NCBI GenBank assembly: GCA_019058315.1
Contig: JAHPZH010000003.1
Coordinates: 779,983 to 843,982 of the forward strand
Source: Candidatus Helarchaeota archaeon
GTDB taxonomy: Archaea > Asgardarchaeota > Lokiarchaeia > Helarchaeales > RDOG01
Direction: 5' to 3'
Length of the DNA stretch: 64,000 nt
In this document: piece after piece, positions 1 to 64,000 of the stretch
How positions within the stretch are numbered: the stretch's first letter is position 1
Layout of the letters: the number at the start of each line of letters is the position of its first letter
The notes under the pieces: generated by a model
The model's input: the letters and a program-made list of their open reading frames with translations, nothing else
What the model was told of the DNA's origin: nothing
Databases searched by the model: none
Made by a program: the position numbers and the translations under genes

Positions 1-44
1 ATAAACGAAATATTTTTATAACCGAAGTAATTATACATATATCT

Positions 45-494
45 GTGAAAAATATGGTTTCTCAAGAAAAAATTGAACGATTTATAAATGCATTTACTGG
101 GCTTTCCAAAGTAATTACAAACATGGAGTCGTATAGTAAATATGAAGACTTATCAAAACTTGAATTATTTTGCCTAGAAGGTTGTTATGGAGAAAATGGT
201 CTTAAAATGAGTCAAATTGCAAGAAAGCTTGGAGTTTGTATGAGTACAACAACAGGACTTATTGATAGAATGGTTGAAAAAGATTTAGCTAATCGAGAAA
301 GAAATCCTGGTGACCGACGTGTTGTGAAAGTTAAATTAACTGAAAAAGGCAACAAAATAGCAGGAGAATTAAAAAAACAAAGTGAAAAGTGGGTTGAAAT
401 GCTATTAAGTTTACTTACTCTTGAAGAACAAGATAATTTTATTTTAATTCTAGAAAAATTATCTAAAATAATTAATGGAGGTAAATCAAAATAA
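45..494 (+). CDS. MarR-family transcriptional regulator
   Basis: 149 aa; wHTH pattern MSQIARKLGV..STTTGLIDRMVEKDLANRERNPGDRRVVKVKLTEKG typical of MarR. Confidence 0.9.
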   Translation: MKNMVSQEKIERFINAFTGLSKVITNMESYSKYEDLSKLELFCLEGCYGENGLKMSQIARKLGVCMSTTTGLIDRMVEKDLANRERNPGDRRVVKVKLTEKGNKIAGELKKQSEKWVEMLLSLLTLEEQDNFILILEKLSKIINGGKSK

Positions 495-604
495 ATTTCC
501 CTACTAATAATAATATACAGACCACTCCTTTTTACTCGAAAGATATTGATTCCTCAATAAATTTTGAGGGTAGGCAAAATCTAGGAGTAATAACGGATTC
601 AGAT

Positions 605-1015
605 ATGAATTTATACGATAATATTCATCATCTTTATCTATTTATGCCCAATGGAGTTTGTATTTATCATCATCCATTTAAAATTAATCCAGAGATTGAG
701 CCACAATTAGTTTCTGGAGGTTTTACTGGAATTTTTTCGCTCATTCAATTATTTACAAGTAGTCAATCAAGAATTAAAATTGTAGAACAGGAAGAGATGA
801 CAATTCTATTCGAACATGGAGAAATTGTTAGTGCAGCTTTGATAACGGAAAAGAATTTGGGTTTATATAGAAGTCAATTGAAAAAATTAATTCAAGTTAT
901 AGAAGATGATTTTAGAGAAGAATTGCAATTATTTAAAGGAAATATTACTCAATTTCGAAAGATAAGAGATTATATTGAAAAGTTTTTTGAAATTAATGGA
1001 AATATTAAATTATAA
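605..1015 (+). CDS. Longin-like domain protein (Asgard type)
   Basis: LYLF..NGVCIY...F, PQLVSGGFTGI, ILFEHG, C-terminal F...L..F.GNI..F pattern of Asgard longin-like domains. Confidence 0.65.
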   Translation: MNLYDNIHHLYLFMPNGVCIYHHPFKINPEIEPQLVSGGFTGIFSLIQLFTSSQSRIKIVEQEEMTILFEHGEIVSAALITEKNLGLYRSQLKKLIQVIEDDFREELQLFKGNITQFRKIRDYIEKFFEINGNIKL

Positions 1016-1022
1016 TATTAAA

Positions 1023-1586
1023 TTATTTTTTTTGACGGGATTTATTAAAAATAGTTACGGTAGCTAAGCTTTCCATTGCGACTGCTTTGGTATCTTCATT
1101 TATTACCTTTAGATCAATATCAATGTAATATCTATTTTTTCCTTTAATTTCCTGAAAATATTTTTTGATAATTTCAGCGGTAACCACAATTTTATCGTCA
1201 ATTTTGACTGCATCTTTAAATACTTGATTCTTTATAGAAATTAGCGCAACCCCTTCTCCAACTAATTTGGATCCAACCACTCCTGAACCAAAGCTTGCCA
1301 CAAGGATTCCATGTGCAATATTTGTTTTAAACATTTTCAGACTTTTTCCATAATCCAGATCGACATGAATTGGATTATAATCGTTTGAAATCATAGCATA
1401 TAAGAGAATAATTTTTCGAGTTACTTTAATATGAAGTGATGTTTTATCACCAACATTCAACTCATCCCAGTATGTTGGTTTTAATTTTATTTTAGGAATT
1501 TGGTTAATTAATTCATCGATATTTAATTGTTCAAGTATTGGTGGTAATTTATATTTGATATGTTCATCTCTTGGCGTATTTATCAC
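1023..1586 (-). CDS. MaoC-like (R)-enoyl-CoA hydratase / hotdog-fold dehydratase
   Basis: SNDYNPIHVD...IAHGIL hydratase-2 motif. Confidence 0.85.
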   Translation of the reverse strand: MINTPRDEHIKYKLPPILEQLNIDELINQIPKIKLKPTYWDELNVGDKTSLHIKVTRKIILLYAMISNDYNPIHVDLDYGKSLKMFKTNIAHGILVASFGSGVVGSKLVGEGVALISIKNQVFKDAVKIDDKIVVTAEIIKKYFQEIKGKNRYYIDIDLKVINEDTKAVAMESLATVTIFNKSRQKK

Positions 1587-1628
1587 CTGTATTCTTTTTT
1601 ATTTTATTCGTATGAATTTAGATGTGCT

Positions 1629-2798
1629 TTATCTTTCTATTATTATTGAGCTTCTAGTTGCATATTTTTCTAGTGCTTTTTCATCGAGTTTAACACCCCA
1701 TCCAGGACCTTCAGGGACGTCAACTGTTCCTTTAGAGGAAATAAGGGACTTTTCTATAAGGTCATCTTCATACATTTGTGGAAATATTTCGGGGGCATAT
1801 CCAAGAGAATTATATCTGGCAGTTGCTAAATGAATATGCATTGCAGATCCAATACCTAGGGGTTGGGTATGAATAACAGTACCTAATCCTCTTTGTTCGG
1901 CATAAATTATTACTCTGATGGCATTAGTAATTCCACCTGGTTTTTCAGCGTTTACTCCAACAGCTCCAACAGCTTTCAATTCGACTAATGTAATAAAGTC
2001 TTGGATTGAATAAAAGCTCTCATGAGTAAATAACGGAGTATCTACACGATTTTGTATATAAACCAAACCTAATAAGTTGTTTTTATTGATTGGTTGCTCC
2101 ACTAATTCAATTCCAAAGGGTTCGATCGCTTTAATTGAACGGACCGCTTCTAATGGGCTATATGCTTGATTATAATCGACGCGTAATCTTATATCAGGTC
2201 CTACAATATCCCTAACCTTTTCAATGATCTCTACATCTTCTTGGATTTTTCTTCCCAGTTTAATTCGAAAACTCTTATAGCCTGATTTAAGAAAACTCTT
2301 TACGAGAAATGTAGTAGTTTTTATTTCTCCAAGCCCGATTAATGCTGTTAAAGGGATTTTTTCCACACATTTTCCACCCATAAAGTCATATGCTGGACGA
2401 CCTGTAATTTGCCCCATTAAATCATAACATGCAATATCTAAAAGTGCTTTAGCTACTTCGTTTTTGGAAACATTATTATCCATTTTATACCGTATTTGTT
2501 CAATATTGAAAGGATTTTTTCCTAAAATATATTTATATAACTCACTTTGAATTGCATCTATTATTTGATTTGGTGATACACCAGTTTCAGGTAACCAAAC
2601 TAAATTTTCACTTAAACCTATATGATCATCCTTAGTTGTTAATTGACATATAATAGCTTCACCACCTTGCCATGGTTCATCCGTGGGCATGGCAAATCCT
2701 TGTTTACCTTCACTAGCATCCATTACTTCTCTTATGAGTTTTTTAAATGGAACAAAAACAGGAGTCAATTTTATACTAATTATTTCGTCATTCATCAT
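1629..2798 (-). CDS. Enolase-superfamily enzyme (muconate cycloisomerase/dipeptide epimerase subgroup)
   Basis: AKALLDIACYDLMG, RVDYNQ, EQP, PEGPGWGV; some catalytic positions are substituted. Confidence 0.8.
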   Translation of the reverse strand: MMNDEIISIKLTPVFVPFKKLIREVMDASEGKQGFAMPTDEPWQGGEAIICQLTTKDDHIGLSENLVWLPETGVSPNQIIDAIQSELYKYILGKNPFNIEQIRYKMDNNVSKNEVAKALLDIACYDLMGQITGRPAYDFMGGKCVEKIPLTALIGLGEIKTTTFLVKSFLKSGYKSFRIKLGRKIQEDVEIIEKVRDIVGPDIRLRVDYNQAYSPLEAVRSIKAIEPFGIELVEQPINKNNLLGLVYIQNRVDTPLFTHESFYSIQDFITLVELKAVGAVGVNAEKPGGITNAIRVIIYAEQRGLGTVIHTQPLGIGSAMHIHLATARYNSLGYAPEIFPQMYEDDLIEKSLISSKGTVDVPEGPGWGVKLDEKALEKYATRSSIIIER

Positions 2799-2811
2799 TA
2801 TTCCCTCATTT

Positions 2812-4518
2812 TTAATTTTTTATTAACTCTTTAGGATAAATTTTTTTACCTCTATGGTATGTTTCTAAAATTTTAATATCAGCGAGTTTGTCAACGGGAA
2901 CTGAAGTGATTATTTGATCTAAAACAACTAAATCCGCTAGTTTTCCTTTCTCTAAGCTCCCTTTTATTTTTTCCTGTCCAAGCGCATATGCAGCATTATA
3001 AGTAAACATTCTTAAAGCTTCCTTTACAGTTATTGATTGTTCAGGAACAAAACCATTTCTAGTAACGCATATTTGTATTGCTTTTATTACATTGGGAGGT
3101 TCAATTGGGGAATCGGACGCTCCAGCTAATATAACACCAGAATCGATAATAGACCTGAAAGGATAACAATAATTTATTCGATTGGACCCTAGTCGTTTTT
3201 CTAACCAAGTATATTCACTATTTATAAATAATGGTTGGCTAACTATAGTGATTCCAAGATCAGCGGCATCTTTTAAAGTTTCATTGTTAATAACAGAGGC
3301 GTGCTCTATTCTACATCTTATAGAATCTTTATTTTCATTATTAATTCCTTTTAAAATATCTCTGTAAATATCAACAATGATTTGATTGGCTCTATCACCT
3401 ATAGCGTGGCAGGCTAAATGATAATTTAACTGGTAACATTCTTTAAATAAATTAAAAATCTTTTCCTTTTCTGTTACCATATAACCAATTTCTCCTTTTT
3501 GTGAATCGGTAAAAGGTTCATACATAAATGCTGTTGATGCTCCAAGATCACCATCAGCAAATCCTTTAACTCCTCCTAAATTTATTTTGTTAGATTTGCC
3601 AACCAACTTAGATAAAGATTTTTCAAAACGATTTAATTTTTTAGCTTTTTTAGTATCTAAAAAAATTGTAAAATCTTGTTCAATCAAGTTTTTTTTAATC
3701 AAATATTTTAATAACGGTAATTCCATGCTTCCTGCTTTTCCAGAAAATCCTTGTTCCCCTTCTTGTACAAAAAAACCGCTGGATGTTATCCCAAATGAAG
3801 ATAATTCATCCGAAAATCTTTTAATTGTCTCTTTTATTATTTCAATGCTTGGTATAGGTATTTTTTCTAAAAGGTAATCTCTAGCACCTTCAGTAAAGAT
3901 TCCTGTTGGTGTTCCATCATTATCTACTTGGATTTCACCTGATGATAGAGGGATTTCCTTAACATTCGATTTATTTATACCCATATTTTTCAAGGCTATT
4001 GAATTAACGGCACAAATATGTCCGTCATATCTGAATAAAATGACTGGTCTATTAGGACATAGTGAATCTAATTTATATCTATCTGGAAAATACTGTTCAT
4101 TGATATCTGTAAATCGATTTTCCATTAAATCTAAGCCTACTATCCATTCACTATCTTTCCTAATTTTATCTTCATTTTTTAAAATTTCTTCTAATTCTGA
4201 ATAACTTTTAACATTTGATAATTGAAGTTGAGTTTTATAATAGATAGAGATTATTGGATGCATATGTGCATCAATAAAACCAGGTACAATACATGAATCT
4301 GATAAATCTACTTCTTTAATTTCAATTTGATTTTTTAATTCATCATCTAATTTTTCAATAAAATCCTTAATTACATCTCTAACATTTTTTTCGTCCCCTA
4401 CTGCTAAAATAGTCTCATTTAAAGTACACATTGCGTCAGCTTCTGTGTTACTCTTATCCATAGTCAATATTTTTCCATTATAAAATAATGTTAAATTTAC
4501 ATTTTCATTTAGTGTCAT
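2812..4518 (-). CDS. Amidohydrolase family 3 (YtcJ-like)
   Basis: PGFIDAHMH, KGFADG, HAIGDRA, RIEHAS, SDSP, GSLEKGKLAD. Confidence 0.9.
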   Translation of the reverse strand: MTLNENVNLTLFYNGKILTMDKSNTEADAMCTLNETILAVGDEKNVRDVIKDFIEKLDDELKNQIEIKEVDLSDSCIVPGFIDAHMHPIISIYYKTQLQLSNVKSYSELEEILKNEDKIRKDSEWIVGLDLMENRFTDINEQYFPDRYKLDSLCPNRPVILFRYDGHICAVNSIALKNMGINKSNVKEIPLSSGEIQVDNDGTPTGIFTEGARDYLLEKIPIPSIEIIKETIKRFSDELSSFGITSSGFFVQEGEQGFSGKAGSMELPLLKYLIKKNLIEQDFTIFLDTKKAKKLNRFEKSLSKLVGKSNKINLGGVKGFADGDLGASTAFMYEPFTDSQKGEIGYMVTEKEKIFNLFKECYQLNYHLACHAIGDRANQIIVDIYRDILKGINNENKDSIRCRIEHASVINNETLKDAADLGITIVSQPLFINSEYTWLEKRLGSNRINYCYPFRSIIDSGVILAGASDSPIEPPNVIKAIQICVTRNGFVPEQSITVKEALRMFTYNAAYALGQEKIKGSLEKGKLADLVVLDQIITSVPVDKLADIKILETYHRGKKIYPKELIKN

Positions 4519-4606
4519 TTCTAAATTATCTCCTTGTTAAACCCTGGAATTTGTCTAATATCTTTTTAATCAAAAATTATTTTTATGATTTGTTCTTAAA
4601 TTTGTT

Positions 4607-6160
4607 TTATGACACGTTTTTTTTCTTTTCTTCTTCACGTAGTGGGACTTTCATTATTTTCCCAGTCGGATTTTTAGGTAGATCATTGCGAAATTCCACA
4701 TATTTAGGAATTTTAAAGTAAGCCAGATTTTTCTTACAGTATTCTATTATCTCTTCAGCAGTTGCAGTTTCTCCTTCTTTCATAACAATAAAGGCTTTAG
4801 GTAGTTCACCATAAATTTTATCATCTACTCCGATAACTGCTGCTAATGAAACACCAGGAAAGGTATATAAAACTTCTTCGATTTCCCGAGGATATATATT
4901 CTCTCCGCCTCGAATTATCATATCCTTCTTGCGATCAATAATATAAAAGAAGCCATCTTCATCTACATAACCAACATCACCAGTATAAAGCCATCCTTCT
5001 TTCAAGGTCTTAGCATTTGCTTCGGGGTTTTTGAAGTATTCTTTCATAACGTTGTCCCCTTTGATTATAATTTCTCCCCTAGTGTTTGGAGCTACATCAT
5101 TTCCATTATCATCAACAATTTTCATTTCTGTACCAGGTAGAGGCAGACCAATACTACCTATTTTCCTTCTGTCTTCAGTTTCTGTGGGCATAGGATTAAC
5201 AGATGAAGCACAAGTACCTTCTGTGAGACCATAACCTTCAATGACTATACAATTAAAAGTTTTTTCAAATTCTTTCATGACTTCTACTGGCAATGGTGCG
5301 GCTCCGCAAATTAAAAATTCCAAAGACGATAAATCTAAATTTTCATGGGGCATTCTTAAGAGTATAGAAAGGATTGTCGGAACAGCACTAAAGGTAGATG
5401 CTTTATATTTTGCAACAATTTCCCAGTGTTGTTGTGCAGAAAATCCTGGAGTTAAAATACAACTCGCACCAATTGTAAGTGGTGTCATCAATGTCACAAC
5501 TTGGGCATTTACATGAAATAGAGGTAAAATTAACATAAATCTATAGTCTTCTCGAGGGTTAAGAGCTTCCATAATCATCTCAGCATTTCTTCTTATATTG
5601 AAGTGAGTTTGTAAGACTCCTTTAGGAAAACCTGTTGTTCCAGAAGTATAAAGGATTGCAGCTGGATCCACTTTTTCATTAATTTCAACTTTTGGTGGAG
5701 CTTTTGATGAAGCTTTATCCATCAGATCTTGATAATTTAACGTACCTTCCATCGGCTCCCCAATCAAAATTATATGATTTAAATGGGGTAATTTATCTCG
5801 AACTTCGTTCACTATCCCCATGAATTTAGGAATTGTAACTAGAATTTTTGCCTCAGAATGATTAACTACAAATTGAGTTTCACGTGATTTAAAGTGTGCA
5901 TTGACCGGACCAGCAACTGCACCTAATTTTGGAACACCTAAATAAAAATATACAAATTCGGGCATGTTAGGCAGAAATATACTTACTTTATCACCTTTTC
6001 GGATTCCTAAATTGTATAATAGATTTGCAACTTTATTTGTGATTTCATTTAATTGAGAATATGTAATTTCCATATCTTCCCAATAAATAAATACCTTATC
6101 TCCGTATTTCTTTGCTTGTTTTTCTACTAAATCACCAATTGTCATTCGAATTATCTCCAT
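4607..6160 (-). CDS. fadD: Long-chain fatty acid--CoA ligase
   Basis: YTSGTTGFPKG AMP-binding motif, GYGLTE, WLYTGD, DRKKDMIIRGGENIYP, PKNPTGKI. Confidence 0.9.
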   Translation of the reverse strand: MEIIRMTIGDLVEKQAKKYGDKVFIYWEDMEITYSQLNEITNKVANLLYNLGIRKGDKVSIFLPNMPEFVYFYLGVPKLGAVAGPVNAHFKSRETQFVVNHSEAKILVTIPKFMGIVNEVRDKLPHLNHIILIGEPMEGTLNYQDLMDKASSKAPPKVEINEKVDPAAILYTSGTTGFPKGVLQTHFNIRRNAEMIMEALNPREDYRFMLILPLFHVNAQVVTLMTPLTIGASCILTPGFSAQQHWEIVAKYKASTFSAVPTILSILLRMPHENLDLSSLEFLICGAAPLPVEVMKEFEKTFNCIVIEGYGLTEGTCASSVNPMPTETEDRRKIGSIGLPLPGTEMKIVDDNGNDVAPNTRGEIIIKGDNVMKEYFKNPEANAKTLKEGWLYTGDVGYVDEDGFFYIIDRKKDMIIRGGENIYPREIEEVLYTFPGVSLAAVIGVDDKIYGELPKAFIVMKEGETATAEEIIEYCKKNLAYFKIPKYVEFRNDLPKNPTGKIMKVPLREEEKKKNVS

Positions 6161-6235
6161 TTAGCTAAAAATAAATTATAAGAAAATTATAATAATCTTG
6201 TTTGCTGAGTTAAAAAAGTTAATTGGTGATTTTGA

Positions 6236-8560
6236 ATGGTATTAAGTTGTCTTTATAACGAAGAAGAAAATCAATTTAGAGAGCAAGTAAAGACATTTAT
6301 AAAAGCTAAAATTTTACCATATGTCGAAGAAATTGAAAGTGGTAAATATCCACGTGAATTATTAAGATTATTGGGAGAGAAAGGTTATTTAGGATTAACA
6401 CACAGTAAAGAATATGGGGGTTCGGATAAAGGATGGGTATATGAAACAATAGTTTCAGAGGAATTAGGCGCAGCAAACGGAGCGTTGGATATGGCTCGTG
6501 GAGCAACTTGTATTTTATTCGGAACTCCTGTTTCGAGTTTTGGAACTCACGAACAGAAATTAAAATATTTAAAACCTGTCTTATCTGGTGAAAAACTTGC
6601 TTGCATCGGCATAACAGAACCAGATGTTGGCTCTGATACCGCAGGAATGAAAACTAACGCATATAAAGATGGAGATTTGTGGGTCATCAACGGAGAAAAA
6701 CGTTTTATTACAAATGGTAGTGAAGCGGATTATATTTGCCTATTTGGAATTACTGATAAAAATGTATCATCCCATCATGGAATGAGTGCATTCATTTTCC
6801 CTACAGACACTCCTGGTTTTGAAGTTGTTAAAGTTTATGATTTGCTGGGTATGCATGGAACCCAAACCGCACAATTAAAATTCAATAATTGTCGTATTCC
6901 GTTGGAAAATCTTCTTGGGAAAGAAAATGCAGGTTTTCAGATTCTTATGGATGAATTAGATAAAGAACGAACATTTTATTCAGGAACACTTGCGGGAATT
7001 GCACGCTCCGCATTCGAAATAGCAACAAAATATTCAACTGAAAGAGTTCAATTTGGACAGCCGATTAGTAGATATGAGGGAGTTAGTTTCAAAATTGCAG
7101 ATATGGCAATTAAATTGGAGGCAATTCATACTTTACTTTTAAGATCTGCACGATTATGTGATCAAAACATCCCAGCGACTAAAGAGTCAGCTATTGCAAA
7201 GATTGCAGCCAGTGATTTTGGTTTCGAAATCTGTTGTGATGCTGTTCAAGTATTGGCAGGAATAGGTTATACAAAGGAATATCCTGTTGAGCGTTTTATG
7301 CGTGATATTAAGCTAGGAATGATTGGTGCAGGTACAAGTGAAATTATGAAGTTTCTAATACAAAGGGAGGTCTATAGAGAATTTAAAAAGGGGTTAGAGG
7401 GAAATAGTCAATTGTTTTATACTGAAGAAGAAAACCAACTTCGGAATGAAGTAAAAGATTTTGTAAGTAGAGAAGTTATACCGCATTTAGATGTGATTCA
7501 CAAGGGAGAATATCACCGATCTCTTATCAAAGCATTAGGCTCGAATGGCTTTTTGGGTTATACTCATCCAAAAGCATATGGAGGACAGGAGAAAGGATGG
7601 GTGCAGGAGTCTATTATTGCAGAAGAGGTATCTCGAGCAAGTGGTACTGCTAATATGATCCGCGGAGCCTCTTGTTTGCTTTTTGGAAAGCCAATTCGAT
7701 TATTTGGAACTGAAGAACAAAAGCAGAAATATCTCAAAGAAGTCATAAAAGGAGAAAAAATCGGATGTTTAGGTGTTACTGAGCCAGAAGCCGGAAGTGA
7801 TGTTTCCAGAATACAAACATATGCAACTAAGAAAGGCGATTCATATATTATTAATGGTGAAAAAAGATTTATTACAAACGGAGGTATAGCAGATTATATT
7901 TTAGTATTTGCATTATCTGATAAAAATGCCCCTCCTCGGCAAAATATGAGTTCTTATATTGTTCCCACTGACATTTCAGGGTTTAAGGTGGAAAAAGTTT
8001 ATAAGCTTCACGGAATGCAAGGAACACTTGCTTCCCATCTAAAATTCGAGGATTGTGAAATACCAATTGAGAACCGATTGGGGAATGAGAATCAAGGATT
8101 TGAAATTATGATGAACCAATTTGACACTGAGAGAATCATTTTTGCTACAACTATTCTTGGAGTAATGCAAGCTGCATTCGATATTGTAAAAGACTACTCA
8201 CTTAAACGTGTTCAATTTGGTAGACCAATTAGTCAATTTGAAGGTGTAAACTTTAAAATTGCTGATATGGCAATAAAGATCGAGGCAGCTTCAGCTTTAA
8301 TACTTAAGGCAGCGCGTCTTGTTGATAAAGGGGAAAAAATACCAATGTTATCTGCTATCACGAAAGTATTCGCAAGTGATTATGGTCTAGAAGTAGTTAA
8401 TGATGCACTCCAAGTTATGGGAGGTATTGGTTACACGAGCGAGTACCCTATGGAGAGGTTACTTCGTGATGTTCGCCTAGGAAAAATAGGAGCTGGAAGT
8501 TCAGAAGTCTTGCGCTATCTAATACAAAGAGAAATTTATAAAAAAATTAAGAAGAAATAA
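6236..8560 (+). CDS. Tandem (double-domain) acyl-CoA dehydrogenase
   Basis: Two complete ACAD units, each with TEP.xGSD, NGEKRFITNG, RVQFG.PI, G.GYT.EYP.ER and IGAG(T/S)SE. Confidence 0.92.
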   Translation: MVLSCLYNEEENQFREQVKTFIKAKILPYVEEIESGKYPRELLRLLGEKGYLGLTHSKEYGGSDKGWVYETIVSEELGAANGALDMARGATCILFGTPVSSFGTHEQKLKYLKPVLSGEKLACIGITEPDVGSDTAGMKTNAYKDGDLWVINGEKRFITNGSEADYICLFGITDKNVSSHHGMSAFIFPTDTPGFEVVKVYDLLGMHGTQTAQLKFNNCRIPLENLLGKENAGFQILMDELDKERTFYSGTLAGIARSAFEIATKYSTERVQFGQPISRYEGVSFKIADMAIKLEAIHTLLLRSARLCDQNIPATKESAIAKIAASDFGFEICCDAVQVLAGIGYTKEYPVERFMRDIKLGMIGAGTSEIMKFLIQREVYREFKKGLEGNSQLFYTEEENQLRNEVKDFVSREVIPHLDVIHKGEYHRSLIKALGSNGFLGYTHPKAYGGQEKGWVQESIIAEEVSRASGTANMIRGASCLLFGKPIRLFGTEEQKQKYLKEVIKGEKIGCLGVTEPEAGSDVSRIQTYATKKGDSYIINGEKRFITNGGIADYILVFALSDKNAPPRQNMSSYIVPTDISGFKVEKVYKLHGMQGTLASHLKFEDCEIPIENRLGNENQGFEIMMNQFDTERIIFATTILGVMQAAFDIVKDYSLKRVQFGRPISQFEGVNFKIADMAIKIEAASALILKAARLVDKGEKIPMLSAITKVFASDYGLEVVNDALQVMGGIGYTSEYPMERLLRDVRLGKIGAGSSEVLRYLIQREIYKKIKKK

Positions 8561-8564
8561 TGAA

Positions 8565-10982
8565 TTATACTTTAATTCCTGCCTGTCTAAGTAAAAATCG
8601 TAGGAGATTTGCTACTCTATTTGGTAATTCTGAAATATTTACGGGATTAATTACTAAAAAATTCTTCTCTCCGTAAATCTGTTTTTGATAATTCGTAGCG
8701 CTATCAATGCTAATACAAAGCACATGTATATGTTTTTGTCTTGCATTTTCAACAGCTTGTCGAGTTAAGTTTATTCCAATATTTCCAGCTTCATAGTATA
8801 GACTTATATTATTGTATCTACTTAAATTCTGAAGTCTTCTTTTTTGAAAACTATATGTTCCCGCTGATGGTTGTCCATCACTTAAGACTAGAAGAACCTT
8901 TAACTTTTTTTTGGTTTTAAGTAATTGTTTTGTTGAATAATTTATTGCATTATGATCCGAATTATTCGCATATGATATAATATCTGCCAATTTTGATTTA
9001 ATTTCATAATAATCTTCATCGAAATTCTTGTATGCAAAAAGAGTAAATATTTCAGGATTAATTTCACGTGGAAATGGTTCTCTGACTTGTGGAATATTCA
9101 CATTAAAAGTATGACTTCTAGGATAATTTATATCAGTCCAACCATAAACAGAAAAACTAATATCTAATGCGCTTAATACCTCGCTAAATAAGATGGCCGC
9201 AAGTCGGGCATTTTCTATTTTCGGACCATTCATACTTCCGCTTTGATCTATTAACAAAGTGATAGCTATCTGATTTCTACTATTAACCAATAAGTTTTTT
9301 TTGAAAATATGAGGATCTTGTCTAACTATTCCCCTTACAATTTGTTTAGTGTCTAATCTACCTGATTTCAATTGACTAGTTCGATCAGTGCCCAATTTAA
9401 ATAATGATTTAAATTGATTGACAGTTATATGAATTAAATTATTAATTGATTTCCTTATCCGTTCAAATCCAGCAGAGCTATAAGAATTTGGATGAATCGG
9501 CATTACAATTCCGATATCGTTAGTTTCCGTTTTAAAAACATCAATAAAATCATTGTTTGCTCTTAATCTTTTTAAAACATTATTGATTTTCCTTTCAAGT
9601 TCTTTATCCTTCAATATTTTTATGTTTCGTTTAGTTAAATCGTCAATCTTGATACGTAATGATGTTGTATCGATCAAGTTCCTTTTAAAAGGATCGAGAT
9701 CTTGTGAATTAACAATGGGAACTTCCATTTCATTTAATTTGTTAGGAGTATCTTGTTCTTCCTTTTCCATTCCACCAGATTCTCTTGAACCTAATTTGCC
9801 TGAAATATATTTCTTTGAAGAATTGGATTTACTCAAATTGGATTTTGAATGTTGTTTTTTATTTTGTTGAGTTTTTGAATTTTCATTCAAATTTTTGATA
9901 GCGTTTTCCTGAGATTCTACGTTTTTTGATGAATCTGACTCTCTTTCTTCTTGATATTTTTCATTTAATGTTTTATTATTAGAATCTGTTATATCTGACG
10001 ATTCATTTTGTTCTTTCTGATTAGTTTCTTCGTTTTTTTCATTTTTGTTAGAGCCTAATTTCTCACTAGGTATAGATTGACCTTTTTCATTCGATATTTG
10101 TTCTAGATCTTCTGTTTCAGATTGTTTTCCATAAGATCCTTTTCTTTCATTTGGTTTAGGACTTTTATCTCTCCCAGACTTTCTTTCAGAACTTTGCTTC
10201 TTCTTTTGTTCTTCTTTAGTGGATTTATTTTTTTCCTTATTTTCTATTTGATTTTCTTTCTTTTTCTCTCTCTTTTGATCTTGCTTTTTTATCTCTTCTT
10301 TTAATTCTTTTAATATTTCTTGCATTTCTTTGGGTAGAGGTGGAGGATTACACTCTTCTTTGGATTTATTTTGTGGTTTCACTTCAGGGAGAGGTGGTGT
10401 TTCCGAAGAATAATTGCCTTCTAATTCAAAAAATTCTAATAATAACGGTATGATTTTATCTGCAGCTTCGAATGATGCCCTGCAATTCTCTTGTTTTTTT
10501 GCCCAATAAATGTAAAAACTGGAAACGTAACATAGCTTTTCTAAATATTTATCTTCAATACGTTCCTTTATTCCATTAGTTAATGAGATCTCCAAAATGG
10601 CTTCAATAAATATTTGCCATTTAGGTTTTTCTTTAAAAGAGGGTCTTTTTTTAAGCCAATAACTATTTGCATAGTCAATTGCTAGTCGATTACCGTGAAA
10701 TCTTTTTTTTCCGAGTTCTTCAATTCTTCCATCTTCGATAATATTCACTACATCTTTTGATATTTTTCCAATAAAAGGGATCTTTGATTTGAATTTATTT
10801 TCGTATTTTTTTACAAACTCTTTAAGTAGATCAATATCAGATTGAAATAATATATGCCAAGCTTCGTGAATTGCACCTGCTTCAAGGAAGACCCACCTTC
10901 TGGGTAAATCTAGATCATTTGGAGGTGGAGACAAGAAAATTGTTTCTCCATCTGTACAGCAAGCAGTATTACTAAATTTCAA
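8565..10982 (-). CDS. CobT/NorD-like VWA-domain protein with N-terminal HExxH zincin-like motif; true start probably ~11075
   Basis: AIHEAWH and NIIEDGRIE at N-terminus; long charged linker; SGRLD, MIDAS DQSGSM and LSDGQP; frame stays open upstream to 11087. Confidence 0.85.
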   Translation of the reverse strand: MKFSNTACCTDGETIFLSPPPNDLDLPRRWVFLEAGAIHEAWHILFQSDIDLLKEFVKKYENKFKSKIPFIGKISKDVVNIIEDGRIEELGKKRFHGNRLAIDYANSYWLKKRPSFKEKPKWQIFIEAILEISLTNGIKERIEDKYLEKLCYVSSFYIYWAKKQENCRASFEAADKIIPLLLEFFELEGNYSSETPPLPEVKPQNKSKEECNPPPLPKEMQEILKELKEEIKKQDQKREKKKENQIENKEKNKSTKEEQKKKQSSERKSGRDKSPKPNERKGSYGKQSETEDLEQISNEKGQSIPSEKLGSNKNEKNEETNQKEQNESSDITDSNNKTLNEKYQEERESDSSKNVESQENAIKNLNENSKTQQNKKQHSKSNLSKSNSSKKYISGKLGSRESGGMEKEEQDTPNKLNEMEVPIVNSQDLDPFKRNLIDTTSLRIKIDDLTKRNIKILKDKELERKINNVLKRLRANNDFIDVFKTETNDIGIVMPIHPNSYSSAGFERIRKSINNLIHITVNQFKSLFKLGTDRTSQLKSGRLDTKQIVRGIVRQDPHIFKKNLLVNSRNQIAITLLIDQSGSMNGPKIENARLAAILFSEVLSALDISFSVYGWTDINYPRSHTFNVNIPQVREPFPREINPEIFTLFAYKNFDEDYYEIKSKLADIISYANNSDHNAINYSTKQLLKTKKKLKVLLVLSDGQPSAGTYSFQKRRLQNLSRYNNISLYYEAGNIGINLTRQAVENARQKHIHVLCISIDSATNYQKQIYGEKNFLVINPVNISELPNRVANLLRFLLRQAGIKV

Positions 10983-11064
10983 ATCAATTTTTGGATCTTG
11001 AGAACATATAGCAATAGTTTTTTTTAGTTCTATGTAAGATGCTGGTCCAATTAATGGATCTGAA

Positions 11065-13251
11065 TTATTTTTGATTAATAACTCCCCCTAAACATTTTTT
11101 TTTGCAATCATTACAGGTTTTGTGGTTTGAACTGTAACAGTAAGGGCAAATGTGATACTCTTTCCTTTCGTTTGGATTGATCTTTAATAATGAATAACCA
11201 TGTTCAAGACATGTGTCTTTTAATATAGATATTTCTCCTTGAATGGGTAAAGAAAAGAATGTTTTACAATTTAAACACAATAATATTCTCTTTTTGCCAT
11301 TCATAACATCCATTTCTTTGTGACATTTAGGACAGATGATAACATCATCCCTATATTTTTTACTGGTCCTTTCTTCTTCTTTTATTTGGATTCTAATATC
11401 ATGATTCTTACATTTTTTATTATTACAATAGAAATTAATCCAACTAAAAAGCGTTGGTATTTTATTCATCCGATTATTACAATCAAGACAAATAACTCTA
11501 TAACTATCTCTTGTGTTTTCAATCATGAATTTATGGTGTTTTTTACAATATTTACAAGAATATCTTAAGTTTCCCATTAAATCAGTTTGATGATCTTCAA
11601 TAATCTTGTTAGAAGCAATACATTTAATAACAAATTTTTTCTCGAGTGCCAGTAAATATGCTTTCTTATTATTTTTAAATGAATTTTTCCTATTCTTATA
11701 CCCTGAATTCTTTTTCTCCCTAACATTTGGTTTAGAAGGTTTATCTGATTTTATTACTTGCAGTTCTCTGTTGAAAGCGTTCTGATTTCGAAGTTTAAAT
11801 AAGTCATCAATTGTTATATCCAGTCCATTTTTAAGTGAGTTTAGATCTTTCTCGTTTACTACCTCTTTCGCACCTAAAATTTGTTTTACTGCTTTAAATA
11901 TAGTTCTTATATAGTCATTATATGTGGAAGGTTCTACATTTGCTTTTATCCCTTCCCGAACATATTTTTCTAAAATCGGATCAACCAACGTTTTTAAAAT
12001 TGCCTCTGTTACGGTATTATTTTCAAATAGTGCTTCACTAAAATTGATTATGTGTCGAGTCCCAAGTTGCATAGCCATCATTCCCAAATCCCCTTGTTGG
12101 ATTGTACTTCTAATTGAAAAACAAATGTCAGTCATACTCCTCAAGAAGTGTCTTGTGGTAGTTTTTTTCCGTTCATAACCAATGTTTAAAGCTTGAAATT
12201 CTTGATCATCTACATTCATAGCAATAATTTTTTGAATATCTTGTTTCGATGGAAATGGTATATCACAGAAAATAAATCTTGATGAAACACTTCCTGTTTC
12301 ATCTTCCCCTAAAGTCTCTCCTTCCGGATTATAATTTGCAATTACAAGTAGATTTTCCTTGGGACAATCCAATAAAATGTCTACGCCAGAAATCTTTTTT
12401 TCAATTCTTCTTTCCTGTAAAAAATCATTTAAATCTTTAATGACTTTTGTGGGCCATTGATTAATTTCTTCTAAAACTAAAATAATACGTTTGCCTTCTT
12501 TAGCAAGTGTCATTGCATCATGAATTTGTCCTTTTTCGGGAACTGTAGAGCCTTCTTTTAACCCTTTTTCCACCACAAGGCTTGCAACGTCCATATTTTT
12601 ATCTGGTTGAATTGTAATCACATGTGGAAAGGTCCCATTTTTCTTCCACAATTCAGGAAGGATACTTTTTGCAAAATAAGACTTTCCAACACCAGGAGGA
12701 CCTCTTAATGCTAAATTACTTGTTTGACGCATGCAATAGAAGGTTGTGGCAATGATTTTATTTGAAACATCGACGAATTTAAGCTGAGTTAATTTTTCTT
12801 GTAGTTTTTTTTCGTATTTGTCTTCTAATTTTTTAGAATCTTCTTCCATAATTTTTTCTAAACTTTTAAATTCCTTAATTTCACTAATTAAAAGATAACT
12901 TGTAAAATAATCATCTTCTTTTATGGCATCTTCGAGGAGAAAACCAAATTGTTTAGCTAATTCTAACTTTTCTTTATTTTCTTTCGAAATTTTCTTCTCT
13001 TTAACGATTTTTTTAGCTTTTTGAATTTTTTTTGATTTTATTGTTTTCTTTTTTTTAGCTTTCTTCTTTTTATTTTTCTTTTTCTTAATATTCTTTGTTT
13101 TTATTCTCTTAATTTCTATACTATTTTTAATAAATTTGGTTACCAAAACTTTACATTTATCGCAATGATAAGAAAACGGAGGTTTTTTGCTAAGATCTAA
13201 AATCGTTTCTCCTCCACAGTAAGGACAATACGTTTCTTCTGAATGAGACAT
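11065..13251 (-). CDS. MoxR/CbbQ-type AAA+ ATPase with N- and C-terminal zinc ribbons
   Basis: Walker A GPPGVGKS, Walker B ILVLEEIN, IANYNP, SRF; CPYC..CDKC at N-terminus; many CxxC pairs at C-terminus; adjacent to VWA partner. Confidence 0.85.
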   Translation of the reverse strand: MSHSEETYCPYCGGETILDLSKKPPFSYHCDKCKVLVTKFIKNSIEIKRIKTKNIKKKKNKKKKAKKKKTIKSKKIQKAKKIVKEKKISKENKEKLELAKQFGFLLEDAIKEDDYFTSYLLISEIKEFKSLEKIMEEDSKKLEDKYEKKLQEKLTQLKFVDVSNKIIATTFYCMRQTSNLALRGPPGVGKSYFAKSILPELWKKNGTFPHVITIQPDKNMDVASLVVEKGLKEGSTVPEKGQIHDAMTLAKEGKRIILVLEEINQWPTKVIKDLNDFLQERRIEKKISGVDILLDCPKENLLVIANYNPEGETLGEDETGSVSSRFIFCDIPFPSKQDIQKIIAMNVDDQEFQALNIGYERKKTTTRHFLRSMTDICFSIRSTIQQGDLGMMAMQLGTRHIINFSEALFENNTVTEAILKTLVDPILEKYVREGIKANVEPSTYNDYIRTIFKAVKQILGAKEVVNEKDLNSLKNGLDITIDDLFKLRNQNAFNRELQVIKSDKPSKPNVREKKNSGYKNRKNSFKNNKKAYLLALEKKFVIKCIASNKIIEDHQTDLMGNLRYSCKYCKKHHKFMIENTRDSYRVICLDCNNRMNKIPTLFSWINFYCNNKKCKNHDIRIQIKEEERTSKKYRDDVIICPKCHKEMDVMNGKKRILLCLNCKTFFSLPIQGEISILKDTCLEHGYSLLKINPNERKEYHICPYCYSSNHKTCNDCKKKCLGGVINQK

Positions 13252-13392
13252 TTTTTATTCCTTCTTTCAAATTGGATTTTAGGATCTTTTCTAATTTTTT
13301 TAAATAGGCTTTGAAATTGAAAAGATCAAGAGCCAAATGTTGATTTCCAATTATAATTCAAATCATTAAACCTCCTAACTCATATTTTTTTA

Positions 13393-13484
13393 TATTTATG
13401 AAAGTTCTAAATCCCTATTTTTTAAGAATTTAATAGGATCGATGTAAAATTTGAGTTTTTCAAATTTTTTTACTTTCATAAATA
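13393..13484. other. Nested inverted repeats (three-way-junction-like) upstream of the AAA+/VWA operon
   Basis: TATTTATGAAAGT 13393-13405 / ACTTTCATAAATA 13472-13484 enclosing CCTATT/AATAGG (13414-13437) and AAAATTTGA/TCAAATTTT (13446-13468). Confidence 0.55.
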
Positions 13485-13499
13485 CTCACTATTATTATG

Positions 13500-13553
13500 A
13501 AATGCGCAACCAATAAGTTTTTAATATATAAAGGGTCGAAAATGCGCAATTTC
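13500..13553 (-). promoter_or_regulatory. TATA-box promoter flanked by two AAATGCGCAA boxes
   Basis: AAATGCGCAA at 13500-13509 and 13540-13549; minus-strand CCTTTATATATTAAAAA between them (13534-13518). Confidence 0.5.
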
Positions 13554-13681
13554 TTCTAATTAAAGCATGAAAAATTTGAGAAAAGAATCAGAAATAAATA
13601 AATCTAATCAATAAATTCCCCTAGTTTATTGTTAAGTAAAAACTAGAATCTATAAACTAAATTAAAAAAATAAAAGAATAA

Positions 13682-14038
13682 TTATTTTTTCCCTTTCAAT
13701 GCCGCTGCAATCGCTCTGCCATAGCGGATTAGTTCCATCACTTTACCATTTTTAACCTCTATTTGTTCACGGCTAATTGCATGGGTAAAGTCACCTTGTC
13801 CTCTGCTTGATCTGGCAATACCTTCACCATCGCCCGTAATTAGTAAAGATGGATTCGAATGTTTTCCAGAAGTTAAGTTTGCCTTGCCATTTTTTACTTC
13901 TATATAGAATGGCTCTTCTGTTTTTAAATCAAATTGAAAAATTACGTTCCAATTTTCAGCTACTAGTATTTTTTGAGCCTTTGGATTATCATTAATTAAT
14001 TTTAAAATTTTTTCTGATTCAGCCCTTGCTTCACCCAT
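13682..14038 (-). CDS. SCP2 sterol/lipid-binding domain protein
   Basis: FQFDL...FYIEVKNGKA..G...PSLLITG...QIEVKNG pattern; GGAGGTG RBS precedes ATG 14038. Confidence 0.75.
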   Translation of the reverse strand: MGEARAESEKILKLINDNPKAQKILVAENWNVIFQFDLKTEEPFYIEVKNGKANLTSGKHSNPSLLITGDGEGIARSSRGQGDFTHAISREQIEVKNGKVMELIRYGRAIAAALKGKK

Positions 14039-14531
14039 CGGATGCACCTCCACCTTCGTATTCTGGTTTATTTATCCACATTTCATATTCATCTATTGGG
14101 ACAAAGAAAAAGTCAGTAATCTTACCCTCCCTTTCCTTTTTAAACACAGCTCTTACTTTTTTTCCAGCTTTAATTTTTGAGGGAACCAGACTTTCAGAAA
14201 ATATTCCTTGATTAATTGCGGTACTTGCTCCTTCCAATTGGATGTATCCTACAGCATAGGGGATATATTGAATAAAGGCAGATGTACTATACCAAACCAG
14301 TGTACTTACTTTAATTTCTCCAACATCCTTTATGGTAACCCATTCAGTTGGTTTATAACATTTAGCACAAGCAACGCGAGGAGGGCAATAAGTCGTTCCA
14401 CATTCTTTACATTTTGAACCTAAAATTCTTTTATTATCTCTTAACTCTATGAAAAACCTAGATTGTCCACCATAACTGTATTTATAGTTCATAATGATTT
14501 GATCTTCAATTTCATGGTAATTTTCTGTCAT
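14031..14531 (-). CDS. DUF35/ChsH2-type Zn-ribbon OB-fold protein
   Basis: GSKCKECG..YCPPR..CAKC, PYAVGYIQLEG; follows thiolase gene. Confidence 0.9.
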   Translation of the reverse strand: MTENYHEIEDQIIMNYKYSYGGQSRFFIELRDNKRILGSKCKECGTTYCPPRVACAKCYKPTEWVTIKDVGEIKVSTLVWYSTSAFIQYIPYAVGYIQLEGASTAINQGIFSESLVPSKIKAGKKVRAVFKKEREGKITDFFFVPIDEYEMWINKPEYEGGGASDG

Positions 14532-14533
14532 AT

Positions 14534-15739
14534 TTAGCCTCTCTCCATTACAATTATAGCAGAATACGCCGCACCAGGACCTCCTATTGAATGTGAGATT
14601 GCTCTTCCTTTTGAAATAGGCACTTGTCTTTTACCCGCTTTTTCTTTCAATTGCAAATAAGCCTCCCCAGTCGACATTATACCTGTAGCCCCAACAGCAT
14701 GTCCACAGCCAATTAGCCCTCCTGAGGGACAACATGGTAATTCTCCAGACATTAAGGGTCCACCATCGTCAAGCCAATCGCCTCCCTTTCCATATTCCAC
14801 GAATCCCAATTCTTCATAGGAAATAACTTCCTGTCCTGAAAATGCGTCATGTAATTCTGCAACATCAATTTGATTTTTAATATTATTATAATCTAGTCCA
14901 GCCATTTTATATGCACGCTTTGCAGCTGCAATATTTGAAGGTAATGCGCCTATACTTTTTCTATTACCAATAAAAGCGTCAGTGCATGCGGCTCCTGCTC
15001 CTGTAATCCAAACAGGATCATCAATTTTTAATTGTTTTACCTTTTCTTCTGATGCTAAAATCAAAGCAGCCGAAGCTTCGGAATATAGACAACAATCTAA
15101 CATTTTAAACGGATAACAAATTATACGTGAGTTTAGAACTTCTTCTACGGTTAATTTCATTGGTGATTGTGCCTTGGGGTTGTTCAGTGCATTTCCATGG
15201 TTCTTAATTGAGACTTTGGCCATTTGTTCTTCAGTGGGATTTCCGTATTTATCAATATGGGCGTTCACTAGAACCACGTAACTTGAGGCTGCTAACATAC
15301 CTAATGGGAATTCCCAAGTCATATCAGCAGAATAAGCAATTCCTTTTAGAACTTCGGGGGTTGTGGTACCAGTTTGTTTATCATAACAATCATTACACTT
15401 TTCAACACCTAAAACTAAACAAATATCCGCAAGACCACTAGCAACTTCAGCGTATCCCGTTCGAACTGTAAAGCCCCCTGTCGCTCCCCCAGTAGTAATA
15501 CGAGTTCCGGGTTTATCTATATTTCCAATATAGTCATTAACATAAATATCAGGCATAAATTGCCTTTCAAATAAATCATTGTAAATTCCATAAACTGCAC
15601 TATCTATTTCTTTGATTGTAATTCCTGCGTCATTTAAACTTTCATTAGCTGCATCGTATGCTAATTCAAAATAAGTTTTTTCAGGCCATCTTGCCTTAAA
15701 TGGAGTCATTCCAAATCCTATAATTGCTACTTTTCTCAT
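14534..15739 (-). CDS. Thiolase-family (SCP-x/Ltp2-like) protein
   Basis: KNHGNALNNPKAQ, ELHDAF, PSGGLIGCGHAVGATG. Confidence 0.88.
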   Translation of the reverse strand: MRKVAIIGFGMTPFKARWPEKTYFELAYDAANESLNDAGITIKEIDSAVYGIYNDLFERQFMPDIYVNDYIGNIDKPGTRITTGGATGGFTVRTGYAEVASGLADICLVLGVEKCNDCYDKQTGTTTPEVLKGIAYSADMTWEFPLGMLAASSYVVLVNAHIDKYGNPTEEQMAKVSIKNHGNALNNPKAQSPMKLTVEEVLNSRIICYPFKMLDCCLYSEASAALILASEEKVKQLKIDDPVWITGAGAACTDAFIGNRKSIGALPSNIAAAKRAYKMAGLDYNNIKNQIDVAELHDAFSGQEVISYEELGFVEYGKGGDWLDDGGPLMSGELPCCPSGGLIGCGHAVGATGIMSTGEAYLQLKEKAGKRQVPISKGRAISHSIGGPGAAYSAIIVMERG

Positions 15740-15858
15740 AAAAAATAAAAAGATAGGATATATTATAAAAAACTTTGGAATTCTTTAATTTCTAATTTAA
15801 AGATAAATTAGTAAAATAAAATGTTTTATTTTTGAAAAAATTCTAAGAATTGATTCAA

Positions 15859-16068
15859 TCAGAATGTTTTTATTAATTCAATAATTGAATCAAACATAGG
15901 AATTACACCATCATATTGAACTATTCCATTTTCCTTTAATTTCTTAAGAACTAGACGAACACCTTCGAATTTTTCTCCACAAATTCGATTTAATTGTTTA
16001 TAATCCATCTTTCCATCATTATCTTGTAAAGTTTTCACTAAAAATTTCTCATTTTCATTTAATTCCAA
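15859..16068 (-). CDS. Small winged-helix-like protein
   Basis: 69 aa, GGAGG RBS, L..NE..LV..L..NDG.M...L / LKKLKENGIV pattern. Confidence 0.6.
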   Translation of the reverse strand: MELNENEKFLVKTLQDNDGKMDYKQLNRICGEKFEGVRLVLKKLKENGIVQYDGVIPMFDSIIELIKTF

Positions 16069-16098
16069 TTATTTCTACCTCCAATTTAATTAAACATT

Positions 16099-17424
16099 TT
16101 ATTTCACAATTTGTACTTGTTCCGGTGTGCTTTTTTTAAGTGCCCGCTTTAGAGCATCTAAGTTTGCATCAATAACTATTGGTTTGTTAGCATACGTTGG
16201 TTTAATATTAGGAATTTTATTCATATGATAGTTTACAGTAGCATCAGGATCCTTTAATAAATTCCCAGTTAAAATGCCTGTTACTTTATCTTTTCGATCA
16301 ATAACTCCAGTATCAATCAATTTTTTAATTCCCGCTACTGTAGCGCAAGATGCTGGTTCAGCACCTATACCTGCTCCATCTACTTGGGCTTTAGCATCGA
16401 GAATTTCTTGTTCGGTTACCTGTTCAACTGTTCCATTAGTCCATCTAACTGTTCTTACTGCTTTTGTATAATTAACAGGTTTTCCGATTTTTATTGCAGT
16501 TGCAATAGTTTCAGGATTGTCAACTTCAATATGTTCCTTAAAATCCGTTTTATAACTTAAATATAACGGATTTGACCCTTCTGCTTGAATAATAGCAACC
16601 CGTGGGGGAGAAGAAATAATTCCCAATTCTTCTAATTCTTTAAATCCCTTACCAAAAGCTGAGCTATTACCTAGGTTTCCTCCAGGACACACTAGCCAGT
16701 CAGGAACTTCCCAATTTAATTGTTGTAGCAATTCAAAAACAATTCCTTTCTGCCCTTCTAATCTAAATGCATTTACTGAATTTAATAAGTAAAGGTTCAA
16801 CTCTGCTGATGCTTCTTGAACTAACGCCATAGCGTCATCAAAATTTCCTCGAATTTGAAATGTCATACCACCATAAGCTAAAGCTTGGGATAATTTACCA
16901 TACGCTATTTTACCCTCCGGAATAAATATAATTACTTTGAACCCGCCAAATTTCCCATATGCAGCTAAAGAAGCAGATGTATTTCCAGTCGATGCGCATG
17001 CAACTACTTTAGATCCTAAAACATTTGCTTGAGTAACACCAGTAGTCATTCCACGATCTTTAAATGAACCAGTTGGATTTTCGCCTTCATGTTTAAGTCT
17101 TAACCATTTACAACCAGTATAATTTAGAAGATTTTTAGAAGAATATAAATTTGTATTGCCTTCAGGTCTAGATATTATGAATTTATCCTCAACTGGAAGT
17201 ATTATTTCTTTATATCGCCAGACTCCACTCATAAATGGAAATTGACGAGATTTCCAGCGCTTATTAAATAGTTCTTTAAGGTTTAATTCTTTTAACTTTT
17301 CGATATCGTGAACAATATCTAATAAGTTACCACATTTTTTGCACTTGTAAATGATTTGATTAATCGGGTAATTCTCACCACATTTTATACATTTTTGATG
17401 CATTGAAATTTTAATCATCTTCAC
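16099..17424 (-). CDS. thrC: Threonine synthase
   Basis: N-terminal Zn ribbon, NPTGSFKDRG PLP lysine, CASTGNTSASLAAY, PGGNLGN. Confidence 0.95.
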   Translation of the reverse strand: MKMIKISMHQKCIKCGENYPINQIIYKCKKCGNLLDIVHDIEKLKELNLKELFNKRWKSRQFPFMSGVWRYKEIILPVEDKFIISRPEGNTNLYSSKNLLNYTGCKWLRLKHEGENPTGSFKDRGMTTGVTQANVLGSKVVACASTGNTSASLAAYGKFGGFKVIIFIPEGKIAYGKLSQALAYGGMTFQIRGNFDDAMALVQEASAELNLYLLNSVNAFRLEGQKGIVFELLQQLNWEVPDWLVCPGGNLGNSSAFGKGFKELEELGIISSPPRVAIIQAEGSNPLYLSYKTDFKEHIEVDNPETIATAIKIGKPVNYTKAVRTVRWTNGTVEQVTEQEILDAKAQVDGAGIGAEPASCATVAGIKKLIDTGVIDRKDKVTGILTGNLLKDPDATVNYHMNKIPNIKPTYANKPIVIDANLDALKRALKKSTPEQVQIVK

Positions 17425-17432
17425 TGATAGTT

Positions 17433-18446
17433 TTATTGTGTTTTTTTGTGAATATATAAAAGATCGCTTATTATCGCACTTGTAGCTTCTCTTCCACCTG
17501 CTCCTCTTCCAATAATATATATTTCTTTTGCTAAATCAGTTTCAAATCTTATTAAATTTTGTGTCCCTTCAATAGCAAATGTTGAATTTTCGGGAACTAA
17601 ACGAGGAGACACTTCTAATTTACCATTCTCAGCAGATGCAATATGTCTTATAACATAGCCATCTTCTCTAGCTAATTCTATTGCATCCTTAGTAATTTGT
17701 CGAATACCTTTAATTTTAACGTTGGATAGAGTAACATTTTGTTTTAAAATGGAATTAGCAATAATTACAATTTTACAAGCTGCATCTATTCCATCTACAT
17801 CTAAAGAAGGATCTGCTTCTGCAAAACCTAATTCTTGAGCCTCTTTTAGAGCAATTGAAAATGGAACATTTTGTCTACTCATTTGGGTTAAAATAAAGTT
17901 AGAAGTACCATTTAAAATCCCTTTAATTGAAATAATTTTATTACCCATTAATGCTGTTTCTGCCAAGTGAAAAACTGGTATAGCACCTCCAGTTGTAGCC
18001 TCAAATCTTAGATAAAGGTTATTTTTTTTAGCCAATTCTTGAACTTCTGGAAATGCAAGGGCAAGAGGTCCTTTATTGGCTGTAATAACATGCTTACCAT
18101 TATTTAATGCTGTTTTAATGTGTGATAAACCAGGTTCTCCCGTTTTAATATTTGTATGAGTTAATTCTACAACTATATCGATATCTAATTTAGGTATTAG
18201 ATTATTTGCAGATACTTTAGATTTCCAATTTTCATGTTTTTCAAATTCATTTGGGTTAAGATTAATAATATCTTTTATATTAAGTCCTGCTTCGTTTATA
18301 AAGGCTCCATTTAGCTCAAAAATCCCTTTAATTTTACTCTGAAATCCATATCTTTTTTCAAGATCTTGTTTTCTTTCTAATAAGATTCTTGCAAATGCAC
18401 GTCCTACATTACCGAATCCAATAATTGCTAAATTCATTATCATCAT
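17433..18446 (-). CDS. hom: Homoserine dehydrogenase
   Basis: GFGNVG, TANKGPLA, EATTGGAIP, GILNGTSN, AEADPSLDVDGIDAACK, GRGAGG. Confidence 0.95.
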   Translation of the reverse strand: MMIMNLAIIGFGNVGRAFARILLERKQDLEKRYGFQSKIKGIFELNGAFINEAGLNIKDIINLNPNEFEKHENWKSKVSANNLIPKLDIDIVVELTHTNIKTGEPGLSHIKTALNNGKHVITANKGPLALAFPEVQELAKKNNLYLRFEATTGGAIPVFHLAETALMGNKIISIKGILNGTSNFILTQMSRQNVPFSIALKEAQELGFAEADPSLDVDGIDAACKIVIIANSILKQNVTLSNVKIKGIRQITKDAIELAREDGYVIRHIASAENGKLEVSPRLVPENSTFAIEGTQNLIRFETDLAKEIYIIGRGAGGREATSAIISDLLYIHKKTQ

Positions 18447-18451
18447 TCCCT

Positions 18452-18946
18452 CTACAATAATTCAGTAATTGCAAACAAATTTTTCTTTTCACAAATTTCA
18501 TTAATAAGTTTGTAAACTATTTCAATTTTATCTTTAGAGTCTACTTGGATTGAAATCTTGACTGATGAAACTTCTTCGGGTCTAACAATTCTTGAATCGA
18601 CTTTTCTCACAAGGACTCCAAGGTTCAAGATTGAATCAATTGTATCTTTAATGTCAGTTGCATAAACATGCCCTATAAGAATTATTGTACAATAATATAA
18701 ACCGACTTCACTTTCAATTCGAGTAATATTAAGGTTAGCTTCTAATAAATCATTCTTGATTTGATTAAGTTGATTAAAATTTTCTACTTCAAAATTAAAA
18801 AGAACTGGTACGATATTTCCCGCTTTTACACGGTCTCGTAGATGGTAAATACCTAAGAAATTGCCACCTCGCTTGCTTATAGGTTCTATTACCATCATTA
18901 ATTGTCCTGGCTTATCTGCAAGCTCAACTTCCATTTCAATAATCAA
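18452..18946 (-). CDS. ACT-domain protein (archaeal homoserine dehydrogenase regulatory partner)
   Basis: LADKPGQL, ILIGHV...DIKDTID; directly upstream of hom. Confidence 0.85.
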   Translation of the reverse strand: MIIEMEVELADKPGQLMMVIEPISKRGGNFLGIYHLRDRVKAGNIVPVLFNFEVENFNQLNQIKNDLLEANLNITRIESEVGLYYCTIILIGHVYATDIKDTIDSILNLGVLVRKVDSRIVRPEEVSSVKISIQVDSKDKIEIVYKLINEICEKKNLFAITELL

Positions 18947-19052
18947 AGGAATTCTTCCTATACCCGATAATTATCTTTACTACTTTTATAAAATAGATTA
19001 AAAACATTGCATATTAATTGTTTTGTGTATTTATTATTTGAGATGATTTTTA

Positions 19053-20297
19053 ATGAAGACCAAAAAAGCTCTAATGATAATAATCGACGGAGCGGCAGAT
19101 CGTCCAGTTCAGGCTTTAGGCGGTAAAACACCATTAGAAGTTGCTAAAACGCCAAATTTAGATCGAGTAGCTAAAGAAGGAATTTGTGGTTTATTAGATT
19201 CTTTAGCACCCGGTAAAAAAGGAGGATCTGATACCGCAATCATGTCGATACTAGGGTATAATCCATATGAAATATATACAGGAAGAGGTCCAATTGAAGT
19301 CGCAGGAGTTGGGATCAAATTAGAAAAAGGAGATGTCTCTCTTCGGTGTAATTATTCAACTATAGATGAAAATATGACAATTCTTAATCGCACTGCAGAT
19401 TATGTAAGGGAGGGTACTGATGAACTTGAAAAGGCATTGAATGAACAAATTTCTCTATCTAATCCAGATATAAAATTCCAATTTAGAAATTCAGCTGATT
19501 ATAGATGTGTTTTTCATTTAAGGGGTAATGGCTTATCTGCAAATATTACAGATGCTGATCCTTATCATGAAGGGGAAAAAATATTAGAAGTAAAACCAAT
19601 AGATGGATCTCGTGAAGCGAAAAAAGCTGCGGATTTGGTCAATGAATTCGTTAATAAATCATACAAAGTGTTAAATAATCATCCAGTAAATCTAAAGAGA
19701 AAAAAAGAGGGAAAACCTCCAGCAAATGTAATTGTTCCTAGAGGCTCTGGAGAAACTCCAAAAATGGAGAATTTTTACCAGAGATGGAAAATTAAAGGAG
19801 CTTGTATAGCAGGAATCGGATTGATTAAAGGATTGGGTTATCTTAGTGGGATGGAAGTAATAAATGTAAAAGGTGCAACAGGATATATTGACACTGATTA
19901 TATAGGTAAGGCAAAAGCGGCATTAAAAGCACTAGAAAAAAATGATTTTGTTGTTTTGCATATTGAAGGTACCGATGAAGTTTCTCATGATAAGAAATTT
20001 AAAGAAAAAATTGAAGCTATAGAAGAAACAGATAATATGATTGGTTTTATATTAGCTAATATTTCAAAGGATGTTATTTTAACAATCTTATCAGATCATA
20101 CAACTTCTTGTGACTATGGCGACCATACAGCAGACCCAACTCCGATTGTAATATGGGGAGAAGGTCTGTTTTCAGATGATGTTGATATTTTCACTGAAAG
20201 GGCTATGATAAAAGGTATGATAAGACGTATTAAGGGTCAAGATGTCATGCCTATTTTATTAGATGCCATGAATCGATCAGAGAAATTTGGTGCTTAA
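19053..20297 (+). CDS. apgM: 2,3-bisphosphoglycerate-independent phosphoglycerate mutase (archaeal type)
   Basis: IIDGAADRP, GKTPLE.A.TPNLD, GSDTA, YTGRGPIE, DEVSHD, SDHTT. Confidence 0.9.
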   Translation: MKTKKALMIIIDGAADRPVQALGGKTPLEVAKTPNLDRVAKEGICGLLDSLAPGKKGGSDTAIMSILGYNPYEIYTGRGPIEVAGVGIKLEKGDVSLRCNYSTIDENMTILNRTADYVREGTDELEKALNEQISLSNPDIKFQFRNSADYRCVFHLRGNGLSANITDADPYHEGEKILEVKPIDGSREAKKAADLVNEFVNKSYKVLNNHPVNLKRKKEGKPPANVIVPRGSGETPKMENFYQRWKIKGACIAGIGLIKGLGYLSGMEVINVKGATGYIDTDYIGKAKAALKALEKNDFVVLHIEGTDEVSHDKKFKEKIEAIEETDNMIGFILANISKDVILTILSDHTTSCDYGDHTADPTPIVIWGEGLFSDDVDIFTERAMIKGMIRRIKGQDVMPILLDAMNRSEKFGA

Positions 20298-20342
20298 AGC
20301 CTTATTGATTGAATAGCAAAGAAGAAAATTTAACCTATTTTT

Positions 20343-20987
20343 TTATATGACGGGTAGCAGTAGACTTAAAATCATTACAATAAAGCCCGCGATTAACATT
20401 TTAATTCCAGAAAAAATCCAATTTTTTTTAGAGATTTTTCCCAAAAAAATACCTAATACAAAGAGCATTATAAAGGTCATAACAAGTGATGCCGGGAATA
20501 CAAAACCATTCCTAACCCAAAGGAGTTGACCTGCACCTAAAAATAGGAAAAATGGTACCATACAAATTAAAGCTGCACCTGCTGGGGATGCGCCATCAAC
20601 TATCGCTGCGATTATGCTTGCAAAACGTCTTGCTTTTGCATAAATTGTATCATTAAGTGCTCCTTGTTTTTTACCCATAGCAATTTCAAGATCATGAACT
20701 TCTTTTGTATGCTCAGCAGCTTCAGTAAGATACGAACCCCAAATTCCAGAAACCCCCATTGAAAGCGCAGTAGTAAGACCAGTAAATACCACTATTGAAA
20801 TTAATGACGAATCAAATAGCGTACTGCCCCCATTTGAAAGAAGTGCACCCATAATAATACCTAATGTAGTCAGAGAACCATCAAAAGCATTCATTACAAA
20901 AAATCGTCTTACTATTGGACCAACTTCGCTAATTTCAATATAGTCTTTCCATCGTTTCCAAAAACGTACCATATAATTAAACACCAA
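20343..20987 (-). CDS. VIT1/CCC1-family membrane transporter
   Basis: RRFFVMNAFDG, SMGVSG.WG.YLTE.AE, several TM helices. Confidence 0.8.
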   Translation of the reverse strand: MVFNYMVRFWKRWKDYIEISEVGPIVRRFFVMNAFDGSLTTLGIIMGALLSNGGSTLFDSSLISIVVFTGLTTALSMGVSGIWGSYLTEAAEHTKEVHDLEIAMGKKQGALNDTIYAKARRFASIIAAIVDGASPAGAALICMVPFFLFLGAGQLLWVRNGFVFPASLVMTFIMLFVLGIFLGKISKKNWIFSGIKMLIAGFIVMILSLLLPVI

Positions 20988-21066
20988 GATTTTGGTGAAA
21001 TGTTTAATGGGATAATTATTTTTACTTTATATTATTTTAATCCAAATTAATTTATTTAACTTAATT

Positions 21067-21888
21067 TCACAAAAATGTATTAATAAGAAATTCATCGATT
21101 TCCAAGTCTCTTATTCTTTTCCAATCATTCTTAAGAATTTGATATATACTAGTTCTAATCACACTTTTAAATAATTGTTCAGACTGCATAGTCTGTTTGA
21201 TGATAACAATAAAATTTGTAAGTATACTTTTTAATCTCTCCTTGAATTCCTCTTGATCAATTTCAGCCAGTGTTTCTATATCCCAGCTACCCGATTCTGC
21301 TTCAAACGCCATCTCTGTAAGATTTAATGAGTATTCAGGACCTAGATCAACGCTTGTACCAAGCGCAGTTATTATTTGTTGGTAAACATCTAAAATATCC
21401 ATAAGAGCTGCAGCGTCTTGAACACGTTTTGCTTTTTCCCAATCATTTATTAATTGGTCTAAAATCTCCTTAAAACCAGAAAATTTATGCATATTTCCAT
21501 CCCATTGTAATTCTTCGAAATTAGTATCAATATTAAAATATTCTGAGAAAGTCTCACCAATCCCCATTAGTTGGGATTTTAACATTTCGGACGTATCTTC
21601 TTTTTCAGATGCTGATACATAAAGAACTCCTTTATTTTCATAATAAACCCATCGGATTCCTCCCATATCAATATTTTCGATACCTGTTTGATCCAATTCA
21701 CCACTTGCAAACCCATATAGTGCTGTAAGAAACCCAGATAATAGATTTTCATCAATAATAATTTTACCAAATTGTTTCGAAAAAACTACTCGCCCAGAAC
21801 TCTTTTCGATAATAAAAATTGAATATAACAAGGCACTTACTTCCAAATCTAAACTAAAGTCATTATAATGATTATAAGAATTTTCCAC
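21067..21888 (-). CDS. Longin-like domain protein with helical C-terminus
   Basis: IFIIEKSSGRVVF..F...DENLLSGFLTALYGFA pattern. Confidence 0.65.
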   Translation of the reverse strand: MENSYNHYNDFSLDLEVSALLYSIFIIEKSSGRVVFSKQFGKIIIDENLLSGFLTALYGFASGELDQTGIENIDMGGIRWVYYENKGVLYVSASEKEDTSEMLKSQLMGIGETFSEYFNIDTNFEELQWDGNMHKFSGFKEILDQLINDWEKAKRVQDAAALMDILDVYQQIITALGTSVDLGPEYSLNLTEMAFEAESGSWDIETLAEIDQEEFKERLKSILTNFIVIIKQTMQSEQLFKSVIRTSIYQILKNDWKRIRDLEIDEFLINTFL

Positions 21889-22017
21889 AAAATCTGATTT
21901 TAAATTTCTTTAATATCCAATCTCTTATTAAATTAATTAATAACATGCTATTATTTTTATTTATTTTTTAATTTTACCAAATTATCAAAATTTTTATAAA
22001 AAAAGATTTAAAATAAC

Positions 22018-23439
22018 TTATAGTTTAAACTCTTCATAGATTGCGTGTATTGCTTTTTCAATATCTTTCTTTAGTATGACCATAGAGATGTTGAGTTCGG
22101 ATGATCCTTGGGCTATTGCTCTAATATTAACGTTATTTTTTCCCAGAGCAGTAAATACTCGTCCTGCAACACCAGGAGTATGAATCATACCAGCTCCAAC
22201 AACAGCTAGTAAAGATACATTTAATTCTCTTTTTAATTTAAGAAAATATGAACTTTTACCAAAAAAATCGGAATTAATCAATACATCCTTGGCTATCTCA
22301 CCATCAGCGCGGGTTACTAAGAAGGTAATATTATTTTCTGATGATGATTGACTGATCATAAGAATGTTAACATTATTTTTTCCCATTAAATCGAACACCC
22401 TAGCAGCAGTCCCAGGTCTAGATACCATGGCTTCCCCTTCCACAGTGATCATTGCAACATCTTTCATTATTGATATAGCTTTAACGATATCTGATTTAAT
22501 ATGTTTTGAAGGACCTATAATTGTGAAATCTTCTGAATCAGGATGGTCAAAACATCTAATTTCAATTGGCACATTTTTATGTTCTGCTGGAAATATACAC
22601 AAAGGATGAAGGATTTTAGTTCCAAAAAATGCCAATTCACGAGCCTCTGCATACGAAATATAAGGAATTAATTTCGCATTGGTTGCAAATTTAGGATCTG
22701 AAGAATATAAACCATGCACATCTTTCCATAATATTACATTTAAGCTATATTCAGGCTTATTTTGTAGGCATGATGCAATTAATGTTGTAGTCAAATCAGA
22801 TCCTCCTCTACCTAGAGTTGCAATGTCACCATCCTCAGTCCTTGCAATATAGCCAGTAATTGCGGGAGCTATATTTTTAGAAAAAAGTGAATAAATTCTT
22901 TCTTTCACATAATTTTCAGTCAAATCCATCATTGGTAAGTTATTACGATTGATTACGATGAACTCATCATCAGCAGAAACGTATTCGGCATCAATACCTT
23001 TGTATTTCAAAAATTGTGTAAAAATATAAGTTGATAGTCTTTCACCATATGATAATACAAATTCCTTATTTCTATATGACAAACCTTCTTTTTGAATTGC
23101 ATCTAATTTTATTTTTAATTCGTTTAATGAATCATCGATGAAATTTTGAGCGTTCTTCGCCCATTTGTCCTTAATTACACTATTAATTATTTGATAATGT
23201 TTATTTTTCAATTCATCAATAAAATCTTGTGTATTTGCTCTTGGATTCTCTGATTTTTCCGCTGATTCCAGTAGAAAATTAGTAACTCCTGACACTGCTG
23301 AACAAATGAATGCTAAATTCAGATCAGGTTTTTGGAATTGATTAATAATATTTAGCGTCTTTGCAAAAGAGGCACTATCACGTAGACAAGAGCCCCCGAA
23401 TTTCATTACTGTTATTTTTTTCATTTTACTAATACACAT
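22018..23439 (-). CDS. lysC: Aspartate kinase
   Basis: VMKFGGS, SYGERLS, TLGRGGSD, EARELAFFG.KILHP, two ACT domains (SQSSSE, AQGSSE). Confidence 0.95.
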   Translation of the reverse strand: MCISKMKKITVMKFGGSCLRDSASFAKTLNIINQFQKPDLNLAFICSAVSGVTNFLLESAEKSENPRANTQDFIDELKNKHYQIINSVIKDKWAKNAQNFIDDSLNELKIKLDAIQKEGLSYRNKEFVLSYGERLSTYIFTQFLKYKGIDAEYVSADDEFIVINRNNLPMMDLTENYVKERIYSLFSKNIAPAITGYIARTEDGDIATLGRGGSDLTTTLIASCLQNKPEYSLNVILWKDVHGLYSSDPKFATNAKLIPYISYAEARELAFFGTKILHPLCIFPAEHKNVPIEIRCFDHPDSEDFTIIGPSKHIKSDIVKAISIMKDVAMITVEGEAMVSRPGTAARVFDLMGKNNVNILMISQSSSENNITFLVTRADGEIAKDVLINSDFFGKSSYFLKLKRELNVSLLAVVGAGMIHTPGVAGRVFTALGKNNVNIRAIAQGSSELNISMVILKKDIEKAIHAIYEEFKL

Positions 23440-23500
23440 TTAATTTAAATTGTATTAGAAGAATTAAAAAATTAGTGAAATAAAAACATTTTTAAAAATA

Positions 23501-23953
23501 ATGAAAAATTCAAAGAAAAAGTTGAAATCTTTGCCTCAAGATAACTCTAAAGAAAAAGTCGACGATCTTGCATTAAAATTATTTAAAGAAATTGGTTTGA
23601 AAGATGATGAAATAGAATCAACGATGGACTTGATTAATTTAATAGAAAGCACTCCAAGCAGAACCTCCCAAACTGAATTAATATCAAAACCTCCAATTGG
23701 TATTACGGAGACTGAACGAATTAGACAGTTAGAAGAAATTATTGAAGAACAACGTAAACGAATCGAAAAATACGAGGAGAAAATAGGTCCAAAGTTAATA
23801 TTAATGATTAAAAGTTATTTGGATAAATTAAATTCAGCCAATAATGAAATTCAATTAAAACAAAAAAAAATTATTCAATTAGAGGAACAAATTGCGAAAT
23901 TTAAACAAATTATTCAAAAATTGAGGACAATTTGGCAAATTTCAGAAGTATAA
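23501..23953 (+). CDS. Hypothetical coiled-coil protein
   Basis: 150-aa ORF with heptad-rich C-terminal half. Confidence 0.6.
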   Translation: MKNSKKKLKSLPQDNSKEKVDDLALKLFKEIGLKDDEIESTMDLINLIESTPSRTSQTELISKPPIGITETERIRQLEEIIEEQRKRIEKYEEKIGPKLILMIKSYLDKLNSANNEIQLKQKKIIQLEEQIAKFKQIIQKLRTIWQISEV

Positions 23954-24098
23954 ATTTAAAAAATTACTCGCAATAAATATATAATTCAAGATTAAGTTGT
24001 ATTATTTGATATCATTTTATCATATAAAAATATTTTATTACATAAAAATATAGGAAAAGTAAGATATTACTTTATTAACTGACAAGAGATGATTAATT

Positions 24099-25250
24099 TT
24101 GTCATTATTAGAATGGGAGAAGATTGAGCAAAAACCAGAGAAGGATTATAAAGTTCCTGGAGAATTCTTATTAAGTCAACGAAAATTTCTTGAAGAACAA
24201 GAGAAGAAAGTCGAGAAACTAGAATCGACAATAAAAGAACTTAGAGAAGAGCTGGCAAATGCAAATTCAGAGCTAGAAACTAGAGCAAACAAAATTAAAG
24301 AGATGGTTGAAAAAATAGGGGAAATGAATGAAAAACTTGAAGCATTAAATGAAGCTTCAGAAGGAGTTAAAAACCTCAATATAGAGCTTTCTCAAACAAA
24401 TGATGAACTTAATGATGAAATTGAAAAATTGAAAGATGAAATTCAAACGTTAAAGGATAATAATGAACTCCAAGAAAATTTAGTTAAAGAGAAAAATGAA
24501 GAATTACAGAAAAATTTAGATGAAGTTGAACAGTTAAAACAAAAAAGTGCAGAATTAGAAGAAAAACTAAGCTCAATCCCTTCGGAAGAGGAAATTAATG
24601 AGATGAGAAAAAAACTTGAAGACTTTCCATCACCCGAAGAGATAGAAGAATTAAAAAGAAGACCTTCCCCTGATGATGTTGATAATCTTTTAATTAGCAA
24701 AGATGAAGAAATCGAAAAATTAAACGAACAAATTAACACTTTAAAATCAGAGGTTGAAGGATTAAAAGTCGCGGCTGAAACAGCGCCTCCAACTCCAGCC
24801 CCAACGCCAGCACCTCCAACACCAAAACCCGAAATAACACCTACACCTGCTACACCTGTTGTCTCAACAACTCCCTCAGTAGATCTTTCAAGTCCAAAAT
24901 TTTCTATAACAGATGATTCAACAAAACCAAAATTCTCATTAGTTGACGATGGATCTTTGGATATAGAAGGTGTTAAAAAGAGAGTTTTGCCTCAACAAGT
25001 TATAGATATCTTTAACAACCTGAAAATGGCTATCCAGGGAGGAATTAGAGCGGGAGAGTTATATAAACTTATGGAAGATTCAAGAGATGAGATAGCAAAT
25101 ATTTTCGGATTTAGTCAAGCTTTAAAACGAATGGGTGATGTTGCAAAAAAGCTGAAAAAAGCACCTCAAAACGCTCAAATTGATGAACAATCAGTAAATA
25201 TTTTCCTTCAAAAAATTGATGAATGGATGAAAACTATGGGAACTTTTTAA
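24099..25250 (+). CDS. Coiled-coil protein with Pro/Thr-rich linker and helical C-terminal domain
   Basis: Glu/Lys-rich heptads over ~220 aa, then APPTPAPTPAPPTPKP linker. Confidence 0.7.
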   Translation: MSLLEWEKIEQKPEKDYKVPGEFLLSQRKFLEEQEKKVEKLESTIKELREELANANSELETRANKIKEMVEKIGEMNEKLEALNEASEGVKNLNIELSQTNDELNDEIEKLKDEIQTLKDNNELQENLVKEKNEELQKNLDEVEQLKQKSAELEEKLSSIPSEEEINEMRKKLEDFPSPEEIEELKRRPSPDDVDNLLISKDEEIEKLNEQINTLKSEVEGLKVAAETAPPTPAPTPAPPTPKPEITPTPATPVVSTTPSVDLSSPKFSITDDSTKPKFSLVDDGSLDIEGVKKRVLPQQVIDIFNNLKMAIQGGIRAGELYKLMEDSRDEIANIFGFSQALKRMGDVAKKLKKAPQNAQIDEQSVNIFLQKIDEWMKTMGTF

Positions 25251-25283
25251 ATATTTATTTTTATTTCATTATTTTTCTAGTAT

Positions 25284-25973
25284 TTATTCTTCTTCTGGTT
25301 CTTCTTCTTCCTCTTCTTCCTCATCTTCTTCCTCATCTTCTAATTCTTCCTCTTCTTCCTCACCAGTTTTTACATCCCCTTCTTGCTCCAATTCATCCAA
25401 TTTCTTTTTTAACCCACTATTTGTTAGAATGAGGTAGGCTTTTTGTATACCTAGAATTTCATCTAAGTCTTGTTCATACTTTGTTATTTTTCTCTTATTA
25501 AGATCTTTTATTACATCTTCTCCTATTAAATAATTATCACCAAGTATATTATCCCTGAATTTTATAACCCTATTTTTTAATTTGTCTATAAGCTTATCCA
25601 TTATATTTTTTTCAATATTTTCTTGACCATCAACAATTTTATTTAAATTATAATTTTCTTTTCCTATAGAGAAAGTTTTAGGAATATTAGAAGCTATTAG
25701 GGTATCTTCATCATTCAATGTTCTTAAAATATTATTTCTTTTTTCCTCAATTTCTTGTAAAATCGTCCAATTTTTATTATCATTTACGATATCCCACTCC
25801 AGATTATCTATGACATTGTCTTTCTCCCGATTTTTATGTTTTTCATATACATGATCCTCCCCAATAATTATATCTTTAAATTTCTCTTTGCATATCGTAC
25901 AAGAACATGGAATCAGATATCTTCCTCTTTGAATTAATTCTAACCTGTTTTCAGTTTTTTCTTTTTCTGACAA
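25284..25973 (-). CDS. Hypothetical protein with acidic C-terminal tail
   Basis: 229 aa, CSCTIC motif, poly-Glu tail; 13 bp downstream of top6A. Confidence 0.65.
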   Translation of the reverse strand: MSEKEKTENRLELIQRGRYLIPCSCTICKEKFKDIIIGEDHVYEKHKNREKDNVIDNLEWDIVNDNKNWTILQEIEEKRNNILRTLNDEDTLIASNIPKTFSIGKENYNLNKIVDGQENIEKNIMDKLIDKLKNRVIKFRDNILGDNYLIGEDVIKDLNKRKITKYEQDLDEILGIQKAYLILTNSGLKKKLDELEQEGDVKTGEEEEEELEDEEEDEEEEEEEEPEEE

Positions 25974-25986
25974 TTAATCCATATCC

Positions 25987-27231
25987 TTAAATCCAATCTC
26001 CAGTACTTAACTTTGTAGGGAGATAACTATCAGTCAAATACTCAAAGCCCTTACTTGAAAGAGCTTGAATTTCTGCTTTCTGTTTATGTTTTTTCATATG
26101 TTGGAGATCGTCAACCCAACGTGCATTTTGTTGAACAAATGCTTCCTTTAACATATCGTCTACACGATTAATATCTGTATCAGTCATGGGAATTTTACAT
26201 GTTTTAGGTATTCCATAAACATCCAAATCTTGAGAAAGAACACCTATCAATTTGATCCCTTGCGTTGCTAAAAATGGGGATTCATAGGATAGTTTTTTAC
26301 TCCCTCTTAGATATACACTATGTATATAATGCCCATAGGGATCAGAATCCACTAATGAGAATACAGGCAATTCTAATTCCTTTGCTAAACGTCTTAAAAA
26401 CATACGAGTTGCAATATCAGGAGCTCCTTTTGCTGTTAAAATGATACAGGGATATTCTCTCCAGAATTTTTTCTCAGTTAATCGGATAACAGCTGCATCT
26501 TTCTCTACTACTAGAATAAATTCAGCATCAGACTCTAAAATTTCGACCTTATCTAAAAATGGAGTTATTGCCCAACCACCAGTTCCCAAACGTTCTAAAT
26601 CTATCTCATCCCCACTATCTCGAATTTTTAATTTTCCAATGGCCATCCCTTTAGCACTAGCTACTATATGCGTGGAATTTCTAATCGTTTTTAGTAGAGT
26701 TGCCAGATCTTCAATAATTTTATCTGAATTGCTTTGGTCCTTAGCAAAAAGCTCTACATCACTATAAAATATTTCTCGCTTCGTAGCATGTATATCCTTT
26801 TCCAAAAGTTCATTAGCAAGATTCATAATATGGATAAGCCGAGTTGCGTCGCTGACACTGGTTAAACTATGAAAAGGTCTTTTTTTAACTTCATCACCTA
26901 ATAATAATAGATCTAAATTTTCGTCATAAATGATATTTTTTCTGCTTCTGGAGGGAATTGTAAAAATTGGTTTCCCTGTCTCCCGAATTTGTTTATAAAC
27001 CTCTTTTGCAATACGGATAAGTCTTTTACGAGCCTCTTTGGTACCAGCATCATCTACAACAAGTGCACCTTTTGGTAATTTGATTTCCTTTTGTTCTATC
27101 TTTTTGGCAATCTGACGAATTTTATTGAATTTGTAGTCCTCTTGACTAGGTTTTTTTGTTTTTTTAATATCTTTACTAGGTTTTTCCTTTTTCTTACTTT
27201 TTTTCTTTGCTTTTGATACTTTTGTTGACAT
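25987..27231 (-). CDS. top6A: DNA topoisomerase VI subunit A
   Basis: TKREIFY catalytic Tyr, LVVEKDA, KGAPD.ATR, DSDPYG TOPRIM, KAEIQAL. Confidence 0.96.
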   Translation of the reverse strand: MSTKVSKAKKKSKKKEKPSKDIKKTKKPSQEDYKFNKIRQIAKKIEQKEIKLPKGALVVDDAGTKEARKRLIRIAKEVYKQIRETGKPIFTIPSRSRKNIIYDENLDLLLLGDEVKKRPFHSLTSVSDATRLIHIMNLANELLEKDIHATKREIFYSDVELFAKDQSNSDKIIEDLATLLKTIRNSTHIVASAKGMAIGKLKIRDSGDEIDLERLGTGGWAITPFLDKVEILESDAEFILVVEKDAAVIRLTEKKFWREYPCIILTAKGAPDIATRMFLRRLAKELELPVFSLVDSDPYGHYIHSVYLRGSKKLSYESPFLATQGIKLIGVLSQDLDVYGIPKTCKIPMTDTDINRVDDMLKEAFVQQNARWVDDLQHMKKHKQKAEIQALSSKGFEYLTDSYLPTKLSTGDWI

Positions 27232-27243
27232 TATATCGCCTCA

Positions 27244-30200
27244 TTATGACGCTGGTTGTTCTATACTATCTTTTTTTACAGGTTCAATTTCTGAAACCAA
27301 TTTATAATAATCAAATTTTTTCTTTTTAACCCTCTTTTTTTCAACTCCATCTTCTTCGTATATTTCTTCATCAACAACTTCGTCCCTTGTTTCCTTTAAT
27401 ATAATATTTTGACTTTCAAGATTTACTAATATTGGAATAATTAAGTCATTTATTATCCATTTTTCTTTCAATTGATTTAATCCTAAATCCTCTATCATTT
27501 CATCGAGAGGAGTCCAATTTGTAGGCAAAATAGTTAAAATGTCTTCTCTTATATCCTTTTCAATTGGGTTTATCATTAGTTTTTCAATTTCATCGACAGA
27601 TGTTTTTTGTGCTAATTCACCATCAGATTGTAAAATATTATTGAGTGATTCTGCAAAAGCTTTTACATGATTTAATAAGAGTGATGCACGTCTAGCCCTT
27701 TTCTTTTTCTTTTCTTTTTTGAGAAGATAAGATCGTAATTTTCTTCCAACTTCTTCTAAACCAAGTTGTACTTCTCTTTTTAGAGTTTCATCGTCAGCCA
27801 AAGCTTGTTTACTTTGAGATTTAAACATTACATGGACAAAGGGTCCGGAAACATTCACGATTACACGAACCTTACCTCTAGGAAGGCCATTATCAAATGC
27901 ATCTAATTTATAATTTTTCCAATTGACTGATCCAACTGCTTTCCATATTGCACAATCGCTATTATCTCTTAATTTTGGAGTACGATTTACAAAACGATAT
28001 AAAACATCATTAGCTCTACTTGCGTCTTTTATCTGTCCTCCATATGCAATAGCAACTTCAACACCAAAAGCTAATCCTTTTCCACTGGTGGGTTTTCTTG
28101 TTTCTGCTTCTACAAAAGCTGGTTGAAAAGCCTCATCAATTACTTTCATTAAATTCTCTGAACTCACTGGTACAACGGTATCTGTAGGAGGAGCTAAGTA
28201 ATTCTCGCTAGAAAATACTTTAAATAAAGTATTCATTTGATCCTCATTCAGGTCAGAGGGTTTTGTCAACTCCAAACTTTCAGTTCCACCCAAAGACTCA
28301 TTTGTTTCATTTAATAAATCATCTATCTCATTTTTATTTAATCCGGTAAAATTTTGAGAAAGAAAAGAACTTAAAGTTTTATTATTTGTTTCTTGTATCA
28401 TTTCAGTAAATTTATTTACTGTAATTGAAGATGGACATTTTTCAAGATCATTCATTTGAACATAAATTGTATGTAATACTTTTTGAGTTAGATCTTTAGC
28501 AGGAGTATTTGCTAAACTTTTATATTCTAGCTGATCATTACACTCCTCTAGAATTACTTCAAGGCTTTTTTTTCCTATACCTTTAATCTTTTTTAAAGTT
28601 GTAACAATACTTTTACCTTCTGATTCTTTAAGGAATTTTTGGAATTGATCTAAAGTTAATTCGAGATCATTAACGTTTTTGGACATTGAATCATAAATAA
28701 CCTTTATCTCTTTCTTCTTTAATTCCTCTGTATCGAGTGCATACAAATTCCTGATTTTTAATATTTCTTCAGATTTCAAAATAAGTTTTTTAATTGTATA
28801 TGTATTGAGATTACAAAAATCTGATGAGAGAATATCCTCAATATTATTTGTATTATCCTTCAAATAAGCTTTAAATTTTGCAAAACTGATAGAAAATGGA
28901 CAAAAACTCGATTCTCTATATAATTCTTGGATGCTCTTAATATTATCAATTGTCATTTCTTCTGCTTTTTTTGTAATAAGTCTTAGTTGTTTTAATACAG
29001 CTTCGAATTGATCTTTATTATAATCATAAAATTTAGAAAAGATTTTAATAATTGGTTTATTTTCATAGTTTTGTACACTTTTTAATAGTTGTTCGGGAGA
29101 ATCTTTTTTAATACAAACCACACTTTTAGTTAAATTTCGATATAATGCACGAATTGAGGTATCAGATAAATCGTTTGGGGATAATGATAATATATTTTGA
29201 GCTGCTCCTAGCATTTGATTTGCTTTTTCAACAATTTCTTTCGCCTTATTTTTACTCAATCTAACAAATGCTGTTGATAGGAAAGAAACAATATCTTTTT
29301 TATTTGTAGAACGAAGCAAATCTTGAAATTCGCCAATTAGAACTGAAGCTGGATGAGGTTGAGCATATTTAGGTTCGTTTGGAAATTCTGTAACTCTACG
29401 AGGATATATCGACACTTCACCGTATGGATCTATGAAAATCAGTGTAATATGTCCATTTAAGAATGAAGCCTGTCTTAAATATTCATCTGCATAACCACGA
29501 ATATATCTAACATTTAAATAATTGAGATTAACATAAGTTCCGTGTTGCATTTTAGTTCTAAATGATTCTGGTCCTAAAGCATAATCTTTTTCATTTTTAC
29601 TTGTTGTATAAAATGCCGAGAGCATTCCTTCTGAGGCTGATTCATGTCTTGTTATAACAATTATTGGTCTACCTGTAGTATTTTGTGAATCACTAAATGC
29701 ACTAGAAGCCCCAAACCCTTGACTTCCTCTAGTTTGTTTAAGATTAGCACTTTTTGAAGAGGCGAGATATAATCCAAATTTTTCCAGATCCGAAGGTATC
29801 ATACCTGTTCCATTATCAAATACTTCGAAACTAAACATCCTAATATCTTTTCCATGCATTTCCTCAGGAAGCATTTTTGGTTTTTCAATCTCTCTGATTC
29901 TGATAATCGCTAGGGGTTCGCGATCAATTATATCCCTAATTGGGTCGATAAATTTATTAAAAGTTTCAAGAATAGGTTTACGAGCTATTTCGTATTGTGA
30001 TCCATCAGCATTTTCTGTAACAGTCTTAAAATCATTTTGAATTTGTTCTATCTGTTCTGATTCTAAAACTTTTCTTATTTTATAACCGGAATGTTTCCAA
30101 TTATGACTCTCTATTCCATCCAATGAATTATCTAGAAATTCAGCAGCATATTGAGAATGTTTGTTGAACCCAATATCAAATCCCACAAGTTGAGTACGTT

Positions 30201-30990
30201 TACGCATGAATTCGGCAATACTGCCCTTACGAATTACACCTTTAGACGAACTTTCATCTTCCTCTGTAGTTTTGGGTTCTTTAGTTTCTGGAGTTGGTTT
30301 AGTTTCTCTCTTTTCCCGTTTTTTCTTTTTAGTTTTAACCTTATCTTTAATTTTTTTTGGTTTAGGAGAAGGTTTTTTTATGGGTTTTTCTTCAATAACG
30401 GGTGGTTTTTCGGGTGGTTTTTGCACTTCTTCGATTTTTGTTATTTCGGGTTCAGCTTCTACCTTTGGTTTGGATTCCGCTTTAACTTTCTCTTTAGGTT
30501 TAGCTTCTACCTTTGGTTTGGATTCCGCTTTAACTTTCTTTTTAGGTTCAGCTTCTACCTTTGGTTTGGATTCCGCTTTAACTTTCTTTTTAGGTTCAGC
30601 TTTTACCTTTGGTTTGGCCTCCGCTTTAGGTTTAGCTTTAGTTTTTTTCGTCGTTTCTATTTTTTTTGATACTTTAGCAGTTTTTGGTTTAGCTTTAGTC
30701 TTTGCTTCAGAAAAATCTCCCAAATCTTTTTGAGGACCTTTTTCTGTAATTAAATAATAAGTTTTATTTTCTTTACGAATTTTATTTTCCTTTTCTAATT
30801 TTTTTAATATCTTTGCAACTTTTCTACCCTTGATATATTCAGGGGCTGTTTTATCCATACCTTTCTTAATAATAATCCCCAATTTTTTCATAATAGATCT
30901 TGTGGGGATTCCTTTTTCTGTAATTAATTTTAAAATATTTTCTTTAGTTATTTCTTCCAATTTAATTCTTCCAATAGAGTTTTTAACCAC
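27244..30990 (-). CDS. top6B: DNA topoisomerase VI subunit B, greatly expanded (1248 aa)
   Basis: EFLDNSLDG, VFDNGTGM, QTRGSQGFGAS (GHKL), PHP, RFVNRTP, FKSQSKQ (transducer); Lys-rich N-terminus and repeated H2TH units. Confidence 0.93.
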   Translation of the reverse strand: MVKNSIGRIKLEEITKENILKLITEKGIPTRSIMKKLGIIIKKGMDKTAPEYIKGRKVAKILKKLEKENKIRKENKTYYLITEKGPQKDLGDFSEAKTKAKPKTAKVSKKIETTKKTKAKPKAEAKPKVKAEPKKKVKAESKPKVEAEPKKKVKAESKPKVEAKPKEKVKAESKPKVEAEPEITKIEEVQKPPEKPPVIEEKPIKKPSPKPKKIKDKVKTKKKKREKRETKPTPETKEPKTTEEDESSSKGVIRKGSIAEFMRKRTQLVGFDIGFNKHSQYAAEFLDNSLDGIESHNWKHSGYKIRKVLESEQIEQIQNDFKTVTENADGSQYEIARKPILETFNKFIDPIRDIIDREPLAIIRIREIEKPKMLPEEMHGKDIRMFSFEVFDNGTGMIPSDLEKFGLYLASSKSANLKQTRGSQGFGASSAFSDSQNTTGRPIIVITRHESASEGMLSAFYTTSKNEKDYALGPESFRTKMQHGTYVNLNYLNVRYIRGYADEYLRQASFLNGHITLIFIDPYGEVSIYPRRVTEFPNEPKYAQPHPASVLIGEFQDLLRSTNKKDIVSFLSTAFVRLSKNKAKEIVEKANQMLGAAQNILSLSPNDLSDTSIRALYRNLTKSVVCIKKDSPEQLLKSVQNYENKPIIKIFSKFYDYNKDQFEAVLKQLRLITKKAEEMTIDNIKSIQELYRESSFCPFSISFAKFKAYLKDNTNNIEDILSSDFCNLNTYTIKKLILKSEEILKIRNLYALDTEELKKKEIKVIYDSMSKNVNDLELTLDQFQKFLKESEGKSIVTTLKKIKGIGKKSLEVILEECNDQLEYKSLANTPAKDLTQKVLHTIYVQMNDLEKCPSSITVNKFTEMIQETNNKTLSSFLSQNFTGLNKNEIDDLLNETNESLGGTESLELTKPSDLNEDQMNTLFKVFSSENYLAPPTDTVVPVSSENLMKVIDEAFQPAFVEAETRKPTSGKGLAFGVEVAIAYGGQIKDASRANDVLYRFVNRTPKLRDNSDCAIWKAVGSVNWKNYKLDAFDNGLPRGKVRVIVNVSGPFVHVMFKSQSKQALADDETLKREVQLGLEEVGRKLRSYLLKKEKKKKRARRASLLLNHVKAFAESLNNILQSDGELAQKTSVDEIEKLMINPIEKDIREDILTILPTNWTPLDEMIEDLGLNQLKEKWIINDLIIPILVNLESQNIILKETRDEVVDEEIYEEDGVEKKRVKKKKFDYYKLVSEIEPVKKDSIEQPAS
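30449..30627. repeat. 48-bp coding tandem repeat (~3.7 copies) in top6B N-terminus
   Basis: Units begin at 30451, 30499, 30547, 30595 (TT(C/T)AGCTT(C/T)TACCTTTGGTTTGG...); encodes PKKKVKAESKPKVEAE. Confidence 0.95.
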
Positions 30991-31135
30991 TCTTTAAGAT
31001 TTCAACTATAATTAATCAATCCCTAAATAAAAATTTTAATTTATAATATTATAATTCTTCTAAAGACCGACAAAAATTTTATATTAGGCTTAAAATCATT
31101 AGTAATGGGACTATCAAGGAGAGTATAGTATAAAT

Positions 31136-31522
31136 TTAGCTCAATAATTGTGCAATTTTTTCCTTAGCTTTAGACAATTCGTATATTAATACACCTAACT
31201 TAGCTTTCCTTTTTGTAATCATCGCTAATACGACTTCGTTAGTAATTCTTCCTAATAAAACTGCATTTTCGGCATTAGTGCCTCTAACAAACACATATTC
31301 GAATAATCCTCGGTTGAAGGCATTACAAAAATTTTCACCAAGAGAAATAAGTGTAGCGCATATAGCTGATGTGATTTCTTCTTCAGTAGAAGATCGGAAA
31401 TTACTCGCAATTGTTAAACCTTCCCAAGATAAAATTATTAACCCTTCGATATATGGAGCTTTTACTTTTATTTCATGCAAAATATTATTTAGCACCTTTT
31501 CTGTTGTTTCTAAAGTCACCAA
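31136..31522 (-). CDS. Roadblock/LC7 domain protein
   Basis: IEG.IILS.EGLTIAS, SAICATL.SLGE, V.VRG, KLG.LIYE. Confidence 0.88.
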   Translation of the reverse strand: MVTLETTEKVLNNILHEIKVKAPYIEGLIILSWEGLTIASNFRSSTEEEITSAICATLISLGENFCNAFNRGLFEYVFVRGTNAENAVLLGRITNEVVLAMITKRKAKLGVLIYELSKAKEKIAQLLS

Positions 31523-31667
31523 TAGCCCTCGAAGCCTTCATTAGATTAATTTTTTGGTATTTAATATAAGTGTTAAAATAATAAATTCTTCAATATTCAA
31601 ACATATTCATTATAATTTTTAAATTCTGTTTTTATGGAAAAATCAAGTCAAATGGCATTATTAGTGT

Positions 31668-32963
31668 TTACCAGATATCATCCTTATTTTTTTGTTTTAA
31701 TTTTTGTACAACTTGATCCAAAATTTCATTAGCTATTTCATCTTTCATTTCTAGTGGTATATGTTTTACATTTTTTTCACGATCTATAATATAAACTTCG
31801 TTAGTTTCATCCTCGAATCCTCTTTTCTGTTTTCCAACATCGTTAGCGACTATCATATTTGCAATTGCTTTAGGACCACTAATTCGACTATAAGCTTTTT
31901 CAATAAGATCATTTTCAGAAACATTAAATTCTGCTTTAAATGCACATATGAAGATATTGGAATCAGTTTCTCTAGCACTTTCAACACAACGTGGGGTTGG
32001 AACTAATTGAATATTAAGTTCTTCTTGTCGTGAAGGTATTTTAGAGTCGACAACTTTAGCAGGCATATAATCAGCAATTGCGGCTGCACAAATAAAAGCA
32101 TCATACTTTTCATTTTTGAGTTCATTTGTAATATTATTTACTAAGTCTTCAGCACTAACTACATTTACAATTTTTACATTTTCATAAGCAGGGGGACTAG
32201 CAGAACCCTTTCCATAAATAATGGTTACTTTATCAGCCCCTCTTAATATAGCCTCACGTGCAATAGCGACTCCCATTTTTCCAGATGATGGATTTGTTAT
32301 ATATCTAACACCATCTAGGTATTCGCGGGTCGGTCCAGCCGCAACTAATATTTTTAGCCCCCTTAAGTCATCTTTTATCTTAGATTTTTTTACAATTGCA
32401 ACGATTTGATTCACAATTTCGTTAACATGCGCAATTTTAGCCTTGTTTTCCTCAATTCGAGGTCCTAAAAACTTTACGCCGTAATTTTTTAGTTTTTTAA
32501 TGTTATCTTTAAGAATTGGATGATTATACATTGATGAATGCATGGCAGGTACAATAACTATTGGAATTTCGGATCCAAATGCAGTAGTTACAATAGTTGT
32601 AACTGGAGTATCATCAATACCAGCAGTAATTTTAGAAATAGTATTAGCAGTTGAAGGACAAACAAGAATAACATCGCAGTTATTTTCAGTTTTACCTGCA
32701 AGTGCCACATGTTCAATTTTCCCAGTTAATTTCGTTACTACAGGATTACCAGAAGCCCATTCAAATAAAGCGGGTTGGACGAGTTCTTGGGCGGCATGTG
32801 ACATAACTACATAAACTTCGGCACCCAATCTCATTAATTCTCTAACTACATATACACTTTGGATTATAGCAACAGATCCGGTTACACATAAGCAAATTTT
32901 TTTTCCTTCCAAAACTGAGCCCACTCCTCCTTTAATATCTTTGGAAGGATGTGAATTTTGCAT
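31668..32963 (-). CDS. coaBC: Phosphopantothenoylcysteine decarboxylase/ligase
   Basis: TGSVA, EHVAL, P.TANTISK...GIDDT, PAMHSSMY, AGPTRE.LD.VRYITN.SSGKMG, AAAIADY. Confidence 0.96.
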   Translation of the reverse strand: MQNSHPSKDIKGGVGSVLEGKKICLCVTGSVAIIQSVYVVRELMRLGAEVYVVMSHAAQELVQPALFEWASGNPVVTKLTGKIEHVALAGKTENNCDVILVCPSTANTISKITAGIDDTPVTTIVTTAFGSEIPIVIVPAMHSSMYNHPILKDNIKKLKNYGVKFLGPRIEENKAKIAHVNEIVNQIVAIVKKSKIKDDLRGLKILVAAGPTREYLDGVRYITNPSSGKMGVAIAREAILRGADKVTIIYGKGSASPPAYENVKIVNVVSAEDLVNNITNELKNEKYDAFICAAAIADYMPAKVVDSKIPSRQEELNIQLVPTPRCVESARETDSNIFICAFKAEFNVSENDLIEKAYSRISGPKAIANMIVANDVGKQKRGFEDETNEVYIIDREKNVKHIPLEMKDEIANEILDQVVQKLKQKNKDDIW

Positions 32964-33073
32964 AACACTTTCACCTAAATTAAGAATGATCTTTAATAAA
33001 TAGTTAAATAATTAATTTAATTAATATTTCTCAAATTTACTAATTGAAATCGCAAGATTTTTTGAGGTGAACC

Positions 33074-33997
33074 TTGATAATTCAAGCATTTTCGCCAGGA
33101 CATATTACAGCTATTTTTTCAATCAAGGATACAGAATCCGATAATATTTTAGAACAAGGTTCTATCGGAACTGGTTTCTCTATTACAGAAGGTGTATTAA
33201 CAGAAGTTGAAATGTTTCCCTCAGAAAAAAAATCAGTTAAAATCTTTATTAATGATAAATTGGCAGATGCCCCAGTATCGAAAGCAGTTGCAGATTCTTT
33301 CTTAAATCTATTTGAAGAAAATATTATAATTAACTTAAAACATTGGATTAATCTTCCAATTGGCGCTGGCTTTGGCTGTTCAGGTGCAGGGGCATTAAGT
33401 GCATCATTTGCATTAAATAAGAAGCTAGAATTAAATCTTACTAAGAATAAATGTGGTCAGATTGCACATATTGCTGAGGTAAAAAATCGTACTGGATTAG
33501 GTGATGTAATTGCTTCATTTCACGGTGGTTTCGAAATTCGAATTAAACCAGGAGCTCCAGGAATAGGTAAAATTAGAAAAATACCCGCTTCACAGGATAT
33601 TTGTGTTATTTGTGCTACAGGAGGTATTTTAGAAACAAAAAAAGTCCTAACTGACATTAACCTTAGGAAGAAAATAATTAAAGCTGGAAATATTTATTTA
33701 CAACAAATTATTAATAATGAATCCATTACCATAAGTGAAATTATTAATAAGGCTAAAGAATTCAGTTTTGAAACAAGTCTTATGACCTCAGAAATAAAAA
33801 ATGTCTTGGAAGCATTAGAAAAAGCAGGATTTGGAGATTCTAGTATGATTATGTTAGGTAAATCTATTTTTTGTTTAACAGAAGAAAAAAATATCACAAA
33901 GGTACATAGAATAATGAAGAAAGAATTATCATCTTGGTCAATATTTAATACAAGAATTGATTATAAAGGGGCTAGATTAATTAAAAAGGATGATTAG
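33074..33997 (+). CDS. Pantoate kinase (GHMP family)
   Basis: AFSPGHIT, GS.G.G, PIGAGFGCSGA, AH.AEV...TGLGDV, PGAPG. Confidence 0.92.
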   Translation: MIIQAFSPGHITAIFSIKDTESDNILEQGSIGTGFSITEGVLTEVEMFPSEKKSVKIFINDKLADAPVSKAVADSFLNLFEENIIINLKHWINLPIGAGFGCSGAGALSASFALNKKLELNLTKNKCGQIAHIAEVKNRTGLGDVIASFHGGFEIRIKPGAPGIGKIRKIPASQDICVICATGGILETKKVLTDINLRKKIIKAGNIYLQQIINNESITISEIINKAKEFSFETSLMTSEIKNVLEALEKAGFGDSSMIMLGKSIFCLTEEKNITKVHRIMKKELSSWSIFNTRIDYKGARLIKKDD

Positions 33998-34814
33998 TAT
34001 GTCAAAATTAGGAGAAGAACCAATTCCTTCGGAAGTTCCGGAGGACCATCCAAGAGCACATAGTTTAAAAATTCGCCACAGAATAACTGATGGTTTAGAT
34101 AAAAAAATAGTGGCAAAAGCAGGACTAATTGCTCATGGACGTGGTGAAGCTTTTGATTATTTAATAGGAGAAATTACAACTGAACCAGCTAAAGAGGCTA
34201 TAGAAGCAGCTTGTTCTGCGTTATTACTTGCAAAACATCCAATTATTAGCGTAAATGGTAATGTTGCGGCCCTAACACCTCATGAAATTGTTGAACTTTC
34301 AAATGTTTCAGAAGCAAAACTAGAGATTAATTTATTTTATCGCACCAAAGAAAGAGAAGATGCTCTAGAAAAAGCATTAAGGGTTGCTGGGGCCAAAGAG
34401 ATATTAGGTGTAGGATTAAAAAAAATTGAAATACATGATTTATCTTCTAAACGGAGAATAATTGACCCTGAAGGTATCGCTAAAGCAGATGTTGTTTTAG
34501 TCCCATTAGAAGATGGCGACCGCACAGAAGCTTTAAAAAGAGCAGGAAAAAAAGTTATTGCAATAGATTTAAATCCATTAAGTAGAACAGCTCAGCATGC
34601 GGATATTACAATTGTTGATAATTTAGTTAGATGTATTCCTCTGATGAAAGATGAGATAATAAAATTAAAATCAAAATCAAAAAAAGACCTAGAATTAATT
34701 TTGAAAAAATTTGATAATAAACATAATTTAAGTTCTATGATTGAATTAATCGGAACTCGTTTTTTAGACCTTGCTAAAAAAGGAATTAATATTCCAGGAA
34801 TAAAAGAGTTGTAA
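33990..34814 (+). CDS. 4-phosphopantoate--beta-alanine ligase (phosphopantothenate synthetase)
   Basis: HPRAHSL..R, GLIAHGRGEAFDYLIGE, SVNGN, VPLEDGDR, IDLNPLSRT. Confidence 0.95.
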   Translation: MISMSKLGEEPIPSEVPEDHPRAHSLKIRHRITDGLDKKIVAKAGLIAHGRGEAFDYLIGEITTEPAKEAIEAACSALLLAKHPIISVNGNVAALTPHEIVELSNVSEAKLEINLFYRTKEREDALEKALRVAGAKEILGVGLKKIEIHDLSSKRRIIDPEGIAKADVVLVPLEDGDRTEALKRAGKKVIAIDLNPLSRTAQHADITIVDNLVRCIPLMKDEIIKLKSKSKKDLELILKKFDNKHNLSSMIELIGTRFLDLAKKGINIPGIKEL

Positions 34815-34847
34815 TATTTATAAAAATTATATAAAAAAAGAAATATT

Positions 34848-36479
34848 TTACTTTAACGAAGCTGAATGCTCTAATACAGGTACTATTTGTTTTTTTCTGG
34901 AAACCACATTTGGTATAAAGATATAATCAGAATCAGGGTCTTTTTTAAATGCATGTTCAAATATATCCTTGTGATCACCAACAAAAATCAACTCACTCCC
35001 TGTTTTAATGATATCAGTTATCATTAATAATGCAAAATCATATCCATTAATTTTACATTCATTTGCCATAAATTCCCTGATAGCTTTCTTTCTAGACGCA
35101 AGACTTTTATGATCACCAGTGTTTATTTGAGCTATAGCCATTTTAATATCACCAAATTGGTACACCTTCATATCTGTATGGAAAATGTCTGCTTCCGTTT
35201 TTCCATCCAACAAAGTTCCTTGAATAATCATCTCAGGACCAAATTTTTGAGGATTTATTTTGGCAATTTCTGAAAGTATTTTTGCCATTTGCTTATCTTT
35301 TTTTGTGGTAGTAGGAGATTTGAAAACCAAGGTATCAGATAAAATAGCAGCCATTAAGATACCTGCGATTTCTGGATCGATAGGATAATCATTATTTAAG
35401 TACATTTCAGCTACAAGAGTTGATGTACTTCCAACGGGTTCGCAATGTATATAAAGTGGTTGTTCTGTATGGACATCAGATATTCTATGATGATCGACAA
35501 TTTCTATTATCTCTGCTGTTTCTATTCCAATTACAGATTGACCACGTTCGTTATGATCAACCATAATAACCTTTTTTCTATTAAATTCGAGTAGAAGTTG
35601 TCTTGAAATTGAACCAATCAATTTATGATCCAAATCTACAACAGGAAACTCTCTATAAATAGAGGTATGCAATATCTTCTTTACATCATCTATGTAATCA
35701 TCTTCATAAAAAAATTCAATATTTTTTGTTATCATTATTGAACTTAACGGTAAAATTAAATTAATTTGGTTTATAGATTCATAAAAATTATGTGGAGATT
35801 CAATAATAGAGACTTTTTTCTCTTTAGCTAACTTTTTAAGTTCTACAGTTAATTTCTCTTTTCCTGTTAAAATTAAACAGCCAGCTCCTGCTTGCATAAC
35901 ACGTTTTTGGATCTCTTTATTTTTTCCTACTATTACGATATCTCCATCGCTAAGTCTTTCCTTATCGCGAATTTGGGAAGCAACATGTATTCTGCCTTCA
36001 ATTTTATCATAATTATATTTACCTAGGACTAATTTTCCATCTAAAACATTCAAAATATTTTGAAAATTAGTTTTATGTTTCTTTAATTCTTCTTCATATT
36101 TATGTTCCAAATAAGTCTGAGTGATATCTGTCTTAGAAACAACTCCTACTAAAACATTATCTTCATTAACAATTGGGGTTAATGATCTAAATGTCTTATT
36201 CATTAGTTCCCATGCGATTTTTAGAGGCATATCAGGTGTTATAAATTCCTCTTCAAATAAATTAACATCTTCTAGGCGGGGTTCAACAGAATCCAAATAT
36301 TCAGGTTCGGGAATTTTAAAATAATCCAAAACATATTTTGTTTCACTATTGATATCTCCTACCCTGAAAGCTTTTGCATTAAGCCCCATTTTCTTTTTCA
36401 ATTCAGCATATCCAATCGCAGAGCAAATTGAATCAGTATCAGGATTTTTATGACCAAAAATATAAATTAGATCTTTCAT
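34848..36479 (-). CDS. ppaC: Family II Mn-dependent inorganic pyrophosphatase with CBS and DRTGG domains
   Basis: GHKNPDTDS, VDHNE, VDHH, SDT, SRKKQ; CBS-DRTGG-CBS insert. Confidence 0.93.
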   Translation of the reverse strand: MKDLIYIFGHKNPDTDSICSAIGYAELKKKMGLNAKAFRVGDINSETKYVLDYFKIPEPEYLDSVEPRLEDVNLFEEEFITPDMPLKIAWELMNKTFRSLTPIVNEDNVLVGVVSKTDITQTYLEHKYEEELKKHKTNFQNILNVLDGKLVLGKYNYDKIEGRIHVASQIRDKERLSDGDIVIVGKNKEIQKRVMQAGAGCLILTGKEKLTVELKKLAKEKKVSIIESPHNFYESINQINLILPLSSIMITKNIEFFYEDDYIDDVKKILHTSIYREFPVVDLDHKLIGSISRQLLLEFNRKKVIMVDHNERGQSVIGIETAEIIEIVDHHRISDVHTEQPLYIHCEPVGSTSTLVAEMYLNNDYPIDPEIAGILMAAILSDTLVFKSPTTTKKDKQMAKILSEIAKINPQKFGPEMIIQGTLLDGKTEADIFHTDMKVYQFGDIKMAIAQINTGDHKSLASRKKAIREFMANECKINGYDFALLMITDIIKTGSELIFVGDHKDIFEHAFKKDPDSDYIFIPNVVSRKKQIVPVLEHSASLK

Positions 36480-36771
36480 TGTTTATCTCCCAAAAATTAA
36501 AAGTTATTCAAGAAAGATAAAATCATACAATTTTGTTTTTATAAATTTTAATAATAATTATAAAACTTCCAGTTAAAGGTTAAAACCTCTAATAATACAA
36601 TATTTTGTAATATATAGTTTTTTTTTAATTGTTGTTTTATAATCTTATTTTGTTAAAAATATGAAGAATAATGTTTCAAAATTAGTAAAAAATATTATTT
36701 TTCGATTTGAAAATAGAATTTTTTGGTATTCTTTATATAATTAAATTTCAAAATAAGGAGATTTTATCAGA

Positions 36772-38211
36772 TTAACCTATTCCAATTCGAATCCCTAAGT
36801 AAAAACTTGTAATTGCCAATTGTATCATAGCAGTGATTAATCCAATCTTGAGAAAACTTTTAAGTTTTATTTTTATATTATTCTCCTCGGCTAATTTTAT
36901 AACCAAAAGGTTTCCTCCGATTGGAGCGAGAGACTCGCCGAGGTTGCAACCTAGCCCAAGAGCAAAATATGTTAACTGTGTTTTGGAAATAGTAAATCCA
37001 AATGTTAAAAGGGGTATGATGGGAAGTAATGCGGTTGTAATAGGGATGTTATCAATCCCGCTGCTTAAAAATGAAGACACCCATAGTATTAATTGAATAG
37101 TTATAAATGAGTCTCCCCCCGTGATGGATTTTAGAGCAAAACCAAAAGAGTTCATAACTCCAACATGTTCCATGCACCCAGTAAGTATAAACATGCCTAA
37201 TAAAAATAGAATTAATTCAAAATCAACCTTTTCGAAAATATTTTTGACATTCAATTTACTTATTATAATTAGGATGAAGCTTATAGCTATGGCCACGGTT
37301 TCAGGATGGTCAGGAATTGCCACGATTAATATAAAAGTTGATATTAAACAAACTAATGATTTATAAAAGAGCTGTTTGTCAGGAACGAAACTCCAAGGGT
37401 CGATCGCTTCAATTACTTGAATCAATCTTTTTTCTGGAACTTTTAATTCATTTTTAAAATACTTTCTAAATATAATGTATGAAATAAAAAACAAAATAAT
37501 ACCTAACCAAGCAATATTGATTAGATAATCAATAAAATTAAAGTCTGCGGCTTGGCTTATTAAAATATTGGGAACAGAACTAATTAAAAGCATAATCCCA
37601 CCAATATTTACTAAAATTGCCTCACTGAGAATATATGGTATAGGATTGATATTCAACATACGACAAATCATAATTGTTAACGGAATTAATATAATAATAG
37701 CAAGAATATTTGAGAGTAAAGAGGAGAAAAAGACAGCTAGGAGGCAACAATATAGAAGCAAAATTTTAGGGTTTCCTTTGGCACCTTTAATAAGTTTCAG
37801 AGCAATAAATTGGAAAACTCCAGCTTCTTGACAAATAGTTACTTGTAGCATTATTCCAAATATTAAAATGATTGAATGTAAATTACTGAAATTATTATTC
37901 TCACTACCGAACATGAATTTTATTAGATTGGATAAGCTAAAGGGTGAGAAAAAATCGTTTTCGTACATAAATAAAAAAAGATGTTGCTCAGGGGGAATCT
38001 CGAGTGCAAACAACATTAAATTTTCAAATTGAAATAAATCAGAAAAACTCTGGGATGAAATTGATTGAGAAATATCGAAAGGAAGAATTGTTAGAGATAT
38101 AAAAGCAATTATAGCCCCAGATATAGAAGCTACAGCGCGATTCATTTTTTCTGTAACTATTAAAATAATAACTGAAATGAATATAACCAAAATTAATATT
38201 GTATCAATCAT
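36772..38211 (-). CDS. ArsB/NhaD (SLC13/P-protein-like) permease
   Basis: Multi-TM; ILVNIGG..L.ISS.PN, SSGIDNIP, LG.NLG. Confidence 0.8.
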   Translation of the reverse strand: MIDTILILVIFISVIILIVTEKMNRAVASISGAIIAFISLTILPFDISQSISSQSFSDLFQFENLMLFALEIPPEQHLFLFMYENDFFSPFSLSNLIKFMFGSENNNFSNLHSIILIFGIMLQVTICQEAGVFQFIALKLIKGAKGNPKILLLYCCLLAVFFSSLLSNILAIIILIPLTIMICRMLNINPIPYILSEAILVNIGGIMLLISSVPNILISQAADFNFIDYLINIAWLGIILFFISYIIFRKYFKNELKVPEKRLIQVIEAIDPWSFVPDKQLFYKSLVCLISTFILIVAIPDHPETVAIAISFILIIISKLNVKNIFEKVDFELILFLLGMFILTGCMEHVGVMNSFGFALKSITGGDSFITIQLILWVSSFLSSGIDNIPITTALLPIIPLLTFGFTISKTQLTYFALGLGCNLGESLAPIGGNLLVIKLAEENNIKIKLKSFLKIGLITAMIQLAITSFYLGIRIGIG

Positions 38212-38338
38212 TTTATACCTAGATTTTATCTTTCAATTTGAATAATTAATCTAATATTTGAATCTAATTACAAATAAAAAAATATTGAGTTCATATAATA
38301 TAAAATTAAATATTAATTAGCATTTTAAAATCCAAAAA

Positions 38339-39061
38339 TTGATTTTTAGTAATCAGTTGGAGGTATTAATAATTTCAGAGATTAATAAGAATGGAGAAAA
38401 TTCTATAAACACAAATAGAAAAAACCCATATAATATTTGTATATGGAAAGATGTTTCAACATGCAATGATTGTTCCATAAAGGGAGAACTCCAATGTCAT
38501 GAGGATTTTAGATATTCAATCTGGTTTGCATCGGGATTTATATTCGGTTTTATTCCCGCTATACTCGGAATCTTCTTAGGATTTTTTTCAGAATCTTTAA
38601 ATTTACCACTTTTTATTATTTCACTTGGAGGATGGATATTATATTTAGTGATTTTTTTTATAATTTGGGAGCCTCGCATGCTTTGTAGTCATTGTCCATA
38701 TTATGCTGAAGGAGAAGCAAAAGTAGTCCATTGTTATGCTAATCACGGAATTCCTAAAACAACCTCATTTAATCCAGCACCGATGAGCCGATCAGAAAAA
38801 ATTCAATTTATTATTGGTCTTTTAATCTTTTTTGGATATCCTATACCTTTTTTAATTATTGCAGAACAATTTGTTTTATTGTTAATATCGATGATAGGTG
38901 TAATTTTCTGGATCCTTATTTTACAACTTAAAATTTGTCCAGACTGTGTTAATTTTTCTTGTCCGCTCAATCGCGTTCCAAAAAATATCTTAGTCAGTTT
39001 TATCAAGCACAATCCTATAATGAAAGAAGCTTGGGAAAAAAGTGGGTATAGATTTGAGTAA
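38339..39061 (+). CDS. Cys-motif membrane protein of unknown function
   Basis: Four TM helices with CNDC, CSHCPYY and CPDCVNFSCPLN motifs; start uncertain. Confidence 0.7.
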   Translation: MIFSNQLEVLIISEINKNGENSINTNRKNPYNICIWKDVSTCNDCSIKGELQCHEDFRYSIWFASGFIFGFIPAILGIFLGFFSESLNLPLFIISLGGWILYLVIFFIIWEPRMLCSHCPYYAEGEAKVVHCYANHGIPKTTSFNPAPMSRSEKIQFIIGLLIFFGYPIPFLIIAEQFVLLLISMIGVIFWILILQLKICPDCVNFSCPLNRVPKNILVSFIKHNPIMKEAWEKSGYRFE

Positions 39062-39098
39062 ATAATAATAAAAAAAAATTAATAAATAAATAGATGCT

Positions 39099-39857
39099 CT
39101 AAAATCTGAATTCTTTAAGTCCTAATTGAGATGGTGTAGGATAATAAAAGGTCCTTTTCGGTAATATTATTTTATGAATGGCTAGAATGAAATAATAAAT
39201 AAAATATCTTAATTTTTTGGGTCTATTTTCAGATTTTGAAAATTTTACAAATCGATATCCTTCGGCGAACCAATATTTATTTACTTTTAAACCATAAGTT
39301 AATTGCATAATTGAAGTTCCAAATAACATCCATTTAGAACCGAAATTTTGAGAGCTGTGCTTTTCCATAGCTTTACGAGCTTGCTTTCGATATTTGCTTG
39401 GAATAAAAAAATTAGGTTTAAATGTTTGCCATAAGAATAAAAATGGACGCTTTTTCAACTTCTTTACAATATAATAGCACATCCATCCAGTATTCATGTG
39501 GTCTGAATGAAAATCTAAAGAAAAAAAAGCATCTGGTGCAAATATAATATCTGGTTTTATTTTATTTATATATTTTTTCAATTTTTTTATATTTTTTTTA
39601 TTTATTTCGACATATCCATCAATAAAACCTAGCCAATCCACCCTCGAAATACCAGTAATTTGTGCTGCTTTCTTCATTTCATATCGACGAATTTTTGAAA
39701 TTCGCTCTCCTTTAAAATCATTCCTTGCTGTGCCATATTCATCAGCAGTCATACAAGCCATAATAACGGTATGACCTTTTTTTACAAAATCAATTTGTGA
39801 ATTAGCAGAAGTAAATTCACAATCATCAGGATGAGCAGCTAAAAATAAAATTTTCAT
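39099..39857 (-). CDS. PIG-L/LmbE family deacetylase
   Basis: AAHPDD, R..E...A, HSDH, H.SQ. Confidence 0.88.
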   Translation of the reverse strand: MKILFLAAHPDDCEFTSANSQIDFVKKGHTVIMACMTADEYGTARNDFKGERISKIRRYEMKKAAQITGISRVDWLGFIDGYVEINKKNIKKLKKYINKIKPDIIFAPDAFFSLDFHSDHMNTGWMCYYIVKKLKKRPFLFLWQTFKPNFFIPSKYRKQARKAMEKHSSQNFGSKWMLFGTSIMQLTYGLKVNKYWFAEGYRFVKFSKSENRPKKLRYFIYYFILAIHKIILPKRTFYYPTPSQLGLKEFRF

Positions 39858-39893
39858 AAATTAAAAAAGAAATAGAAACATATAAAAAAATAA

Positions 39894-42077
39894 TTAAATG
39901 AAAAGTACTGCAAAAACTGGAGCAAACAATAGAGCTAGCATGTTCATTACTTTAATAAGTGAATTCATCGAAGGACCTGCAGTATCTTTGAAAGGATCTC
40001 CTACAGTATCTCCAATTACTGCCGCTTTATAAGCAGGAGCTTTCTTACCACCCAAATTTCCAGCTCTGATCCATTTTTTAGCATTATCCCATGCCCCACC
40101 AGCATTAGACATAAATATGGCTATAATTAGACCACCCGCTAAATCTCCAATCAAAAAAGAGCCAAGGGCTTCAGTCCCTAAGATTGGACCCACAATTAAA
40201 ACACTTACAACAGCTAATAAAACAGGAATCACCATTCCTTTAAGTGCACCTTTCGTACTTATGTCTACACATCGTGCATATTCGGGTTTTCCAGTGCCCT
40301 CCATAATACCAGGTATTGTTTGAAATTGATGTCGAATTTCTTTTATCATGTCAAATGCTGTTGTACTAACCGACTCTAAGAGAAATGAACTAATTATGAA
40401 TGGTATCATTACACCTAATAAAAGTCCAGAAATTTCTAGTGGTTTGGCTTCATTAATAATGGAAAGGTGAGCTTCCTCCAGAAATAGTTTTATTGTTGCA
40501 AGAACTACAAGCCCAGAAGATACTATAGCAAAACCTTTTGCAACAGCTGCGGTACTGTTCCCCACTGAATCTAATAAATCTGTTCTTTCTCTAACATCAT
40601 CGCCTAATTCAGCCATTTCAACAATTCCACCAGAATTATCAGCGATAGGTCCAAATGTGTCTATTCCTTGAATCATTCCCACCATTGATAGAAGTGCCAT
40701 TGCCGTAATTGCAATACCAAAAATGTCCGCGAGAAGATGAGAAACTACAATTGCACAACATACAGTAATAATTGGTATAGCAGTGCTTTTTAATCCAGTA
40801 GCATATCCTTTAAGTATGGTAGTTGCGGGTCCTGTTTCTGCAGCTTCAGCAATTTTTTGTGTGAGTTTATATTCTGCAGAGGTAAAAATTTGTGTGTTTA
40901 AAGTAATTATAATTGTTGCACCTAATCCTATAAGTCCTGATAAAGCGACTCCTAACCAGAAAGGAACAATATTTAATCTACCTTTTGGACCTTCTAATCC
41001 TCCTAGCAGAATATACGAGAGAATAAATAACAAAATAGCTAATACAATACCAGCTGCAATAATTCCTTTATTCAGAATCTTAAAAGGATCTTCACCTTCT
41101 TTACCTTTTGTAACAACAATACCTACCAATGATGCAATAATTCCGGACGTGGCGATTAAAAGGGACAAGTAAATTCCAGCTTCCCCTATTTCTGGAACAA
41201 TACTAGCGGTAGTGAGACAAACTACTAATGTAATCGCAAAAGATTCATAAAGATCTGATCCCATCCCGATACAGTCCCCAACAATATCACCAACATTATC
41301 AGCTATAACACCTGGATTGCGTGGATCGTCTTCGGGTATTCCTGCCTCCACTTTTCCTACGAGATCTGCTCCCATATCAGCTGCTTTAGTATAAATTCCT
41401 CCACCAATTCTCGAAAACATACACACTATACTAGCACCAAAACCAAATCCAACAAATTGTAAAGGTGTATTATATGTAATGAACATAAATCCAGGATTTA
41501 TAGCAAAAAATACTTGTGCTTCTGCATTATATAATAAATAAAATAATAATGGACGATATTGAGGGTCTTCAAATAATGCATAATGAACTGTAATATTATA
41601 AATCCCTCCAAAAATCCAGAATAAGCTTACAATACCAAGCAGACCAGTCCCTATAACAAAAAGTCCCATCACAATTCCACCACGAAATCCAATTCCTAAA
41701 GCATCATTAACATTCTTACGTGCGGCATTTGCAGTCCTAACATTAGCTAATGTTGCAACATGTACGCCGATATATCCAGTTAGAGTTGAAAGACCAAGTC
41801 CAACCCAAAAAGAAATTAATGTATAAGGAATACCACCATGTTGAGTGAAATCTAATGCAAAATATAAAACAGCAGCAATTATAGCTGAGAATATATAAAT
41901 GGTCTTATATTCTCGCTTTATAAATGCTTGAGCCCCTTCCCTTATTGCACTAGCAATTTCTTTCATTTTTGGAGTTCCTTCTTCTTTCTTTTTGATGTCA
42001 CGGAGGAAGTAAATGGCAATACCTAAACTCACTGCACCCACAATAATAATTAAAATATTCAATAATTCTGTAATCAT
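39894..42077 (-). CDS. hppA: Membrane-bound ion-translocating pyrophosphatase, probably K+-dependent type
   Basis: [46 protein letters not shown] (Ala at the K+-dependence position), [16 protein letters not shown]. Confidence 0.96.
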
Positions 42078-42479
42078 AATAACACCTTAAATTTTCTAGT
42101 AGTTACCATATTTTTGTTAATAAATTTTTTCCTTAAAGTATAAAATTGGAATTATTCTAATAGAAATTTAATTAAATTAAGAAAAATTAACCAGTTATCT
42201 TTTTTGTGCTTTGGGAATGTTCACCAGAATTAAAACTCATAATAGAAATTATTCAAAAAAACATTTAATTAATCAAATATTGTTATTTAACTTATATCAA
42301 ATTATTACATTCTAGTTAATTATCAAATCTAAAAATCCTCTATAAAACTGAGTTAATAAAATCAAAATTTCTTTAAATGGTAGTTGGTCTTACCGAGTTG
42401 ATCCATATAATAAATTTCTAAATAAACGATAAATTAATTAATAAAATATACAAAATAGATTCTTAATTTTATAATCAAT

Positions 42480-43049
42480 TTGTTAAGGATAAATAAAATG
42501 TCAGAACATGAAGGAGTTATAACATTTAAAACGATCATTGGTGGTATAGTAGGTGTTACTTTGGGATTTCTTATTCTTCCTTTCTTGTGGGTACCTTTGC
42601 TTAAATGGACGGGGGGTGGTTGGGTCACAGTTCTAATTAGTTTGATAGTTCTTATATTTGGATATTTTTTAGTTAAATATGCAGAAGGATATCCAGATAT
42701 AATTGGTGCTATTATTCTTATGTTAGGAATGACTCTTTTTGTATTTGCTATTTGGTATTATGCTCCTTATATAGCATTACATATTGAAATAGCCCCACCC
42801 ATTACTGTAGGTTTAATCCTTGGAATAATTTTGTTTGTTATTGGATTAATAGTTATAGCTGCAAATAAGACATGGAAAACATATTATAATGACATAAGTG
42901 AAATCGTAGGTTTATTGTATGGTGGACTCATGATATATGTTTGGATAGCCGAATATGTGATAGTCCCGGTGTTAGAAGCCATGGGATTGAATATAAAAGG
43001 TGTAATTACTCCGGTATTACCTATAATTATACCATTAATCGTAATATAA
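42480..43049 (+). CDS. Hypothetical multi-pass membrane protein
   Basis: Hydrophobic ORF with ~5-6 TM segments. Confidence 0.65.
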   Translation: MLRINKMSEHEGVITFKTIIGGIVGVTLGFLILPFLWVPLLKWTGGGWVTVLISLIVLIFGYFLVKYAEGYPDIIGAIILMLGMTLFVFAIWYYAPYIALHIEIAPPITVGLILGIILFVIGLIVIAANKTWKTYYNDISEIVGLLYGGLMIYVWIAEYVIVPVLEAMGLNIKGVITPVLPIIIPLIVI

Positions 43050-43190
43050 TATTATTTAATTTTTTTTTAATGAATATTATTAAGAACTAGACTGTGTTAA
43101 GATTATTAGAATAATTTTTAATGTCATTTTTTATAATTTGTATTTTACATTTTTAATAATCTAATTAATTAATATAGGAGATTTTGTAAA

Positions 43191-44495
43191 ATGAGTGAAA
43201 AATCCAAAGCTAATCTACAAATAGCCTTAGATTTCATGAATCTTGATAGAGCGCTTCAAGTTGCTAAAGAATCAGTAGCTGGTGGTGTTGATTGGATAGA
43301 AGTTGGTACTCCTTTAATTAAATCTGAGGGAATGAATGCAGTAAGAGTAATAAGAAAGGAGTTTCCTGACCATATTGTCGTGGCAGATATGAAAATCATG
43401 GATGTTGGTACAATAGAAGTTGAAATGGCTACAAAAGCTGGTGCTAATGTGGTTATAGTTTTAGGTGTATCAGACAATTCCACCATAATTGAAGCTGTTG
43501 AAGCGGGAAAACGTTATGGCTCAAAGATCATGTGTGATCTTATTAATGTTGAAAATATGCTGGAAAGGGCTGTAGAATTAGAAAGATTAGGTGTTAACAT
43601 CATTTGCGTGCATATTGGAATTGACCAACAAGTAAAAGGAATGAAGCCAATAGAGATCACGAAACAAATTTCAGAAGTTCTTTCAACTTCAGAACTTGCA
43701 GTTGCAGGAGGATTAAATTCCGAGACAGCTCCTTTAGCAGTTTCAGCAGGTGCGAATGTAATAATTATCGGACACGCTATAACAGCAGCTTCGAATTGTA
43801 AAGAAGCCACAGAAATTATTAAAAAGGCTATGGCAACAAAAAAACCAATTAAATCTAAACTAATGAAAAAATATGATGAAAAAGACCTTTACGAAGTTTT
43901 TAAGCTTGTTTCAACACCAAATATCTCTGATGCTCTTCATAGAGCTCCATGTATGAGAGAGATCCACCCTATCTTTCCTGGAATCAAAATTGTTGGTAAA
44001 GCCGTTACTGTTAGAGCATATAATGGTGATTGGAGCAAACCGGTTGAAGCCATCGATATTGCCGGAAAAGGAGATGTTATAGTTATCGAAGAAGATGGAG
44101 ATATTGCAGTATGGGGAGAACTAGCTAGCAATTCATGTCAAGTAAGGGGAATTGAGGGAGTTGTAATCGATGGTGCAATTAGAGACGTTGACGATATAAG
44201 AGAATTGAAATATCCAGCTTTTGCTAAATATATTCGATCGAATGCTGGGGATCCGAAAGGATTTGGAGAAATTAATATTGAGATTGAAGCTGGTGGTTTA
44301 AAAGTTCGTCCTGGCGACTGGATCGTAGGTGATGATAACGGAGTTATAGTAATTCCTAAAGAAAAAGCACAAGAAATGGCGAATCGTGCATTAATGGTTC
44401 TAGAAAATGAAAACCGGATAAGAGAAGAAATTAAACGAGGAAGTACATTAGCGAAAGTCTTGAAATTAAAGAAATGGGAGAAAGTATTAGGTTAG
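43191..44495 (+). CDS. hxlA: 3-hexulose-6-phosphate synthase fused to RraA/HMG-aldolase-like domain
   Basis: LQIALD, WIEVGTPLIKSEG, ADMKIMD, H.G.DQQ, AVAGG; C-terminal STPNISDA, AVWGEL, VIDGAIRD, PGDWIVGD.NGV. Confidence 0.9.
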   Translation: MSEKSKANLQIALDFMNLDRALQVAKESVAGGVDWIEVGTPLIKSEGMNAVRVIRKEFPDHIVVADMKIMDVGTIEVEMATKAGANVVIVLGVSDNSTIIEAVEAGKRYGSKIMCDLINVENMLERAVELERLGVNIICVHIGIDQQVKGMKPIEITKQISEVLSTSELAVAGGLNSETAPLAVSAGANVIIIGHAITAASNCKEATEIIKKAMATKKPIKSKLMKKYDEKDLYEVFKLVSTPNISDALHRAPCMREIHPIFPGIKIVGKAVTVRAYNGDWSKPVEAIDIAGKGDVIVIEEDGDIAVWGELASNSCQVRGIEGVVIDGAIRDVDDIRELKYPAFAKYIRSNAGDPKGFGEINIEIEAGGLKVRPGDWIVGDDNGVIVIPKEKAQEMANRALMVLENENRIREEIKRGSTLAKVLKLKKWEKVLG

Positions 44496-44523
44496 AGAAA
44501 TAGAAAAATAAAGGTTAAAAAAA

Positions 44524-45435
44524 TTGAAAATAGCCGTTATGGGTGCAGGAGCTATAGGTTCGCTATTTGGAGGTCTACTTTCAAATTCCGGTGAGGATGT
44601 AACTTTAGTTGGGCGCCCAGAACATATGGCTACTATAAATAATAATGGCTTGAAAATAGATGGAGTTAGTGGAGAGCATATTATCAAAGTTAAAACCACT
44701 TCAAACGCTGGCGATCTTGATAAGGTTGATTTAATATTATTAACTGTAAAAGCTTATGATGTAGATAAAGCAGTTCGTGAAATAAATTCCATTGTTGGAA
44801 CAAACACATTAGTTTTATGCCTACAAAACGGACTTGGCATTGTTGAGATAGTATCTAATACTATAAAAGAAAAACAAATAATACGTGGAACAACAACTAA
44901 TGGGGCATTATTTATTGAACCAGGACATATTAAACACACTGGAAAAGGAGATACAATAATAGGCAGAATGGGAGGAGAAGTTGATAGCAGATTAGAAGAG
45001 ATCAAAGCAGTTTTTGATAAAGCAGGGTTTCCTACAACAATCTCTACTACAATGAATGAAATCTTATGGAATAAGTTGCTTATAAATATTTCAATTAATC
45101 CTTTTGGTGCACTTACCAATCTTCCGAATGGTCAATTAAGAGAATTATTTGCAAATTCTATGAAAATAGTAATTTCTGAAGCTATTGAAGTTGCCAAAAA
45201 TGTCGGAATTGAGTTAGATTTAAATACAGCTATAGACAAAACATTTACAGTGCAATTTAATACTAAAAACAACCGCAATTCGATGCTTCAAGACGTTGAA
45301 CGCAAGAAAAAAACTGAGATTGATTTCATTAATGGTATAGTTGTAAAATATGGAAAGATAGTCAAAGTTCCCACACCTTTAAATTCTCTTTTAACCTCTC
45401 TTATACATGGATTAGAACAATCTTATATGAGTTGA
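44524..45435 (+). CDS. panE: 2-dehydropantoate 2-reductase
   Basis: GAGAIG, TVKAY, LQNGLG, W.KL..N..INP, SMLQD...KKTEIDFING. Confidence 0.93.
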   Translation: MKIAVMGAGAIGSLFGGLLSNSGEDVTLVGRPEHMATINNNGLKIDGVSGEHIIKVKTTSNAGDLDKVDLILLTVKAYDVDKAVREINSIVGTNTLVLCLQNGLGIVEIVSNTIKEKQIIRGTTTNGALFIEPGHIKHTGKGDTIIGRMGGEVDSRLEEIKAVFDKAGFPTTISTTMNEILWNKLLINISINPFGALTNLPNGQLRELFANSMKIVISEAIEVAKNVGIELDLNTAIDKTFTVQFNTKNNRNSMLQDVERKKKTEIDFINGIVVKYGKIVKVPTPLNSLLTSLIHGLEQSYMS

Positions 45436-46640
45436 GTAGATTCTTGCAAATGAATGGATGTTCGGCAGAAAAAATATTAAAAAAACTCGGTAAAATTATG
45501 GGAGCCGATATGTCATATGAAGAACCGGGCATCCTTGGTTCAATGTGCACTTCACCTTTAGAATTTGCCAATCAAATTTTCGCAACTTATCTCCATAAGA
45601 ATCTTGGAGATCCTGGGCTTTGGTTAGGAACTTGGGCAATTGAGCGTGATGTAATTAAAATGCTCGGAAATTTACTTAATGACCCTAATTGCTCAGGTTA
45701 TCTTGTAACAGGTGGAACTGAAGCGAATTTAATTGCTATGAAAGCTGCTAGAGATACCGCTCGATTTGATGGAAGATCCGAAATAGTAGTTCCAGAATCC
45801 GCACATGCTTCATTTGATAAAGCAGCGGACCTGATGAGACTAAAAGTAATTAAAGTACCATTAAATGAGGAATATACTGTTGATATAGAGGGAGTAGAAG
45901 AAGCTATAAGTAAAAGGACAGTGGCGATTGTGGGTATTGCAGGCAGTACAAGCCTGGGAACAATTGATAATGTGGAGAAACTCTCTGAAATTGCATTAGA
46001 TCATGGGATTTATTTACATGTGGACGCAGCATTTGGTGGTTTTGTTATCCCATTTATGAAACGTATGGGTTATGAACTTCCAAAATTTGATTTTGAATTA
46101 CCAGGTGTATTAAGTATAACAGTTGATCCTCATAAAATGGGATTAGGTCCTATTCCTTCGGGAGGTATTCTATTCCGAAGTGAACAAAATATAGTAAAAA
46201 GTTTTTATAACATTCCATATCTTGCTGGAGGTAAATTTAAACAGGCAACTATTGTCGGAACACGCTCAGGAGCCTCAGTTATAGCAACATGGGCTATAAT
46301 GAAATTTTTAGGAATTATGGGATATATAGATATAGTTCGTAAATGTATGAAGCTAACAAACTACTTTGCAGACAGTTTAAGGGAAATTGAAGGGATAAAA
46401 TTAGTTCGGGAACCAGTAATGAATATAATTGGTTTTACTTCTAATAAATTTTCAAATTATAAAATAGATAAGGAACTACGTAGAAAAAGATGGGCCATCG
46501 GTTGTTTTCCGGATATGTTGCGGGTTGTTGTAATGCCACATATACAAAAATCTCATGTGGATAAATTTATTCACGATTTAAAGAAAATTACAGCATCTTT
46601 GATTCCTGAAGAAACGCCTAAAGATAAATATTATTTGTGA
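45432..46640 (+). CDS. mfnA: PLP-dependent tyrosine/aspartate decarboxylase (beta-alanine forming)
   Basis: ILGSMCT, NLGDPGL, GGTEAN, HVDAAFGG, DPHKMG, GTRSG. Confidence 0.92.
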   Translation: MSRFLQMNGCSAEKILKKLGKIMGADMSYEEPGILGSMCTSPLEFANQIFATYLHKNLGDPGLWLGTWAIERDVIKMLGNLLNDPNCSGYLVTGGTEANLIAMKAARDTARFDGRSEIVVPESAHASFDKAADLMRLKVIKVPLNEEYTVDIEGVEEAISKRTVAIVGIAGSTSLGTIDNVEKLSEIALDHGIYLHVDAAFGGFVIPFMKRMGYELPKFDFELPGVLSITVDPHKMGLGPIPSGGILFRSEQNIVKSFYNIPYLAGGKFKQATIVGTRSGASVIATWAIMKFLGIMGYIDIVRKCMKLTNYFADSLREIEGIKLVREPVMNIIGFTSNKFSNYKIDKELRRKRWAIGCFPDMLRVVVMPHIQKSHVDKFIHDLKKITASLIPEETPKDKYYL

Positions 46641-46660
46641 TTCGTGTATTAAAAGAAAAA

Positions 46661-47101
46661 TCAGGTTTTACCTACTTTTTTTGATATTTTTTTGATCGTT
46701 TCTTGATCAATCATATCTGATTCTATCAAATTTCTAATTATTTTATAACCACCACATTGAAGATACTCGTCACCTTCCCCATGTTCGGATTCGGTATAGA
46801 ATCCACATGCGATTTTACAGAAATTTTTGACCAAAAATAAATCTAATTTTGATAAACCTTTTTCTTCTTTGTTTTGATGACTTATTATTTTAGCTAATTC
46901 TTTAAGTTTTTCACGATCGATAAATTCGTTTTCGAGCTGATATCTTATAAATTTAAAACTTCCACAATCTAATATTTCCTCTTCATCCACTTCTTCGCCT
47001 TCTTTATAGAATTTGCATGCAACTTTACAAATTTCATTTACTATAAAATCTTCTAATTCCTTTAGCTTATTATTTTTTTTAATTTTAATCAACTCATTCA
47101 T
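46661..47101 (-). CDS. Duplicated Cys-motif protein, radical SAM partner
   Basis: Two copies of C-K-x-A-C-x-F-Y...L-x-C-G-x-F/Y; 4-bp overlap with the radical SAM gene. Confidence 0.75.
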   Translation of the reverse strand: MNELIKIKKNNKLKELEDFIVNEICKVACKFYKEGEEVDEEEILDCGSFKFIRYQLENEFIDREKLKELAKIISHQNKEEKGLSKLDLFLVKNFCKIACGFYTESEHGEGDEYLQCGGYKIIRNLIESDMIDQETIKKISKKVGKT

Positions 47102-48318
47102 TTGTTATTATTATAATCAAAATTATAGCTAATACATCTAATTTTATCTACTCCTAAGATATCATTTGTTAGAGTTAATGCCCTGTATCGACAACCGCCC
47201 TTACAGTCTTCTAAATAAGGGCAATTAACCTTATTACATTTTAATTCTTCTTGTTTCCAGATATAATTCTTCTGAATTTTTTTCCAGCAATTCAATAAAG
47301 ACTCCTTATTAAGGTTTCCGACAGGTTTGTCTCCAAAAAATTGACATTTACTTACATTTCCATCTGGCATAATTGCACAAACATGTGACCCACAAGCAAA
47401 TATTGAACTTTGTTCTTCGGGAAAACCACCCCAACCAAAATTTTTCAAAGCATCTACAGCTTTTTTAAAGTCGGGTACGAAATTTTTGTTCTTTTCAAAT
47501 TCTCCTGTTAATATAGGAACGTCTAAAGTCCAATTTTCCACCTTTAACTCTTTTAATATTTTTTCTAATCGTGGAAATTCTTTTAAATTTTTATTGTGTA
47601 TCATAGTTGCAACTTCGATTGGAATTTCCGCTTCTTTTAGCATTTTTATAGCAGCAATAGCTTTAGAAAAAGCATTTTTATCCGCTCTAAATTCATTATG
47701 GCTTTCTATTCCATCTATAGAAATTTGAACTTCATGAACATATTCTTTAATATATTCAACCAGCTCGGGTTTCATTAAAGTGCCATTTGTAAGAAGCATA
47801 ATTCTGATGGGGAACTGACTAATAAATTTGAGTAACTCTTTAAACTGAGGATGCATAAGGGGTTCTCCACCAGATAAGAGTACTCTTAAGCCTTGCATAT
47901 TATAGAATTCAGGAATGAATTTTTTAATTAAGGTTAAAGGGAGATCTAAGTTCTTTTTTTCTCCAACATAACAATGAACACATTTTAAATTACATCTTAA
48001 GGTGATATGGATTAAAACACTTCTTAGAGATGGTAAAGGAGGTTTTTGGGTTTCTTCTTCTAAATTATTTTTTCCATTTGGGTTTTTTTTGTCAATTATT
48101 ATACCATTTTGTATCAGATCTTTAGTAAATTCCTTTAATTCGTCTAAATTTATACCAATTTGTTCAGAAATTTCGGATAAACTCCATTTTCCTGTAAAAA
48201 GACGAGTTGCTCTAAAAGCTTCTTCATCCAAATTAAATATTTCCTCATTTTTATAATCATATAAAATATAATCTTCTAGATTACGAAGAGTAAAATTTTT
48301 GGTAATTATAGGATGCAT
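47098..48318 (-). CDS. RRE(PqqD-like)-radical SAM-SPASM peptide maturase
   Basis: N-terminal three-strand plus wHTH segment (YILYDYKNEEIFNLDEEAF...LIQNGII), CNLKCVHC, SGGEP, TNG, SIDG, SPASM CGSHVC..DGNVSKC...C..NC....CKGGC...C. Confidence 0.88.
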   Translation of the reverse strand: MHPIITKNFTLRNLEDYILYDYKNEEIFNLDEEAFRATRLFTGKWSLSEISEQIGINLDELKEFTKDLIQNGIIIDKKNPNGKNNLEEETQKPPLPSLRSVLIHITLRCNLKCVHCYVGEKKNLDLPLTLIKKFIPEFYNMQGLRVLLSGGEPLMHPQFKELLKFISQFPIRIMLLTNGTLMKPELVEYIKEYVHEVQISIDGIESHNEFRADKNAFSKAIAAIKMLKEAEIPIEVATMIHNKNLKEFPRLEKILKELKVENWTLDVPILTGEFEKNKNFVPDFKKAVDALKNFGWGGFPEEQSSIFACGSHVCAIMPDGNVSKCQFFGDKPVGNLNKESLLNCWKKIQKNYIWKQEELKCNKVNCPYLEDCKGGCRYRALTLTNDILGVDKIRCISYNFDYNNNK

Positions 48319-48370
48319 AAAAACTCATACTTCAACTTTAATTTTTTGGGTAATATTTAATTTAATAAGA

Positions 48371-48408
48371 GTAATACGCCCGCATACTATTTTAAATGCG
48401 CGTATTAC
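48371..48408. promoter_or_regulatory. GC-rich inverted repeat in the divergent rSAM/peptide intergenic region
   Basis: GTAATACG(CC)CGCAT 48371-48385 / ATGCGCGTATTAC 48396-48408. Confidence 0.55.
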
Positions 48409-48444
48409 CCGATAAAATCCATTATTTTATCCATTTTTACTTAT

Positions 48445-48461
48445 CCTTTATATATTAAAAA
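48445..48461 (+). promoter_or_regulatory. TATA-box promoter for the small peptide gene
   Basis: CCTTTATATATTAAAAA ending 40 bp before ATG 48501; an identical 17-mer occurs on the minus strand at 13534-13518. Confidence 0.55.
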
Positions 48462-48500
48462 AACACACTATAATCAATAAATAATTTGGTTTGATTAAAA

Positions 48501-48566
48501 ATGAAAATTACTCGAGTTAGTAAAAAGAAAAAAACTGCAGCATGCGCATGCAAAAAATGCTGTTAA
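48501..48566 (+). CDS. Putative RiPP precursor peptide MKITRVSKKKKTAACACKKCC (21 aa)
   Basis: ATG 48501 to TAA 48564-48566; basic leader plus CxCxxCC core; TATA upstream, T-run downstream; divergent from RRE-rSAM-SPASM gene. Confidence 0.75.
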   Translation: MKITRVSKKKKTAACACKKCC

Positions 48567-48573
48567 AACAACC

Positions 48574-48581
48574 TTTTTTTT
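48574..48581 (+). terminator. Oligo-T archaeal terminator
   Basis: T8 run 8 bp after the peptide stop codon. Confidence 0.45.
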
Positions 48582-48649
48582 ATTTTCTACTATTTTTTAT
48601 ATAACATAAGTAGTTTATTTTGCTTATTCTTATCTAGTTTTATAAAATA

Positions 48650-49045
48650 TTAAGAAACTGGTGTCCAACTTAAAAAGTATGAGTTATCTATGTTTAGATA
48701 TTCAGCTTTCATTTTCATTCCTATTTTAAGATCCTTTTCCTTTGCCATAATTCTCGCAATTGACCTACCTATTTCTTCTTTTAATTCAATAATCCCCAAA
48801 ATATAAGATTGTTCAACTGAATATTCAATAGAAGTCCAACTATAGAGAGTTCCTTCACCACTTAATTCAAACCATTCTATTTCTTTCGATAAACATTTTG
48901 GGCAATGAGCTAAGGGAGGAAAAAATTTAATCCCACATTTTTTACATTTAGGTGCAAATAGCTTTTTGTCTTTCAATCCGTCCCAGAACTTCTTAATGTG
49001 CTTAGATTTAAATGGAGTTAAATATTTATCTGAAATTTTAATCAC
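48650..49045 (-). CDS. DUF35/ChsH2-type Zn-ribbon OB-fold protein
   Basis: FWDGL..KKL..PKCKKCG..FFPP..HCPKC, SGEGTLYSWT. Confidence 0.9.
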   Translation of the reverse strand: MIKISDKYLTPFKSKHIKKFWDGLKDKKLFAPKCKKCGIKFFPPLAHCPKCLSKEIEWFELSGEGTLYSWTSIEYSVEQSYILGIIELKEEIGRSIARIMAKEKDLKIGMKMKAEYLNIDNSYFLSWTPVS

Positions 49046-50216
49046 CTCTACTTAAAATTGCTGTAAAACAATTATTTACAGTTCCACCTTCTGCTTGAAA
49101 TAGACCCATTTCTGCCCCATCTACCTGATTTTCATTCTCATTTCTTAATTGTCGCAGCAAACTAACTAATTCATAAATAGGTGTTGCCCAAGCAGGATGC
49201 CCACGTGATAATAAGCCACCATCAGTATTGATTGGAATTCTTCCGTCTTTCTCAGTCTCACCTTCACGAATTCCCTTTACCATATCACCCTTATTTTCAA
49301 AAAATCCTAGATCTTCAGGGATCATTAATTCATGAGCTGAAAAAGGAGCATATATTTCAGCTACATTAATATTTTGAGGTGTAATTTTTGCCATTTTATA
49401 AGCTTGACGTGCAGATTCTTTTGATGCAACGAATTCGGTTATTGGTTTTTGAAATGTATGTGAGATAAAACAACTATTATCGTGATATTCACCAAAGCCT
49501 TTGATGAAAATTGGTGTATCAGTATATTTTCGTGCGTCTTCTTTTCGAGTTAATATTATTGCTGCTGCTCCGTCCCTCATAGAAGAACAATCTAGCAATT
49601 TTAATGGACTGGAAATTATTTTCGAATTTAACACATCATCAATAGTTATAGGTTTTCGAAATGTGGCGTAAGGATTTTTTCGAGCATTCTTATTGTTTCT
49701 AACGACTGCTCTTGCAAAGTCTTCTTCCGAAGCTCCGTAATCATGCATATATCTTCTAGTAGAACACGCATATCCCCAGATAAATCCTACTGGACAAGAA
49801 GGTTGATCAATAGGTTCAAAAAATGCAGGTCCTTTTCCCTCTTCATGTAAAATTTCTAAGAATCGACTACCTAATGAATACTCCCTATCAGCACTATAAA
49901 TTACAATTGTGTTGATAAAACCCATTTGAATTTCATAAATTGCATGTTTCAGAGCTAGACCACCTGCGACTCCTCCACAGCCTATAGAATATGCAACTTT
50001 AGTGGGAAGATCCATTGCCTCTAGAACTAATGAAGTTTGCATTTCAATAGTATTAGCATAATTTGGAGTGGTTATAATTCCTTGAAGTTCTTCCTTATTC
50101 ATATTTGCATTTTCTAATGCTCTTGAAATGGCTTCTACTGCAAGGTCTGTTTCTGATTCTTGAGGGTATTTTCCAATTGGGATAGCTCCATAACCTATGA
50201 TAGCACTGTTAAACAT
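49038..50216 (-). CDS. Thiolase-family (SCP-x/Ltp2-like) protein
   Basis: NARKNPYA, PLKLLDCS...DGAAA, INTDGGLLSRGHP; ATG 50216 preferred over TTG 50234. Confidence 0.87.
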   Translation of the reverse strand: MFNSAIIGYGAIPIGKYPQESETDLAVEAISRALENANMNKEELQGIITTPNYANTIEMQTSLVLEAMDLPTKVAYSIGCGGVAGGLALKHAIYEIQMGFINTIVIYSADREYSLGSRFLEILHEEGKGPAFFEPIDQPSCPVGFIWGYACSTRRYMHDYGASEEDFARAVVRNNKNARKNPYATFRKPITIDDVLNSKIISSPLKLLDCSSMRDGAAAIILTRKEDARKYTDTPIFIKGFGEYHDNSCFISHTFQKPITEFVASKESARQAYKMAKITPQNINVAEIYAPFSAHELMIPEDLGFFENKGDMVKGIREGETEKDGRIPINTDGGLLSRGHPAWATPIYELVSLLRQLRNENENQVDGAEMGLFQAEGGTVNNCFTAILSRGD

Positions 50217-50591
50217 AATCAAAAAAACTTCCAATTATTTCATAAATGATTCGAAATTAATAAAATATTAATATTTTTAAACATAAAAGATATTATATTT
50301 CATTCCTTACTCTTACAAAGCAATTAATTTAGCTTATATTTCACTAATATAAATTTTAAACTTAACAACTTGTTAATAAAATAATTAAAGGATTAGATTT
50401 TTTAAAAATAATTAGAACATCTAAATCTAGAATATGAATAAATTTAAGAATGTAAAAAATCTAAAAATATAGGAGGTTTTTTGACTATAATTTATGCATC
50501 CGAGGGTTTTGGAAAAAATACCCCTAATTTCGAACTATAATTTGTAAATTTTCTAATATAAAATCTAAATTTTTTTATAAAATGAGGGAAT

Positions 50592-53500
50592 ATGGGCATG
50601 GATAATATACTTACAGTTAAGCCAGATTATTTGGGGAGATTAAATCTTATAACTGCAGTTGATCTATTTCGTGAATTACTTTGGGCTGAAGCAAGAAAAA
50701 ATGGAATACCAATAAGTAAGATTCATGTTTCAAGTCGTGTAACTGTAGCTGATGGAGGAATAGATGCTGAAGTTGATGAAACCAATATCACAAGTGATTT
50801 AATAATATCAGGAACAACAGGCTATCAGATAAAAACTGGTACTTCATTTGAACCATGGAGAGAATCTATAATAAAAAAAGAATTATTTGGTGAAAATAAA
50901 CCCGCAATTCTACAGAATTTAGGTCTAAGTATTAAAAATATTCTTGATAAAAATGGTACCTATGTAATCGTTTGTTTTGGGCATGATCTTGTATCTACCC
51001 AACGTACAGAAGCTCGAAGTATTATCTACGACTTTTTGACCGATTGTGGATATGAAAACCCGGATATAGAAGTTTGGGGTCAGACACAATTAATAGGATT
51101 TATTAGTGTATTTCCTTCATTGGTCTTGAAATTGATGGGTAGAGATAATTTAAAATTTCAGTCTCATACAAGTTGGGCTATGCAAGATGACATGAGAAAA
51201 ACATTTAACGCAGGAGAAGAACAACTAAATTTCATTCGTAAAATGCAAGATGAGTTAAGAAAAAATGACAAAGCTATACACATTAGAGTATTTGGTGAAC
51301 CAGGCATTGGCAAGACAAAACTTGTTTTAGAAGCCACAAGAGCGGAAGACCTTTCACCGCTAATTTTATACTGCAGCTCAGCTTCTATATTCAGAGATAG
51401 CAATTTAATGTACGAGCTTTTAAGGACTGATAATCAATTTCATGTGATCATAGTGATAGATGAATGTGATCAAGACAATCGTTCATATATATGGAACAAA
51501 TTTAAACATTATGGACCAAGAATAAAAATAATCTCAATTTTTAATGAATTTGATGAAACTACAGGGAACATTACCTATCTTGAAGTATTTAAACTGGAAA
51601 ATGAACAGATTTCTCTAATAATTCAGGGATATGGAATTGGTGAAGCACCTTCCATTAGATTTGCCGAAATTTGTGGCGGATCTCCAAGATATGCCCATCT
51701 TATTGGAAATAATTTAAGATATAATCCTGATGATATTTTTAAACCTCCTGATACGGTAGATATATGGACAAAACAAATTATTGGATCCGATCCTCCAGAT
51801 AGTGAGAAAGTTAGAAAAATAAGAATAATTCTTCGTCATATAGCACTCTTTAAAAAATTTGGTTATGAAAAACCTGCTGGTTCAGAAGCGGAAGAGATTT
51901 TAAAACTTATACAAAAAGTAGATCCCGATATCTCATGGGGTCATTTTCAAGAAATTATTGAGGAACTAAGAAATCGCAAGATACTTCAAGGTGAATTCAC
52001 TTTATATATAACTCCTAAAGCACTTCATATTAAATTATGGATAGAATGGTGGGAAATTTACGGAAAGTCAATTAAATTAGAAGAATTTTTAAAAAATCTT
52101 TCTTCACAGTTAAGGGAATGGTTTAATAATATGTTTAAATATGCTAAAGAGTCAAAATTTTCTTTAGAGAAAGTAAATGAAATTCTAGGAGAAAATGGAC
52201 CATTTCAAAAAGATTTTTTTTTTAATACCTCTTTAGGAGCAAAATTTTTTCTTGCTTTGACAGAAGCCAACCCTAAATCTGCATTAATATGCCTTAATAA
52301 AACAATCGGTCAAATGAGTAGGGAAGAACTTACAAAATTCAAAGATGGTCGCAGAGAGATAGTTTGGGCTCTTGAAAAGATAGTTATCTGGAAAGATTTA
52401 TTTATTGGAGGAGCTGATATTTTATTAGCACTTGCTGAAGCAGAAAATGAATCATGGTCAAATAATGCTACTGGTATTTTTATTGATTTATTTTCTCCTG
52501 GTTTTGGTCATGTTTCTATGTCAGAGGCATCACTTGAAGAAAGATTTCCAATTTTAGAAAAAGCAATTGAGTCAGATTCGAAGCTAAAGCGTGAAATAGG
52601 ATTTAAAGCATTAAATAATTCACTCAAGACTGGAAGATTTTCACGTATAGTGGGTGCAGAATATCAAGGGTTAAAAATGGGACCTAAATTTTGGGTTCCT
52701 AAAAATTATGAGGAAATTATAGACTGGTACTCAAAAATTTGGGATTATTTATTAGATAAAATGGATTATTTGATTGAAGATGAAAAGAGTACTGTAATTG
52801 ATATTCTACTTAATAATTCAAGAAATTTGATAATAATAAAAGAATTAACTAGAAAAATTATTGAAACATTAAAATTTTTAATAGAGAAGTTTGAACATAA
52901 AAGAAATGATATATTAAAGCATATTATAAATATTATACGTTATGAAAACAAAAATTTGGATGAAATTACATTAAATGAATTAGAGAACTTGAAGAAAAAA
53001 ATAATTGGAAATGATCTCCATTCCTTATTAAAAAGGTATGTAGGATTGATACTTATTGAAGATATGATTGACGAAAATGGAAAACATATTGATAAGAAAA
53101 AACCAATACTTGAAAAATTGGCAGTTGATGCAATTAAAAATAAAGAGAAATTAATACATGAGTTAGAATGGTTAACAACTTCTGAAGCAAAGGATGGCTC
53201 CAGATTTGGTTATGAATTAGGAATTAAAGATGAAAATTTTTCTTTGTTACCTAAATTAATTGAAACACAGAAAAAAATAAAACCAGATTCAAGTTTTATG
53301 TTTCTTTCTGGCTATTTTCGTGCGGTTTTTGAATTGAATCAGAATTTATGGGAAGAAAAATTAGATAACCTTAAAGAAAATAAAGAAACCATTAAATGGA
53401 TTCCTGAATTGACATTTAGAACAGGAATTACTGATAGAGCTGCTCTCCGTCTGCTTAGATTATTAGAAAAAGGATCTTTAGAGATAAAAGATTTTCAGAA

Positions 53501-54386
53501 TTATTTGTTGGGGAATGTTTTTAAGGTACTTTCTGAAGATATTGTCGAGAAATGGATAAGTTACTTATTAAAATTATCCAATAAAATAGCAATTAATCTA
53601 ATTTTAAATATACTTCATTTTTATTATTTATTAAAAAAGCCAAAAAAGAAATTACCTAAAGATATTACATTTAGGGTTTTAACTTCTCCAGTATTAATTC
53701 AAATGCCAAGTAATGTAGGATATCATTCATTAGAATTGGATTGGATAGAAATTGCCAAAGAATTTATATCATTATATCCAGATTCGAGTATTAAGCTTGC
53801 TGATAAAATTTTAGAAAACTTTGGGAAGGAAGGAACAATTTTTGATAGATATAACTCAAGAACTCCGACAATTCTTAATCAGATAACAATAAAGTCTCCA
53901 AAAGAAGTCTGGGAAAAAATTATAAAATATATAGGTCCCCCTATAGATTCAAGGGCATTTCATATAACAAAATGGTTGAGAGGGGATGAATTCTCGGAAT
54001 TTGGAATTAGAGGTGCTTTATCTGTTATACCTCCACAAGAAATATGGAAATGGATAGATCAAAATATTGAAGAACGAGCATGGTATGTTGCAAGTTTTGT
54101 ACCCAAAATTCTTTTTAGAGACCCAGACAAAATTTGTTTAGCAAGGGAAGTTCTTGTTAGATATGGAAATAGAAGAGATGTGAAGGATAATTTAATAGCT
54201 AATTTTTTAACAGAGGGTTGGATGGGACCTGCAAGTGTTTATTTTCAAAGTAAAAAAGACAAACTAATAGAATTTGCAAAATCTGAAAAAAATGAATTTG
54301 TAGTTAACTGGATTAATGAATATATCTCTCAAATAGAAAAAGATATAAAAAATGCAAAATTTCAAGAAGAACGACGTTTTCCTTAG
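50592..54386 (+). CDS. Restriction-endonuclease-like effector + STAND-type NTPase + helical repeat domain (AVAST/Avs-like antiviral candidate)
   Basis: ADGGIDAEV...GYQIKTG (D..QxK nuclease), Walker A GEPGIGKT, Walker B IIVIDEC, CGGSP (GxP), long helical C-terminus; 1264 aa. Confidence 0.75.
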   Translation: MGMDNILTVKPDYLGRLNLITAVDLFRELLWAEARKNGIPISKIHVSSRVTVADGGIDAEVDETNITSDLIISGTTGYQIKTGTSFEPWRESIIKKELFGENKPAILQNLGLSIKNILDKNGTYVIVCFGHDLVSTQRTEARSIIYDFLTDCGYENPDIEVWGQTQLIGFISVFPSLVLKLMGRDNLKFQSHTSWAMQDDMRKTFNAGEEQLNFIRKMQDELRKNDKAIHIRVFGEPGIGKTKLVLEATRAEDLSPLILYCSSASIFRDSNLMYELLRTDNQFHVIIVIDECDQDNRSYIWNKFKHYGPRIKIISIFNEFDETTGNITYLEVFKLENEQISLIIQGYGIGEAPSIRFAEICGGSPRYAHLIGNNLRYNPDDIFKPPDTVDIWTKQIIGSDPPDSEKVRKIRIILRHIALFKKFGYEKPAGSEAEEILKLIQKVDPDISWGHFQEIIEELRNRKILQGEFTLYITPKALHIKLWIEWWEIYGKSIKLEEFLKNLSSQLREWFNNMFKYAKESKFSLEKVNEILGENGPFQKDFFFNTSLGAKFFLALTEANPKSALICLNKTIGQMSREELTKFKDGRREIVWALEKIVIWKDLFIGGADILLALAEAENESWSNNATGIFIDLFSPGFGHVSMSEASLEERFPILEKAIESDSKLKREIGFKALNNSLKTGRFSRIVGAEYQGLKMGPKFWVPKNYEEIIDWYSKIWDYLLDKMDYLIEDEKSTVIDILLNNSRNLIIIKELTRKIIETLKFLIEKFEHKRNDILKHIINIIRYENKNLDEITLNELENLKKKIIGNDLHSLLKRYVGLILIEDMIDENGKHIDKKKPILEKLAVDAIKNKEKLIHELEWLTTSEAKDGSRFGYELGIKDENFSLLPKLIETQKKIKPDSSFMFLSGYFRAVFELNQNLWEEKLDNLKENKETIKWIPELTFRTGITDRAALRLLRLLEKGSLEIKDFQNYLLGNVFKVLSEDIVEKWISYLLKLSNKIAINLILNILHFYYLLKKPKKKLPKDITFRVLTSPVLIQMPSNVGYHSLELDWIEIAKEFISLYPDSSIKLADKILENFGKEGTIFDRYNSRTPTILNQITIKSPKEVWEKIIKYIGPPIDSRAFHITKWLRGDEFSEFGIRGALSVIPPQEIWKWIDQNIEERAWYVASFVPKILFRDPDKICLAREVLVRYGNRRDVKDNLIANFLTEGWMGPASVYFQSKKDKLIEFAKSEKNEFVVNWINEYISQIEKDIKNAKFQEERRFP

Positions 54387-54505
54387 TTTCGTAGCTTTAA
54401 TTTTTTTTCTTTTAGTTCTAATAGATTTAAGAACTATAATTTAATGAAATTAATTAACTTAAAACTAATTTATTTTTTGATATTATAAAAAAATTGGAGG
54501 ATATT

Positions 54506-55681
54506 ATGAAGTTTAATAATATCGATGAAAGGAAACTATATTCAGTGATTAACAAAGAACTCTTTGATGAATTGGATAAAGAATATTGGGATAAGAGAAT
54601 GGAAATTATAGGGTATGAAGTTTATACAGATTGTGCTATTAGTGGGGAATGGATTTATGATCCATATTTCTTATTAATTGATGAAAATTTTAAATCTAAC
54701 CAAAAAGCAAATAAAAAATTAAAATTGATAATAACTTTTTTTCGATATCCAAGAGAAAATATCATCTCTCCCCAAACTGCAACGAAAAAGGAACAATTTT
54801 ACCATGGTGGTCATATTGAGAATGAAATTGTTACACTTGCATCCCTCTTCTTACGTAAAAGATTTGAACTTGGACCAATGATTTTTATGGGTAATAAGGA
54901 TGTAATTGCTAGACCAATCAAAAAACAAATAAAAACACCCAATAATGAAGATAAAACTAAGAATATACCTGCACCTGAGATTATAACAATAAATAATCCA
55001 TTAATTGATCCAGAAATAGTTGAAAAAACTAATAATCTTAACGAATTGACAGAATGGTTCAAATTATTAGAAAAACTAGATCCGAAATACCATTTAAAAT
55101 TTATGCTAGCCGTAAGAATGTATTATCAAGCGTTATTTCAAATCGAAAAAGAACCAGATCTAGCATATTTGAATCTAGTTTCAGCAATTGAAGTTTTGTG
55201 TCAAGATACTAATATTGGTGAAATCAAACTTACTGAAATTAATCAAAAGTTGGCTAAACTTTTAGAATCTATAGACAATGTTCAATTAAGAAATGATATT
55301 GAAAAATCTATTTTAAAAGAAAAAAAGTTTATAGCACGTAAATTTAGTAAATTCATTCTAAATAATATCGAAAATAATTTTTGGAATGAACCAAATCGAC
55401 CAAATACAGGAAGAATTACTCATGAAGAGCTTCCTGATTTATTAATGAAAATTTATCAACAGCGTTCAAGGACATTACATAGTGGAGAACTTTTTCCACC
55501 ATTTAAGACAATGATGAGATTTGTACCAAGAGAGGAAATAAATAAACGGGCAGTATGGTGTCTAGATAGAATTCAATGGTATCCCAAAGATCTAATTCCT
55601 TATCCTCAATTTTTTGAAAAACTGGTGAATCATGTATTAAAAACATTTCTTAGGAGAAATCAATTAAAGAAAGATATTTGA
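54506..55681 (+). CDS. ApeA-like HEPN-domain RNase
   Basis: AYLNLVSAIEVL helix and R-x4-H motif RSRTLH (55463-55480); GGAGG RBS before ATG 54506. Confidence 0.75.
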   Translation: MKFNNIDERKLYSVINKELFDELDKEYWDKRMEIIGYEVYTDCAISGEWIYDPYFLLIDENFKSNQKANKKLKLIITFFRYPRENIISPQTATKKEQFYHGGHIENEIVTLASLFLRKRFELGPMIFMGNKDVIARPIKKQIKTPNNEDKTKNIPAPEIITINNPLIDPEIVEKTNNLNELTEWFKLLEKLDPKYHLKFMLAVRMYYQALFQIEKEPDLAYLNLVSAIEVLCQDTNIGEIKLTEINQKLAKLLESIDNVQLRNDIEKSILKEKKFIARKFSKFILNNIENNFWNEPNRPNTGRITHEELPDLLMKIYQQRSRTLHSGELFPPFKTMMRFVPREEINKRAVWCLDRIQWYPKDLIPYPQFFEKLVNHVLKTFLRRNQLKKDI

Positions 55682-55980
55682 AATTAGAATATATTTAAAA
55701 TATATACCTAGAATAAAGGTTCAGAAAGTTATCACAAATTCAGATAAATGTCATGATTGATAAAATTTCAATTTAACATAAATCAGAATATATTATATTA
55801 TCAACCCTGGCAGCACTATAAATTACAACTGTATTGACTAATCTACGATAGCAATATCAAACATACCTAAACATCCTAATATATTATTAAAGGTAAATGA
55901 ATAAAATACATTCAGATTTTGGATTTAAAATATAGTAATGAACTACCAAACAGGAAACTGAATGATATTCGTCCCGATTT

Positions 55981-56105
55981 TGTCATCATACTCCTCACGG
56001 AGTCGGAGGAACTGGCTGGTCCACACAGCCCCTTGCCGTACATCTCAGAGACCTCTTGATGTAAGGCACTGTGTCAAAGTTTGCGAATTGTCGAGAGACT
56101 TTGCC
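55981..56105 (-). ncRNA. Putative TnpB omegaRNA scaffold / element right end
   Basis: GC-rich run of hairpins overlapping the tnpB 3' end: 56075-56103, 56034-56068, 56014-56030 and ACTCC-GTGA-GGAGT (GNRA loop on minus strand, 56003-55990). Confidence 0.6.
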
Positions 56106-57448
56106 CCGCTTTGAGTCGTATTAATGGCACCATTTAATATGGCGGAGGCTGATAAATCCACATTACCCGTTGCCAACAATCTCACCTTCCGTATCATCGG
56201 AAAGTTCTTAACTGATGGCACTTTTTTAAACTTTGACAATAAATTCACATATCCAATTATTGTTTTCAAACCATTATTCATTTTATGTGAGCCACTGTAT
56301 AAATCCATAAGTCCTTTTAGGGCAATATTCAACGACGCATTTCTATCCCTATGATCAACATGACCACAATGGCTACATTTGAAAAGCCTTTTATGTTTAT
56401 GTGATTCTTTTTTAGTCTGGCAGACTACACAGTTCTGGGAAGTATAGTGAGGGTTAACGCAATAACTAAAATAACCACGAATAAATGCTTTATATGTAAT
56501 AAAATCTTGCAACTTCTTAAATCCCCAATTGTGATATTTCAAATTATTCTTTTTTCCCCAATTTATATTATCCCGGATATTTGTGAGGTCCTCGAAAATA
56601 ACTACAGGATTTTGAAACTTTGAAATCCACTCTACTGCCAATTTACTAGCAATATGAAGGATATGATTTGTAATTTTTCGCTGTTTTTTACCTACTTTTT
56701 TTACCATTGAAGTTTTATTACGTTTCTGGAGTCGTTTTCTTATCTTGAAAAATTGATATCGTTGATGAGCAAGAGGTGAATAATCTATTATAAGAGACCC
56801 TAAAACCTCACCATTTGAATTCAACGCACTTAAAGCTAAATTAGTAGTATTATTATCAATACCAATAAAAGTATAACTTTTAAAATCATCATATGTTGCC
56901 TTTTTTCCCAAATCAACATTAATAATTAAATAATATTTTTTCCCCATTTTTTTCAAATTTGCACTCCCAAATTTTAAAGCTTCTGCAAGTCCAAGCTCGA
57001 CTATTTTCATATGTCGCTCTGAACCAATAAATTCTAAGATCATCCTTACACCCTTTCTCATACTAATCCTAACTTGATTATGTTTTAATAATCTATACCC
57101 TTCATTTGGTCTAAGTCGAACAGTCATAGATTTGATTACTGGATTAGGTGGTCTAGCACGATTATCAACTTTACTCTTTCTTAAATACGACTTTATAGAT
57201 TCATTTGCCACATCACGGCAACATTGCCTAGTACTTGCTAATATATTCCCCTTTACTTGACAGCTTTCCAAAAACATTTTAGAATAACGTCCAGACTTTT
57301 TCCAATGTTCCAGATATTGTTTGTAAACCGCCCCATACTCTCTCATTAGATCGTCTAATTGTTCTTCTACCTTTTTTGAGGTAATCAAAAGCTTAAATTT
57401 CATCGCAATTATGAGATTATCTTTTTTATTTTTGTTATTCCAAGGCAT
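56045..57448 (-). CDS. tnpB: TnpB / Cas12f-like RNA-guided endonuclease (IS200/IS605-IS607 family), no adjacent tnpA
   Basis: RuvC-I FIGID, RuvC-II VIFEDL, W.F..LQ..I.YKA, YTSQNCVVC..FKCSHCG Zn finger, RuvC-III HRDRNASLNI. Confidence 0.92.
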   Translation of the reverse strand: MPWNNKNKKDNLIIAMKFKLLITSKKVEEQLDDLMREYGAVYKQYLEHWKKSGRYSKMFLESCQVKGNILASTRQCCRDVANESIKSYLRKSKVDNRARPPNPVIKSMTVRLRPNEGYRLLKHNQVRISMRKGVRMILEFIGSERHMKIVELGLAEALKFGSANLKKMGKKYYLIINVDLGKKATYDDFKSYTFIGIDNNTTNLALSALNSNGEVLGSLIIDYSPLAHQRYQFFKIRKRLQKRNKTSMVKKVGKKQRKITNHILHIASKLAVEWISKFQNPVVIFEDLTNIRDNINWGKKNNLKYHNWGFKKLQDFITYKAFIRGYFSYCVNPHYTSQNCVVCQTKKESHKHKRLFKCSHCGHVDHRDRNASLNIALKGLMDLYSGSHKMNNGLKTIIGYVNLLSKFKKVPSVKNFPMIRKVRLLATGNVDLSASAILNGAINTTQSGAKSLDNSQTLTQCLTSRGL

Positions 57449-57498
57449 AACTTATCTATTATTAATTTATATATAAACCCCCCTTTAATTTTAGTTTG

Positions 57499-57717
57499 GG
57501 AAAGACTTTCCGAAAATTTTAATTATATAAACTTTGACACTCGCCGCTTTTTTTGGTTCCAGAACATTTTGTCCTTTCTTAGATTAGTCTAGAGCCAAAT
57601 TTGGAATCAAAATCGTTATGTTATTTATAAAGTAAAATTAGCAATTTGGCGTTTTTGGAAAAGTGGTCTAAGAAAAATTTAAATATCAAACATAGAGCCT
57701 GGCTTTCCTAAAATTTT
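57499..57717. promoter_or_regulatory. Structured divergent intergenic region between tnpB and the giant ORF
   Basis: GGAAAG-A-CTTTCC palindrome 57499-57511; CTTTCC(G/T)AAAATTTT direct repeat at 57506 and 57703; long stems within 57551-57675. Confidence 0.45.
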
Positions 57718-57762
57718 TTCGAAAATTTTGTGAAAATTTCGGAGTTGAAAAAATTGCTCGCA

Positions 57763-60700
57763 ATGTCGTCATACTTTAATAAGTTGAAATTACATCTGAA
57801 AAGGAATGGTATTGAGGAAGATAAACTATATGAACACCAAAAAAAAGCACATAAGTTATTATTTGAGGGTTTTAATTATGCTGCCTTTGTTCCAACAGGT
57901 TTTGGAAAAACAGAAGATGCTTTGGCTGCTCTTGGACGTGCATTATATTATAATCGAGTTGGGGTTTATCTCGTACCCCGAGTGATGTTGCTCCACCAAA
58001 AAGCAAAACTGCTAAAAACATTCTTTAAGGGAATCGCACGGGTTATTATCATCCAAGGTGATATAAAACCCCACCCAAGGGAGTTAAAGAGTCCGTGGGG
58101 AAAGCTCATTATTGTGGCAACATTTGAGAGCTTTAGAGCTTTCTTATTCTCAATCCAAAAAAGAAAATATTTTGACAGAAAAACGAATATCTTTGGTTCT
58201 GTAGTTATTGATGAAGTGCACATGCTCGGAGACAGAACCCATGGAGCTGCACTTGAGACAATGCTATATAAATTACATAGGGAGCACGATTCTCAGTTTT
58301 GTTTTTTAAGTGGGAGTTTTGAAAAAACTTCTGCTGATTGGTGGTGCAAAAGGTTCAACTGTAAATTAGAATATATATCTCACGAACGGGATTTTTATTG
58401 CTGGAATATTTACGCCGAGTATCCTACTTTTAAATGGAAGGATAATAAAATCAAAGGATTATGCTACGAATTTTTAGAATTTCATATATCTCACGATATT
58501 CAGGATTCAGCAGAAATACGCTCAGGAAAGATGGTGATTTTTGCGAGAAGTCGTAAAAAAGCGGAAATATATTGTAATAACGTTAAAAACTCCTTAACAT
58601 CTAGTAGACCTAAGTATGAAGACCATTTTAAATGCAGTTTTATACACGCGGGTATGGCATTAGAGGAAAGAAAACAAATTTTTGATGAGTTTAACAGTGA
58701 TGAGGGTGTTAGATTTCTTTTTTGTACAACAGTGATTGAAGTAGGTATCGATGTAAAAAATATTGAGGTGGTCTTGATAGAAGATGCTCATTCGTATTCA
58801 GCCATTAAAAGAACCCAGATGATTGGCAGGATGAGGTTGAATCATGGAGTAGTCATAAATATAATTCGAAATTTTTCTAAACGAATTTTTAAAGAATCAA
58901 TAATTTATGAAAAAACATACCTCGCGAATCAAATCTTACCCAGTATAAATTGTGTACTATTAGGTCTGTATTTTAAGTTATTTGGGAAAAAGAGAATATT
59001 TAGGAGAAAAGAGTTTTCTTCGAAAGAATACGAGAAAGGTAATAATATATTTCATTATAAAGATACCGAACCCATTAGAGGGTATAAATTAAGAAAAATT
59101 TATAGTGACGTTAGTCTTGGACATTTACCCAATCTAATACTTGAATCGTTATTTCGTTCCCCAAAAAACTTATCACAAATACAACAACATATAAGGGGAA
59201 TAATTAGAGAGGACCTGCTCAATAAAAATGAAAATATGATTGAGGAAATAATTAAAAAATTCAAGGCTAAAAAATATATAAGGTCAACAGGAGGTATTTT
59301 TAGTTTAACATATCTTGGGGAGGCTATAGTGGAGGGACACTTACCAGAATTATATTTAGATTGGGTTCTAAAGCTATTCGAAGATGATATCAATCTCCCG
59401 ACTCGAAAATTAAAAACATTAATTGCAGAAATGGTCGCGATCAAAGAAGCAAATTTTAAGAATTATGATGATGTAAAAAAATTCGTTAGAAAATACAATA
59501 ATGACCCGATAATTTATGCTGAAAATCTTAAAAAATATGGGATTTTAAAGGGAGATGCAGATGTTTATCGTCGCTGTGCTGCTTGGATTGCTAGCGCTAT
59601 TTACTTACTTTATAGGGGGTATCAGTTCCATAATTACGTTGAAAAAGTTCGTTCCAACAATGAATGCAAAAATGAAAGTGTGTCTTCAAAAAACTGTCCT
59701 AATTATTTACAAGTGAGACTCAAGGAACCAAGGAAAACTTCTAAAAGGATTTGTAATAGAATTAATCGAATTATTAAAACTTTTCAAAAACCTGGTAAGA
59801 ACATAAATCTGCAAAAACCTCCCATGTGGGAGTATCAAAAATATCATAGTCCAAATGAGGCTGCCTTATTAGACGAAAAGATCATTAAAGTAATGGGAGA
59901 AAATGATGGGCCTACTAAATATGAACTTACCCAAAAAATTAACCGCGACCCTGACTATAAAGACACCCTTATTACAGAGTCAAGAATTGCAGGACGGTTG
60001 AGAAAAAGCCTGGCATCAGAAATTCAGTGTGTCAAGGTTTACAATAATATTGGCGCACCCTATTTCAGATATTATTTAAAGGGAAATGTGCCAGAGCAAA
60101 GTGAGTTCACTTGCGCAGATTGTAATAATTTTGATAAAGATCCGGCCAGAAGGATTTCAACAGCAGCTACAATTTATACTTGCCAAAAATTGCAAATAGC
60201 GATAAACGCGAATACCCCTTCATGCGCTCATTTTGAACCGTATGAAAATGAATCTAGGACGTTTGCTATTTTTCCATTCAAATGGAACGTAGAGATATGC
60301 CCCAATTGTAATAAGAGAAAAACTATAAGAATGCCTCAACATGGAGAAGCGACCATTTGTAGGTATTGTAATGCCCTTGTTGAGCGAACGGGCAATGGTA
60401 CTTTTAGAACCACTACCAGACATAAAATCTCAGAAGACTTGGTCTTGAAGGATGATAATGGGATGAAATATATTGAAACTGATCCGAATAAGAGGGCAAT
60501 TTTTGTTCCAAAGAACCATGCATTAGTAACTGAATTCATTCCCCAAGGGAAATATTACATCGTTAAAGTACATGGACTCGGAATACGATCTTTTTTACAA
60601 CAGGTCGCTGAAGTGGTCATGGCAGGGGGGACTATATGCGAGGATACTAAAGAACTTCTGAAACAATATGAAATAAAAATAACAACTTTTTCTGATGAAC

Positions 60701-63700
60701 AAGTTCAAGAGCTGGAACAAAGAAAAAAACGGGAAGATGAGCTTCGGAAATTACTTCGAAGTAAGAGAGCTAAGGGAGAATCATTAAACATTGCACAAGA
60801 GCGGAATTACGCTAAAATTACCTCTGAGATGCTTTGTCTTAAAAAAATGAGGCGGTTATTTCCTGAATATACATCCCTTATTAATAAGACAATTAAAAAA
60901 ATGATGGACCAGCTTATTCAAACCTATTTAGACACAAACCAAGAGTTAGCTAGGGCGAAAAAAAAGAAGGAAATAGTCCAACTAGTAACCAAAAAATTAC
61001 GGATGATAGAAGGTATAGTTACAGAGTTCGGTTGGAAGGTTTATAGAGTAATAATAGGAGATAAATGTCCTGAATTAGAAACCTATGGAAGAGGAGCGAC
61101 GAGATTTGCCCGATCTATAAGAAAGAGTAAAGGTAAAGCCCTTGATAAATTAAATGCAGTGTTAAATTATCTGTATTATCAGCTCCAAATAGTAGGAAGT
61201 GAGGCGTTATACGAAGCTGGATTTTCTAAACGGTTTCCAGGACCGGGTTTATTGCATTACAGGAGAAAAAAGCCTAGAAAACGCGGAAGAAAATATAAGG
61301 CATTGTACTGGACCATGACGAAAAGAAATCAGGGAGCAATTTTTGATTTTATAGATCAATATAAACCCATCATAAATTTCTATCTATTTAGATTCATCCT
61401 TGATGGGGAGTTGGATCCTAAAACAGACATTTGGCAAAAATATGATGAACGAAAAAGAAGGATTTATTACCTTTCTCCACACGGAAGAAATAAAATAAAA
61501 GAGTTATTTGAACAAATTTGTTCCTTAAAATTTGTATATAAAAATAAAAAATTCACCTTTAAAACCATAATGAGAAAAGAAGCTGAAAACTTAGCTAGAT
61601 ATTTAGAATCAAAACGCAAAATAATTTATACTCCTTTTTTTGCCTTTGAAACTGAAGATGATGCGATTTGGGCGCATAGCAGCTTACGCTTCATACATAA
61701 TGTTTTGGGAAAGGGGAAATATAGAGGGCATATATCTCAACATTTTGAAACCAAATATGCGAAAAAACGGAAAAAAGTAACGCGTAGAAGACGGACTGTC
61801 CCCTCCGAACCCAAAAAGTTACCTATTAATGTAGTTATCGTGCACCATGTCGATTTTGACGGGTTTAAGTCTGCACTTAACCTCGTCTATAAACACCTAA
61901 ATGACAGGATACATCTTTTTTATGCAACAAACAAAAAAGGAAGAAATTATATTGAATCGGTGCTTGAAAATAAGATAGCAAGTGTGTTACACCGAAACAT
62001 GAAAAACATAATTTATATAGCAGATTTTCCTCTACCGCTAGAGCGTAAAGACTTTCTTTTAAATTTTTTAACTGGGTTAAAGAGGAGAGGGTTGACATTT
62101 GAGCCCTACTGGTTCGATCACCACGATACTTCTGGAGTTCGGCAAATGAGGAAAGTGTTACAAGAGTTCAGTGGGAAATTCATCCATACAAATGATGAGA
62201 CTGTTGAAACGTATGATTTAATAATAAACCATATTAGAAGTGCTCGACCTAGAATTAAGGATGTTAAAGCATATCAACAACTTAAAATTGATACAGTAGA
62301 GGATTTTGATGATAAATTGAGAACCATAAATACTTCTGCTAATTTAAGTAATTGGCATGAACAATATGACTATTATCGCCTTGTATCTCATTATAAAATA
62401 AATTTTCTTAATTTTTTTAAGCGCATTTGTGTGTGTGAAATAAACGAAGAAATACCTAAAGAGACTAAAGGATTTAAACGGTATCAAGCTAAGATTGAGG
62501 CACTTATTAAAAACCCTAATCAATTGTTATATTATTATGAATTTGGGGAAACCGGTTACGGGTATACATATGCACTATTTATGTTTAAGAAAAGCTTTCC
62601 ACTTAGAAAAATTGATAAGCTTGTAAAAACCCTGGGTAGAAATCCCAGAGAATTGGATATCAAGATTTTTTACTGGTCAGACCATACCATATCATTACGT
62701 GCAAAAAAATCAACTCCCATTAGCTTCCACGGGCTGTTAGGTGAGCAGGAGGGACACAAAAAAGCTTCTGGAGTACATTCACTAAAGGTCAAATTTATCC
62801 CTCATAATATAGATGCTTATAATTACCTTGATTTTGAATATGGGTATGTCACGTCCATAGCAGAGTTTATGGCAAGGCTCAAAATTAGCCCTCTTCAACA
62901 AGCATCTGGAGCGTTTTCCGCTATAAAAACCGGCATATCCACCTTTGATAAGTATGAATATGACTTTATGACCCTTTCGGATATGGGAGAGCCTTGTTTT
63001 CCTACATTTTTAAAGAAAATGGATAAAGTAATAAAAGGGTTTCATAGGGGTTCGGTAATTTTGCTATTTTGTCATAAATATGACCGACATAGGATGATGT
63101 ATTTTATCAAATATTTGATGTTAATAGCACAGCACAAAAAAGGATTGCACTCAAAAAAAGTAGTGTGCATTGATACAACAGCATATCCCTTTTATCGAAA
63201 GATGCTCTCATTCATGAAAACGTATGGAAAGTTTACTCTGGAGCATCTAAAAAATATCATATTCATTAATACATTGAATTTAGCTAAGTTACATGATGCA
63301 GTGGATGGGTTAAAAGGAATAATAGAAACCTATCAGCCAAGATTAGTGGTGATAACTTCCCCATTTGCTAGTATTAGAAAGAAACATCCAATTAAGAACC
63401 ACTTAATTCCTTACGAGGTAGAAACTACCTCTATACGGTCAACGGAAGCGGCACGATTAATGATGAAAATTAAAAAGATAGCACGAAATACAGGGACGAT
63501 ATTCTTGCTTACCCACCACGTAAATTGGTATAAAGTATTTAAGACCAAGAACCCCTACCTCTATAACTCAATAAGCTTTGATACCTCAATTTTCTTAAAA
63601 AAAGAAGAACACAACACACTTAAATTTCATATAACCCACATAAGGCAACCAGATGCGACATGTAACATAAAACTTGAACTCAAGAGAAAGATGCTTCAAT

Positions 63701-64000
63701 TGCATGATATATGTTACAGCTCTATATTAAAAGGAACTAAAGTAATTCGCAATAATATCACAGAATCCTGCCCCGAATTAGCTTATTGCATGGAAGGATA
63801 TAATAAATATGGGGTAAAATTCCTTATTTTTAAGTTCAATCGAGGGGTTCGTGGAGTCCATAAATTAAGAAACAGGCTAGGGATTAACAGAAGTCTAGAT
63901 ATTGTTATAAGGGCGGATAATAGAATAGATGTTTATAACTTTGAGCCCGAATTTATTAATTTAGACGCTCTATTACATTTTGGGGGAGTCCCAAATGAAG
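57763..64000 (+). CDS. Giant multidomain Cas1-fusion protein (Hel308-like SF2 helicase - wHTH/Zn fingers - Cas1 - DHH/DHHA1 - degenerate RadA - DHHA1-like), 3'-truncated by the window
   Basis: Hand-translated frame has no stop from ATG 57763 to 64000 (2079 codons; in-frame GTG/TTG at 57730/57745/57754). Motifs: PTGFGKT, DEVH, HAGM, QMIGR; LRMIEG, DKLNAVLNYLY, GLLH, DFIDQYKP; HHVDFDG, IADF, FDHH, GHKKASG; VVCIDT, LVVITS. Confidence 0.88.
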   Translation, partial: MSSYFNKLKLHLKRNGIEEDKLYEHQKKAHKLLFEGFNYAAFVPTGFGKTEDALAALGRALYYNRVGVYLVPRVMLLHQKAKLLKTFFKGIARVIIIQGDIKPHPRELKSPWGKLIIVATFESFRAFLFSIQKRKYFDRKTNIFGSVVIDEVHMLGDRTHGAALETMLYKLHREHDSQFCFLSGSFEKTSADWWCKRFNCKLEYISHERDFYCWNIYAEYPTFKWKDNKIKGLCYEFLEFHISHDIQDSAEIRSGKMVIFARSRKKAEIYCNNVKNSLTSSRPKYEDHFKCSFIHAGMALEERKQIFDEFNSDEGVRFLFCTTVIEVGIDVKNIEVVLIEDAHSYSAIKRTQMIGRMRLNHGVVINIIRNFSKRIFKESIIYEKTYLANQILPSINCVLLGLYFKLFGKKRIFRRKEFSSKEYEKGNNIFHYKDTEPIRGYKLRKIYSDVSLGHLPNLILESLFRSPKNLSQIQQHIRGIIREDLLNKNENMIEEIIKKFKAKKYIRSTGGIFSLTYLGEAIVEGHLPELYLDWVLKLFEDDINLPTRKLKTLIAEMVAIKEANFKNYDDVKKFVRKYNNDPIIYAENLKKYGILKGDADVYRRCAAWIASAIYLLYRGYQFHNYVEKVRSNNECKNESVSSKNCPNYLQVRLKEPRKTSKRICNRINRIIKTFQKPGKNINLQKPPMWEYQKYHSPNEAALLDEKIIKVMGENDGPTKYELTQKINRDPDYKDTLITESRIAGRLRKSLASEIQCVKVYNNIGAPYFRYYLKGNVPEQSEFTCADCNNFDKDPARRISTAATIYTCQKLQIAINANTPSCAHFEPYENESRTFAIFPFKWNVEICPNCNKRKTIRMPQHGEATICRYCNALVERTGNGTFRTTTRHKISEDLVLKDDNGMKYIETDPNKRAIFVPKNHALVTEFIPQGKYYIVKVHGLGIRSFLQQVAEVVMAGGTICEDTKELLKQYEIKITTFSDEQVQELEQRKKREDELRKLLRSKRAKGESLNIAQERNYAKITSEMLCLKKMRRLFPEYTSLINKTIKKMMDQLIQTYLDTNQELARAKKKKEIVQLVTKKLRMIEGIVTEFGWKVYRVIIGDKCPELETYGRGATRFARSIRKSKGKALDKLNAVLNYLYYQLQIVGSEALYEAGFSKRFPGPGLLHYRRKKPRKRGRKYKALYWTMTKRNQGAIFDFIDQYKPIINFYLFRFILDGELDPKTDIWQKYDERKRRIYYLSPHGRNKIKELFEQICSLKFVYKNKKFTFKTIMRKEAENLARYLESKRKIIYTPFFAFETEDDAIWAHSSLRFIHNVLGKGKYRGHISQHFETKYAKKRKKVTRRRRTVPSEPKKLPINVVIVHHVDFDGFKSALNLVYKHLNDRIHLFYATNKKGRNYIESVLENKIASVLHRNMKNIIYIADFPLPLERKDFLLNFLTGLKRRGLTFEPYWFDHHDTSGVRQMRKVLQEFSGKFIHTNDETVETYDLIINHIRSARPRIKDVKAYQQLKIDTVEDFDDKLRTINTSANLSNWHEQYDYYRLVSHYKINFLNFFKRICVCEINEEIPKETKGFKRYQAKIEALIKNPNQLLYYYEFGETGYGYTYALFMFKKSFPLRKIDKLVKTLGRNPRELDIKIFYWSDHTISLRAKKSTPISFHGLLGEQEGHKKASGVHSLKVKFIPHNIDAYNYLDFEYGYVTSIAEFMARLKISPLQQASGAFSAIKTGISTFDKYEYDFMTLSDMGEPCFPTFLKKMDKVIKGFHRGSVILLFCHKYDRHRMMYFIKYLMLIAQHKKGLHSKKVVCIDTTAYPFYRKMLSFMKTYGKFTLEHLKNIIFINTLNLAKLHDAVDGLKGIIETYQPRLVVITSPFASIRKKHPIKNHLIPYEVETTSIRSTEAARLMMKIKKIARNTGTIFLLTHHVNWYKVFKTKNPYLYNSISFDTSIFLKKEEHNTLKFHITHIRQPDATCNIKLELKRKMLQLHDICYSSILKGTKVIRNNITESCPELAYCMEGYNKYGVKFLIFKFNRGVRGVHKLRNRLGINRSLDIVIRADNRIDVYNFEPEFINLDALLHFGGVPNE

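Follow-up and report, generated by a model that had tools for sequence, protein, structure and literature searches.

Organization of the locus

The stretch of DNA analysed here (64,000 nucleotides from a Candidatus Helarchaeota archaeon, hereafter the window) carries a compact three-gene module. The first gene, at 48501-48566 on the forward strand, encodes a 21-aa Cys-rich peptide and reads MKITRVSKKKKTAACACKKCC followed by a stop codon. Across a 182-nt intergenic region, and divergent from it, lies the gene for a radical SAM enzyme with RRE-like and SPASM domains (47098-48318, reverse strand). The third gene (46661-47101, reverse strand) encodes a 146-aa protein in which two modules (aa 1-75 and 76-146) are fused, both showing the pattern C-x3-C-x-FY-x-E...C-G-x-[YF]-K, and its start overlaps the enzyme stop by 4 nt (ATGA). 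This third component was absent from the initial annotation, and no other gene accompanies the enzyme as constantly.

The peptide gene appears to be an independent transcription unit. A TATA-like box, TTTATATATT, lies at 48447-48457 on the same strand, about 45-54 nt 5′ of the ATG, and would act as its promoter, while a run of eight T residues at 48574-48581, 8 nt past the stop codon, is likely an archaeal oligo-T terminator for the peptide transcript. Both features recur in homologous loci: a T-rich run follows the stop in all 23 of the peptide loci inspected, and a TTTAAA/TTTATA-type box is found approximately 50-60 nt 5′ of the ATG in nearly all of them (it is farther away in L057). Between the peptide and enzyme genes, three operator-like heptamers, GTAATAT (48350), GTAATAC (48371, a 21-nt period) and GTATTAC (48402), occupy 48350-48408. 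A scan for bacterial sigma-70 promoters and hairpin terminators, a type of scan not applicable to archaea, gave nothing above shuffled sequences, and Rfam gave no match between 46500 and 48800.

The peptide divides into a leader, MKITRVSKKKKTAA, and a core, C-A-C-K-K-C-C, which forms a single C-x-C-x3-C unit with a C-terminal Cys. The initial annotation had described an ORF with its own TATA box and T8 run, transcribed divergently from the maturase gene and split into leader and core; all of this is borne out by our reading of the sequence, and the split agrees with the family alignment. As a side observation, near-identical strains in other sediment metagenomes retain the region, with one listed substitution in the ORF at 48520 (G>A) that changes leader Ser7 to Asn; coverage there is patchy and these contigs were not used as evidence.

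Conservation and distribution of the peptide gene

Alignment of the peptide homologues reveals a leader of the form MKI[VT]KKEK...A, only about 13 aa long, followed by one to three C-K-C-G-x-x-C repeats, with Cys always the last residue. Family members are 18-42 aa in length. Single-unit 20-aa forms, MKVTKVTKRKTAACKCGQSC and MKIVKKEKRSSTACKCGASC, are present in relatives from the same order as the source genome. Pairwise comparison of seven 39-codon versions gave 331 synonymous against 67 non-synonymous codon differences (the pairs are not independent), and the other reading frames of these genes are interrupted by stops. The peptide thus shows the signature of clear purifying selection.

The occurrence of the peptide follows that of its genomic partners. 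Among 41 relatives, it was found at E <= 2e-4 in 10 of the 13 genomes that carry the enzyme and in none of the 28 others. In a sample of 251 genomes from the phylum, the peptide model matched 10 genomes, all of them among the 18 with the small protein, and none of the remaining 233. Short forms missed by the model were recovered with a DNA pattern in three more carriers (G087, G102 and G068), and in G076 at E = 0.005. All told, 15 or more of the 18 carriers, spanning three classes or families, have a homologue; the three carriers in which the peptide was not found (G023, G039 and G202) are all fragmented or 89-97% complete. Public Promethearchaeota annotations call the peptide as a protein in only six clusters, among 5.8 billion.

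These observations bear on the simplest alternative, a chance open frame in AT-rich intergenic DNA. The ORF is indeed very short and is unannotated in this genome, and none of the public sequencing runs that contain this DNA is an RNA run, but chance would have to account for homologues across three classes or families, for the synonymous excess, for the conserved promoter-like box, T-run and upstream operator, and for the six clusters already called as proteins. We regard such an origin as extremely improbable, and the unannotated 21-codon ORF is a genuine conserved gene.

Linkage of the peptide gene to the enzyme gene is variable. The two lie within 10 kb of each other in 15 of 24 loci on genome contigs, and in three of five further genomes checked the peptide gene is elsewhere in the genome. 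The divergent and adjacent arrangement of the window recurs in G029 (L013/L040), L039 and L041, and also in G076 and G113 of the other family. In G004 the peptide gene is divergent at about 1.9 kb, with a 372-aa gene in between, and elsewhere the distance reaches 3-100 kb or the genes sit on separate contigs. G087 has its peptide, enzyme and small-protein genes scattered over approximately 120 kb, with all three retained. Apart from these three genes, no neighbour is conserved around the module, including any protease or exporter, in agreement with the original remark that no dedicated one is adjacent.

It had also been proposed that the system belongs to the Asgard lineage, and a lack of comparable peptides beside orthologous enzyme genes had been named as grounds for rejecting the proposed RiPP system. 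That check turned out in favour of the proposal: homologous peptides accompany the orthologous enzyme in Promethearchaeota/Hodarchaeota MAGs, and all source names are Promethearchaeota, Lokiarchaeota or Hodarchaeota. As far as searched, the three-gene module appears to be confined to Asgard archaea.

No significant match to the peptide, and no family covering it, was found in Pfam or NCBIfam. Two candidate assignments were set aside. A match of P0002 to DUF1378 (20.3 bits, cut-off 25) was judged to be due to chance. The idea of a selenoprotein/SbtM-type system was dropped, as the peptide genes contain no TGA codon and the paper found on the subject was of no relevance.

The radical SAM enzyme

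The enzyme scores 80 bits against Pfam Radical_SAM (PF04055; cut-off 29.5). In 24 orthologs, the cluster-binding cysteines C109, C113 and C116 (CxxxCxxC, within CNLKCVHCY) and the motif G150-G151-E152-P153 are invariant. Radical SAM proteins are recognized by the CxxxCxxC cysteines that hold the SAM-binding [4Fe-4S] cluster, by a GGE sequence and by a partial TIM barrel; with both motifs and a fold that resembles solved radical SAM enzymes, the window enzyme belongs to this superfamily. The core and the SPASM domain together span 47098-48033. SPASM proteins (PF13186/TIGR04085) follow the pattern C-x9-15-G-x4-C ... C-x2-C-x5-C-x3-C ... C, which houses two auxiliary [4Fe-4S] clusters. The enzyme scores 21.0 bits against Pfam SPASM, slightly below the cut-off of 21.5, and carries seven invariant cysteines in this region, spaced as C309, G320-x4-C325, C361-x4-C366-x5-C372-x3-C376 and C395, so that the middle block opens with a gap of x4 where the pattern has x2. 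This Cys pattern, together with full-length structural alignment to SuiB, CteB and anSME, places the enzyme among the SPASM proteins.

The N-terminal region (48034-48318, approximately aa 1-95) resembles an RRE, a fold in which three beta-strands and then three helices make up a winged helix that takes up a leader as an added strand. In the AF2 model (pLDDT 90.5) it forms a beta-beta-beta-beta/alpha-alpha-alpha winged helix with strands at 3-5, 9-13, 17-21 and 26-30, helices at 32-38, 47-54 and 58-70, and a further strand at 74-76. An ortholog from the same family (L004, in G001) exceeds the cut-off of Pfam PqqD (PF05402; 23.9 against 23.4 bits), and the window enzyme itself gives weak wHTH matches only. 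Foldseek ranked the peptide maturases SkfB, SuiB and CteB as the best PDB matches of the model (E 4e-18 to 6e-17), with full-length alignments to the RRE-bearing SuiB and CteB. Pfam, the invariant cysteines, the model and Foldseek fit the architecture first proposed, a radical SAM enzyme with an N-terminal RRE-like domain and a SPASM domain.

The enzyme does not fall within any of the named maturase families to which it was compared: it scores 94 bits against AlbA (NF012164, cut-off 850), 75.5 against ACGX (TIGR04340, 400), 64.9 against CefB (NF038107, 600), 63.5 against StsB (NF045574, 625) and 74.5 against SbtM (TIGR04082, 350). Membership in the CrpC-type family (TIGR04463) was considered and rejected, the enzyme reaching 39.6 bits where 525 are required. 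Full-length orthologs with 36-47% identity are present in 13 of the 41 relatives. A locus search with the enzyme alone returned only generic bacterial radical SAM genes.

A complex prediction, one of the checks suggested with the initial annotation, served as the one direct test of the peptide as enzyme substrate and was made with the L037 enzyme and its 39-aa peptide in the presence of three 4Fe-4S clusters and SAM. The pair scored 0.55, and the best of three controls 0.00, with at least 34% contact agreement between runs and a partner pLDDT of at least 40. In calibration, 58 of 80 solved complexes and 2 of 110 mismatched pairs came up to the mark; scores of 0.60 or less account for 7 of those 80 solved complexes and for both of the passing mismatches. 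As the SuiB-SuiA and CteB-CteA complexes are already solved, the pass may reflect likeness to them. We grade the prediction as weak support for binding of the peptide leader by the candidate RRE of the enzyme.

The small three-cysteine protein

The small protein lies directly 3′ of the enzyme gene in 12 of 12 loci from the relatives and in 22 of 24 further loci. It is present in the same 13 of 41 relatives as the enzyme ortholog, and in 18 of the 251 genomes of the phylum sample. Single-module homologues are 69-87 aa long and have three invariant Cys; the invariant positions of the family are C25, C29, F31 and C46, and Y32, E34, E37, E42, Y43 and K50 are nearly so. The N-terminus is not conserved and is missing in L002, L003 and L005. 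The other family (G076, G113 and G128) has two separate tandem small-protein genes, and the double-module fusion seen in the window arose independently more than once, which favours a working, dimeric protein over a precursor. In one genus the gene is 11-21 kb away from the enzyme, beside DJ-1/PfpI and SIR2 genes. A ZIP transporter gene beside the small protein in G087 and G102 was examined as a possible conserved link and discarded, since G087 and G102 hardly differ from one another and the gene is missing from two further subfamily members.

The predicted structure is all-alpha (pLDDT 83). Foldseek of this model against the PDB gave nothing at E <= 0.001, Pfam and NCBIfam gave no significant match, and an ESM Atlas feature search returned unnamed clusters only. 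A profile search against 1.84 billion representatives gave 80 matches, 10 of them at E <= 1e-10 and none named, indicating a small family. Two of the three parts of the module, the peptide and the small protein, are hence without a Pfam or NCBIfam model.

Linkage to the enzyme is tighter for the small protein than for the peptide, and this counts against the peptide as the substrate: the former is nearly always directly 3′ of the enzyme while the latter can be distant, so that by proximity alone the small protein would be the better candidate. One alternative therefore holds that the small protein is the real substrate of the enzyme, and that the Cys-rich peptide is an unmodified metal binder of the same physiological system and not a RiPP precursor. 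The constant 3′ position and the 4-nt overlap in the window fit this reading, as do the three invariant Cys with nearly invariant Glu and Tyr residues in the loop between them, which recall Cys-to-Asp/Glu thioethers; in addition, there is archaeal precedent for protein substrates of an RRE-radical SAM-SPASM enzyme (PMC13692751). Yet an RRE classically binds an extended leader, and it is the peptide that has a conserved leader, whereas the small protein has no conserved N-terminus and is modelled as a folded bundle of helices. Its distance from the enzyme in one genus further shows that adjacency is not obligatory, and the repeated double-module fusions again point towards a functional protein. 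On balance we consider the small protein a serious alternative substrate, if a rather unlikely one, and the strongest of the competing readings.

A putative nickel/cobalt-type operator upstream of the peptide gene

The heptamers upstream of the peptide gene suggest a link to metal uptake that the initial annotation did not contain. Three of them occur in the 182-nt intergenic region against 0.2 expected, for a pattern that was defined after inspection, and the region upstream of cbiM in the same genome has two such heptamer pairs, also with a 21-nt period. Within the order of the source organism, both the peptide gene and cbiM have GTAWTAY pairs upstream, spaced at a period of 21-22 nt. A search of the source genome for the degenerate GTAWTAY pair showed no genome-wide enrichment (20 matches, 16 in the control); for this genome, the case for an operator is built on how densely the heptamers are packed locally, on their 21-nt period and on the similarity to the cbiM upstream region.

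Genome-wide searches in other lineages gave related pairs. In five genomes of the f4 family, TCATAYT-N13/14-TCATAYT has 20 matches against 11 in the reversed control; 8 of the 20 are upstream of peptide genes and 5 upstream of cbiM, one of the latter being assigned by identical site sequence only, with no downstream ORF listed. In three genomes of another class, GTATTAC-N14-16-GTAATAT is found only upstream of the peptide (5) and cbiM (1), with none in the control. Across three lineages, the element in the peptide promoter is otherwise a mark of the ECF nickel/cobalt importer cbiM/nikM. The importer protein scores best as CbiM, yet under every curated cut-off.

These elements resemble the published operators of NikR, NikMNQO and CbiMNQO (PMC545781) in having two 7-nt half-sites, 13-16 nt apart, upstream of an ECF-type nickel/cobalt importer. 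Published NikR boxes read GTATGAT-N13/14-ATCATAC and GTGTTAC-N13/14-GTAACAC (PMC545781), and the half-sites found here come within 0-2 bases of them, TCATAC(T) when set against ATCATAC and GTATTAC/GTAATAC when set against GTGTTAC/GTAACAC (PMC545781). Unlike the published operators, the half-sites in the f4 family and in the source genome are direct rather than inverted. A 152-aa protein encoded on contig 6 of the source genome has the RHH_1 and NikR_C domains of a NikR, and we propose that 48350-48408 is the binding site of a NikR-type regulator. No such operator was seen upstream of nikR genes. Nor was a paired operator seen in the promoter of the enzyme in f4 genomes, so that enzyme and peptide are not obviously co-regulated there. 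To our knowledge, and in the literature searched, a Cys-rich peptide gene has no precedent in a NikR-type regulon.

A shared operator is also what would be expected if the peptide were simply an archaeal metallothionein-like or HypB-like metal binder, with the enzyme and the small protein doing an unrelated job (cofactor or cluster maturation) in the same regulon and no RiPP involved. The C-K-C-G-x-x-C repeats do resemble plant metallothionein motifs, their number varies from one to three as in metal-storage peptides, and metallothionein Pfam profiles gave weak matches, which are not significant (Metallothio_PEC, E 0.076, to 1 of 13 peptides; Metallothio_2, E 1.7, to 4 of 13). This reading leaves the conserved leader-like N-terminus without an obvious role. 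Furthermore, strict co-occurrence with an enzyme of the peptide-maturase type, even where the genes are unlinked, is hard to explain without direct dependence, and the best structural relatives of that enzyme are peptide maturases, not cofactor enzymes. We hold an unmodified binder of this kind to be improbable, less so than a chance ORF but more so than the small protein as substrate.

Proposed function of the module

The conserved gene, its co-occurrence with the enzyme and the importer-type operator together suggest that the peptide is probably a tailored metal-handling peptide. Our preferred explanation, held with moderate confidence, is that the module produces a RiPP-like, intracellular nickel/cobalt-handling peptide. 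The very short precursor-like peptide would contribute a Lys-rich leader (MKI..K..K...A) and, behind it, one to three C-x-C-x3-C units as its core. We propose that the leader docks onto the winged-helix domain of the enzyme and that radical chemistry modifies the Cys-rich core; by analogy with the closest structural relatives, the modification would most likely consist of thioether cross-links of the sactionine/ranthionine type. The small helical three-Cys protein, translationally coupled to the enzyme and probably a dimer, probably serves as a metal- or cluster-binding helper. A point against the need for tailoring is that a three-Cys heptad could bind nickel or other metals unmodified.

Transcription of the peptide would proceed from its own promoter to its own terminator under a NikR-type paired-heptamer operator. 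Since this operator is common to the peptide and the cbiM/nikM importer, the peptide would be made when nickel/cobalt uptake is turned on. It lacks a signal sequence, and neither an exporter nor a protease is conserved, so that its most likely place of action is the cytoplasm. There it would be a tailored high-affinity nickel (or cobalt) buffer or chaperone. The operator shared with the importer lends support to the initial suggestion that the product may bind metal and act inside the cell. More tentatively, we can envisage a complete scheme in which a radical-SAM-tailored nickel (or cobalt) peptide is co-induced with NikMNQO/CbiMNQO by a NikR-type regulator and works with its three-Cys partner as a buffer or chaperone for hydrogenase and CO dehydrogenase. 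Where the enzyme has an MFS_3 gene as its neighbour, as in some lineages, the product might instead be an exported nickelophore.

Asgard archaea are the closest prokaryotic relatives of eukaryotes, and nickel is required by hydrogenases and CO dehydrogenase, both central to their proposed syntrophic lifestyle. We know of almost no experimental work on how these anaerobes acquire and allocate nickel in sulfidic sediments, and the operator shared with the importer offers a concrete, testable physiological role. If the complete scheme above is true, it would bring to light the first nickel/cobalt trafficking factor of RiPP type as well as the first Asgard-specific RiPP family. A tailored three-thiolate heptad would also be a compact metal-binding motif of interest for RiPP chemistry. 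With just a peptide of 18-42 aa, an enzyme and a helper, the system is tiny and should be easy to reconstitute.

Comparison with known systems

Radical SAM/SPASM maturases with Cys-rich precursors are already known, and the Asgard family differs from them in several ways. In sactipeptides and ranthipeptides, a Cys sulfur is joined to the alpha-carbon (sacti) or the beta- or gamma-carbon (ranthi) of an acceptor residue in the core; what is seen here of this class is the genetic architecture only, a leader and Cys-rich core beside an RRE-radical SAM-SPASM enzyme. The enzyme shares the order of a PqqD-like N-terminal domain (its putative RRE), a CxxxCxxC core and a seven-Cys SPASM domain with CteB/CteA, the SCIFF family, AlbA, SkfB and SuiB, and as in CteB/CteA-type systems the short partner peptide has an N-terminal leader and a Cys-rich C-terminal core. 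In contrast to these systems, the Asgard peptides are much shorter, a third protein is conserved, a protease or exporter is lacking, and there is a proposed link to a nickel/cobalt regulon.

The CrpABC cluster of Methanococcus voltae is a three-gene archaeal system in which the RRE-radical SAM-SPASM enzyme CrpC places ranthionines into repeated Cys motifs (PMC13692751). Crp proteins are reported to be up-regulated on pyrite, a link to metal-sulfide supply, and the substrates are large, CrpA having a leader of 47 residues and 10 repeats, each 17 residues long (PMC13692751). The module described here is likewise archaeal, comprises three genes with an enzyme of similar architecture and has a proposed link to metal supply. 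It differs from CrpABC in the size of the putative substrate and in its small three-Cys protein, which has no Crp counterpart.

For the alternative in which the small protein is modified, the model is QhpD/QhpC. QhpD, a SPASM radical SAM enzyme, forms Cys-to-Asp/Glu thioethers inside its partner QhpC, of approximately 80-110 aa, during maturation of quinohemoprotein amine dehydrogenase. The Asgard proteins are unrelated to that pair in sequence; their setting offers no context for a quinone cofactor, and there are no dehydrogenase genes in the vicinity.

For the preferred reading, a tailored nickel/cobalt peptide, the comparators are metallothioneins, the N-terminal CxxCGC nickel site of HypB, Hpn, methanobactins and bufferins, in which thiolates are clustered and which serve the homeostasis of a single metal. 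No homology between small metal-binding peptide families and the Asgard peptide was detected in Pfam or NCBIfam. Methanobactins and bufferins are, like the proposed product, ribosomal peptides tailored at Cys. The Asgard system differs from them in having no export machinery, in a maturase that is a radical SAM enzyme rather than MbnBC or MNIO, and in a presumed metal that is nickel or cobalt rather than copper.

Genes and proteins of the window locus

The 21-aa Cys-rich ORF reported in the initial annotation is confirmed at 48501-48566 (+), with the translation MKITRVSKKKKTAACACKKCC. It is preceded by a TATA-like box (TTTATATATT, 48447-48456, +) and followed by a T8 run (48574-48581, +), both read from the sequence, and lies 182 nt from the divergent gene of a 406-aa radical SAM enzyme (47098-48318, -). 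Peptide and enzyme had been proposed as a two-part RiPP system, a candidacy that is now considerably stronger, but the proposal left undescribed a third part, a 146-aa ORF (46661-47101, -) with a 4-nt overlap with the enzyme's stop codon. The module therefore has three parts rather than two, and is tied to metal homeostasis. On the other side, the peptide gene adjoins genes for a thiolase-like protein and a DUF35-type zinc-ribbon/OB-fold protein (ChsH2-like; 48650-50234, -). These form a usual archaeal gene pair, which was rejected as part of the module because it is not conserved beside the module elsewhere.

The enzyme had also been assigned an N-terminal PqqD/RRE-like domain and a SPASM domain. 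Its AlphaFold2 model (pLDDT 90.5, pTM 0.89) has a four-strand, three-helix winged-helix domain N-terminal to the barrel, and CxxxCxxC, GGEP and seven Cys of the SPASM region do not vary across 24 aligned orthologs, but the window protein itself does not reach the Pfam PqqD threshold and falls slightly below that for SPASM (21.0 against 21.5 bits). The N-terminus of a same-family ortholog passes the PqqD threshold (23.9 vs 23.4 bits). Pfam also matches Radical_SAM (80 bits) and Fer4_12, and the top PDB matches of the model are the peptide maturases SkfB, SuiB and CteB. All NCBIfam matches are sub-threshold, the sole near-full-length one being the sactipeptide maturase AlbA (94 vs 850 bits); membership of the CrpC family was rejected (39.6 vs 525 bits).

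The peptides begin with a common leader, M-K-[IV]-x-K-K-x-K-x3-A, followed by one to three C-K-C-G-x-x-C units with 0-4 residues between them, the last Cys always being the C-terminal end. The window peptide has one unit, as do other forms of its order. Pairwise comparison of seven 39-codon versions gives 331 synonymous vs 67 non-synonymous codon changes (14 vs 0 in one pair), and their remaining reading frames contain stops. Pfam and NCBIfam do not recognize the peptides, the best hits being non-significant matches to plant metallothioneins, and a collection of 5.8 billion proteins holds only six clusters, all named hypothetical proteins of Promethearchaeota.

Each half of the 146-aa protein carries the motif C-x3-C-x-FY-x-E...C-G-x-[YF]-K, and the protein is a fusion of two similar modules, since another family (G076, G113 and G128) has two separate small-protein genes. 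Such fusions arose at least twice independently, which suggests that the small protein works as a dimer. It matches no known family, and its model no fold in the PDB; of its 187 clusters, every one that bears an organism name is of Asgard lineage.

Distribution of the module

Of 41 related genomes, 13 have full-length enzyme orthologs (36-47% identity), and the small protein is confined to exactly the same 13. In all 12 of the relatives' loci a 69-87-aa single-module homolog lies directly downstream of the enzyme, and four loci have homologous Cys-rich sORFs within 1.5 kb. A search for comparable peptides near orthologous enzymes was what the initial annotation had called for, and a peptide profile recovered homologous sORFs in 10 of the 13 carriers and none of the 28 non-carriers (E <= 2e-4). 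A further 24 loci came from named MAGs, which all belong to Promethearchaeota or Hodarchaeota; in 22 of them the enzyme is directly upstream of the small protein, the exceptions being a locus at the end of a contig and a truncated remnant. The peptide gene is within 10 kb of the enzyme in 15 of the 24, and elsewhere in the genome in three of five further genomes checked. Around the module loci, no neighbours other than the module genes are conserved.

Among 251 sampled genomes of the phylum, 18 encode the small protein, and the peptide profile matched 10, all among these 18 (0/233 others). The profile misses the shortest forms, and a DNA pattern for C-x-C-x3-C-stop, used in addition, found an 18-aa peptide, MKKIRKKTATACKCGASC, in each of the three genomes from a genus belonging to another class, where enzyme, small protein and peptide are scattered over ~120 kb yet all retained. 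G076, G113 and G128 mirror the window arrangement, with a divergent 21-aa peptide beside enzyme and small-protein genes.

Several loci depart from the common layout. G008 has the 39-aa peptide gene twice (C275:25128-25244 and C124:2826-2942), both times with the paired operator upstream but just once adjoining the enzyme. In G031, a 168-aa zinc-ribbon-like ORF (MSYMDYSKMFSCPRCGAEG...; L037:829-1335 of L009) lies between peptide gene and enzyme, in this genome only. A lone, N-terminally truncated small-protein gene (58 aa, L059:10031-10207) adjoins purH without an enzyme beside it, in a genome where no peptide was found; it looks like a decayed module copy. One lineage has its double-module small protein at a distance from the enzyme (L114:7627-9540 in G087; the contigs of P0067 and P0087), flanked there by DJ-1/PfpI and SIR2 genes; in two near-identical genomes of that lineage a ZIP metal transporter gene is inserted right after the small-protein gene.

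Substrate of the enzyme

With a leader and Cys core beside an RRE-radical SAM-SPASM enzyme, the module has the architecture of sacti- and ranthipeptide systems. The main rival as substrate is the small three-Cys protein, which is the tighter neighbour of the enzyme and whose inter-Cys stretch includes conserved Glu and Tyr, though it is without a conserved leader, is predicted to have a folded, helical structure, and lies away from the enzyme in one genus. CrpC/CrpA provide an archaeal precedent for such protein substrates (PMC13692751). For the peptide as substrate, a single complex prediction (the L037 locus enzyme with its own 39-aa peptide, three 4Fe-4S clusters and SAM) scored 0.55 against 0.00 for the best of three controls, with contact agreement between runs of at least 34% and partner pLDDT of at least 40. 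Of 80 solved complexes, 58 pass the same mark, compared with 2 of 110 mismatched pairs; at scores of 0.60 or under the passes comprise just 7 of those 80 and both of the mismatches. The pass may reflect likeness, because similar complexes are already solved, and the predicted complex lends weak support to an interaction.

One genus of another class, together with one genome of the f4 family, carries a gene for an MFS transporter immediately upstream of the enzyme ortholog (L122:4258-5433 in G087, L123 and L124; L008:27-1352 in G028). The transporter has Pfam matches to both MFS_1 and MFS_3, the latter being the 'transmembrane secretion effector' or EntS-like family, and is a possible product exporter in those lineages, not conserved elsewhere.

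A shared operator with nickel/cobalt uptake

In the f4 loci, one or two copies of TCATAYT-N13/14-TCATAYT lie upstream of the peptide TATA box, and the same element precedes a cbiM-cbiN-like-cbiQ-cbiO operon a few kb distant; the enzyme's own promoter in these genomes does not have the paired operator. Genome-wide, the pair has 20 matches in five f4 genomes vs 11 for a reversed control pattern. Eight of these precede peptide genes and five precede cbiM, one of the latter assigned by identical site sequence only, with no ORF listed downstream of it. One f4 genome has just two matches, one at the peptide and one at cbiM. In three genomes of another class, every exact match to GTATTAC-N14-16-GTAATAT lies upstream of the peptide (five) or of cbiM (one), and the control has 0.

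In the window's order, paired GTAWTAY heptamers with a 21-22-nt period precede both peptide and cbiM genes (at 48350, 48371 and 48402 in the window; two pairs at cbiM on contig 7 of its genome). The argument is weaker for the window's genome than for the other two lineages, because this pattern was defined post hoc and shows no genome-wide enrichment there. Two overlapping pairs at one more site (contig 5, 476949-476988) could mark another putative regulon member or a chance match.

As the operator is shared with an uptake system, production of the peptide presumably occurs under nickel or cobalt scarcity. The module is a family of RRE-radical SAM-SPASM enzyme, Cys-rich peptide and three-Cys partner, Asgard-restricted within the searches made, with a predicted role in nickel/cobalt handling.

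NikR is encoded in these genomes. Its gene (RHH_1 + NikR_C) is preceded by a co-oriented conserved gene of ~240-245 aa, without a Pfam family (L085:1435-2659 on contig 6 of the window's genome, L086, L088 and L090), which may be NikR-associated because this gene order is repeated in several genomes. Published NikR boxes, GTATGAT-N13/14-ATCATAC and GTGTTAC-N13/14-GTAACAC (PMC545781), are like the module's element in size and half-sites.

Follow-up and report, generated by a model that had tools for sequence, protein, structure and literature searches.

At the end of the window (the whole 64,000-nucleotide stretch of Candidatus Helarchaeota archaeon DNA that was analysed) lie two divergent genes, tnpB and a giant gene, which form a module of about 8.2 kb running from position 55938 to just past the contig end (Table 1). 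The first-pass annotation had presented the giant gene as a stand-alone single-chain machine and handled tnpB apart from it. This had to be revised: the giant gene is half of a conserved divergent pair, and both genes lie within a repeated unit starting at 55938.

Table 1. Features of the module and of the protein encoded by the giant gene (window positions)
Feature	Position	Strand	Basis or remark
TnpB-side terminus of the repeated unit, 107 nt 3' of tnpB	55938..56044	-	Homology start of three copies
tnpB, 467 aa, TnpB/Cas12f-like RNA-guided nuclease	56045..57448	-	Pfam, PADLOC, structure alignment
Divergent intergenic region, tnpB/giant gene	57449..57729		Within the 81%-identical duplicated unit
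Giant ORF, 2,090 codons	57730..64000	+	About 45 codons lost at contig end
SF2 helicase core (RecA1+RecA2), Hel308/Hjm/PolQ type	57832..58833	+	Pfam, NCBIfam PRK01172/PRK02362, PDB relatives 2zj2 and 2p6r, invariant columns
Post-helicase region	58834..59859	+	Pfam PF21280 sub-threshold, E 0.088
Winged helix-turn-helix (predicted)	59860..60090	+	Model: three helices and beta-hairpin, pLDDT ~90
Two Cys4 zinc ribbons	60112..60369	+	Cys conservation in 22 sequences
Cas1 domain, N-terminal beta domain and catalytic alpha domain	60460..61722	+	Profile, structure, residue conservation
DHH/DHHA1 phosphoesterase, RecJ/Cdc45/NrnA-type fold	61816..62892	+	Motifs I-III intact
Rad51/RadA-fold domain without Walker A/B	62983..63690	+	Profile, fold, Foldseek
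C-terminal alpha/beta unit, weakly DHHA1-like	63691..64000	+	Cut by contig end

The giant ORF had been described as open for 2,079 codons from 57763 with no stop in the window. We confirmed this frame, which is stop-free from the ATG at 57763 to 63999; an upstream GTG at 57730 extends it to 2,090 codons. Since the window ends where its contig (C11) ends, the missing stop is an assembly break. A paralogue on the same contig (P0002, C11:723909-730391; 2,147 aa, 77% identical) runs 45 residues beyond the cut point and starts with an ATG at the position matching the window GTG, so that 57730 is probably the true start. Judged by its predicted sequence, the full-length product is a real and intact archaeal protein of about 2,135 residues. 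Because the gene lies at a contig end in repeated DNA, one might suspect a chimeric assembly, or a pseudogene in decay whose frame is open by chance, but the probability of this is negligible in view of 2,090 stop-free codons at about 31-35% G+C, a full-length paralogue at a dN/dS of 0.19, full-length homologues in other genomes, and related fragments of 90-99% identity in two runs of another study. Positions 55001-63810 are also covered without a single difference by Logan contigs from the probable source run, a tiling that is not independent because it comes from the same sample as the assembly. Across all domains of the protein dN/dS is 0.09-0.38 (highest in the post-helicase region), with dS equal at about 0.7-0.8, and tnpB shows 0.15 against the second copy on C11 (C11a). 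Both genes are under purifying selection.

The predicted domain order is a Hel308/Hjm-like helicase, a winged helix-turn-helix (wHTH), two zinc ribbons, Cas1, DHH/DHHA1, a Rad51/RadA fold without Walker A and a weakly DHHA1-like tail. Profile, Foldseek and AlphaFold searches by segment confirmed this order as first proposed, and every coordinate recomputed from the translation agrees with the earlier one (PTGFGKT 57892, DEVH 58210, QMIGR 58816, HHVDFDG 61843, GHKKASG 62752; Cys clusters 60112-60225 and 60298-60369). Motifs I, II (DEVH) and VI of the helicase are intact. Pfam identifies DEAD (9.9e-17) and Helicase_C (9e-16), and the closest solved structures are Hjm, Hel308 and the Pol-theta helicase, in keeping with the Hel308-like SF2 type first assigned. 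The Hel308-like winged helix and ratchet that had been placed behind it are possible and not established, the Pfam match being below threshold. The second wHTH-like segment and the two Cys4 zinc sites were borne out. The region equivalent to the wHTH matches HTH_20/HTH_24 in the homologue P0030, and among 22 sequences C846, C849, C866 and C869 of the zinc ribbons are invariant and C784, C787, C807 and C821 nearly so; a weak TFIIB Zn-ribbon match was also obtained here.

A full Cas1 fold had been recognised at about 60490-61641, and the searches support it. PF01867 (Cas1) exceeds its gathering cut-off in 4/4 paralogue lineages, and PADLOC matches the giant protein to Cas1 at 5e-15. The best 50 PDB matches of the AlphaFold model (pLDDT 85) are all Cas1 or casposase, with E down to 3e-12. 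The triad E1083, H1165 and D1195 is invariant in 22 family members; by these residues the domain is catalytically complete, and it is predicted to be an integrase.

The DHH and DHHA1 phosphoesterase was likewise upheld. All 13 sequences compared keep the HxDxDG, D and DHH motifs unchanged, and by fold it resembles the PF0399 DHH domain (Z 16.5), RecJ2 (Z 14.4) and Cdc45; Pfam DHH is above cut-off only in the homologue P0023, with the giant window protein below it. The following domain, read earlier as RadA/Rad51-like with ruined ATPase motifs, was found to be so: it matches RAD51 by profile against the PDB (4e-6) and by fold (Z 22; Foldseek E 2e-11), and has a dN/dS of 0.20. Walker A (GxxxxGK[ST]) was looked for in this domain and is absent. 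Having neither Walker A nor B, it is predicted to be a non-ATPase, and the loss of these motifs makes any filament role speculative. As for the proposed second DHHA1-like unit, a C-terminal unit is present (its model has strands and helices at 680-770), while its similarity to the DHHA1 part is weak (internal BLASTP match, E 8e-4; phmmer cross-hits).

TnpB was identified by Pfam (Cas12f1-like_TNB, 3.5e-18) and PADLOC (Cas12u3/Cas12f, down to 1.7e-27). Aligned to the solved TnpB 9nzp, it keeps GiD, FEdL and DRNAS; the RuvC D/E/D and the Zn finger are apparently intact. The terminus beyond the gene is the probable omega-RNA or right-end region. It holds a subterminal hairpin, and its minus-strand end is GGTAGTTCAT. 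An unrelated TnpB on contig C6 carries the motif CCATTCA-N13/14-GGTAGTTCAT at its 3' end as well.

The giant-protein family is rare and patchy within the phylum. The suggested search for related genes returned 32 cluster representatives among 1.84 billion proteins (E<=1e-10), and within the phylum the giant gene occurs in 15 of 400 genomes, which are spread across eight families. Members differ in their C-terminal modules, with DHH, LRR or a separate helicase-metallophosphatase. The homologues with a name come from Helarchaeota and Asgardarchaeia MAGs. The source genome has six TnpB genes and five giant genes; three of each stand head-to-head as pairs, and the same pairing was observed in four other genomes (G003, G006 twice, G242 and G247). 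Paired TnpBs form at least three groups, with identities of 41-80% within and at most 29% between groups. Two giant genes of G006 are 93% identical and their TnpB genes only 48%; TnpB and giant gene do not track each other there and thus have not always travelled together. In G307, three loci of the family lack an adjacent TnpB.

The TnpB and giant-gene unit is present in three copies in the source genome (5.8 Mb). Positions 55932-64000 are 81% identical to C11:722151-730254 (the C11a copy), and in all three copies (window, C11:722156 and C8:1-87) homology begins at the identical base, 55938, with unrelated flanks. The third copy is split between the end of C2 and the start of C8; an internal deletion in it joins 57361 to 63464, a joint that the contigs of the source run show too. 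The C11a copy interrupts a gene for an ADP-forming acyl-CoA synthetase precisely at the common TnpB-side base, leaving CoA_binding_2 positions 1-71 of 116; the missing half was searched for in the assembly and found nowhere. Between the C11a and C2 copies homology stops seven bases short of the giant gene's stop codon. Contigs break at copies in the source genome and in G006. An inverted repeat of the TnpB-side end and the target-site duplications (TSDs) recommended as a check were looked for at the copies, and neither was found. On balance the module seems to behave, or to have behaved, as a mobile unit.

Both C11 copies lie among defence-type genes. A PD-Lambda-4_A-like gene (E 3.6e-29) is found 1.5 kb away from the window copy, and the region after the C11a copy holds PNP-NACHT, PRTase-CE and Schlafen/AlbA_2 genes as well as paired SSB and Rad51 genes. 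If C2 follows C11, the two regions also share a mosaic of similar stretches that reaches 13-31 kb past the giant gene on its downstream side, and a segmental duplication may thus account for some of the copies. With a dS of about 0.7 the copies are old and so give no hint of recent movement. It could be argued from this, from the purifying selection and from the variable C-terminal modules that the protein is a domesticated, non-mobile defence or DNA-repair machine, in which invading DNA, or DNA that is damaged, is the substrate of helicase, nuclease and Cas1, TnpB is an RNA-guided sensor or effector, and the copies arose by segmental duplication in variable defence islands. One paralogue, on C1, is a helicase-Cas1-LRR protein with leucine-rich repeats at its C-terminal end, and about 5 kb away is a Csm3/Cas7-like gene (E 1.2e-7), an arrangement that would fit ARAMP modules with a distinct Cas1 (PMC8730458). 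We regard such a machine as rather unlikely, though it is the strongest alternative. The defence-gene neighbourhood does not discriminate, because mobile elements often gather in defence islands, and the exact end common to three copies with unrelated flanks falls at the 3' end of TnpB. A host gene is cut short by one copy, a second copy survives as a relic with an internal deletion, as is typical of transposon decay, the phylum distribution is patchy, and contigs break at the copies.

Our preferred reading, to which we give a probability of roughly 0.55 as a whole, is that a single-chain protein of the aCas1 family and tnpB make up a module of about 8.2 kb that is mobile now or was formerly, with Cas1 as the proposed strand-transfer enzyme. 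It draws directly on what the sequences show: which domains are present, that their catalytic motifs are intact, that the pairing with TnpB is conserved, that several copies share one end, that selection is purifying, and that CRISPR and casposon hallmarks are lacking. The domain content suggests that the giant protein could unwind, trim, engage filaments and integrate. The Cas1 domain would take the place of an IS605-type TnpA transposase. The helicase and DHH nuclease would expose and trim DNA ends or single strands, which Cas1 would then join; the wHTH and Zn ribbons may bind element ends or target, and the dead Rad51-like domain may bind ssDNA or host RadA. TnpB with its omega-RNA would cut the emptied or naive site, leading to retention or homing, as in IS605-family elements.

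Casposons combine a Cas1 casposase with a family-B DNA polymerase (PolB), TIRs and TSDs of 14-15 bp. The present module resembles them in having a CRISPR-independent Cas1-family integrase as proposed transposase and a DNA-binding HTH attached to Cas1. The Cas1 fold matches casposase 6opm (E 3.4e-10), whose profile fit is almost as good as that of CRISPR Cas1, and the C6 paralogue adjoins tnpB and then PolB (E 7.8e-56). A self-synthesising transposon of this type is nevertheless very improbable: PolB occurs at one of nine loci examined, there outside the TnpB-side end, and none lies within the 8.2-kb unit; TIRs and TSDs were looked for and not found; and Cas1 is here fused to a helicase and a nuclease and partnered by TnpB.

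Prespacer-processing partners or fusions of Cas1 in CRISPR adaptation include Cas4-Cas1, RT-Cas1 and Cas2-DnaQ. The giant protein recalls them in joining substrate-making and trimming enzymes to an integrase with a Cas1 fold and intact catalytic triad, and it might be an unusual adaptation enzyme supplying spacers to an array elsewhere. We hold this to be highly unlikely. In the source genome no gene other than the five fusion genes has a Cas1 domain, and there is no Cas2-linked context; a CRISPR array scan of its assembly (94% complete) gave only a 78-nt coding tandem repeat, with no array near any giant-gene copy; and helicase, DHH and Rad51-like partners are foreign to known adaptation modules.

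IS200/IS605 elements carry TnpA and TnpB/omega-RNA in 1.5-2 kb. As in these, the accessory TnpB points toward one element end, which is reached about 100 nt after the stop of tnpB and has a subterminal hairpin, gene order is divergent as in IS605, and no TIRs or TSDs were found. The present unit differs in its 8.2 kb and in having no Y1 or serine TnpA, a 2,135-aa Cas1 fusion standing in that position. In the ARAMP modules of Asgard archaea, RAMP proteins occur with a distinct Cas1 (PMC8730458); the C1 paralogue resembles them in its Csm3-like neighbour, whereas the window copy is partnered by TnpB and is not close to any RAMP gene.

It has been reported that Asgard aCas1 variants (Cas1H-Asgard-1 and -2) replace TnpA beside TnpB and are likely transposases, such loci being read as a probable new transposon (Altae-Tran et al., 2023; PMC10691335), with Makarova et al. 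(2020; CRISPR J 3:156) cited there for the Asgard Cas1 variants. Those loci are described with repeats on their flanks and with a hypervariable segment ahead of GTTCACTCA; neither was found at the unit studied here, whose extreme end is the motif GGTAGTTCAT. The part of that report drawn on here does not set out how the Cas1 protein is built from domains. The first-pass suggestion of a transposase of a novel non-casposon element stands as the best-supported reading (no TIRs, TSDs, conserved PolB, array or other Cas1), except for its novelty: such loci having already been reported, the giant gene is a member of a known but uncharacterised kind. The locus description in the part of PMC10691335 drawn on here shares with our module a diverged Cas1 homologue in the place of TnpA beside TnpB, Asgard hosts, more than one TnpB group, a conserved GTTCA-containing motif downstream of tnpB, and the prediction of Cas1 as transposase, the same reading as ours. 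The giant ORF is, somewhat more probably than otherwise, an intact member of the Asgard-specific aCas1 family.

The frame that the first-pass annotation had reported as missed by the ORF track and open to the end of the window was borne out. It runs from a GTG at 57730 or an ATG at 57763 to the final base (2,090 or 2,079 codons, respectively), with a G+C content of about 31-35%. The assembly (5.8 Mb) consists of 12 contigs; since the window stops where contig C11 stops, the absent stop codon is an assembly break. Four further full-length relatives of this giant gene were identified in the same genome. One of them, P0002, extends 45 residues past the point at which the window copy (protein P0001) is cut, and its ATG aligns with the window GTG, so the start of the giant gene is likely at 57730. 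Contigs of the probable source run in the Logan collection tile positions 55001-63810 with zero differences and gave no sign of an assembly chimera, although these are same-sample data and the run is not independent of the assembly. Fragments 90-99% similar were present in two runs of another study. Between the window copy and the second full copy on C11 (hereafter C11a), dN/dS was 0.19 for the giant gene overall (helicase 0.09, Cas1 0.16, DHH part 0.17, Rad51-like domain 0.20) and 0.15 for the neighboring tnpB. Selection has preserved both genes, with every domain included, even the catalytically dead Rad51-like one.

Coordinates of the features discussed (C, contigs of the Helarchaeota genome G000 unless another genome is named; L, excerpted loci with their own numbering)
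Feature	Location	Strand	Size (aa)	Remarks
Giant gene (P0001)	window 57730-64000	+		
tnpB	window 56045-57448	-	467	TnpB/Cas12f-like nuclease
Terminal motif CCATTCA-N13/14-GGTAGTTCAT	window 55938-55975; C11:722156; C8:1-87; C6:302860			
P0002 (C11a)	C11:723909-730391		2,147	77% identical to window giant protein
P0003	C7		2,766	full-length relative
P0004	C6		2,600	full-length relative
P0005	C1		1,439	full-length relative
PolB, C6 locus (L015, C6:300000-313714)	L015:169-2760	-		
tnpB, C6 locus	L015:2873-4348	-		
Giant gene, C6 locus	L015:4698-12500	+		
PD-Lambda-4_A-like gene	window 50592-54386	+	1,264	PADLOC E 3.6e-29, no Pfam match
Mosaic colinear repeat	C11:730869-761655; C2:1-14606; also C11:940-6944, C1:18448-25203			
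Winged-helix and coiled-coil small protein	L018:14418-14954; L014:1374-1895	-		directly downstream of giant gene, C11a and C7
Split relative, LAGLIDADG-HTH gene (genome G247, contig C9)	L057:6728-8374			
Split relative, helicase-Cas1 gene	L057:8686-12873			
Split relative, second helicase	L057:12839-16015			
Csm3/Cas7-like gene (L061, C1:399000-415000)	L061:4775-5620	+		PADLOC E 1.2e-7

The first-pass annotation had read the protein as a Ski2/Hel308-like helicase followed by Zn sites, Cas1, a DHH phosphoesterase with DHHA1, a degenerate RadA/Rad51-like domain and a second DHHA1-like unit. Recomputed from the translation, all of its motif coordinates were right, and the domain order stood except at two soft spots, the helicase ratchet and the last DHHA1 unit. 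Residues 24-357 match Pfam DEAD and Helicase_C, and motifs I, II (DExH) and VI and two RecA domains are present. The top NCBIfam matches of this part are Hel308-type archaeal helicase models; the closest solved structures are Hjm, Hel308 and the Pol-theta helicase. The Hel308-like core is therefore retained; for the winged-helix and ratchet segments said to follow it (residues 358-699), the sole match was sub-threshold, to archaeal helicase domain 4 (PF21280, E 0.088). Residues 700-776 were modelled as a classic winged helix, followed by two Cys4 ribbons with cysteines invariant or near-invariant in 22 family members.

The Cas1 assignment was confirmed. In a segment scan, PF01867 matched residues 945-1169 with 24.5 bits (cut-off 22.3), and it scored above the curated cut-off in every paralogue lineage (25-42 bits). 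A PADLOC Cas1 match was obtained at 5e-15; TIGR00287 reached 38 bits, under its equivalog cut-off of 71.7. Searched against the PDB, a profile built from the paralogues retrieved Archaeoglobus fulgidus Cas1 and the Methanosarcina mazei casposase. The AlphaFold model of this part (mean pLDDT 85) predicts the two-domain Cas1 fold, and each of its 50 best hits in the PDB is a Cas1 or a casposase (alignments of about 400 columns, TM normalized to target 0.5-0.62). Residues E1083, H1165 and D1195, invariant in the 22 family members, coincide in alignment with the catalytic region of the structures 4n06 and 6opm.

Within the C-terminal third, all 13 sequences compared share the DHH motifs HxDxDG, D and DHH without exception. 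Residues 21-384 of the corresponding model adopt a two-lobed fold that matches the PF0399 DHH domain (5yh1, Z 16.5), RecJ2 (Z 14.4) and Cdc45 (Z 12), with PAP phosphatase also among the matches. Pfam DHH gave no match in P0001 or P0002, where it stays below threshold, and passed its threshold in the homologue P0023 (29.1 vs 28.1 bits). With motifs I-III invariant, the DHH/DHHA1 phosphoesterase was accepted. The next domain has a Rad51/RadA core fold (Z 22, rmsd 2.5-2.8 across about 205 residues; Foldseek 2e-11; profile E 4e-6). Its ATPase motifs are ruined, as had been claimed: the position of RAD51 GEFRTGKS reads CHKYDRHR, the family profile is not conserved there, and the Walker B Asp is substituted. 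The last approximately 100 residues resemble the DHHA1 part weakly (E 8e-4), and a second DHHA1-like unit is retained only as a weak similarity.

The giant gene is one half of a pair with tnpB, which lies head-to-head with it on the opposite strand. The RuvC Asp/Glu/Asp residues and the zinc finger of this TnpB are in place in an alignment to a solved TnpB. Of the six TnpB genes found in the genome, three are each arranged head-to-head with a giant gene (five in total), and the same layout was observed in four other genomes (G003, G006 with two loci, G242 and G247). These TnpBs fall into at least three groups, with 41-80% identity inside groups and no more than 29% between them; pairing across multiple groups indicates an old and retained partnership. 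According to Altae-Tran et al. (2023, PMC10691335), who cite Makarova et al. (2020), "Asgard Cas1s (aCas1s)" stand in for the Y1 or serine transposase at some TnpB loci, and the TnpBs linked to them fall into two Asgard groups (Cas1H-Asgard-1 and -2). Our preferred reading, at somewhat better than even odds (about 0.55), is that the giant protein would act as the integrase or transposase of such an Asgard aCas1-TnpB element, with TnpB as its RNA-guided partner. A domesticated role in defence or repair is a serious rival, even if we consider it rather unlikely.

The repeated unit is a divergent pair of about 8.2 kb. Positions 55932-64000 of the window are 81% identical to C11:722151-730254 (C11a). 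A third copy is divided over two contigs (end of C2, start of C8) and has lost the stretch between a point within tnpB and the final 540 nt of the giant gene; the deletion joint (57361 to 63464) was seen as a contig in the run that is probably behind the assembly. A second candidate joint, 56600 to 62802, in a run (X2) of another study's sediment metagenome was rejected as too weak, with 21 letters on one side. All three copies begin at one base (window 55938), 107 nt beyond the tnpB stop codon, and their flanks are unrelated. A subterminal hairpin lies at this end, which on the tnpB strand terminates in GGTAGTTCAT; that sequence closes the unit in four copies in the genome. One of the tnpB genes on C6, whose product is 27% identical, is followed right after its stop codon by CCATTCA-N13-GGTAGTTCAT. 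Common descent of the two tnpB genes does not readily explain the motif that they share. The genome contains 50 occurrences of the 9-mer GTAGTTCAT, where 72 were expected; the 9-mer is informative solely by its placement at TnpB ends. The CCATTCA-N13/14-GGTAGTTCAT motif was not found at the loci of G003, G006, G242 and G247. Another TnpB gene, at C6:150809, is followed by GGTAGTTCAA.

At C11a the TnpB-side end interrupts a gene for an ADP-forming acyl-CoA synthetase within its CoA-binding domain, of whose 116 positions the first 71 remain. The other half of this gene was not found anywhere in the assembly; an orphan Succ_CoA_lig match on C9 was rejected as the missing half, being a complete SucD-type gene. 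Besides the cut fragment, the genome encodes 27 full genes of this type (CoA_binding_2 plus Succ_CoA_lig). The homology between C11a and the C2 copy ends seven bases ahead of the stop codon of the giant gene. No inverted copy of the TnpB-side end was found near that stop codon, and no direct repeat of the left flank (target-site duplication) within 60-120 kb, both results being provisional as the second end is insecurely mapped; candidate repeats of either kind were chance 10-12-mers only. An empty-site test by synteny, based on an MFS-like flank gene, found no orthologue in five related genomes. The lack of an inverted end and of a target-site duplication, together with the missing synthetase half, weakens the transposon reading.

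The neighborhood weakens it too. The start of C2 is 97% identical to sequence lying 0.5 kb past the C11a giant gene, with mosaic colinearity for 13-31 kb. This points to C2 as the continuation of C11, and to a larger duplicated or recombining region that also includes both full copies. The mosaic region contains PNP-NACHT, PRTase-CE, Schlafen/AlbA_2 and SSB plus Rad51 genes, the last pair being 74-85% conserved between copies, and looks like a variable defence island. A PD-Lambda-4_A-like defence-type gene lies 1.5 kb off the unit's end in the window; the surroundings of both full copies are of defence-island type. The two full copies are old, with dS of about 0.7. The small protein downstream of the giant gene at C11a and C7 has a weak TBPIP/Hop2 match at both and a weak Csa3 match at C11a. 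Many genes across the genome, at C11:718000-719150 and dozens of other sites, contain repeats that are 65-75% identical and have a periodicity of about 177 nt; they form a large repeat-protein family.

Possible exchange between loci bears on the same question. The giant genes of two G006 loci (L053 and L054, on contigs C14 and C87) share 93% DNA identity, beginning 230 nt ahead of the start and continuing up to the two contig ends, but their TnpB genes share just 48%. Gene conversion or an exchange of modules is the likely cause, and the mismatch again counts against the transposon reading.

A word-indexed protein search with the Cas1 region, covering near-length proteins only, gave no match and was replaced by an exhaustive HMMER profile search of 1.84 billion cluster representatives. 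Thirty-two proteins were retrieved at E<=1e-10, most of them with 1,100-2,600 residues and the Cas1 part at the same relative position; ordinary Cas1 proteins appeared from about E 1e-7. Within the genome set searched, the family is limited to one phylum, with members in 3/161 genomes of the class and 15/400 of the phylum, spread across eight families. Named sources are Helarchaeota or Asgardarchaeia MAGs, with one further homologue labelled Deferrimicrobium, and named homologues are annotated "Cas1" or "DEAD/DEAH box helicase".

Shorter family members consist of helicase, wHTH and Cas1 only. In G242 and G247 a LAGLIDADG-HTH gene precedes a 1,395-aa helicase-Cas1 gene, with tnpB divergent upstream. 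The second helicase downstream in G247 bears an MrfA Zn-binding domain and a calcineurin-like phosphoesterase (metallophosphatase); in G242 (contig C17, L056) the ORFs after the helicase-Cas1 gene encode 443 and 615 aa. A LAGLIDADG gene is also present upstream of the C7 paralogue (L014:10596-11621). A companion of Cas1 that combines helicase and nuclease recurs in varied forms, which is the best hint that end processing may be part of the function. Leucine-rich repeats make up the end of the C1 paralogue and are also found in its neighbor, and a Csm3/Cas7-like gene lies about 5 kb from this paralogue; the other ORFs around that gene gave no match.

Cas1 is known from two settings, spacer capture in CRISPR and transposition of casposons. 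The unit would add a third, with a Cas1 that brings a helicase and a nuclease in the same chain and has an RNA-guided nuclease as partner, in the group of archaea closest to eukaryotes. A bolder version, which we regard as quite improbable, is that both proteins form one machine in which omega-RNA would pick the site, the helicase-Cas1-DHH protein would insert, and CCATTCA-N13/14-GGTAGTTCAT would be the end recognized by Cas1. If true, this would be natural RNA-guided, Cas1-based transposition, evolved independently of CRISPR adaptation and of Tn7-type CASTs. The system bears on the repeated joining of integrases with RNA-guided nucleases and could provide a compact integrase with built-in end processing. 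It is rare and of clear interest for CRISPR and transposon evolution.

The unit is very probably neither CRISPR nor casposon. A CRISPR adaptation module would be expected to have an array; none was found in a repeat scan of the genome (94% complete), in which the sole match, at the start of C10, was a 78-nt coding tandem repeat. The only Cas1-domain genes in the genome are the five fusion genes, with no canonical cas1. Casposons carry a family-B polymerase inside the element, whereas the 8.2-kb unit contains none; a PolB neighbor was observed at one of nine loci (C6), beyond the GGTAGTTCAT TnpB end. The terminal inverted repeats and target-site duplications of casposons were likewise not found, provisionally given the insecure second end. 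IS200/IS605 elements encode a Y1 or serine TnpA, whereas the space between 55938 and the giant gene fits tnpB alone and the giant protein gave no TnpA family match in Pfam or NCBIfam. The C1 paralogue with its nearby Csm3/Cas7-like gene is compatible with published ARAMP modules.

The claim that the architecture is unrecognized did not survive, since in its text on these loci the study of Altae-Tran et al. (2023, PMC10691335) had already predicted this kind computationally. Among the full texts searched, no relevant paper was found with helicase-Cas1 wording or with Cas1, DHH and Asgard archaea together. What the present locus adds is a full domain map with intact active sites, evidence that purifying selection acts on all domains, a precisely placed end of the element, a host gene interrupted by one copy, a copy with an internal deletion, and a split-gene relative with a second helicase and metallophosphatase in place of the fused DHH part. 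As far as the published loci are described there, they share with the window unit a diverged Cas1 adjoining tnpB and no TnpA. They are reported to have flanking repeats and a hypervariable segment downstream of tnpB, followed by a conserved GTTCACTCA motif, whereas in the window unit GGTAGTTCAT is terminal and neither repeats nor such a segment were seen.

Follow-up and report, generated by a model that had tools for sequence, protein, structure and literature searches.

Makarova and co-workers are said to have described Cas1 homologues of Asgard archaea in 2020 (CRISPR J 3:156). According to Altae-Tran et al. 2023 (PMC10691335), two groups of Asgard TnpB are linked to aCas1 ('Cas1H-Asgard-1/-2'), which is proposed to be a transposase; the aCas1-TnpB loci are 'often' flanked by repeats, and between conserved motifs downstream of the aCas1-linked tnpB lies a hypervariable segment, followed by GTTCACTCA. 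The locus described here occupies the end of a 64,000-nucleotide stretch of DNA (the window), where a giant protein exceeding 2,090 residues is encoded head-to-head with tnpB in an Asgard archaeon (Table 1), and it matches this published association. An archaeal L31e and a full-length eukaryote-type actin (448 bits) point to the same kind of host, and other shared features are a highly diverged Cas1 beside tnpB with no Y1 or serine transposase, the existence of two distinct TnpB groups, and variable sequence beyond the omega-RNA scaffold. At the present locus, however, no flanking repeats were found at the borders and no GTTCACTCA near tnpB, the end motif here being a hairpin followed by GTAGTTCAT.

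Other described systems share part of this design. The casposase of M. mazei (6OPM), which is among the top sequence-profile and fold matches of the present domain, shares its catalytic residues and is likewise an integrase of Cas1 fold that works outside CRISPR; unlike casposons, the unit carries no PolB, terminal inverted repeats (TIR), target-site duplication (TSD) or C-terminal HTH, and its Cas1 domain forms part of a giant fusion partnered with tnpB. CRISPR Cas1, with the A. fulgidus protein (4N06) as best match, has the same fold of two domains and the same active site (E/H/D..D(E)), but neither cas2 nor an array or leader was found in the genome, the score lies under the TIGR00287 equivalog cut-off, and about 14 extra basic residues separate H from D..D. 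Furthermore, in IS200/IS605 elements, too, the 3' region of tnpB is omega-RNA-like and reaches to the border of the element, a hairpin is subterminal, the ends are asymmetric and have neither TIR nor TSD, TnpB has RuvC D-E-D and a zinc finger and, in IS605, a second gene is divergent from tnpB; here, that second gene spans 6.4 kb and encodes a helicase-Cas1-DHH fusion, not a 130-aa Y1 transposase. Finally, the known Cas1 fusions (RT-Cas1, Cas4-Cas1 and Cas6-RT-Cas1, the last represented among the fold matches by 7KFU) also join Cas1 to a substrate-preparing enzyme, but they use Cas2 and an array, whereas here Cas2 is missing and Cas1 is joined to a helicase, a DHH nuclease and a RadA-like domain.

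Table 1. Features of the tnpB-giant locus, in window coordinates.
Feature	Position	Strand	Basis or remark
Left unit border with conserved non-coding stretch 3' of tnpB	55932..56044	-	homology onset in three copies
tnpB (467 aa)	56045..57448	-	RuvC D196/E286/D368, CxxC..CxxC zinc finger
Divergent intergenic (promoter) region, tnpB / giant gene	57449..57729	.	between both start codons; inside duplicated unit
Giant ORF	57730..63999	+	2090 codons seen, open into contig end; about 45 missing relative to the 2147-aa paralogue
SF2 helicase core, Hel308/Ski2-like	57832..58833	+	DEAD + Helicase_C, Pfam 1e-16 and 9e-16
CxxC..CxxC zinc ribbon, directly N-terminal to Cas1 domain	60298..60372	+	four conserved cysteines
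Cas1 domain (aa ~910-1305), N-terminal beta + alpha-helical catalytic domain	60457..61644	+	profiles, AF2 model, Foldseek
Catalytic Glu E1094 (LRMIEG)	61009..61011	+	aligned with Cas1 IEG Glu of 4N06 and 6OPM
Catalytic His H1176 (GLLH)	61255..61257	+	aligned with GFLH of Cas1
Basic insertion between H and D..D	61258..61341	+	all family members, length variable
D1206-F-I-D1209 (FDFID)	61345..61356 (D1206 61345, D1209 61354)	+	aligned with D-L-M-E / D-L-Q-E of 4N06/6OPM
DHH/DHHA1 phosphoesterase (RecJ/NrnA-like)	61822..62889	+	motifs HHVDFDG, IADF, FDHHD, GHKKASG
RadA/Rad51-paralogue-like domain, no Walker A GKT/S	63019..63741	+	Foldseek, VIA-align

There is little doubt that the product is a giant fusion of the Asgard aCas1 type with a Cas1 domain, forming a two-gene module with tnpB and its omega-RNA-like 3' region. 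From N- to C-terminus it comprises a Hel308-like SF2 helicase, a zinc ribbon, the Cas1 domain, a DHH/DHHA1 nuclease and a RadA-like domain. The helicase motifs (Walker A PTGFGKT, DEVH, QMIGR) were located and the top NCBIfam matches of its core are Hel308-type helicases, while the four cysteines of the ribbon, which has a weak match to the TFIIB-type Zn-ribbon, are nearly invariant across 23 family members. A gene model with a stand-alone Cas1 was refuted, there being no start or stop around the stretch, which lies in frame within the 2090-codon ORF.

The Cas1 landmarks that a first-pass annotation had read in 60490-61641 were all found where it placed them (VAEVVMAGG, the end of the beta domain, at 60604; DKLNAVLNYLY at 61144; YTPF at 61627), and the E/H/D catalytic set that it had called intact is invariant, as E1094, H1176, D1206 and D1209, in 22 homologues of 24-79% identity. 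These residues align with E141, H208, D218 and D221, the metal-binding catalytic residues of E. coli Cas1. On the excised domain, Pfam Cas_Cas1 (PF01867) gave E 1.8e-6 and 27.8 bits against a curated cut-off of 22.3 bits, the paralogues scoring 23.8-38.8 bits and 22 of the 23 database relatives being matched; a PADLOC Cas1 model matched at 5e-15 and TIGR00287 at 4e-12, the latter short of equivalog level (45.9 bits vs a 71.7-bit cut-off). Moreover, a profile from eight sequences (paralogues and relatives) matches A. fulgidus Cas1 (9e-11) and the M. mazei casposase (7.7e-8), its E, N, H and D..D/E lining up with the Cas1 catalytic motifs. The comparison of a structure model with Cas1 and casposase, which the same annotation had suggested, gave a uniform answer: with the AF2 model (pLDDT 86.9, pTM 0.82), the best 50 Foldseek matches in the PDB were all Cas1 or casposase (top 9.4e-13). 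The Cas1 match is far beyond chance, and the domain itself is beyond question and appears catalytically intact. The basic insert reported between H and D is also genuine: the RRKKPRKRGRK run at 61261-61293 belongs to a K/R-rich loop between H1176 and D1206..D1209 that is family-wide, variable in length and without a counterpart in the aligned 4N06 and 6OPM. This loop is predicted to be disordered (pLDDT about 48-61 in the AF2 model) and could plausibly provide an added DNA-binding surface.

In the following domain, the DHH-family motifs DxD, D and DHH are nearly invariant across the family, and the Pfam DHH model (1.3e-6) matches only one family member. The assignment (Atlas lead 0.91) agrees with VIA-align, in which the domain model, compared over residues 9-369, has the two-lobed DHH/DHHA1 fold (6MTZ, Z 17.1; 5YH1, Z 16.5; RecJ2 7YKV, Z 13.4). 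The RadA-like domain possesses a RecA-type core fold according to both Foldseek (Rad51/RadA, best 3.7e-13) and VIA-align (RAD51 paralogues, Z 21.6, rmsd 2.9 A, 217 residues; RadB, Z 18.4). Its Walker A P-loop (GxxxxGKT/S) is missing, the window protein having FCHKYDRH there, and the family consensus shows no conserved GKT.

The tnpB product matches Pfam Cas12f1-like TNB (3.5e-18) and the PADLOC Cas12u3/Cas12f models (best 1.7e-27), and the motifs GIDNN, IFEDL and HRDRNAS were located. The non-coding stretch 3' of the gene, about 91% identical to the paralogue vs 80.8% over the whole unit, is a putative omega-RNA-like scaffold or right end of the tnpB side, and terminates in the hairpin and GTAGTTCAT. 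This combined pattern has only three matches in the genome, each downstream of a giant-linked tnpB, and is common to elements with TnpBs of about 20% but giants of 37% identity; the window copy, which keeps GTAGTTCAT with a degenerate hairpin, is not among the matches. Directly after GTAGTTCAT the sequence is different in each of the three or four copies that can be compared, and in two of four a variable segment of 9 or 17 nt is followed by the same TTAAATCCA. A divergent tnpB lies upstream of the giant gene at all seven loci with a readable upstream side (three genomes and one metagenome), and an adjacent tnpB is absent at two of the five paralogues of this genome. The giant-linked TnpBs fall into two groups that are mutually only 14-21% identical, so tnpB and the giant became linked, or linked anew, more than once. 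Furthermore, genome G006 carries two giants of 93% identity whose tnpB genes are 48% identical, with the break between both start codons; giant and tnpB are not in every case inherited together.

The assembly (5.8 Mb, 94% complete) contains five giants, 26-40% identical to each other, and the family was found in 3 of 41 related genomes. Its C-termini are variable (LRR, WD40 or nSTAND3, a STAND NTPase), and one paralogue is a helicase-Cas1-LRR fusion with a RAMP-family gene about 4 kb away. This divergence and the age of the unit copies (dS 0.70) fit a gene family better than an insertion sequence that is still active. The lack of cas2, cas4 and an array, first reported for the 64 kb, extends to the whole assembly: no cas2 (PF09827) was detected, positive controls being found, nor any canonical cas1 or cas4, and both a k-mer chain search and TRF returned coding tandem repeats only, with no CRISPR array anywhere. 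Y1 TnpA (PF01797) likewise had no match in the genome, with positive controls detected. The absence of a family-B polymerase holds for the whole contig; the genome has only two PolB genes, on contigs C6 and C2, and none inside the unit. One of them adjoins the C6 paralogue, immediately beyond its tnpB. The Cas1 domain has no CRISPR-Cas surroundings, which excludes a canonical leader-repeat as its substrate, in line with the first-pass annotation. Its description of an orphan Cas1, by contrast, did not survive, the domain being fused to the helicase, zinc ribbon, DHH nuclease and RadA-like domain and having a tnpB partner.

The tnpB and giant genes form a repeated unit of about 8.2 kb. Window positions 55932-64000 match contig C11 722151-730254 at 80.8% identity, and a third copy is internally deleted, both in the assembly and as a contig joint of genome-like depth in its probable source run, which is not independent evidence. 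The left border (about 55932) is common to three copies and the right one, the stop codon of the giant gene in the paralogous copy, to two, the flanking DNA being unrelated; contig ends are located within unit copies, and the right end of the window copy is beyond its contig end. The intergenic DNA at 57449-57762, formerly proposed as donor end, turned out to be an internal divergent promoter region rather than a unit border, and no terminal inverted repeats, for which a search had been advised at the same time, were found: aligned locally with each other, both borders of the one complete copy, the paralogous one, score within the shuffled null. No TSD was found either, the best direct match between the flanks of that copy being 6 nt; Cas1 and casposase integration usually leaves such a duplication. 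Moreover, one border of the paralogous copy coincides exactly with the point at which a CoA-ligase-like gene breaks off, and the remainder of that gene is absent beside the other border and throughout the assembly, so this site is not a clean insertion. The unit copies are old (dS 0.70, 80% identity).

The reading tentatively preferred, at somewhat less than an even chance, is that the giant is the DNA-moving enzyme of an IS605-like element, occupying the position held by the Y1 transposase TnpA in IS605-type elements. In moving or copying the 8.2 kb unit, it would use its helicase to open or unwind the DNA, its DHH nuclease to trim one strand and its Cas1 active site (E1094/H1176/D1206/D1209) for cleavage and joining, while TnpB, guided by an RNA terminating at the unit border, would cleave empty sites and thereby cause the element to be retained or copied back. 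We infer each of these enzymatic steps, the present mobility of the unit and the role of Cas1, and not another factor, as mover. The divergent tnpB at all seven readable loci, the second copy with shared borders and unrelated flanks, the deleted copy, the contig ends inside copies, the cut CoA-ligase-like gene, the lack of Y1 TnpA, the restriction of the hairpin and GTAGTTCAT to the 3' side of giant-linked tnpB genes and the proposal of aCas1 as transposase in PMC10691335 argue for it. The missing TIR and TSD, the age of the copies and divergence of the paralogues, the CoA-ligase-like site, the G006 mismatch, the two paralogues with no adjacent tnpB and the missing right end in the window argue against it, as do the variable C-termini (LRR, WD40, STAND NTPase), by analogy with immune sensors.

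Those C-termini would be sensors if the giant were instead a fixed, non-mobile machine for nucleic-acid surveillance or repair, a possible though rather doubtful alternative in which the helicase, DHH nuclease and RadA-like scaffold would process invading or damaged DNA, Cas1 would be a structure-specific nuclease, and the neighbouring TnpB, or the RAMP module of another paralogue, a co-opted defence partner. The proximity of the RAMP-family gene, the purifying selection on five diverged paralogues, the lack of TIR and TSD, the sporadic distribution, like that of accessory defence genes, and the kinship of Hel308, RecJ-like and RadA-like parts with fork-repair or recombination components fit such a machine; the sharp-bordered unit in three copies, one a deletion derivative, the host gene cut at one border, the missing P-loop and the lack of PADLOC defence matches except to generic Cas1 and helicase models do not. 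It is improbable that the protein is an array-less adaptation module that would capture DNA fragments and install or replace a guide at the 3' end of the TnpB omega-RNA gene and of RAMP-linked RNAs at other paralogues; CRISPR adaptation would then have such a one-spacer system as its forerunner or side branch. The repeated ties of this Cas1 family to RNA-guided effectors (two unrelated TnpB groups and the RAMP module), the copy-specific sequence after GTAGTTCAT, the hypervariable segment downstream of aCas1-linked tnpB in PMC10691335, and the presence of helicase and exonuclease, activities required for making prespacers, are in its favour. However, only three or four copies are compared, the 9-nt segment is below guide length, one copy adjoins the truncated host gene and not the shared motif, the variable segment has no flanking duplicated repeat, a search around these tnpB genes did not find the published GTTCACTCA, and in an ordinary IS605 the guide is flanking DNA, which accounts for the variability with no acquisition. 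A functionless pseudogene remnant of an old element is very unlikely: the copies are old, the terminal hairpin of the window copy is degenerate and a deleted copy exists, but the 2090 codons are free of stops, dN/dS against the paralogue (0.19 for the ORF, 0.18 for the zinc ribbon and Cas1 section, 0.075 for the helicase section) indicates purifying selection on the giant gene, and the catalytic motifs of helicase, Cas1, DHH and TnpB are all intact. Least credible of all is an orphan Cas1 integrase standing alone, with the basic insertion as a new DNA-binding surface, since, for all its intact catalytic residues and real basic loop, an N-terminal helicase is fused to it in all five genomic copies and in 15 of the 23 database relatives, the remainder being mostly fragments.

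Whichever of these roles the giant may have, the kind of Cas1-TnpB module to which it belongs has already been published, and the window locus is another example of it.

The Cas1 stretch at 60490-61641, described in the first-pass annotation as an orphan Cas1 domain, translates without stops and lies in frame within one larger ORF, hence it is part of a longer protein and not a gene of its own. This giant ORF starts with a GTG at 57730, which corresponds by homology to the ATG start of its paralogue, and remains open to the final base of the window, where contig C11 ends: by comparison with the 2147-aa paralogue, an estimated ~45 codons are absent at the 3' end.

The Cas1 landmarks described previously were all located in the translation, and the assignment is statistically firm: the Pfam Cas_Cas1 score exceeds the gathering threshold, the PADLOC Cas1 model matches at 5e-15, and TIGR00287 matches at 4e-12, yet under its equivalog cut-off. 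In the structure database, a profile built from eight paralogues and relatives matched Archaeoglobus fulgidus Cas1 (4N06) at 9e-11 and the Methanosarcina mazei casposase (6OPM) at 7.7e-8, with the IEG Glu, the N..N motif, the GxLH His and the D-x-x-D/E motif in register. Moreover, comparison of a structure model with Cas1 and casposase, as had been proposed, returned those very folds: the AlphaFold2 model of residues 845-1320 (22 homologues as input; pLDDT 86.9, pTM 0.82) had only Cas1 or casposase chains among its best 50 Foldseek matches in the PDB. The identity is secure, as a catalytically competent-looking Cas1 domain within a TnpB-coupled Asgard aCas1 giant fusion. The distance from the His to the Asp pair is ~14 residues longer than in 4N06, and every family member carries there a K/R-rich loop of varying length, which falls in a low-confidence region of the model; the reported basic insertion is thus real and family-wide, and a plausible candidate for a DNA-binding surface. 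A complex prediction with two copies of the Cas1 region scored 0.00, below the mark, and is uninformative on dimerisation either way.

The remaining domains of the giant are listed in the table. Pfam DHH was matched in one relative, and by VIA-align the DHH domain gave Z scores of 17.1 to 6MTZ, 16.5 to 5YH1 and 13.4 to archaeal RecJ2. The RadA-like domain has FCHKYDRH at the Walker A position and is therefore probably no ATPase. The window giant and its paralogue are under purifying selection: their dN/dS is 0.19 over the whole protein, 0.075 for the helicase, 0.18 for Cas1 and 0.15 for DHH; with a dS of 0.70, the pair is old.

Location of the features of the giant protein and of its loci (L011, locus of the paralogous copy; L012 and L013, loci of the C6 and C7 paralogues; L014, locus of the helicase-Cas1-LRR paralogue)
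Feature	Location	Strand	Remarks
SF2 helicase, Hel308/Ski2 type	giant, aa 35-368		Pfam and NCBIfam profiles
Linker	giant, after helicase		weak winged-helix/Hel308 domain-4 signal
CxxC..CxxC zinc ribbon	giant, between linker and Cas1		cysteines almost invariant across family
Cas1	giant, aa ~910-1305		
Catalytic Glu, E1094	window 61009		
Catalytic His, H1176	window 61255		
Basic run	window 61261-61293		
D1206 and D1209	window 61345 and 61354		
DHH/DHHA1 phosphoesterase	giant, aa ~1365-1720		DxD, D and DHH motifs almost invariant in family
RadA/Rad51-paralogue fold	giant, aa ~1746-1984		Foldseek 3.7e-13; VIA-align Z 21.6
tnpB, 467 aa	window 56045-57448	-	divergent, directly upstream of giant; RuvC D/E/D and zinc finger present
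End-motif sites compared	window 55905-55931; contig C8 88-125; L012 ~7830-7872		
CoA-ligase-like gene	L011 5886-6179	+	ADP-forming acyl-CoA-ligase-like, CoA-binding N-terminus; cut exactly at border of paralogous copy
~175-aa winged-helix gene	L011 14417-14953; L013 5373-5894; start of contig C2	- (L011, L013)	
RAMP-superfamily protein	L014 15774-16619	+	PF03787, 5.7e-7; ~4 kb upstream of helicase-Cas1-LRR paralogue
LAGLIDADG-domain protein	L013 14595-15620	-	
Family-B DNA polymerase	L012 5168-7759	-	

A divergent tnpB accompanies the giant at every locus with a readable upstream side, namely those of the window, its paralogue, the C6 paralogue, a metagenomic contig, two loci of genome G006 and one of genome G003. 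These TnpBs fall into two groups with 14-21% identity between them, mirroring both 'Cas1H-Asgard' TnpB groups of Altae-Tran et al. 2023 (PMC10691335), who proposed Asgard Cas1 as a substitute for the usual transposase. In G006, a pair of giants shows 93% identity at the DNA level and their tnpB neighbours only 48% in protein, with the breakpoint between the start codons of the two genes; judging from these alignments, the tnpB cassette was exchanged between near-identical giants, which argues that the pairing is maintained or re-created and not simply inherited.

Other neighbours were observed at some loci. One tnpB-less paralogue is a helicase-Cas1-LRR fusion with a RAMP-family gene ~4 kb away, a layout resembling the ARAMP-Cas1 arrangement of Asgard archaea, the link being summarised in PMC8730458; a stand-alone LRR gene directly follows this paralogue. 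Immediately upstream of the C7 paralogue, on the same strand, lies a gene for a LAGLIDADG-domain protein instead of tnpB, and beyond it one for a multi-zinc-ribbon protein. At the C6 paralogue, a family-B DNA polymerase gene, one of only two in the whole genome, lies directly past the 3' end of tnpB; it may be the host replicative PolB or cargo. Both polymerase genes are on contigs other than that of the window, in keeping with the earlier remark that the 64 kb have none. Finally, a winged-helix and coiled-coil protein with a weak TBPIP/Hop2 match is encoded just downstream of two different giants; its two copies are 55% identical, against ~34% for the giants at the same loci. This protein is a candidate third component, or might belong to a larger element.

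Together, tnpB and the giant form a repeated unit, and window positions 55932-64000 are 80.8% identical to the paralogous copy at C11 722151-730254. The left border is sharp and common to three copies with unrelated flanks, lying ~113 nt beyond the tnpB stop and ending in a hairpin plus GTAGTTCAT; on the right, homology between copies ends at the stop codon of the giant gene, which forms the border in the complete paralogue and the third copy. This third copy has an internal deletion that brings a tnpB fragment up against the final ~670 nt of the giant gene. Besides the assembly, the probable source run shows it too, as a contig joint at genome-like depth, and the two records are not independent. 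Low-depth relatives occur in two other sediment runs, and several contig ends are located inside unit copies. The non-coding stretch past tnpB is ~91% conserved, above the coding parts, as expected for an omega-RNA scaffold; Rfam gave no family in the window. At the border of the paralogous copy, the missing ~430 codons of the interrupted CoA-ligase-like gene are absent from the whole assembly, and a tblastn extension of this gene into the element proved spurious. Neither terminal inverted repeats nor a target duplication were found at the borders of the unit, nor a Y1 transposase in the genome. Just outside the left border, window positions 50592-55681 carry two large ORFs, one of 1264 aa and one of 395 aa, the shorter without a Pfam family.

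The pattern of hairpin plus GTAGTTCAT has only three genome-wide matches, all downstream of giant-linked tnpB genes; in the window copy the terminal motif is kept and the hairpin is degenerate. The C6 element carries the same end although its TnpB is of the other group, so the end motif tracks the giant (37% identical) and not TnpB (20%). For a second, left-end hairpin, genome-wide 10-mer searches were uninformative and a stricter pattern retrieved right-end copies only. No two copies agree in sequence beyond GTAGTTCAT; in the window and C8 copies, a variable segment of 9 or 17 nt leads on to a shared TTAAATCCA. The GTTCACTCA motif of PMC10691335 is absent near every tnpB of the window genome.

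The assembly comprises 5.8 Mb in 12 contigs (30% GC, 94% complete); ribosomal protein L31e identifies the genome as archaeal, and it also encodes a full-length eukaryote-type actin (448 bits), which suggests an Asgard archaeon. Its five Cas1-family matches each lie within a giant ORF of 1439-2766 aa, with the helicase...Cas1 order the same throughout. No canonical cas1, cas2 or cas4 and no CRISPR array were detected in the whole 94%-complete assembly, so that the absence of cas2, cas4 and arrays noted earlier extends well beyond the window. A 48-nt tandem repeat at window positions 30449-30628 (3.8 copies, 95% matches) is apparently coding and is no CRISPR array. The family is rare: an exhaustive search gave only 25 clusters among 1.84 billion representatives, and only 3 of 41 related genomes carry it. 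A homologous-protein search with the Cas1 region of the paralogue gave no match. A contig search with a single peptide pattern found only two loci, on G003 contig C38 and in a weak alphaproteobacterial match. The C-termini differ among members, being DHH plus RadA-like, LRR, WD40 or STAND NTPase. The public record of C38 bears the bacterial name 'Candidatus Deferrimicrobium sp.', yet G003 is classified in the order of the actin-bearing archaeon of the window; a wrong label or a mixed bin is probable.

As regards function, the giant may quite possibly stand in for TnpA as the mover of an IS605-like unit, a reading we favour tentatively. Four features suggest it: where the giant lies with respect to tnpB, the asymmetry of the ends and their subterminal hairpin, the absence of another transposase, and the recurrence of the unit, one copy being a deletion derivative. 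The helicase and DHH nuclease would then supply the Cas1 active site with single-stranded or trimmed ends. Evidence against such a role comes from the missing target duplication, from how old and divergent the copies are, from the tnpB swap in G006 and from the variable, sensor-like C-termini, and these same observations keep alive a fixed defence or repair machine, which we consider rather unlikely.

Alternatively, the giant could be an array-less adaptation enzyme, capturing DNA and writing or replacing a single guide at the 3' end of the omega-RNA gene of the adjoining TnpB. The recurrent pairing of giants with RNA-guided effectors and the variable segment followed by the shared TTAAATCCA in two copies are consistent with guide installation, but so few copies do not allow a decision, and the variability is explained if flanking DNA serves as the guide in the ordinary way; we regard it as improbable, and its extension to RAMP-linked RNAs at other loci as a similarly long shot.

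The association of diverged Asgard Cas1 with TnpB has already been published (PMC10691335, citing Makarova et al. 2020), and the window locus is a further case of it, so far described by computation alone. Neither the DHH domain nor the RadA-like domain without a P-loop was found in the literature examined, which likewise contains no description of an end motif following the giant across TnpB groups, no account of a tnpB swap between near-identical giants, and no report of the absence of terminal inverted repeats, target duplications and Y1 transposase as in this assembly.

Cas1 is the enzyme behind CRISPR memory, and TnpB is the ancestor of Cas12; to our knowledge, casposons are the sole non-CRISPR use of Cas1 characterised to date. 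The family described here is a second, computationally known use, in which a catalytically intact Cas1 shares one chain with a helicase, a RecJ-like nuclease and a RadA-like scaffold and has TnpB as a recurrent partner, and it bears on how integrases met RNA-guided nucleases. The locus is a suitable test case: its catalytic residues are exactly placed, its borders are defined, an end motif can be proposed, and both a complete paralogue and a natural deletion derivative are at hand, in a genome where no canonical cas1/cas2, tnpA or array was detected as a confounder. Were the giant a transposase or a guide-installing enzyme, it would provide a new single-chain tool for DNA insertion; if it does write guides, it would represent an extant intermediate linking the RNA-guided nucleases of transposons to CRISPR adaptive immunity.
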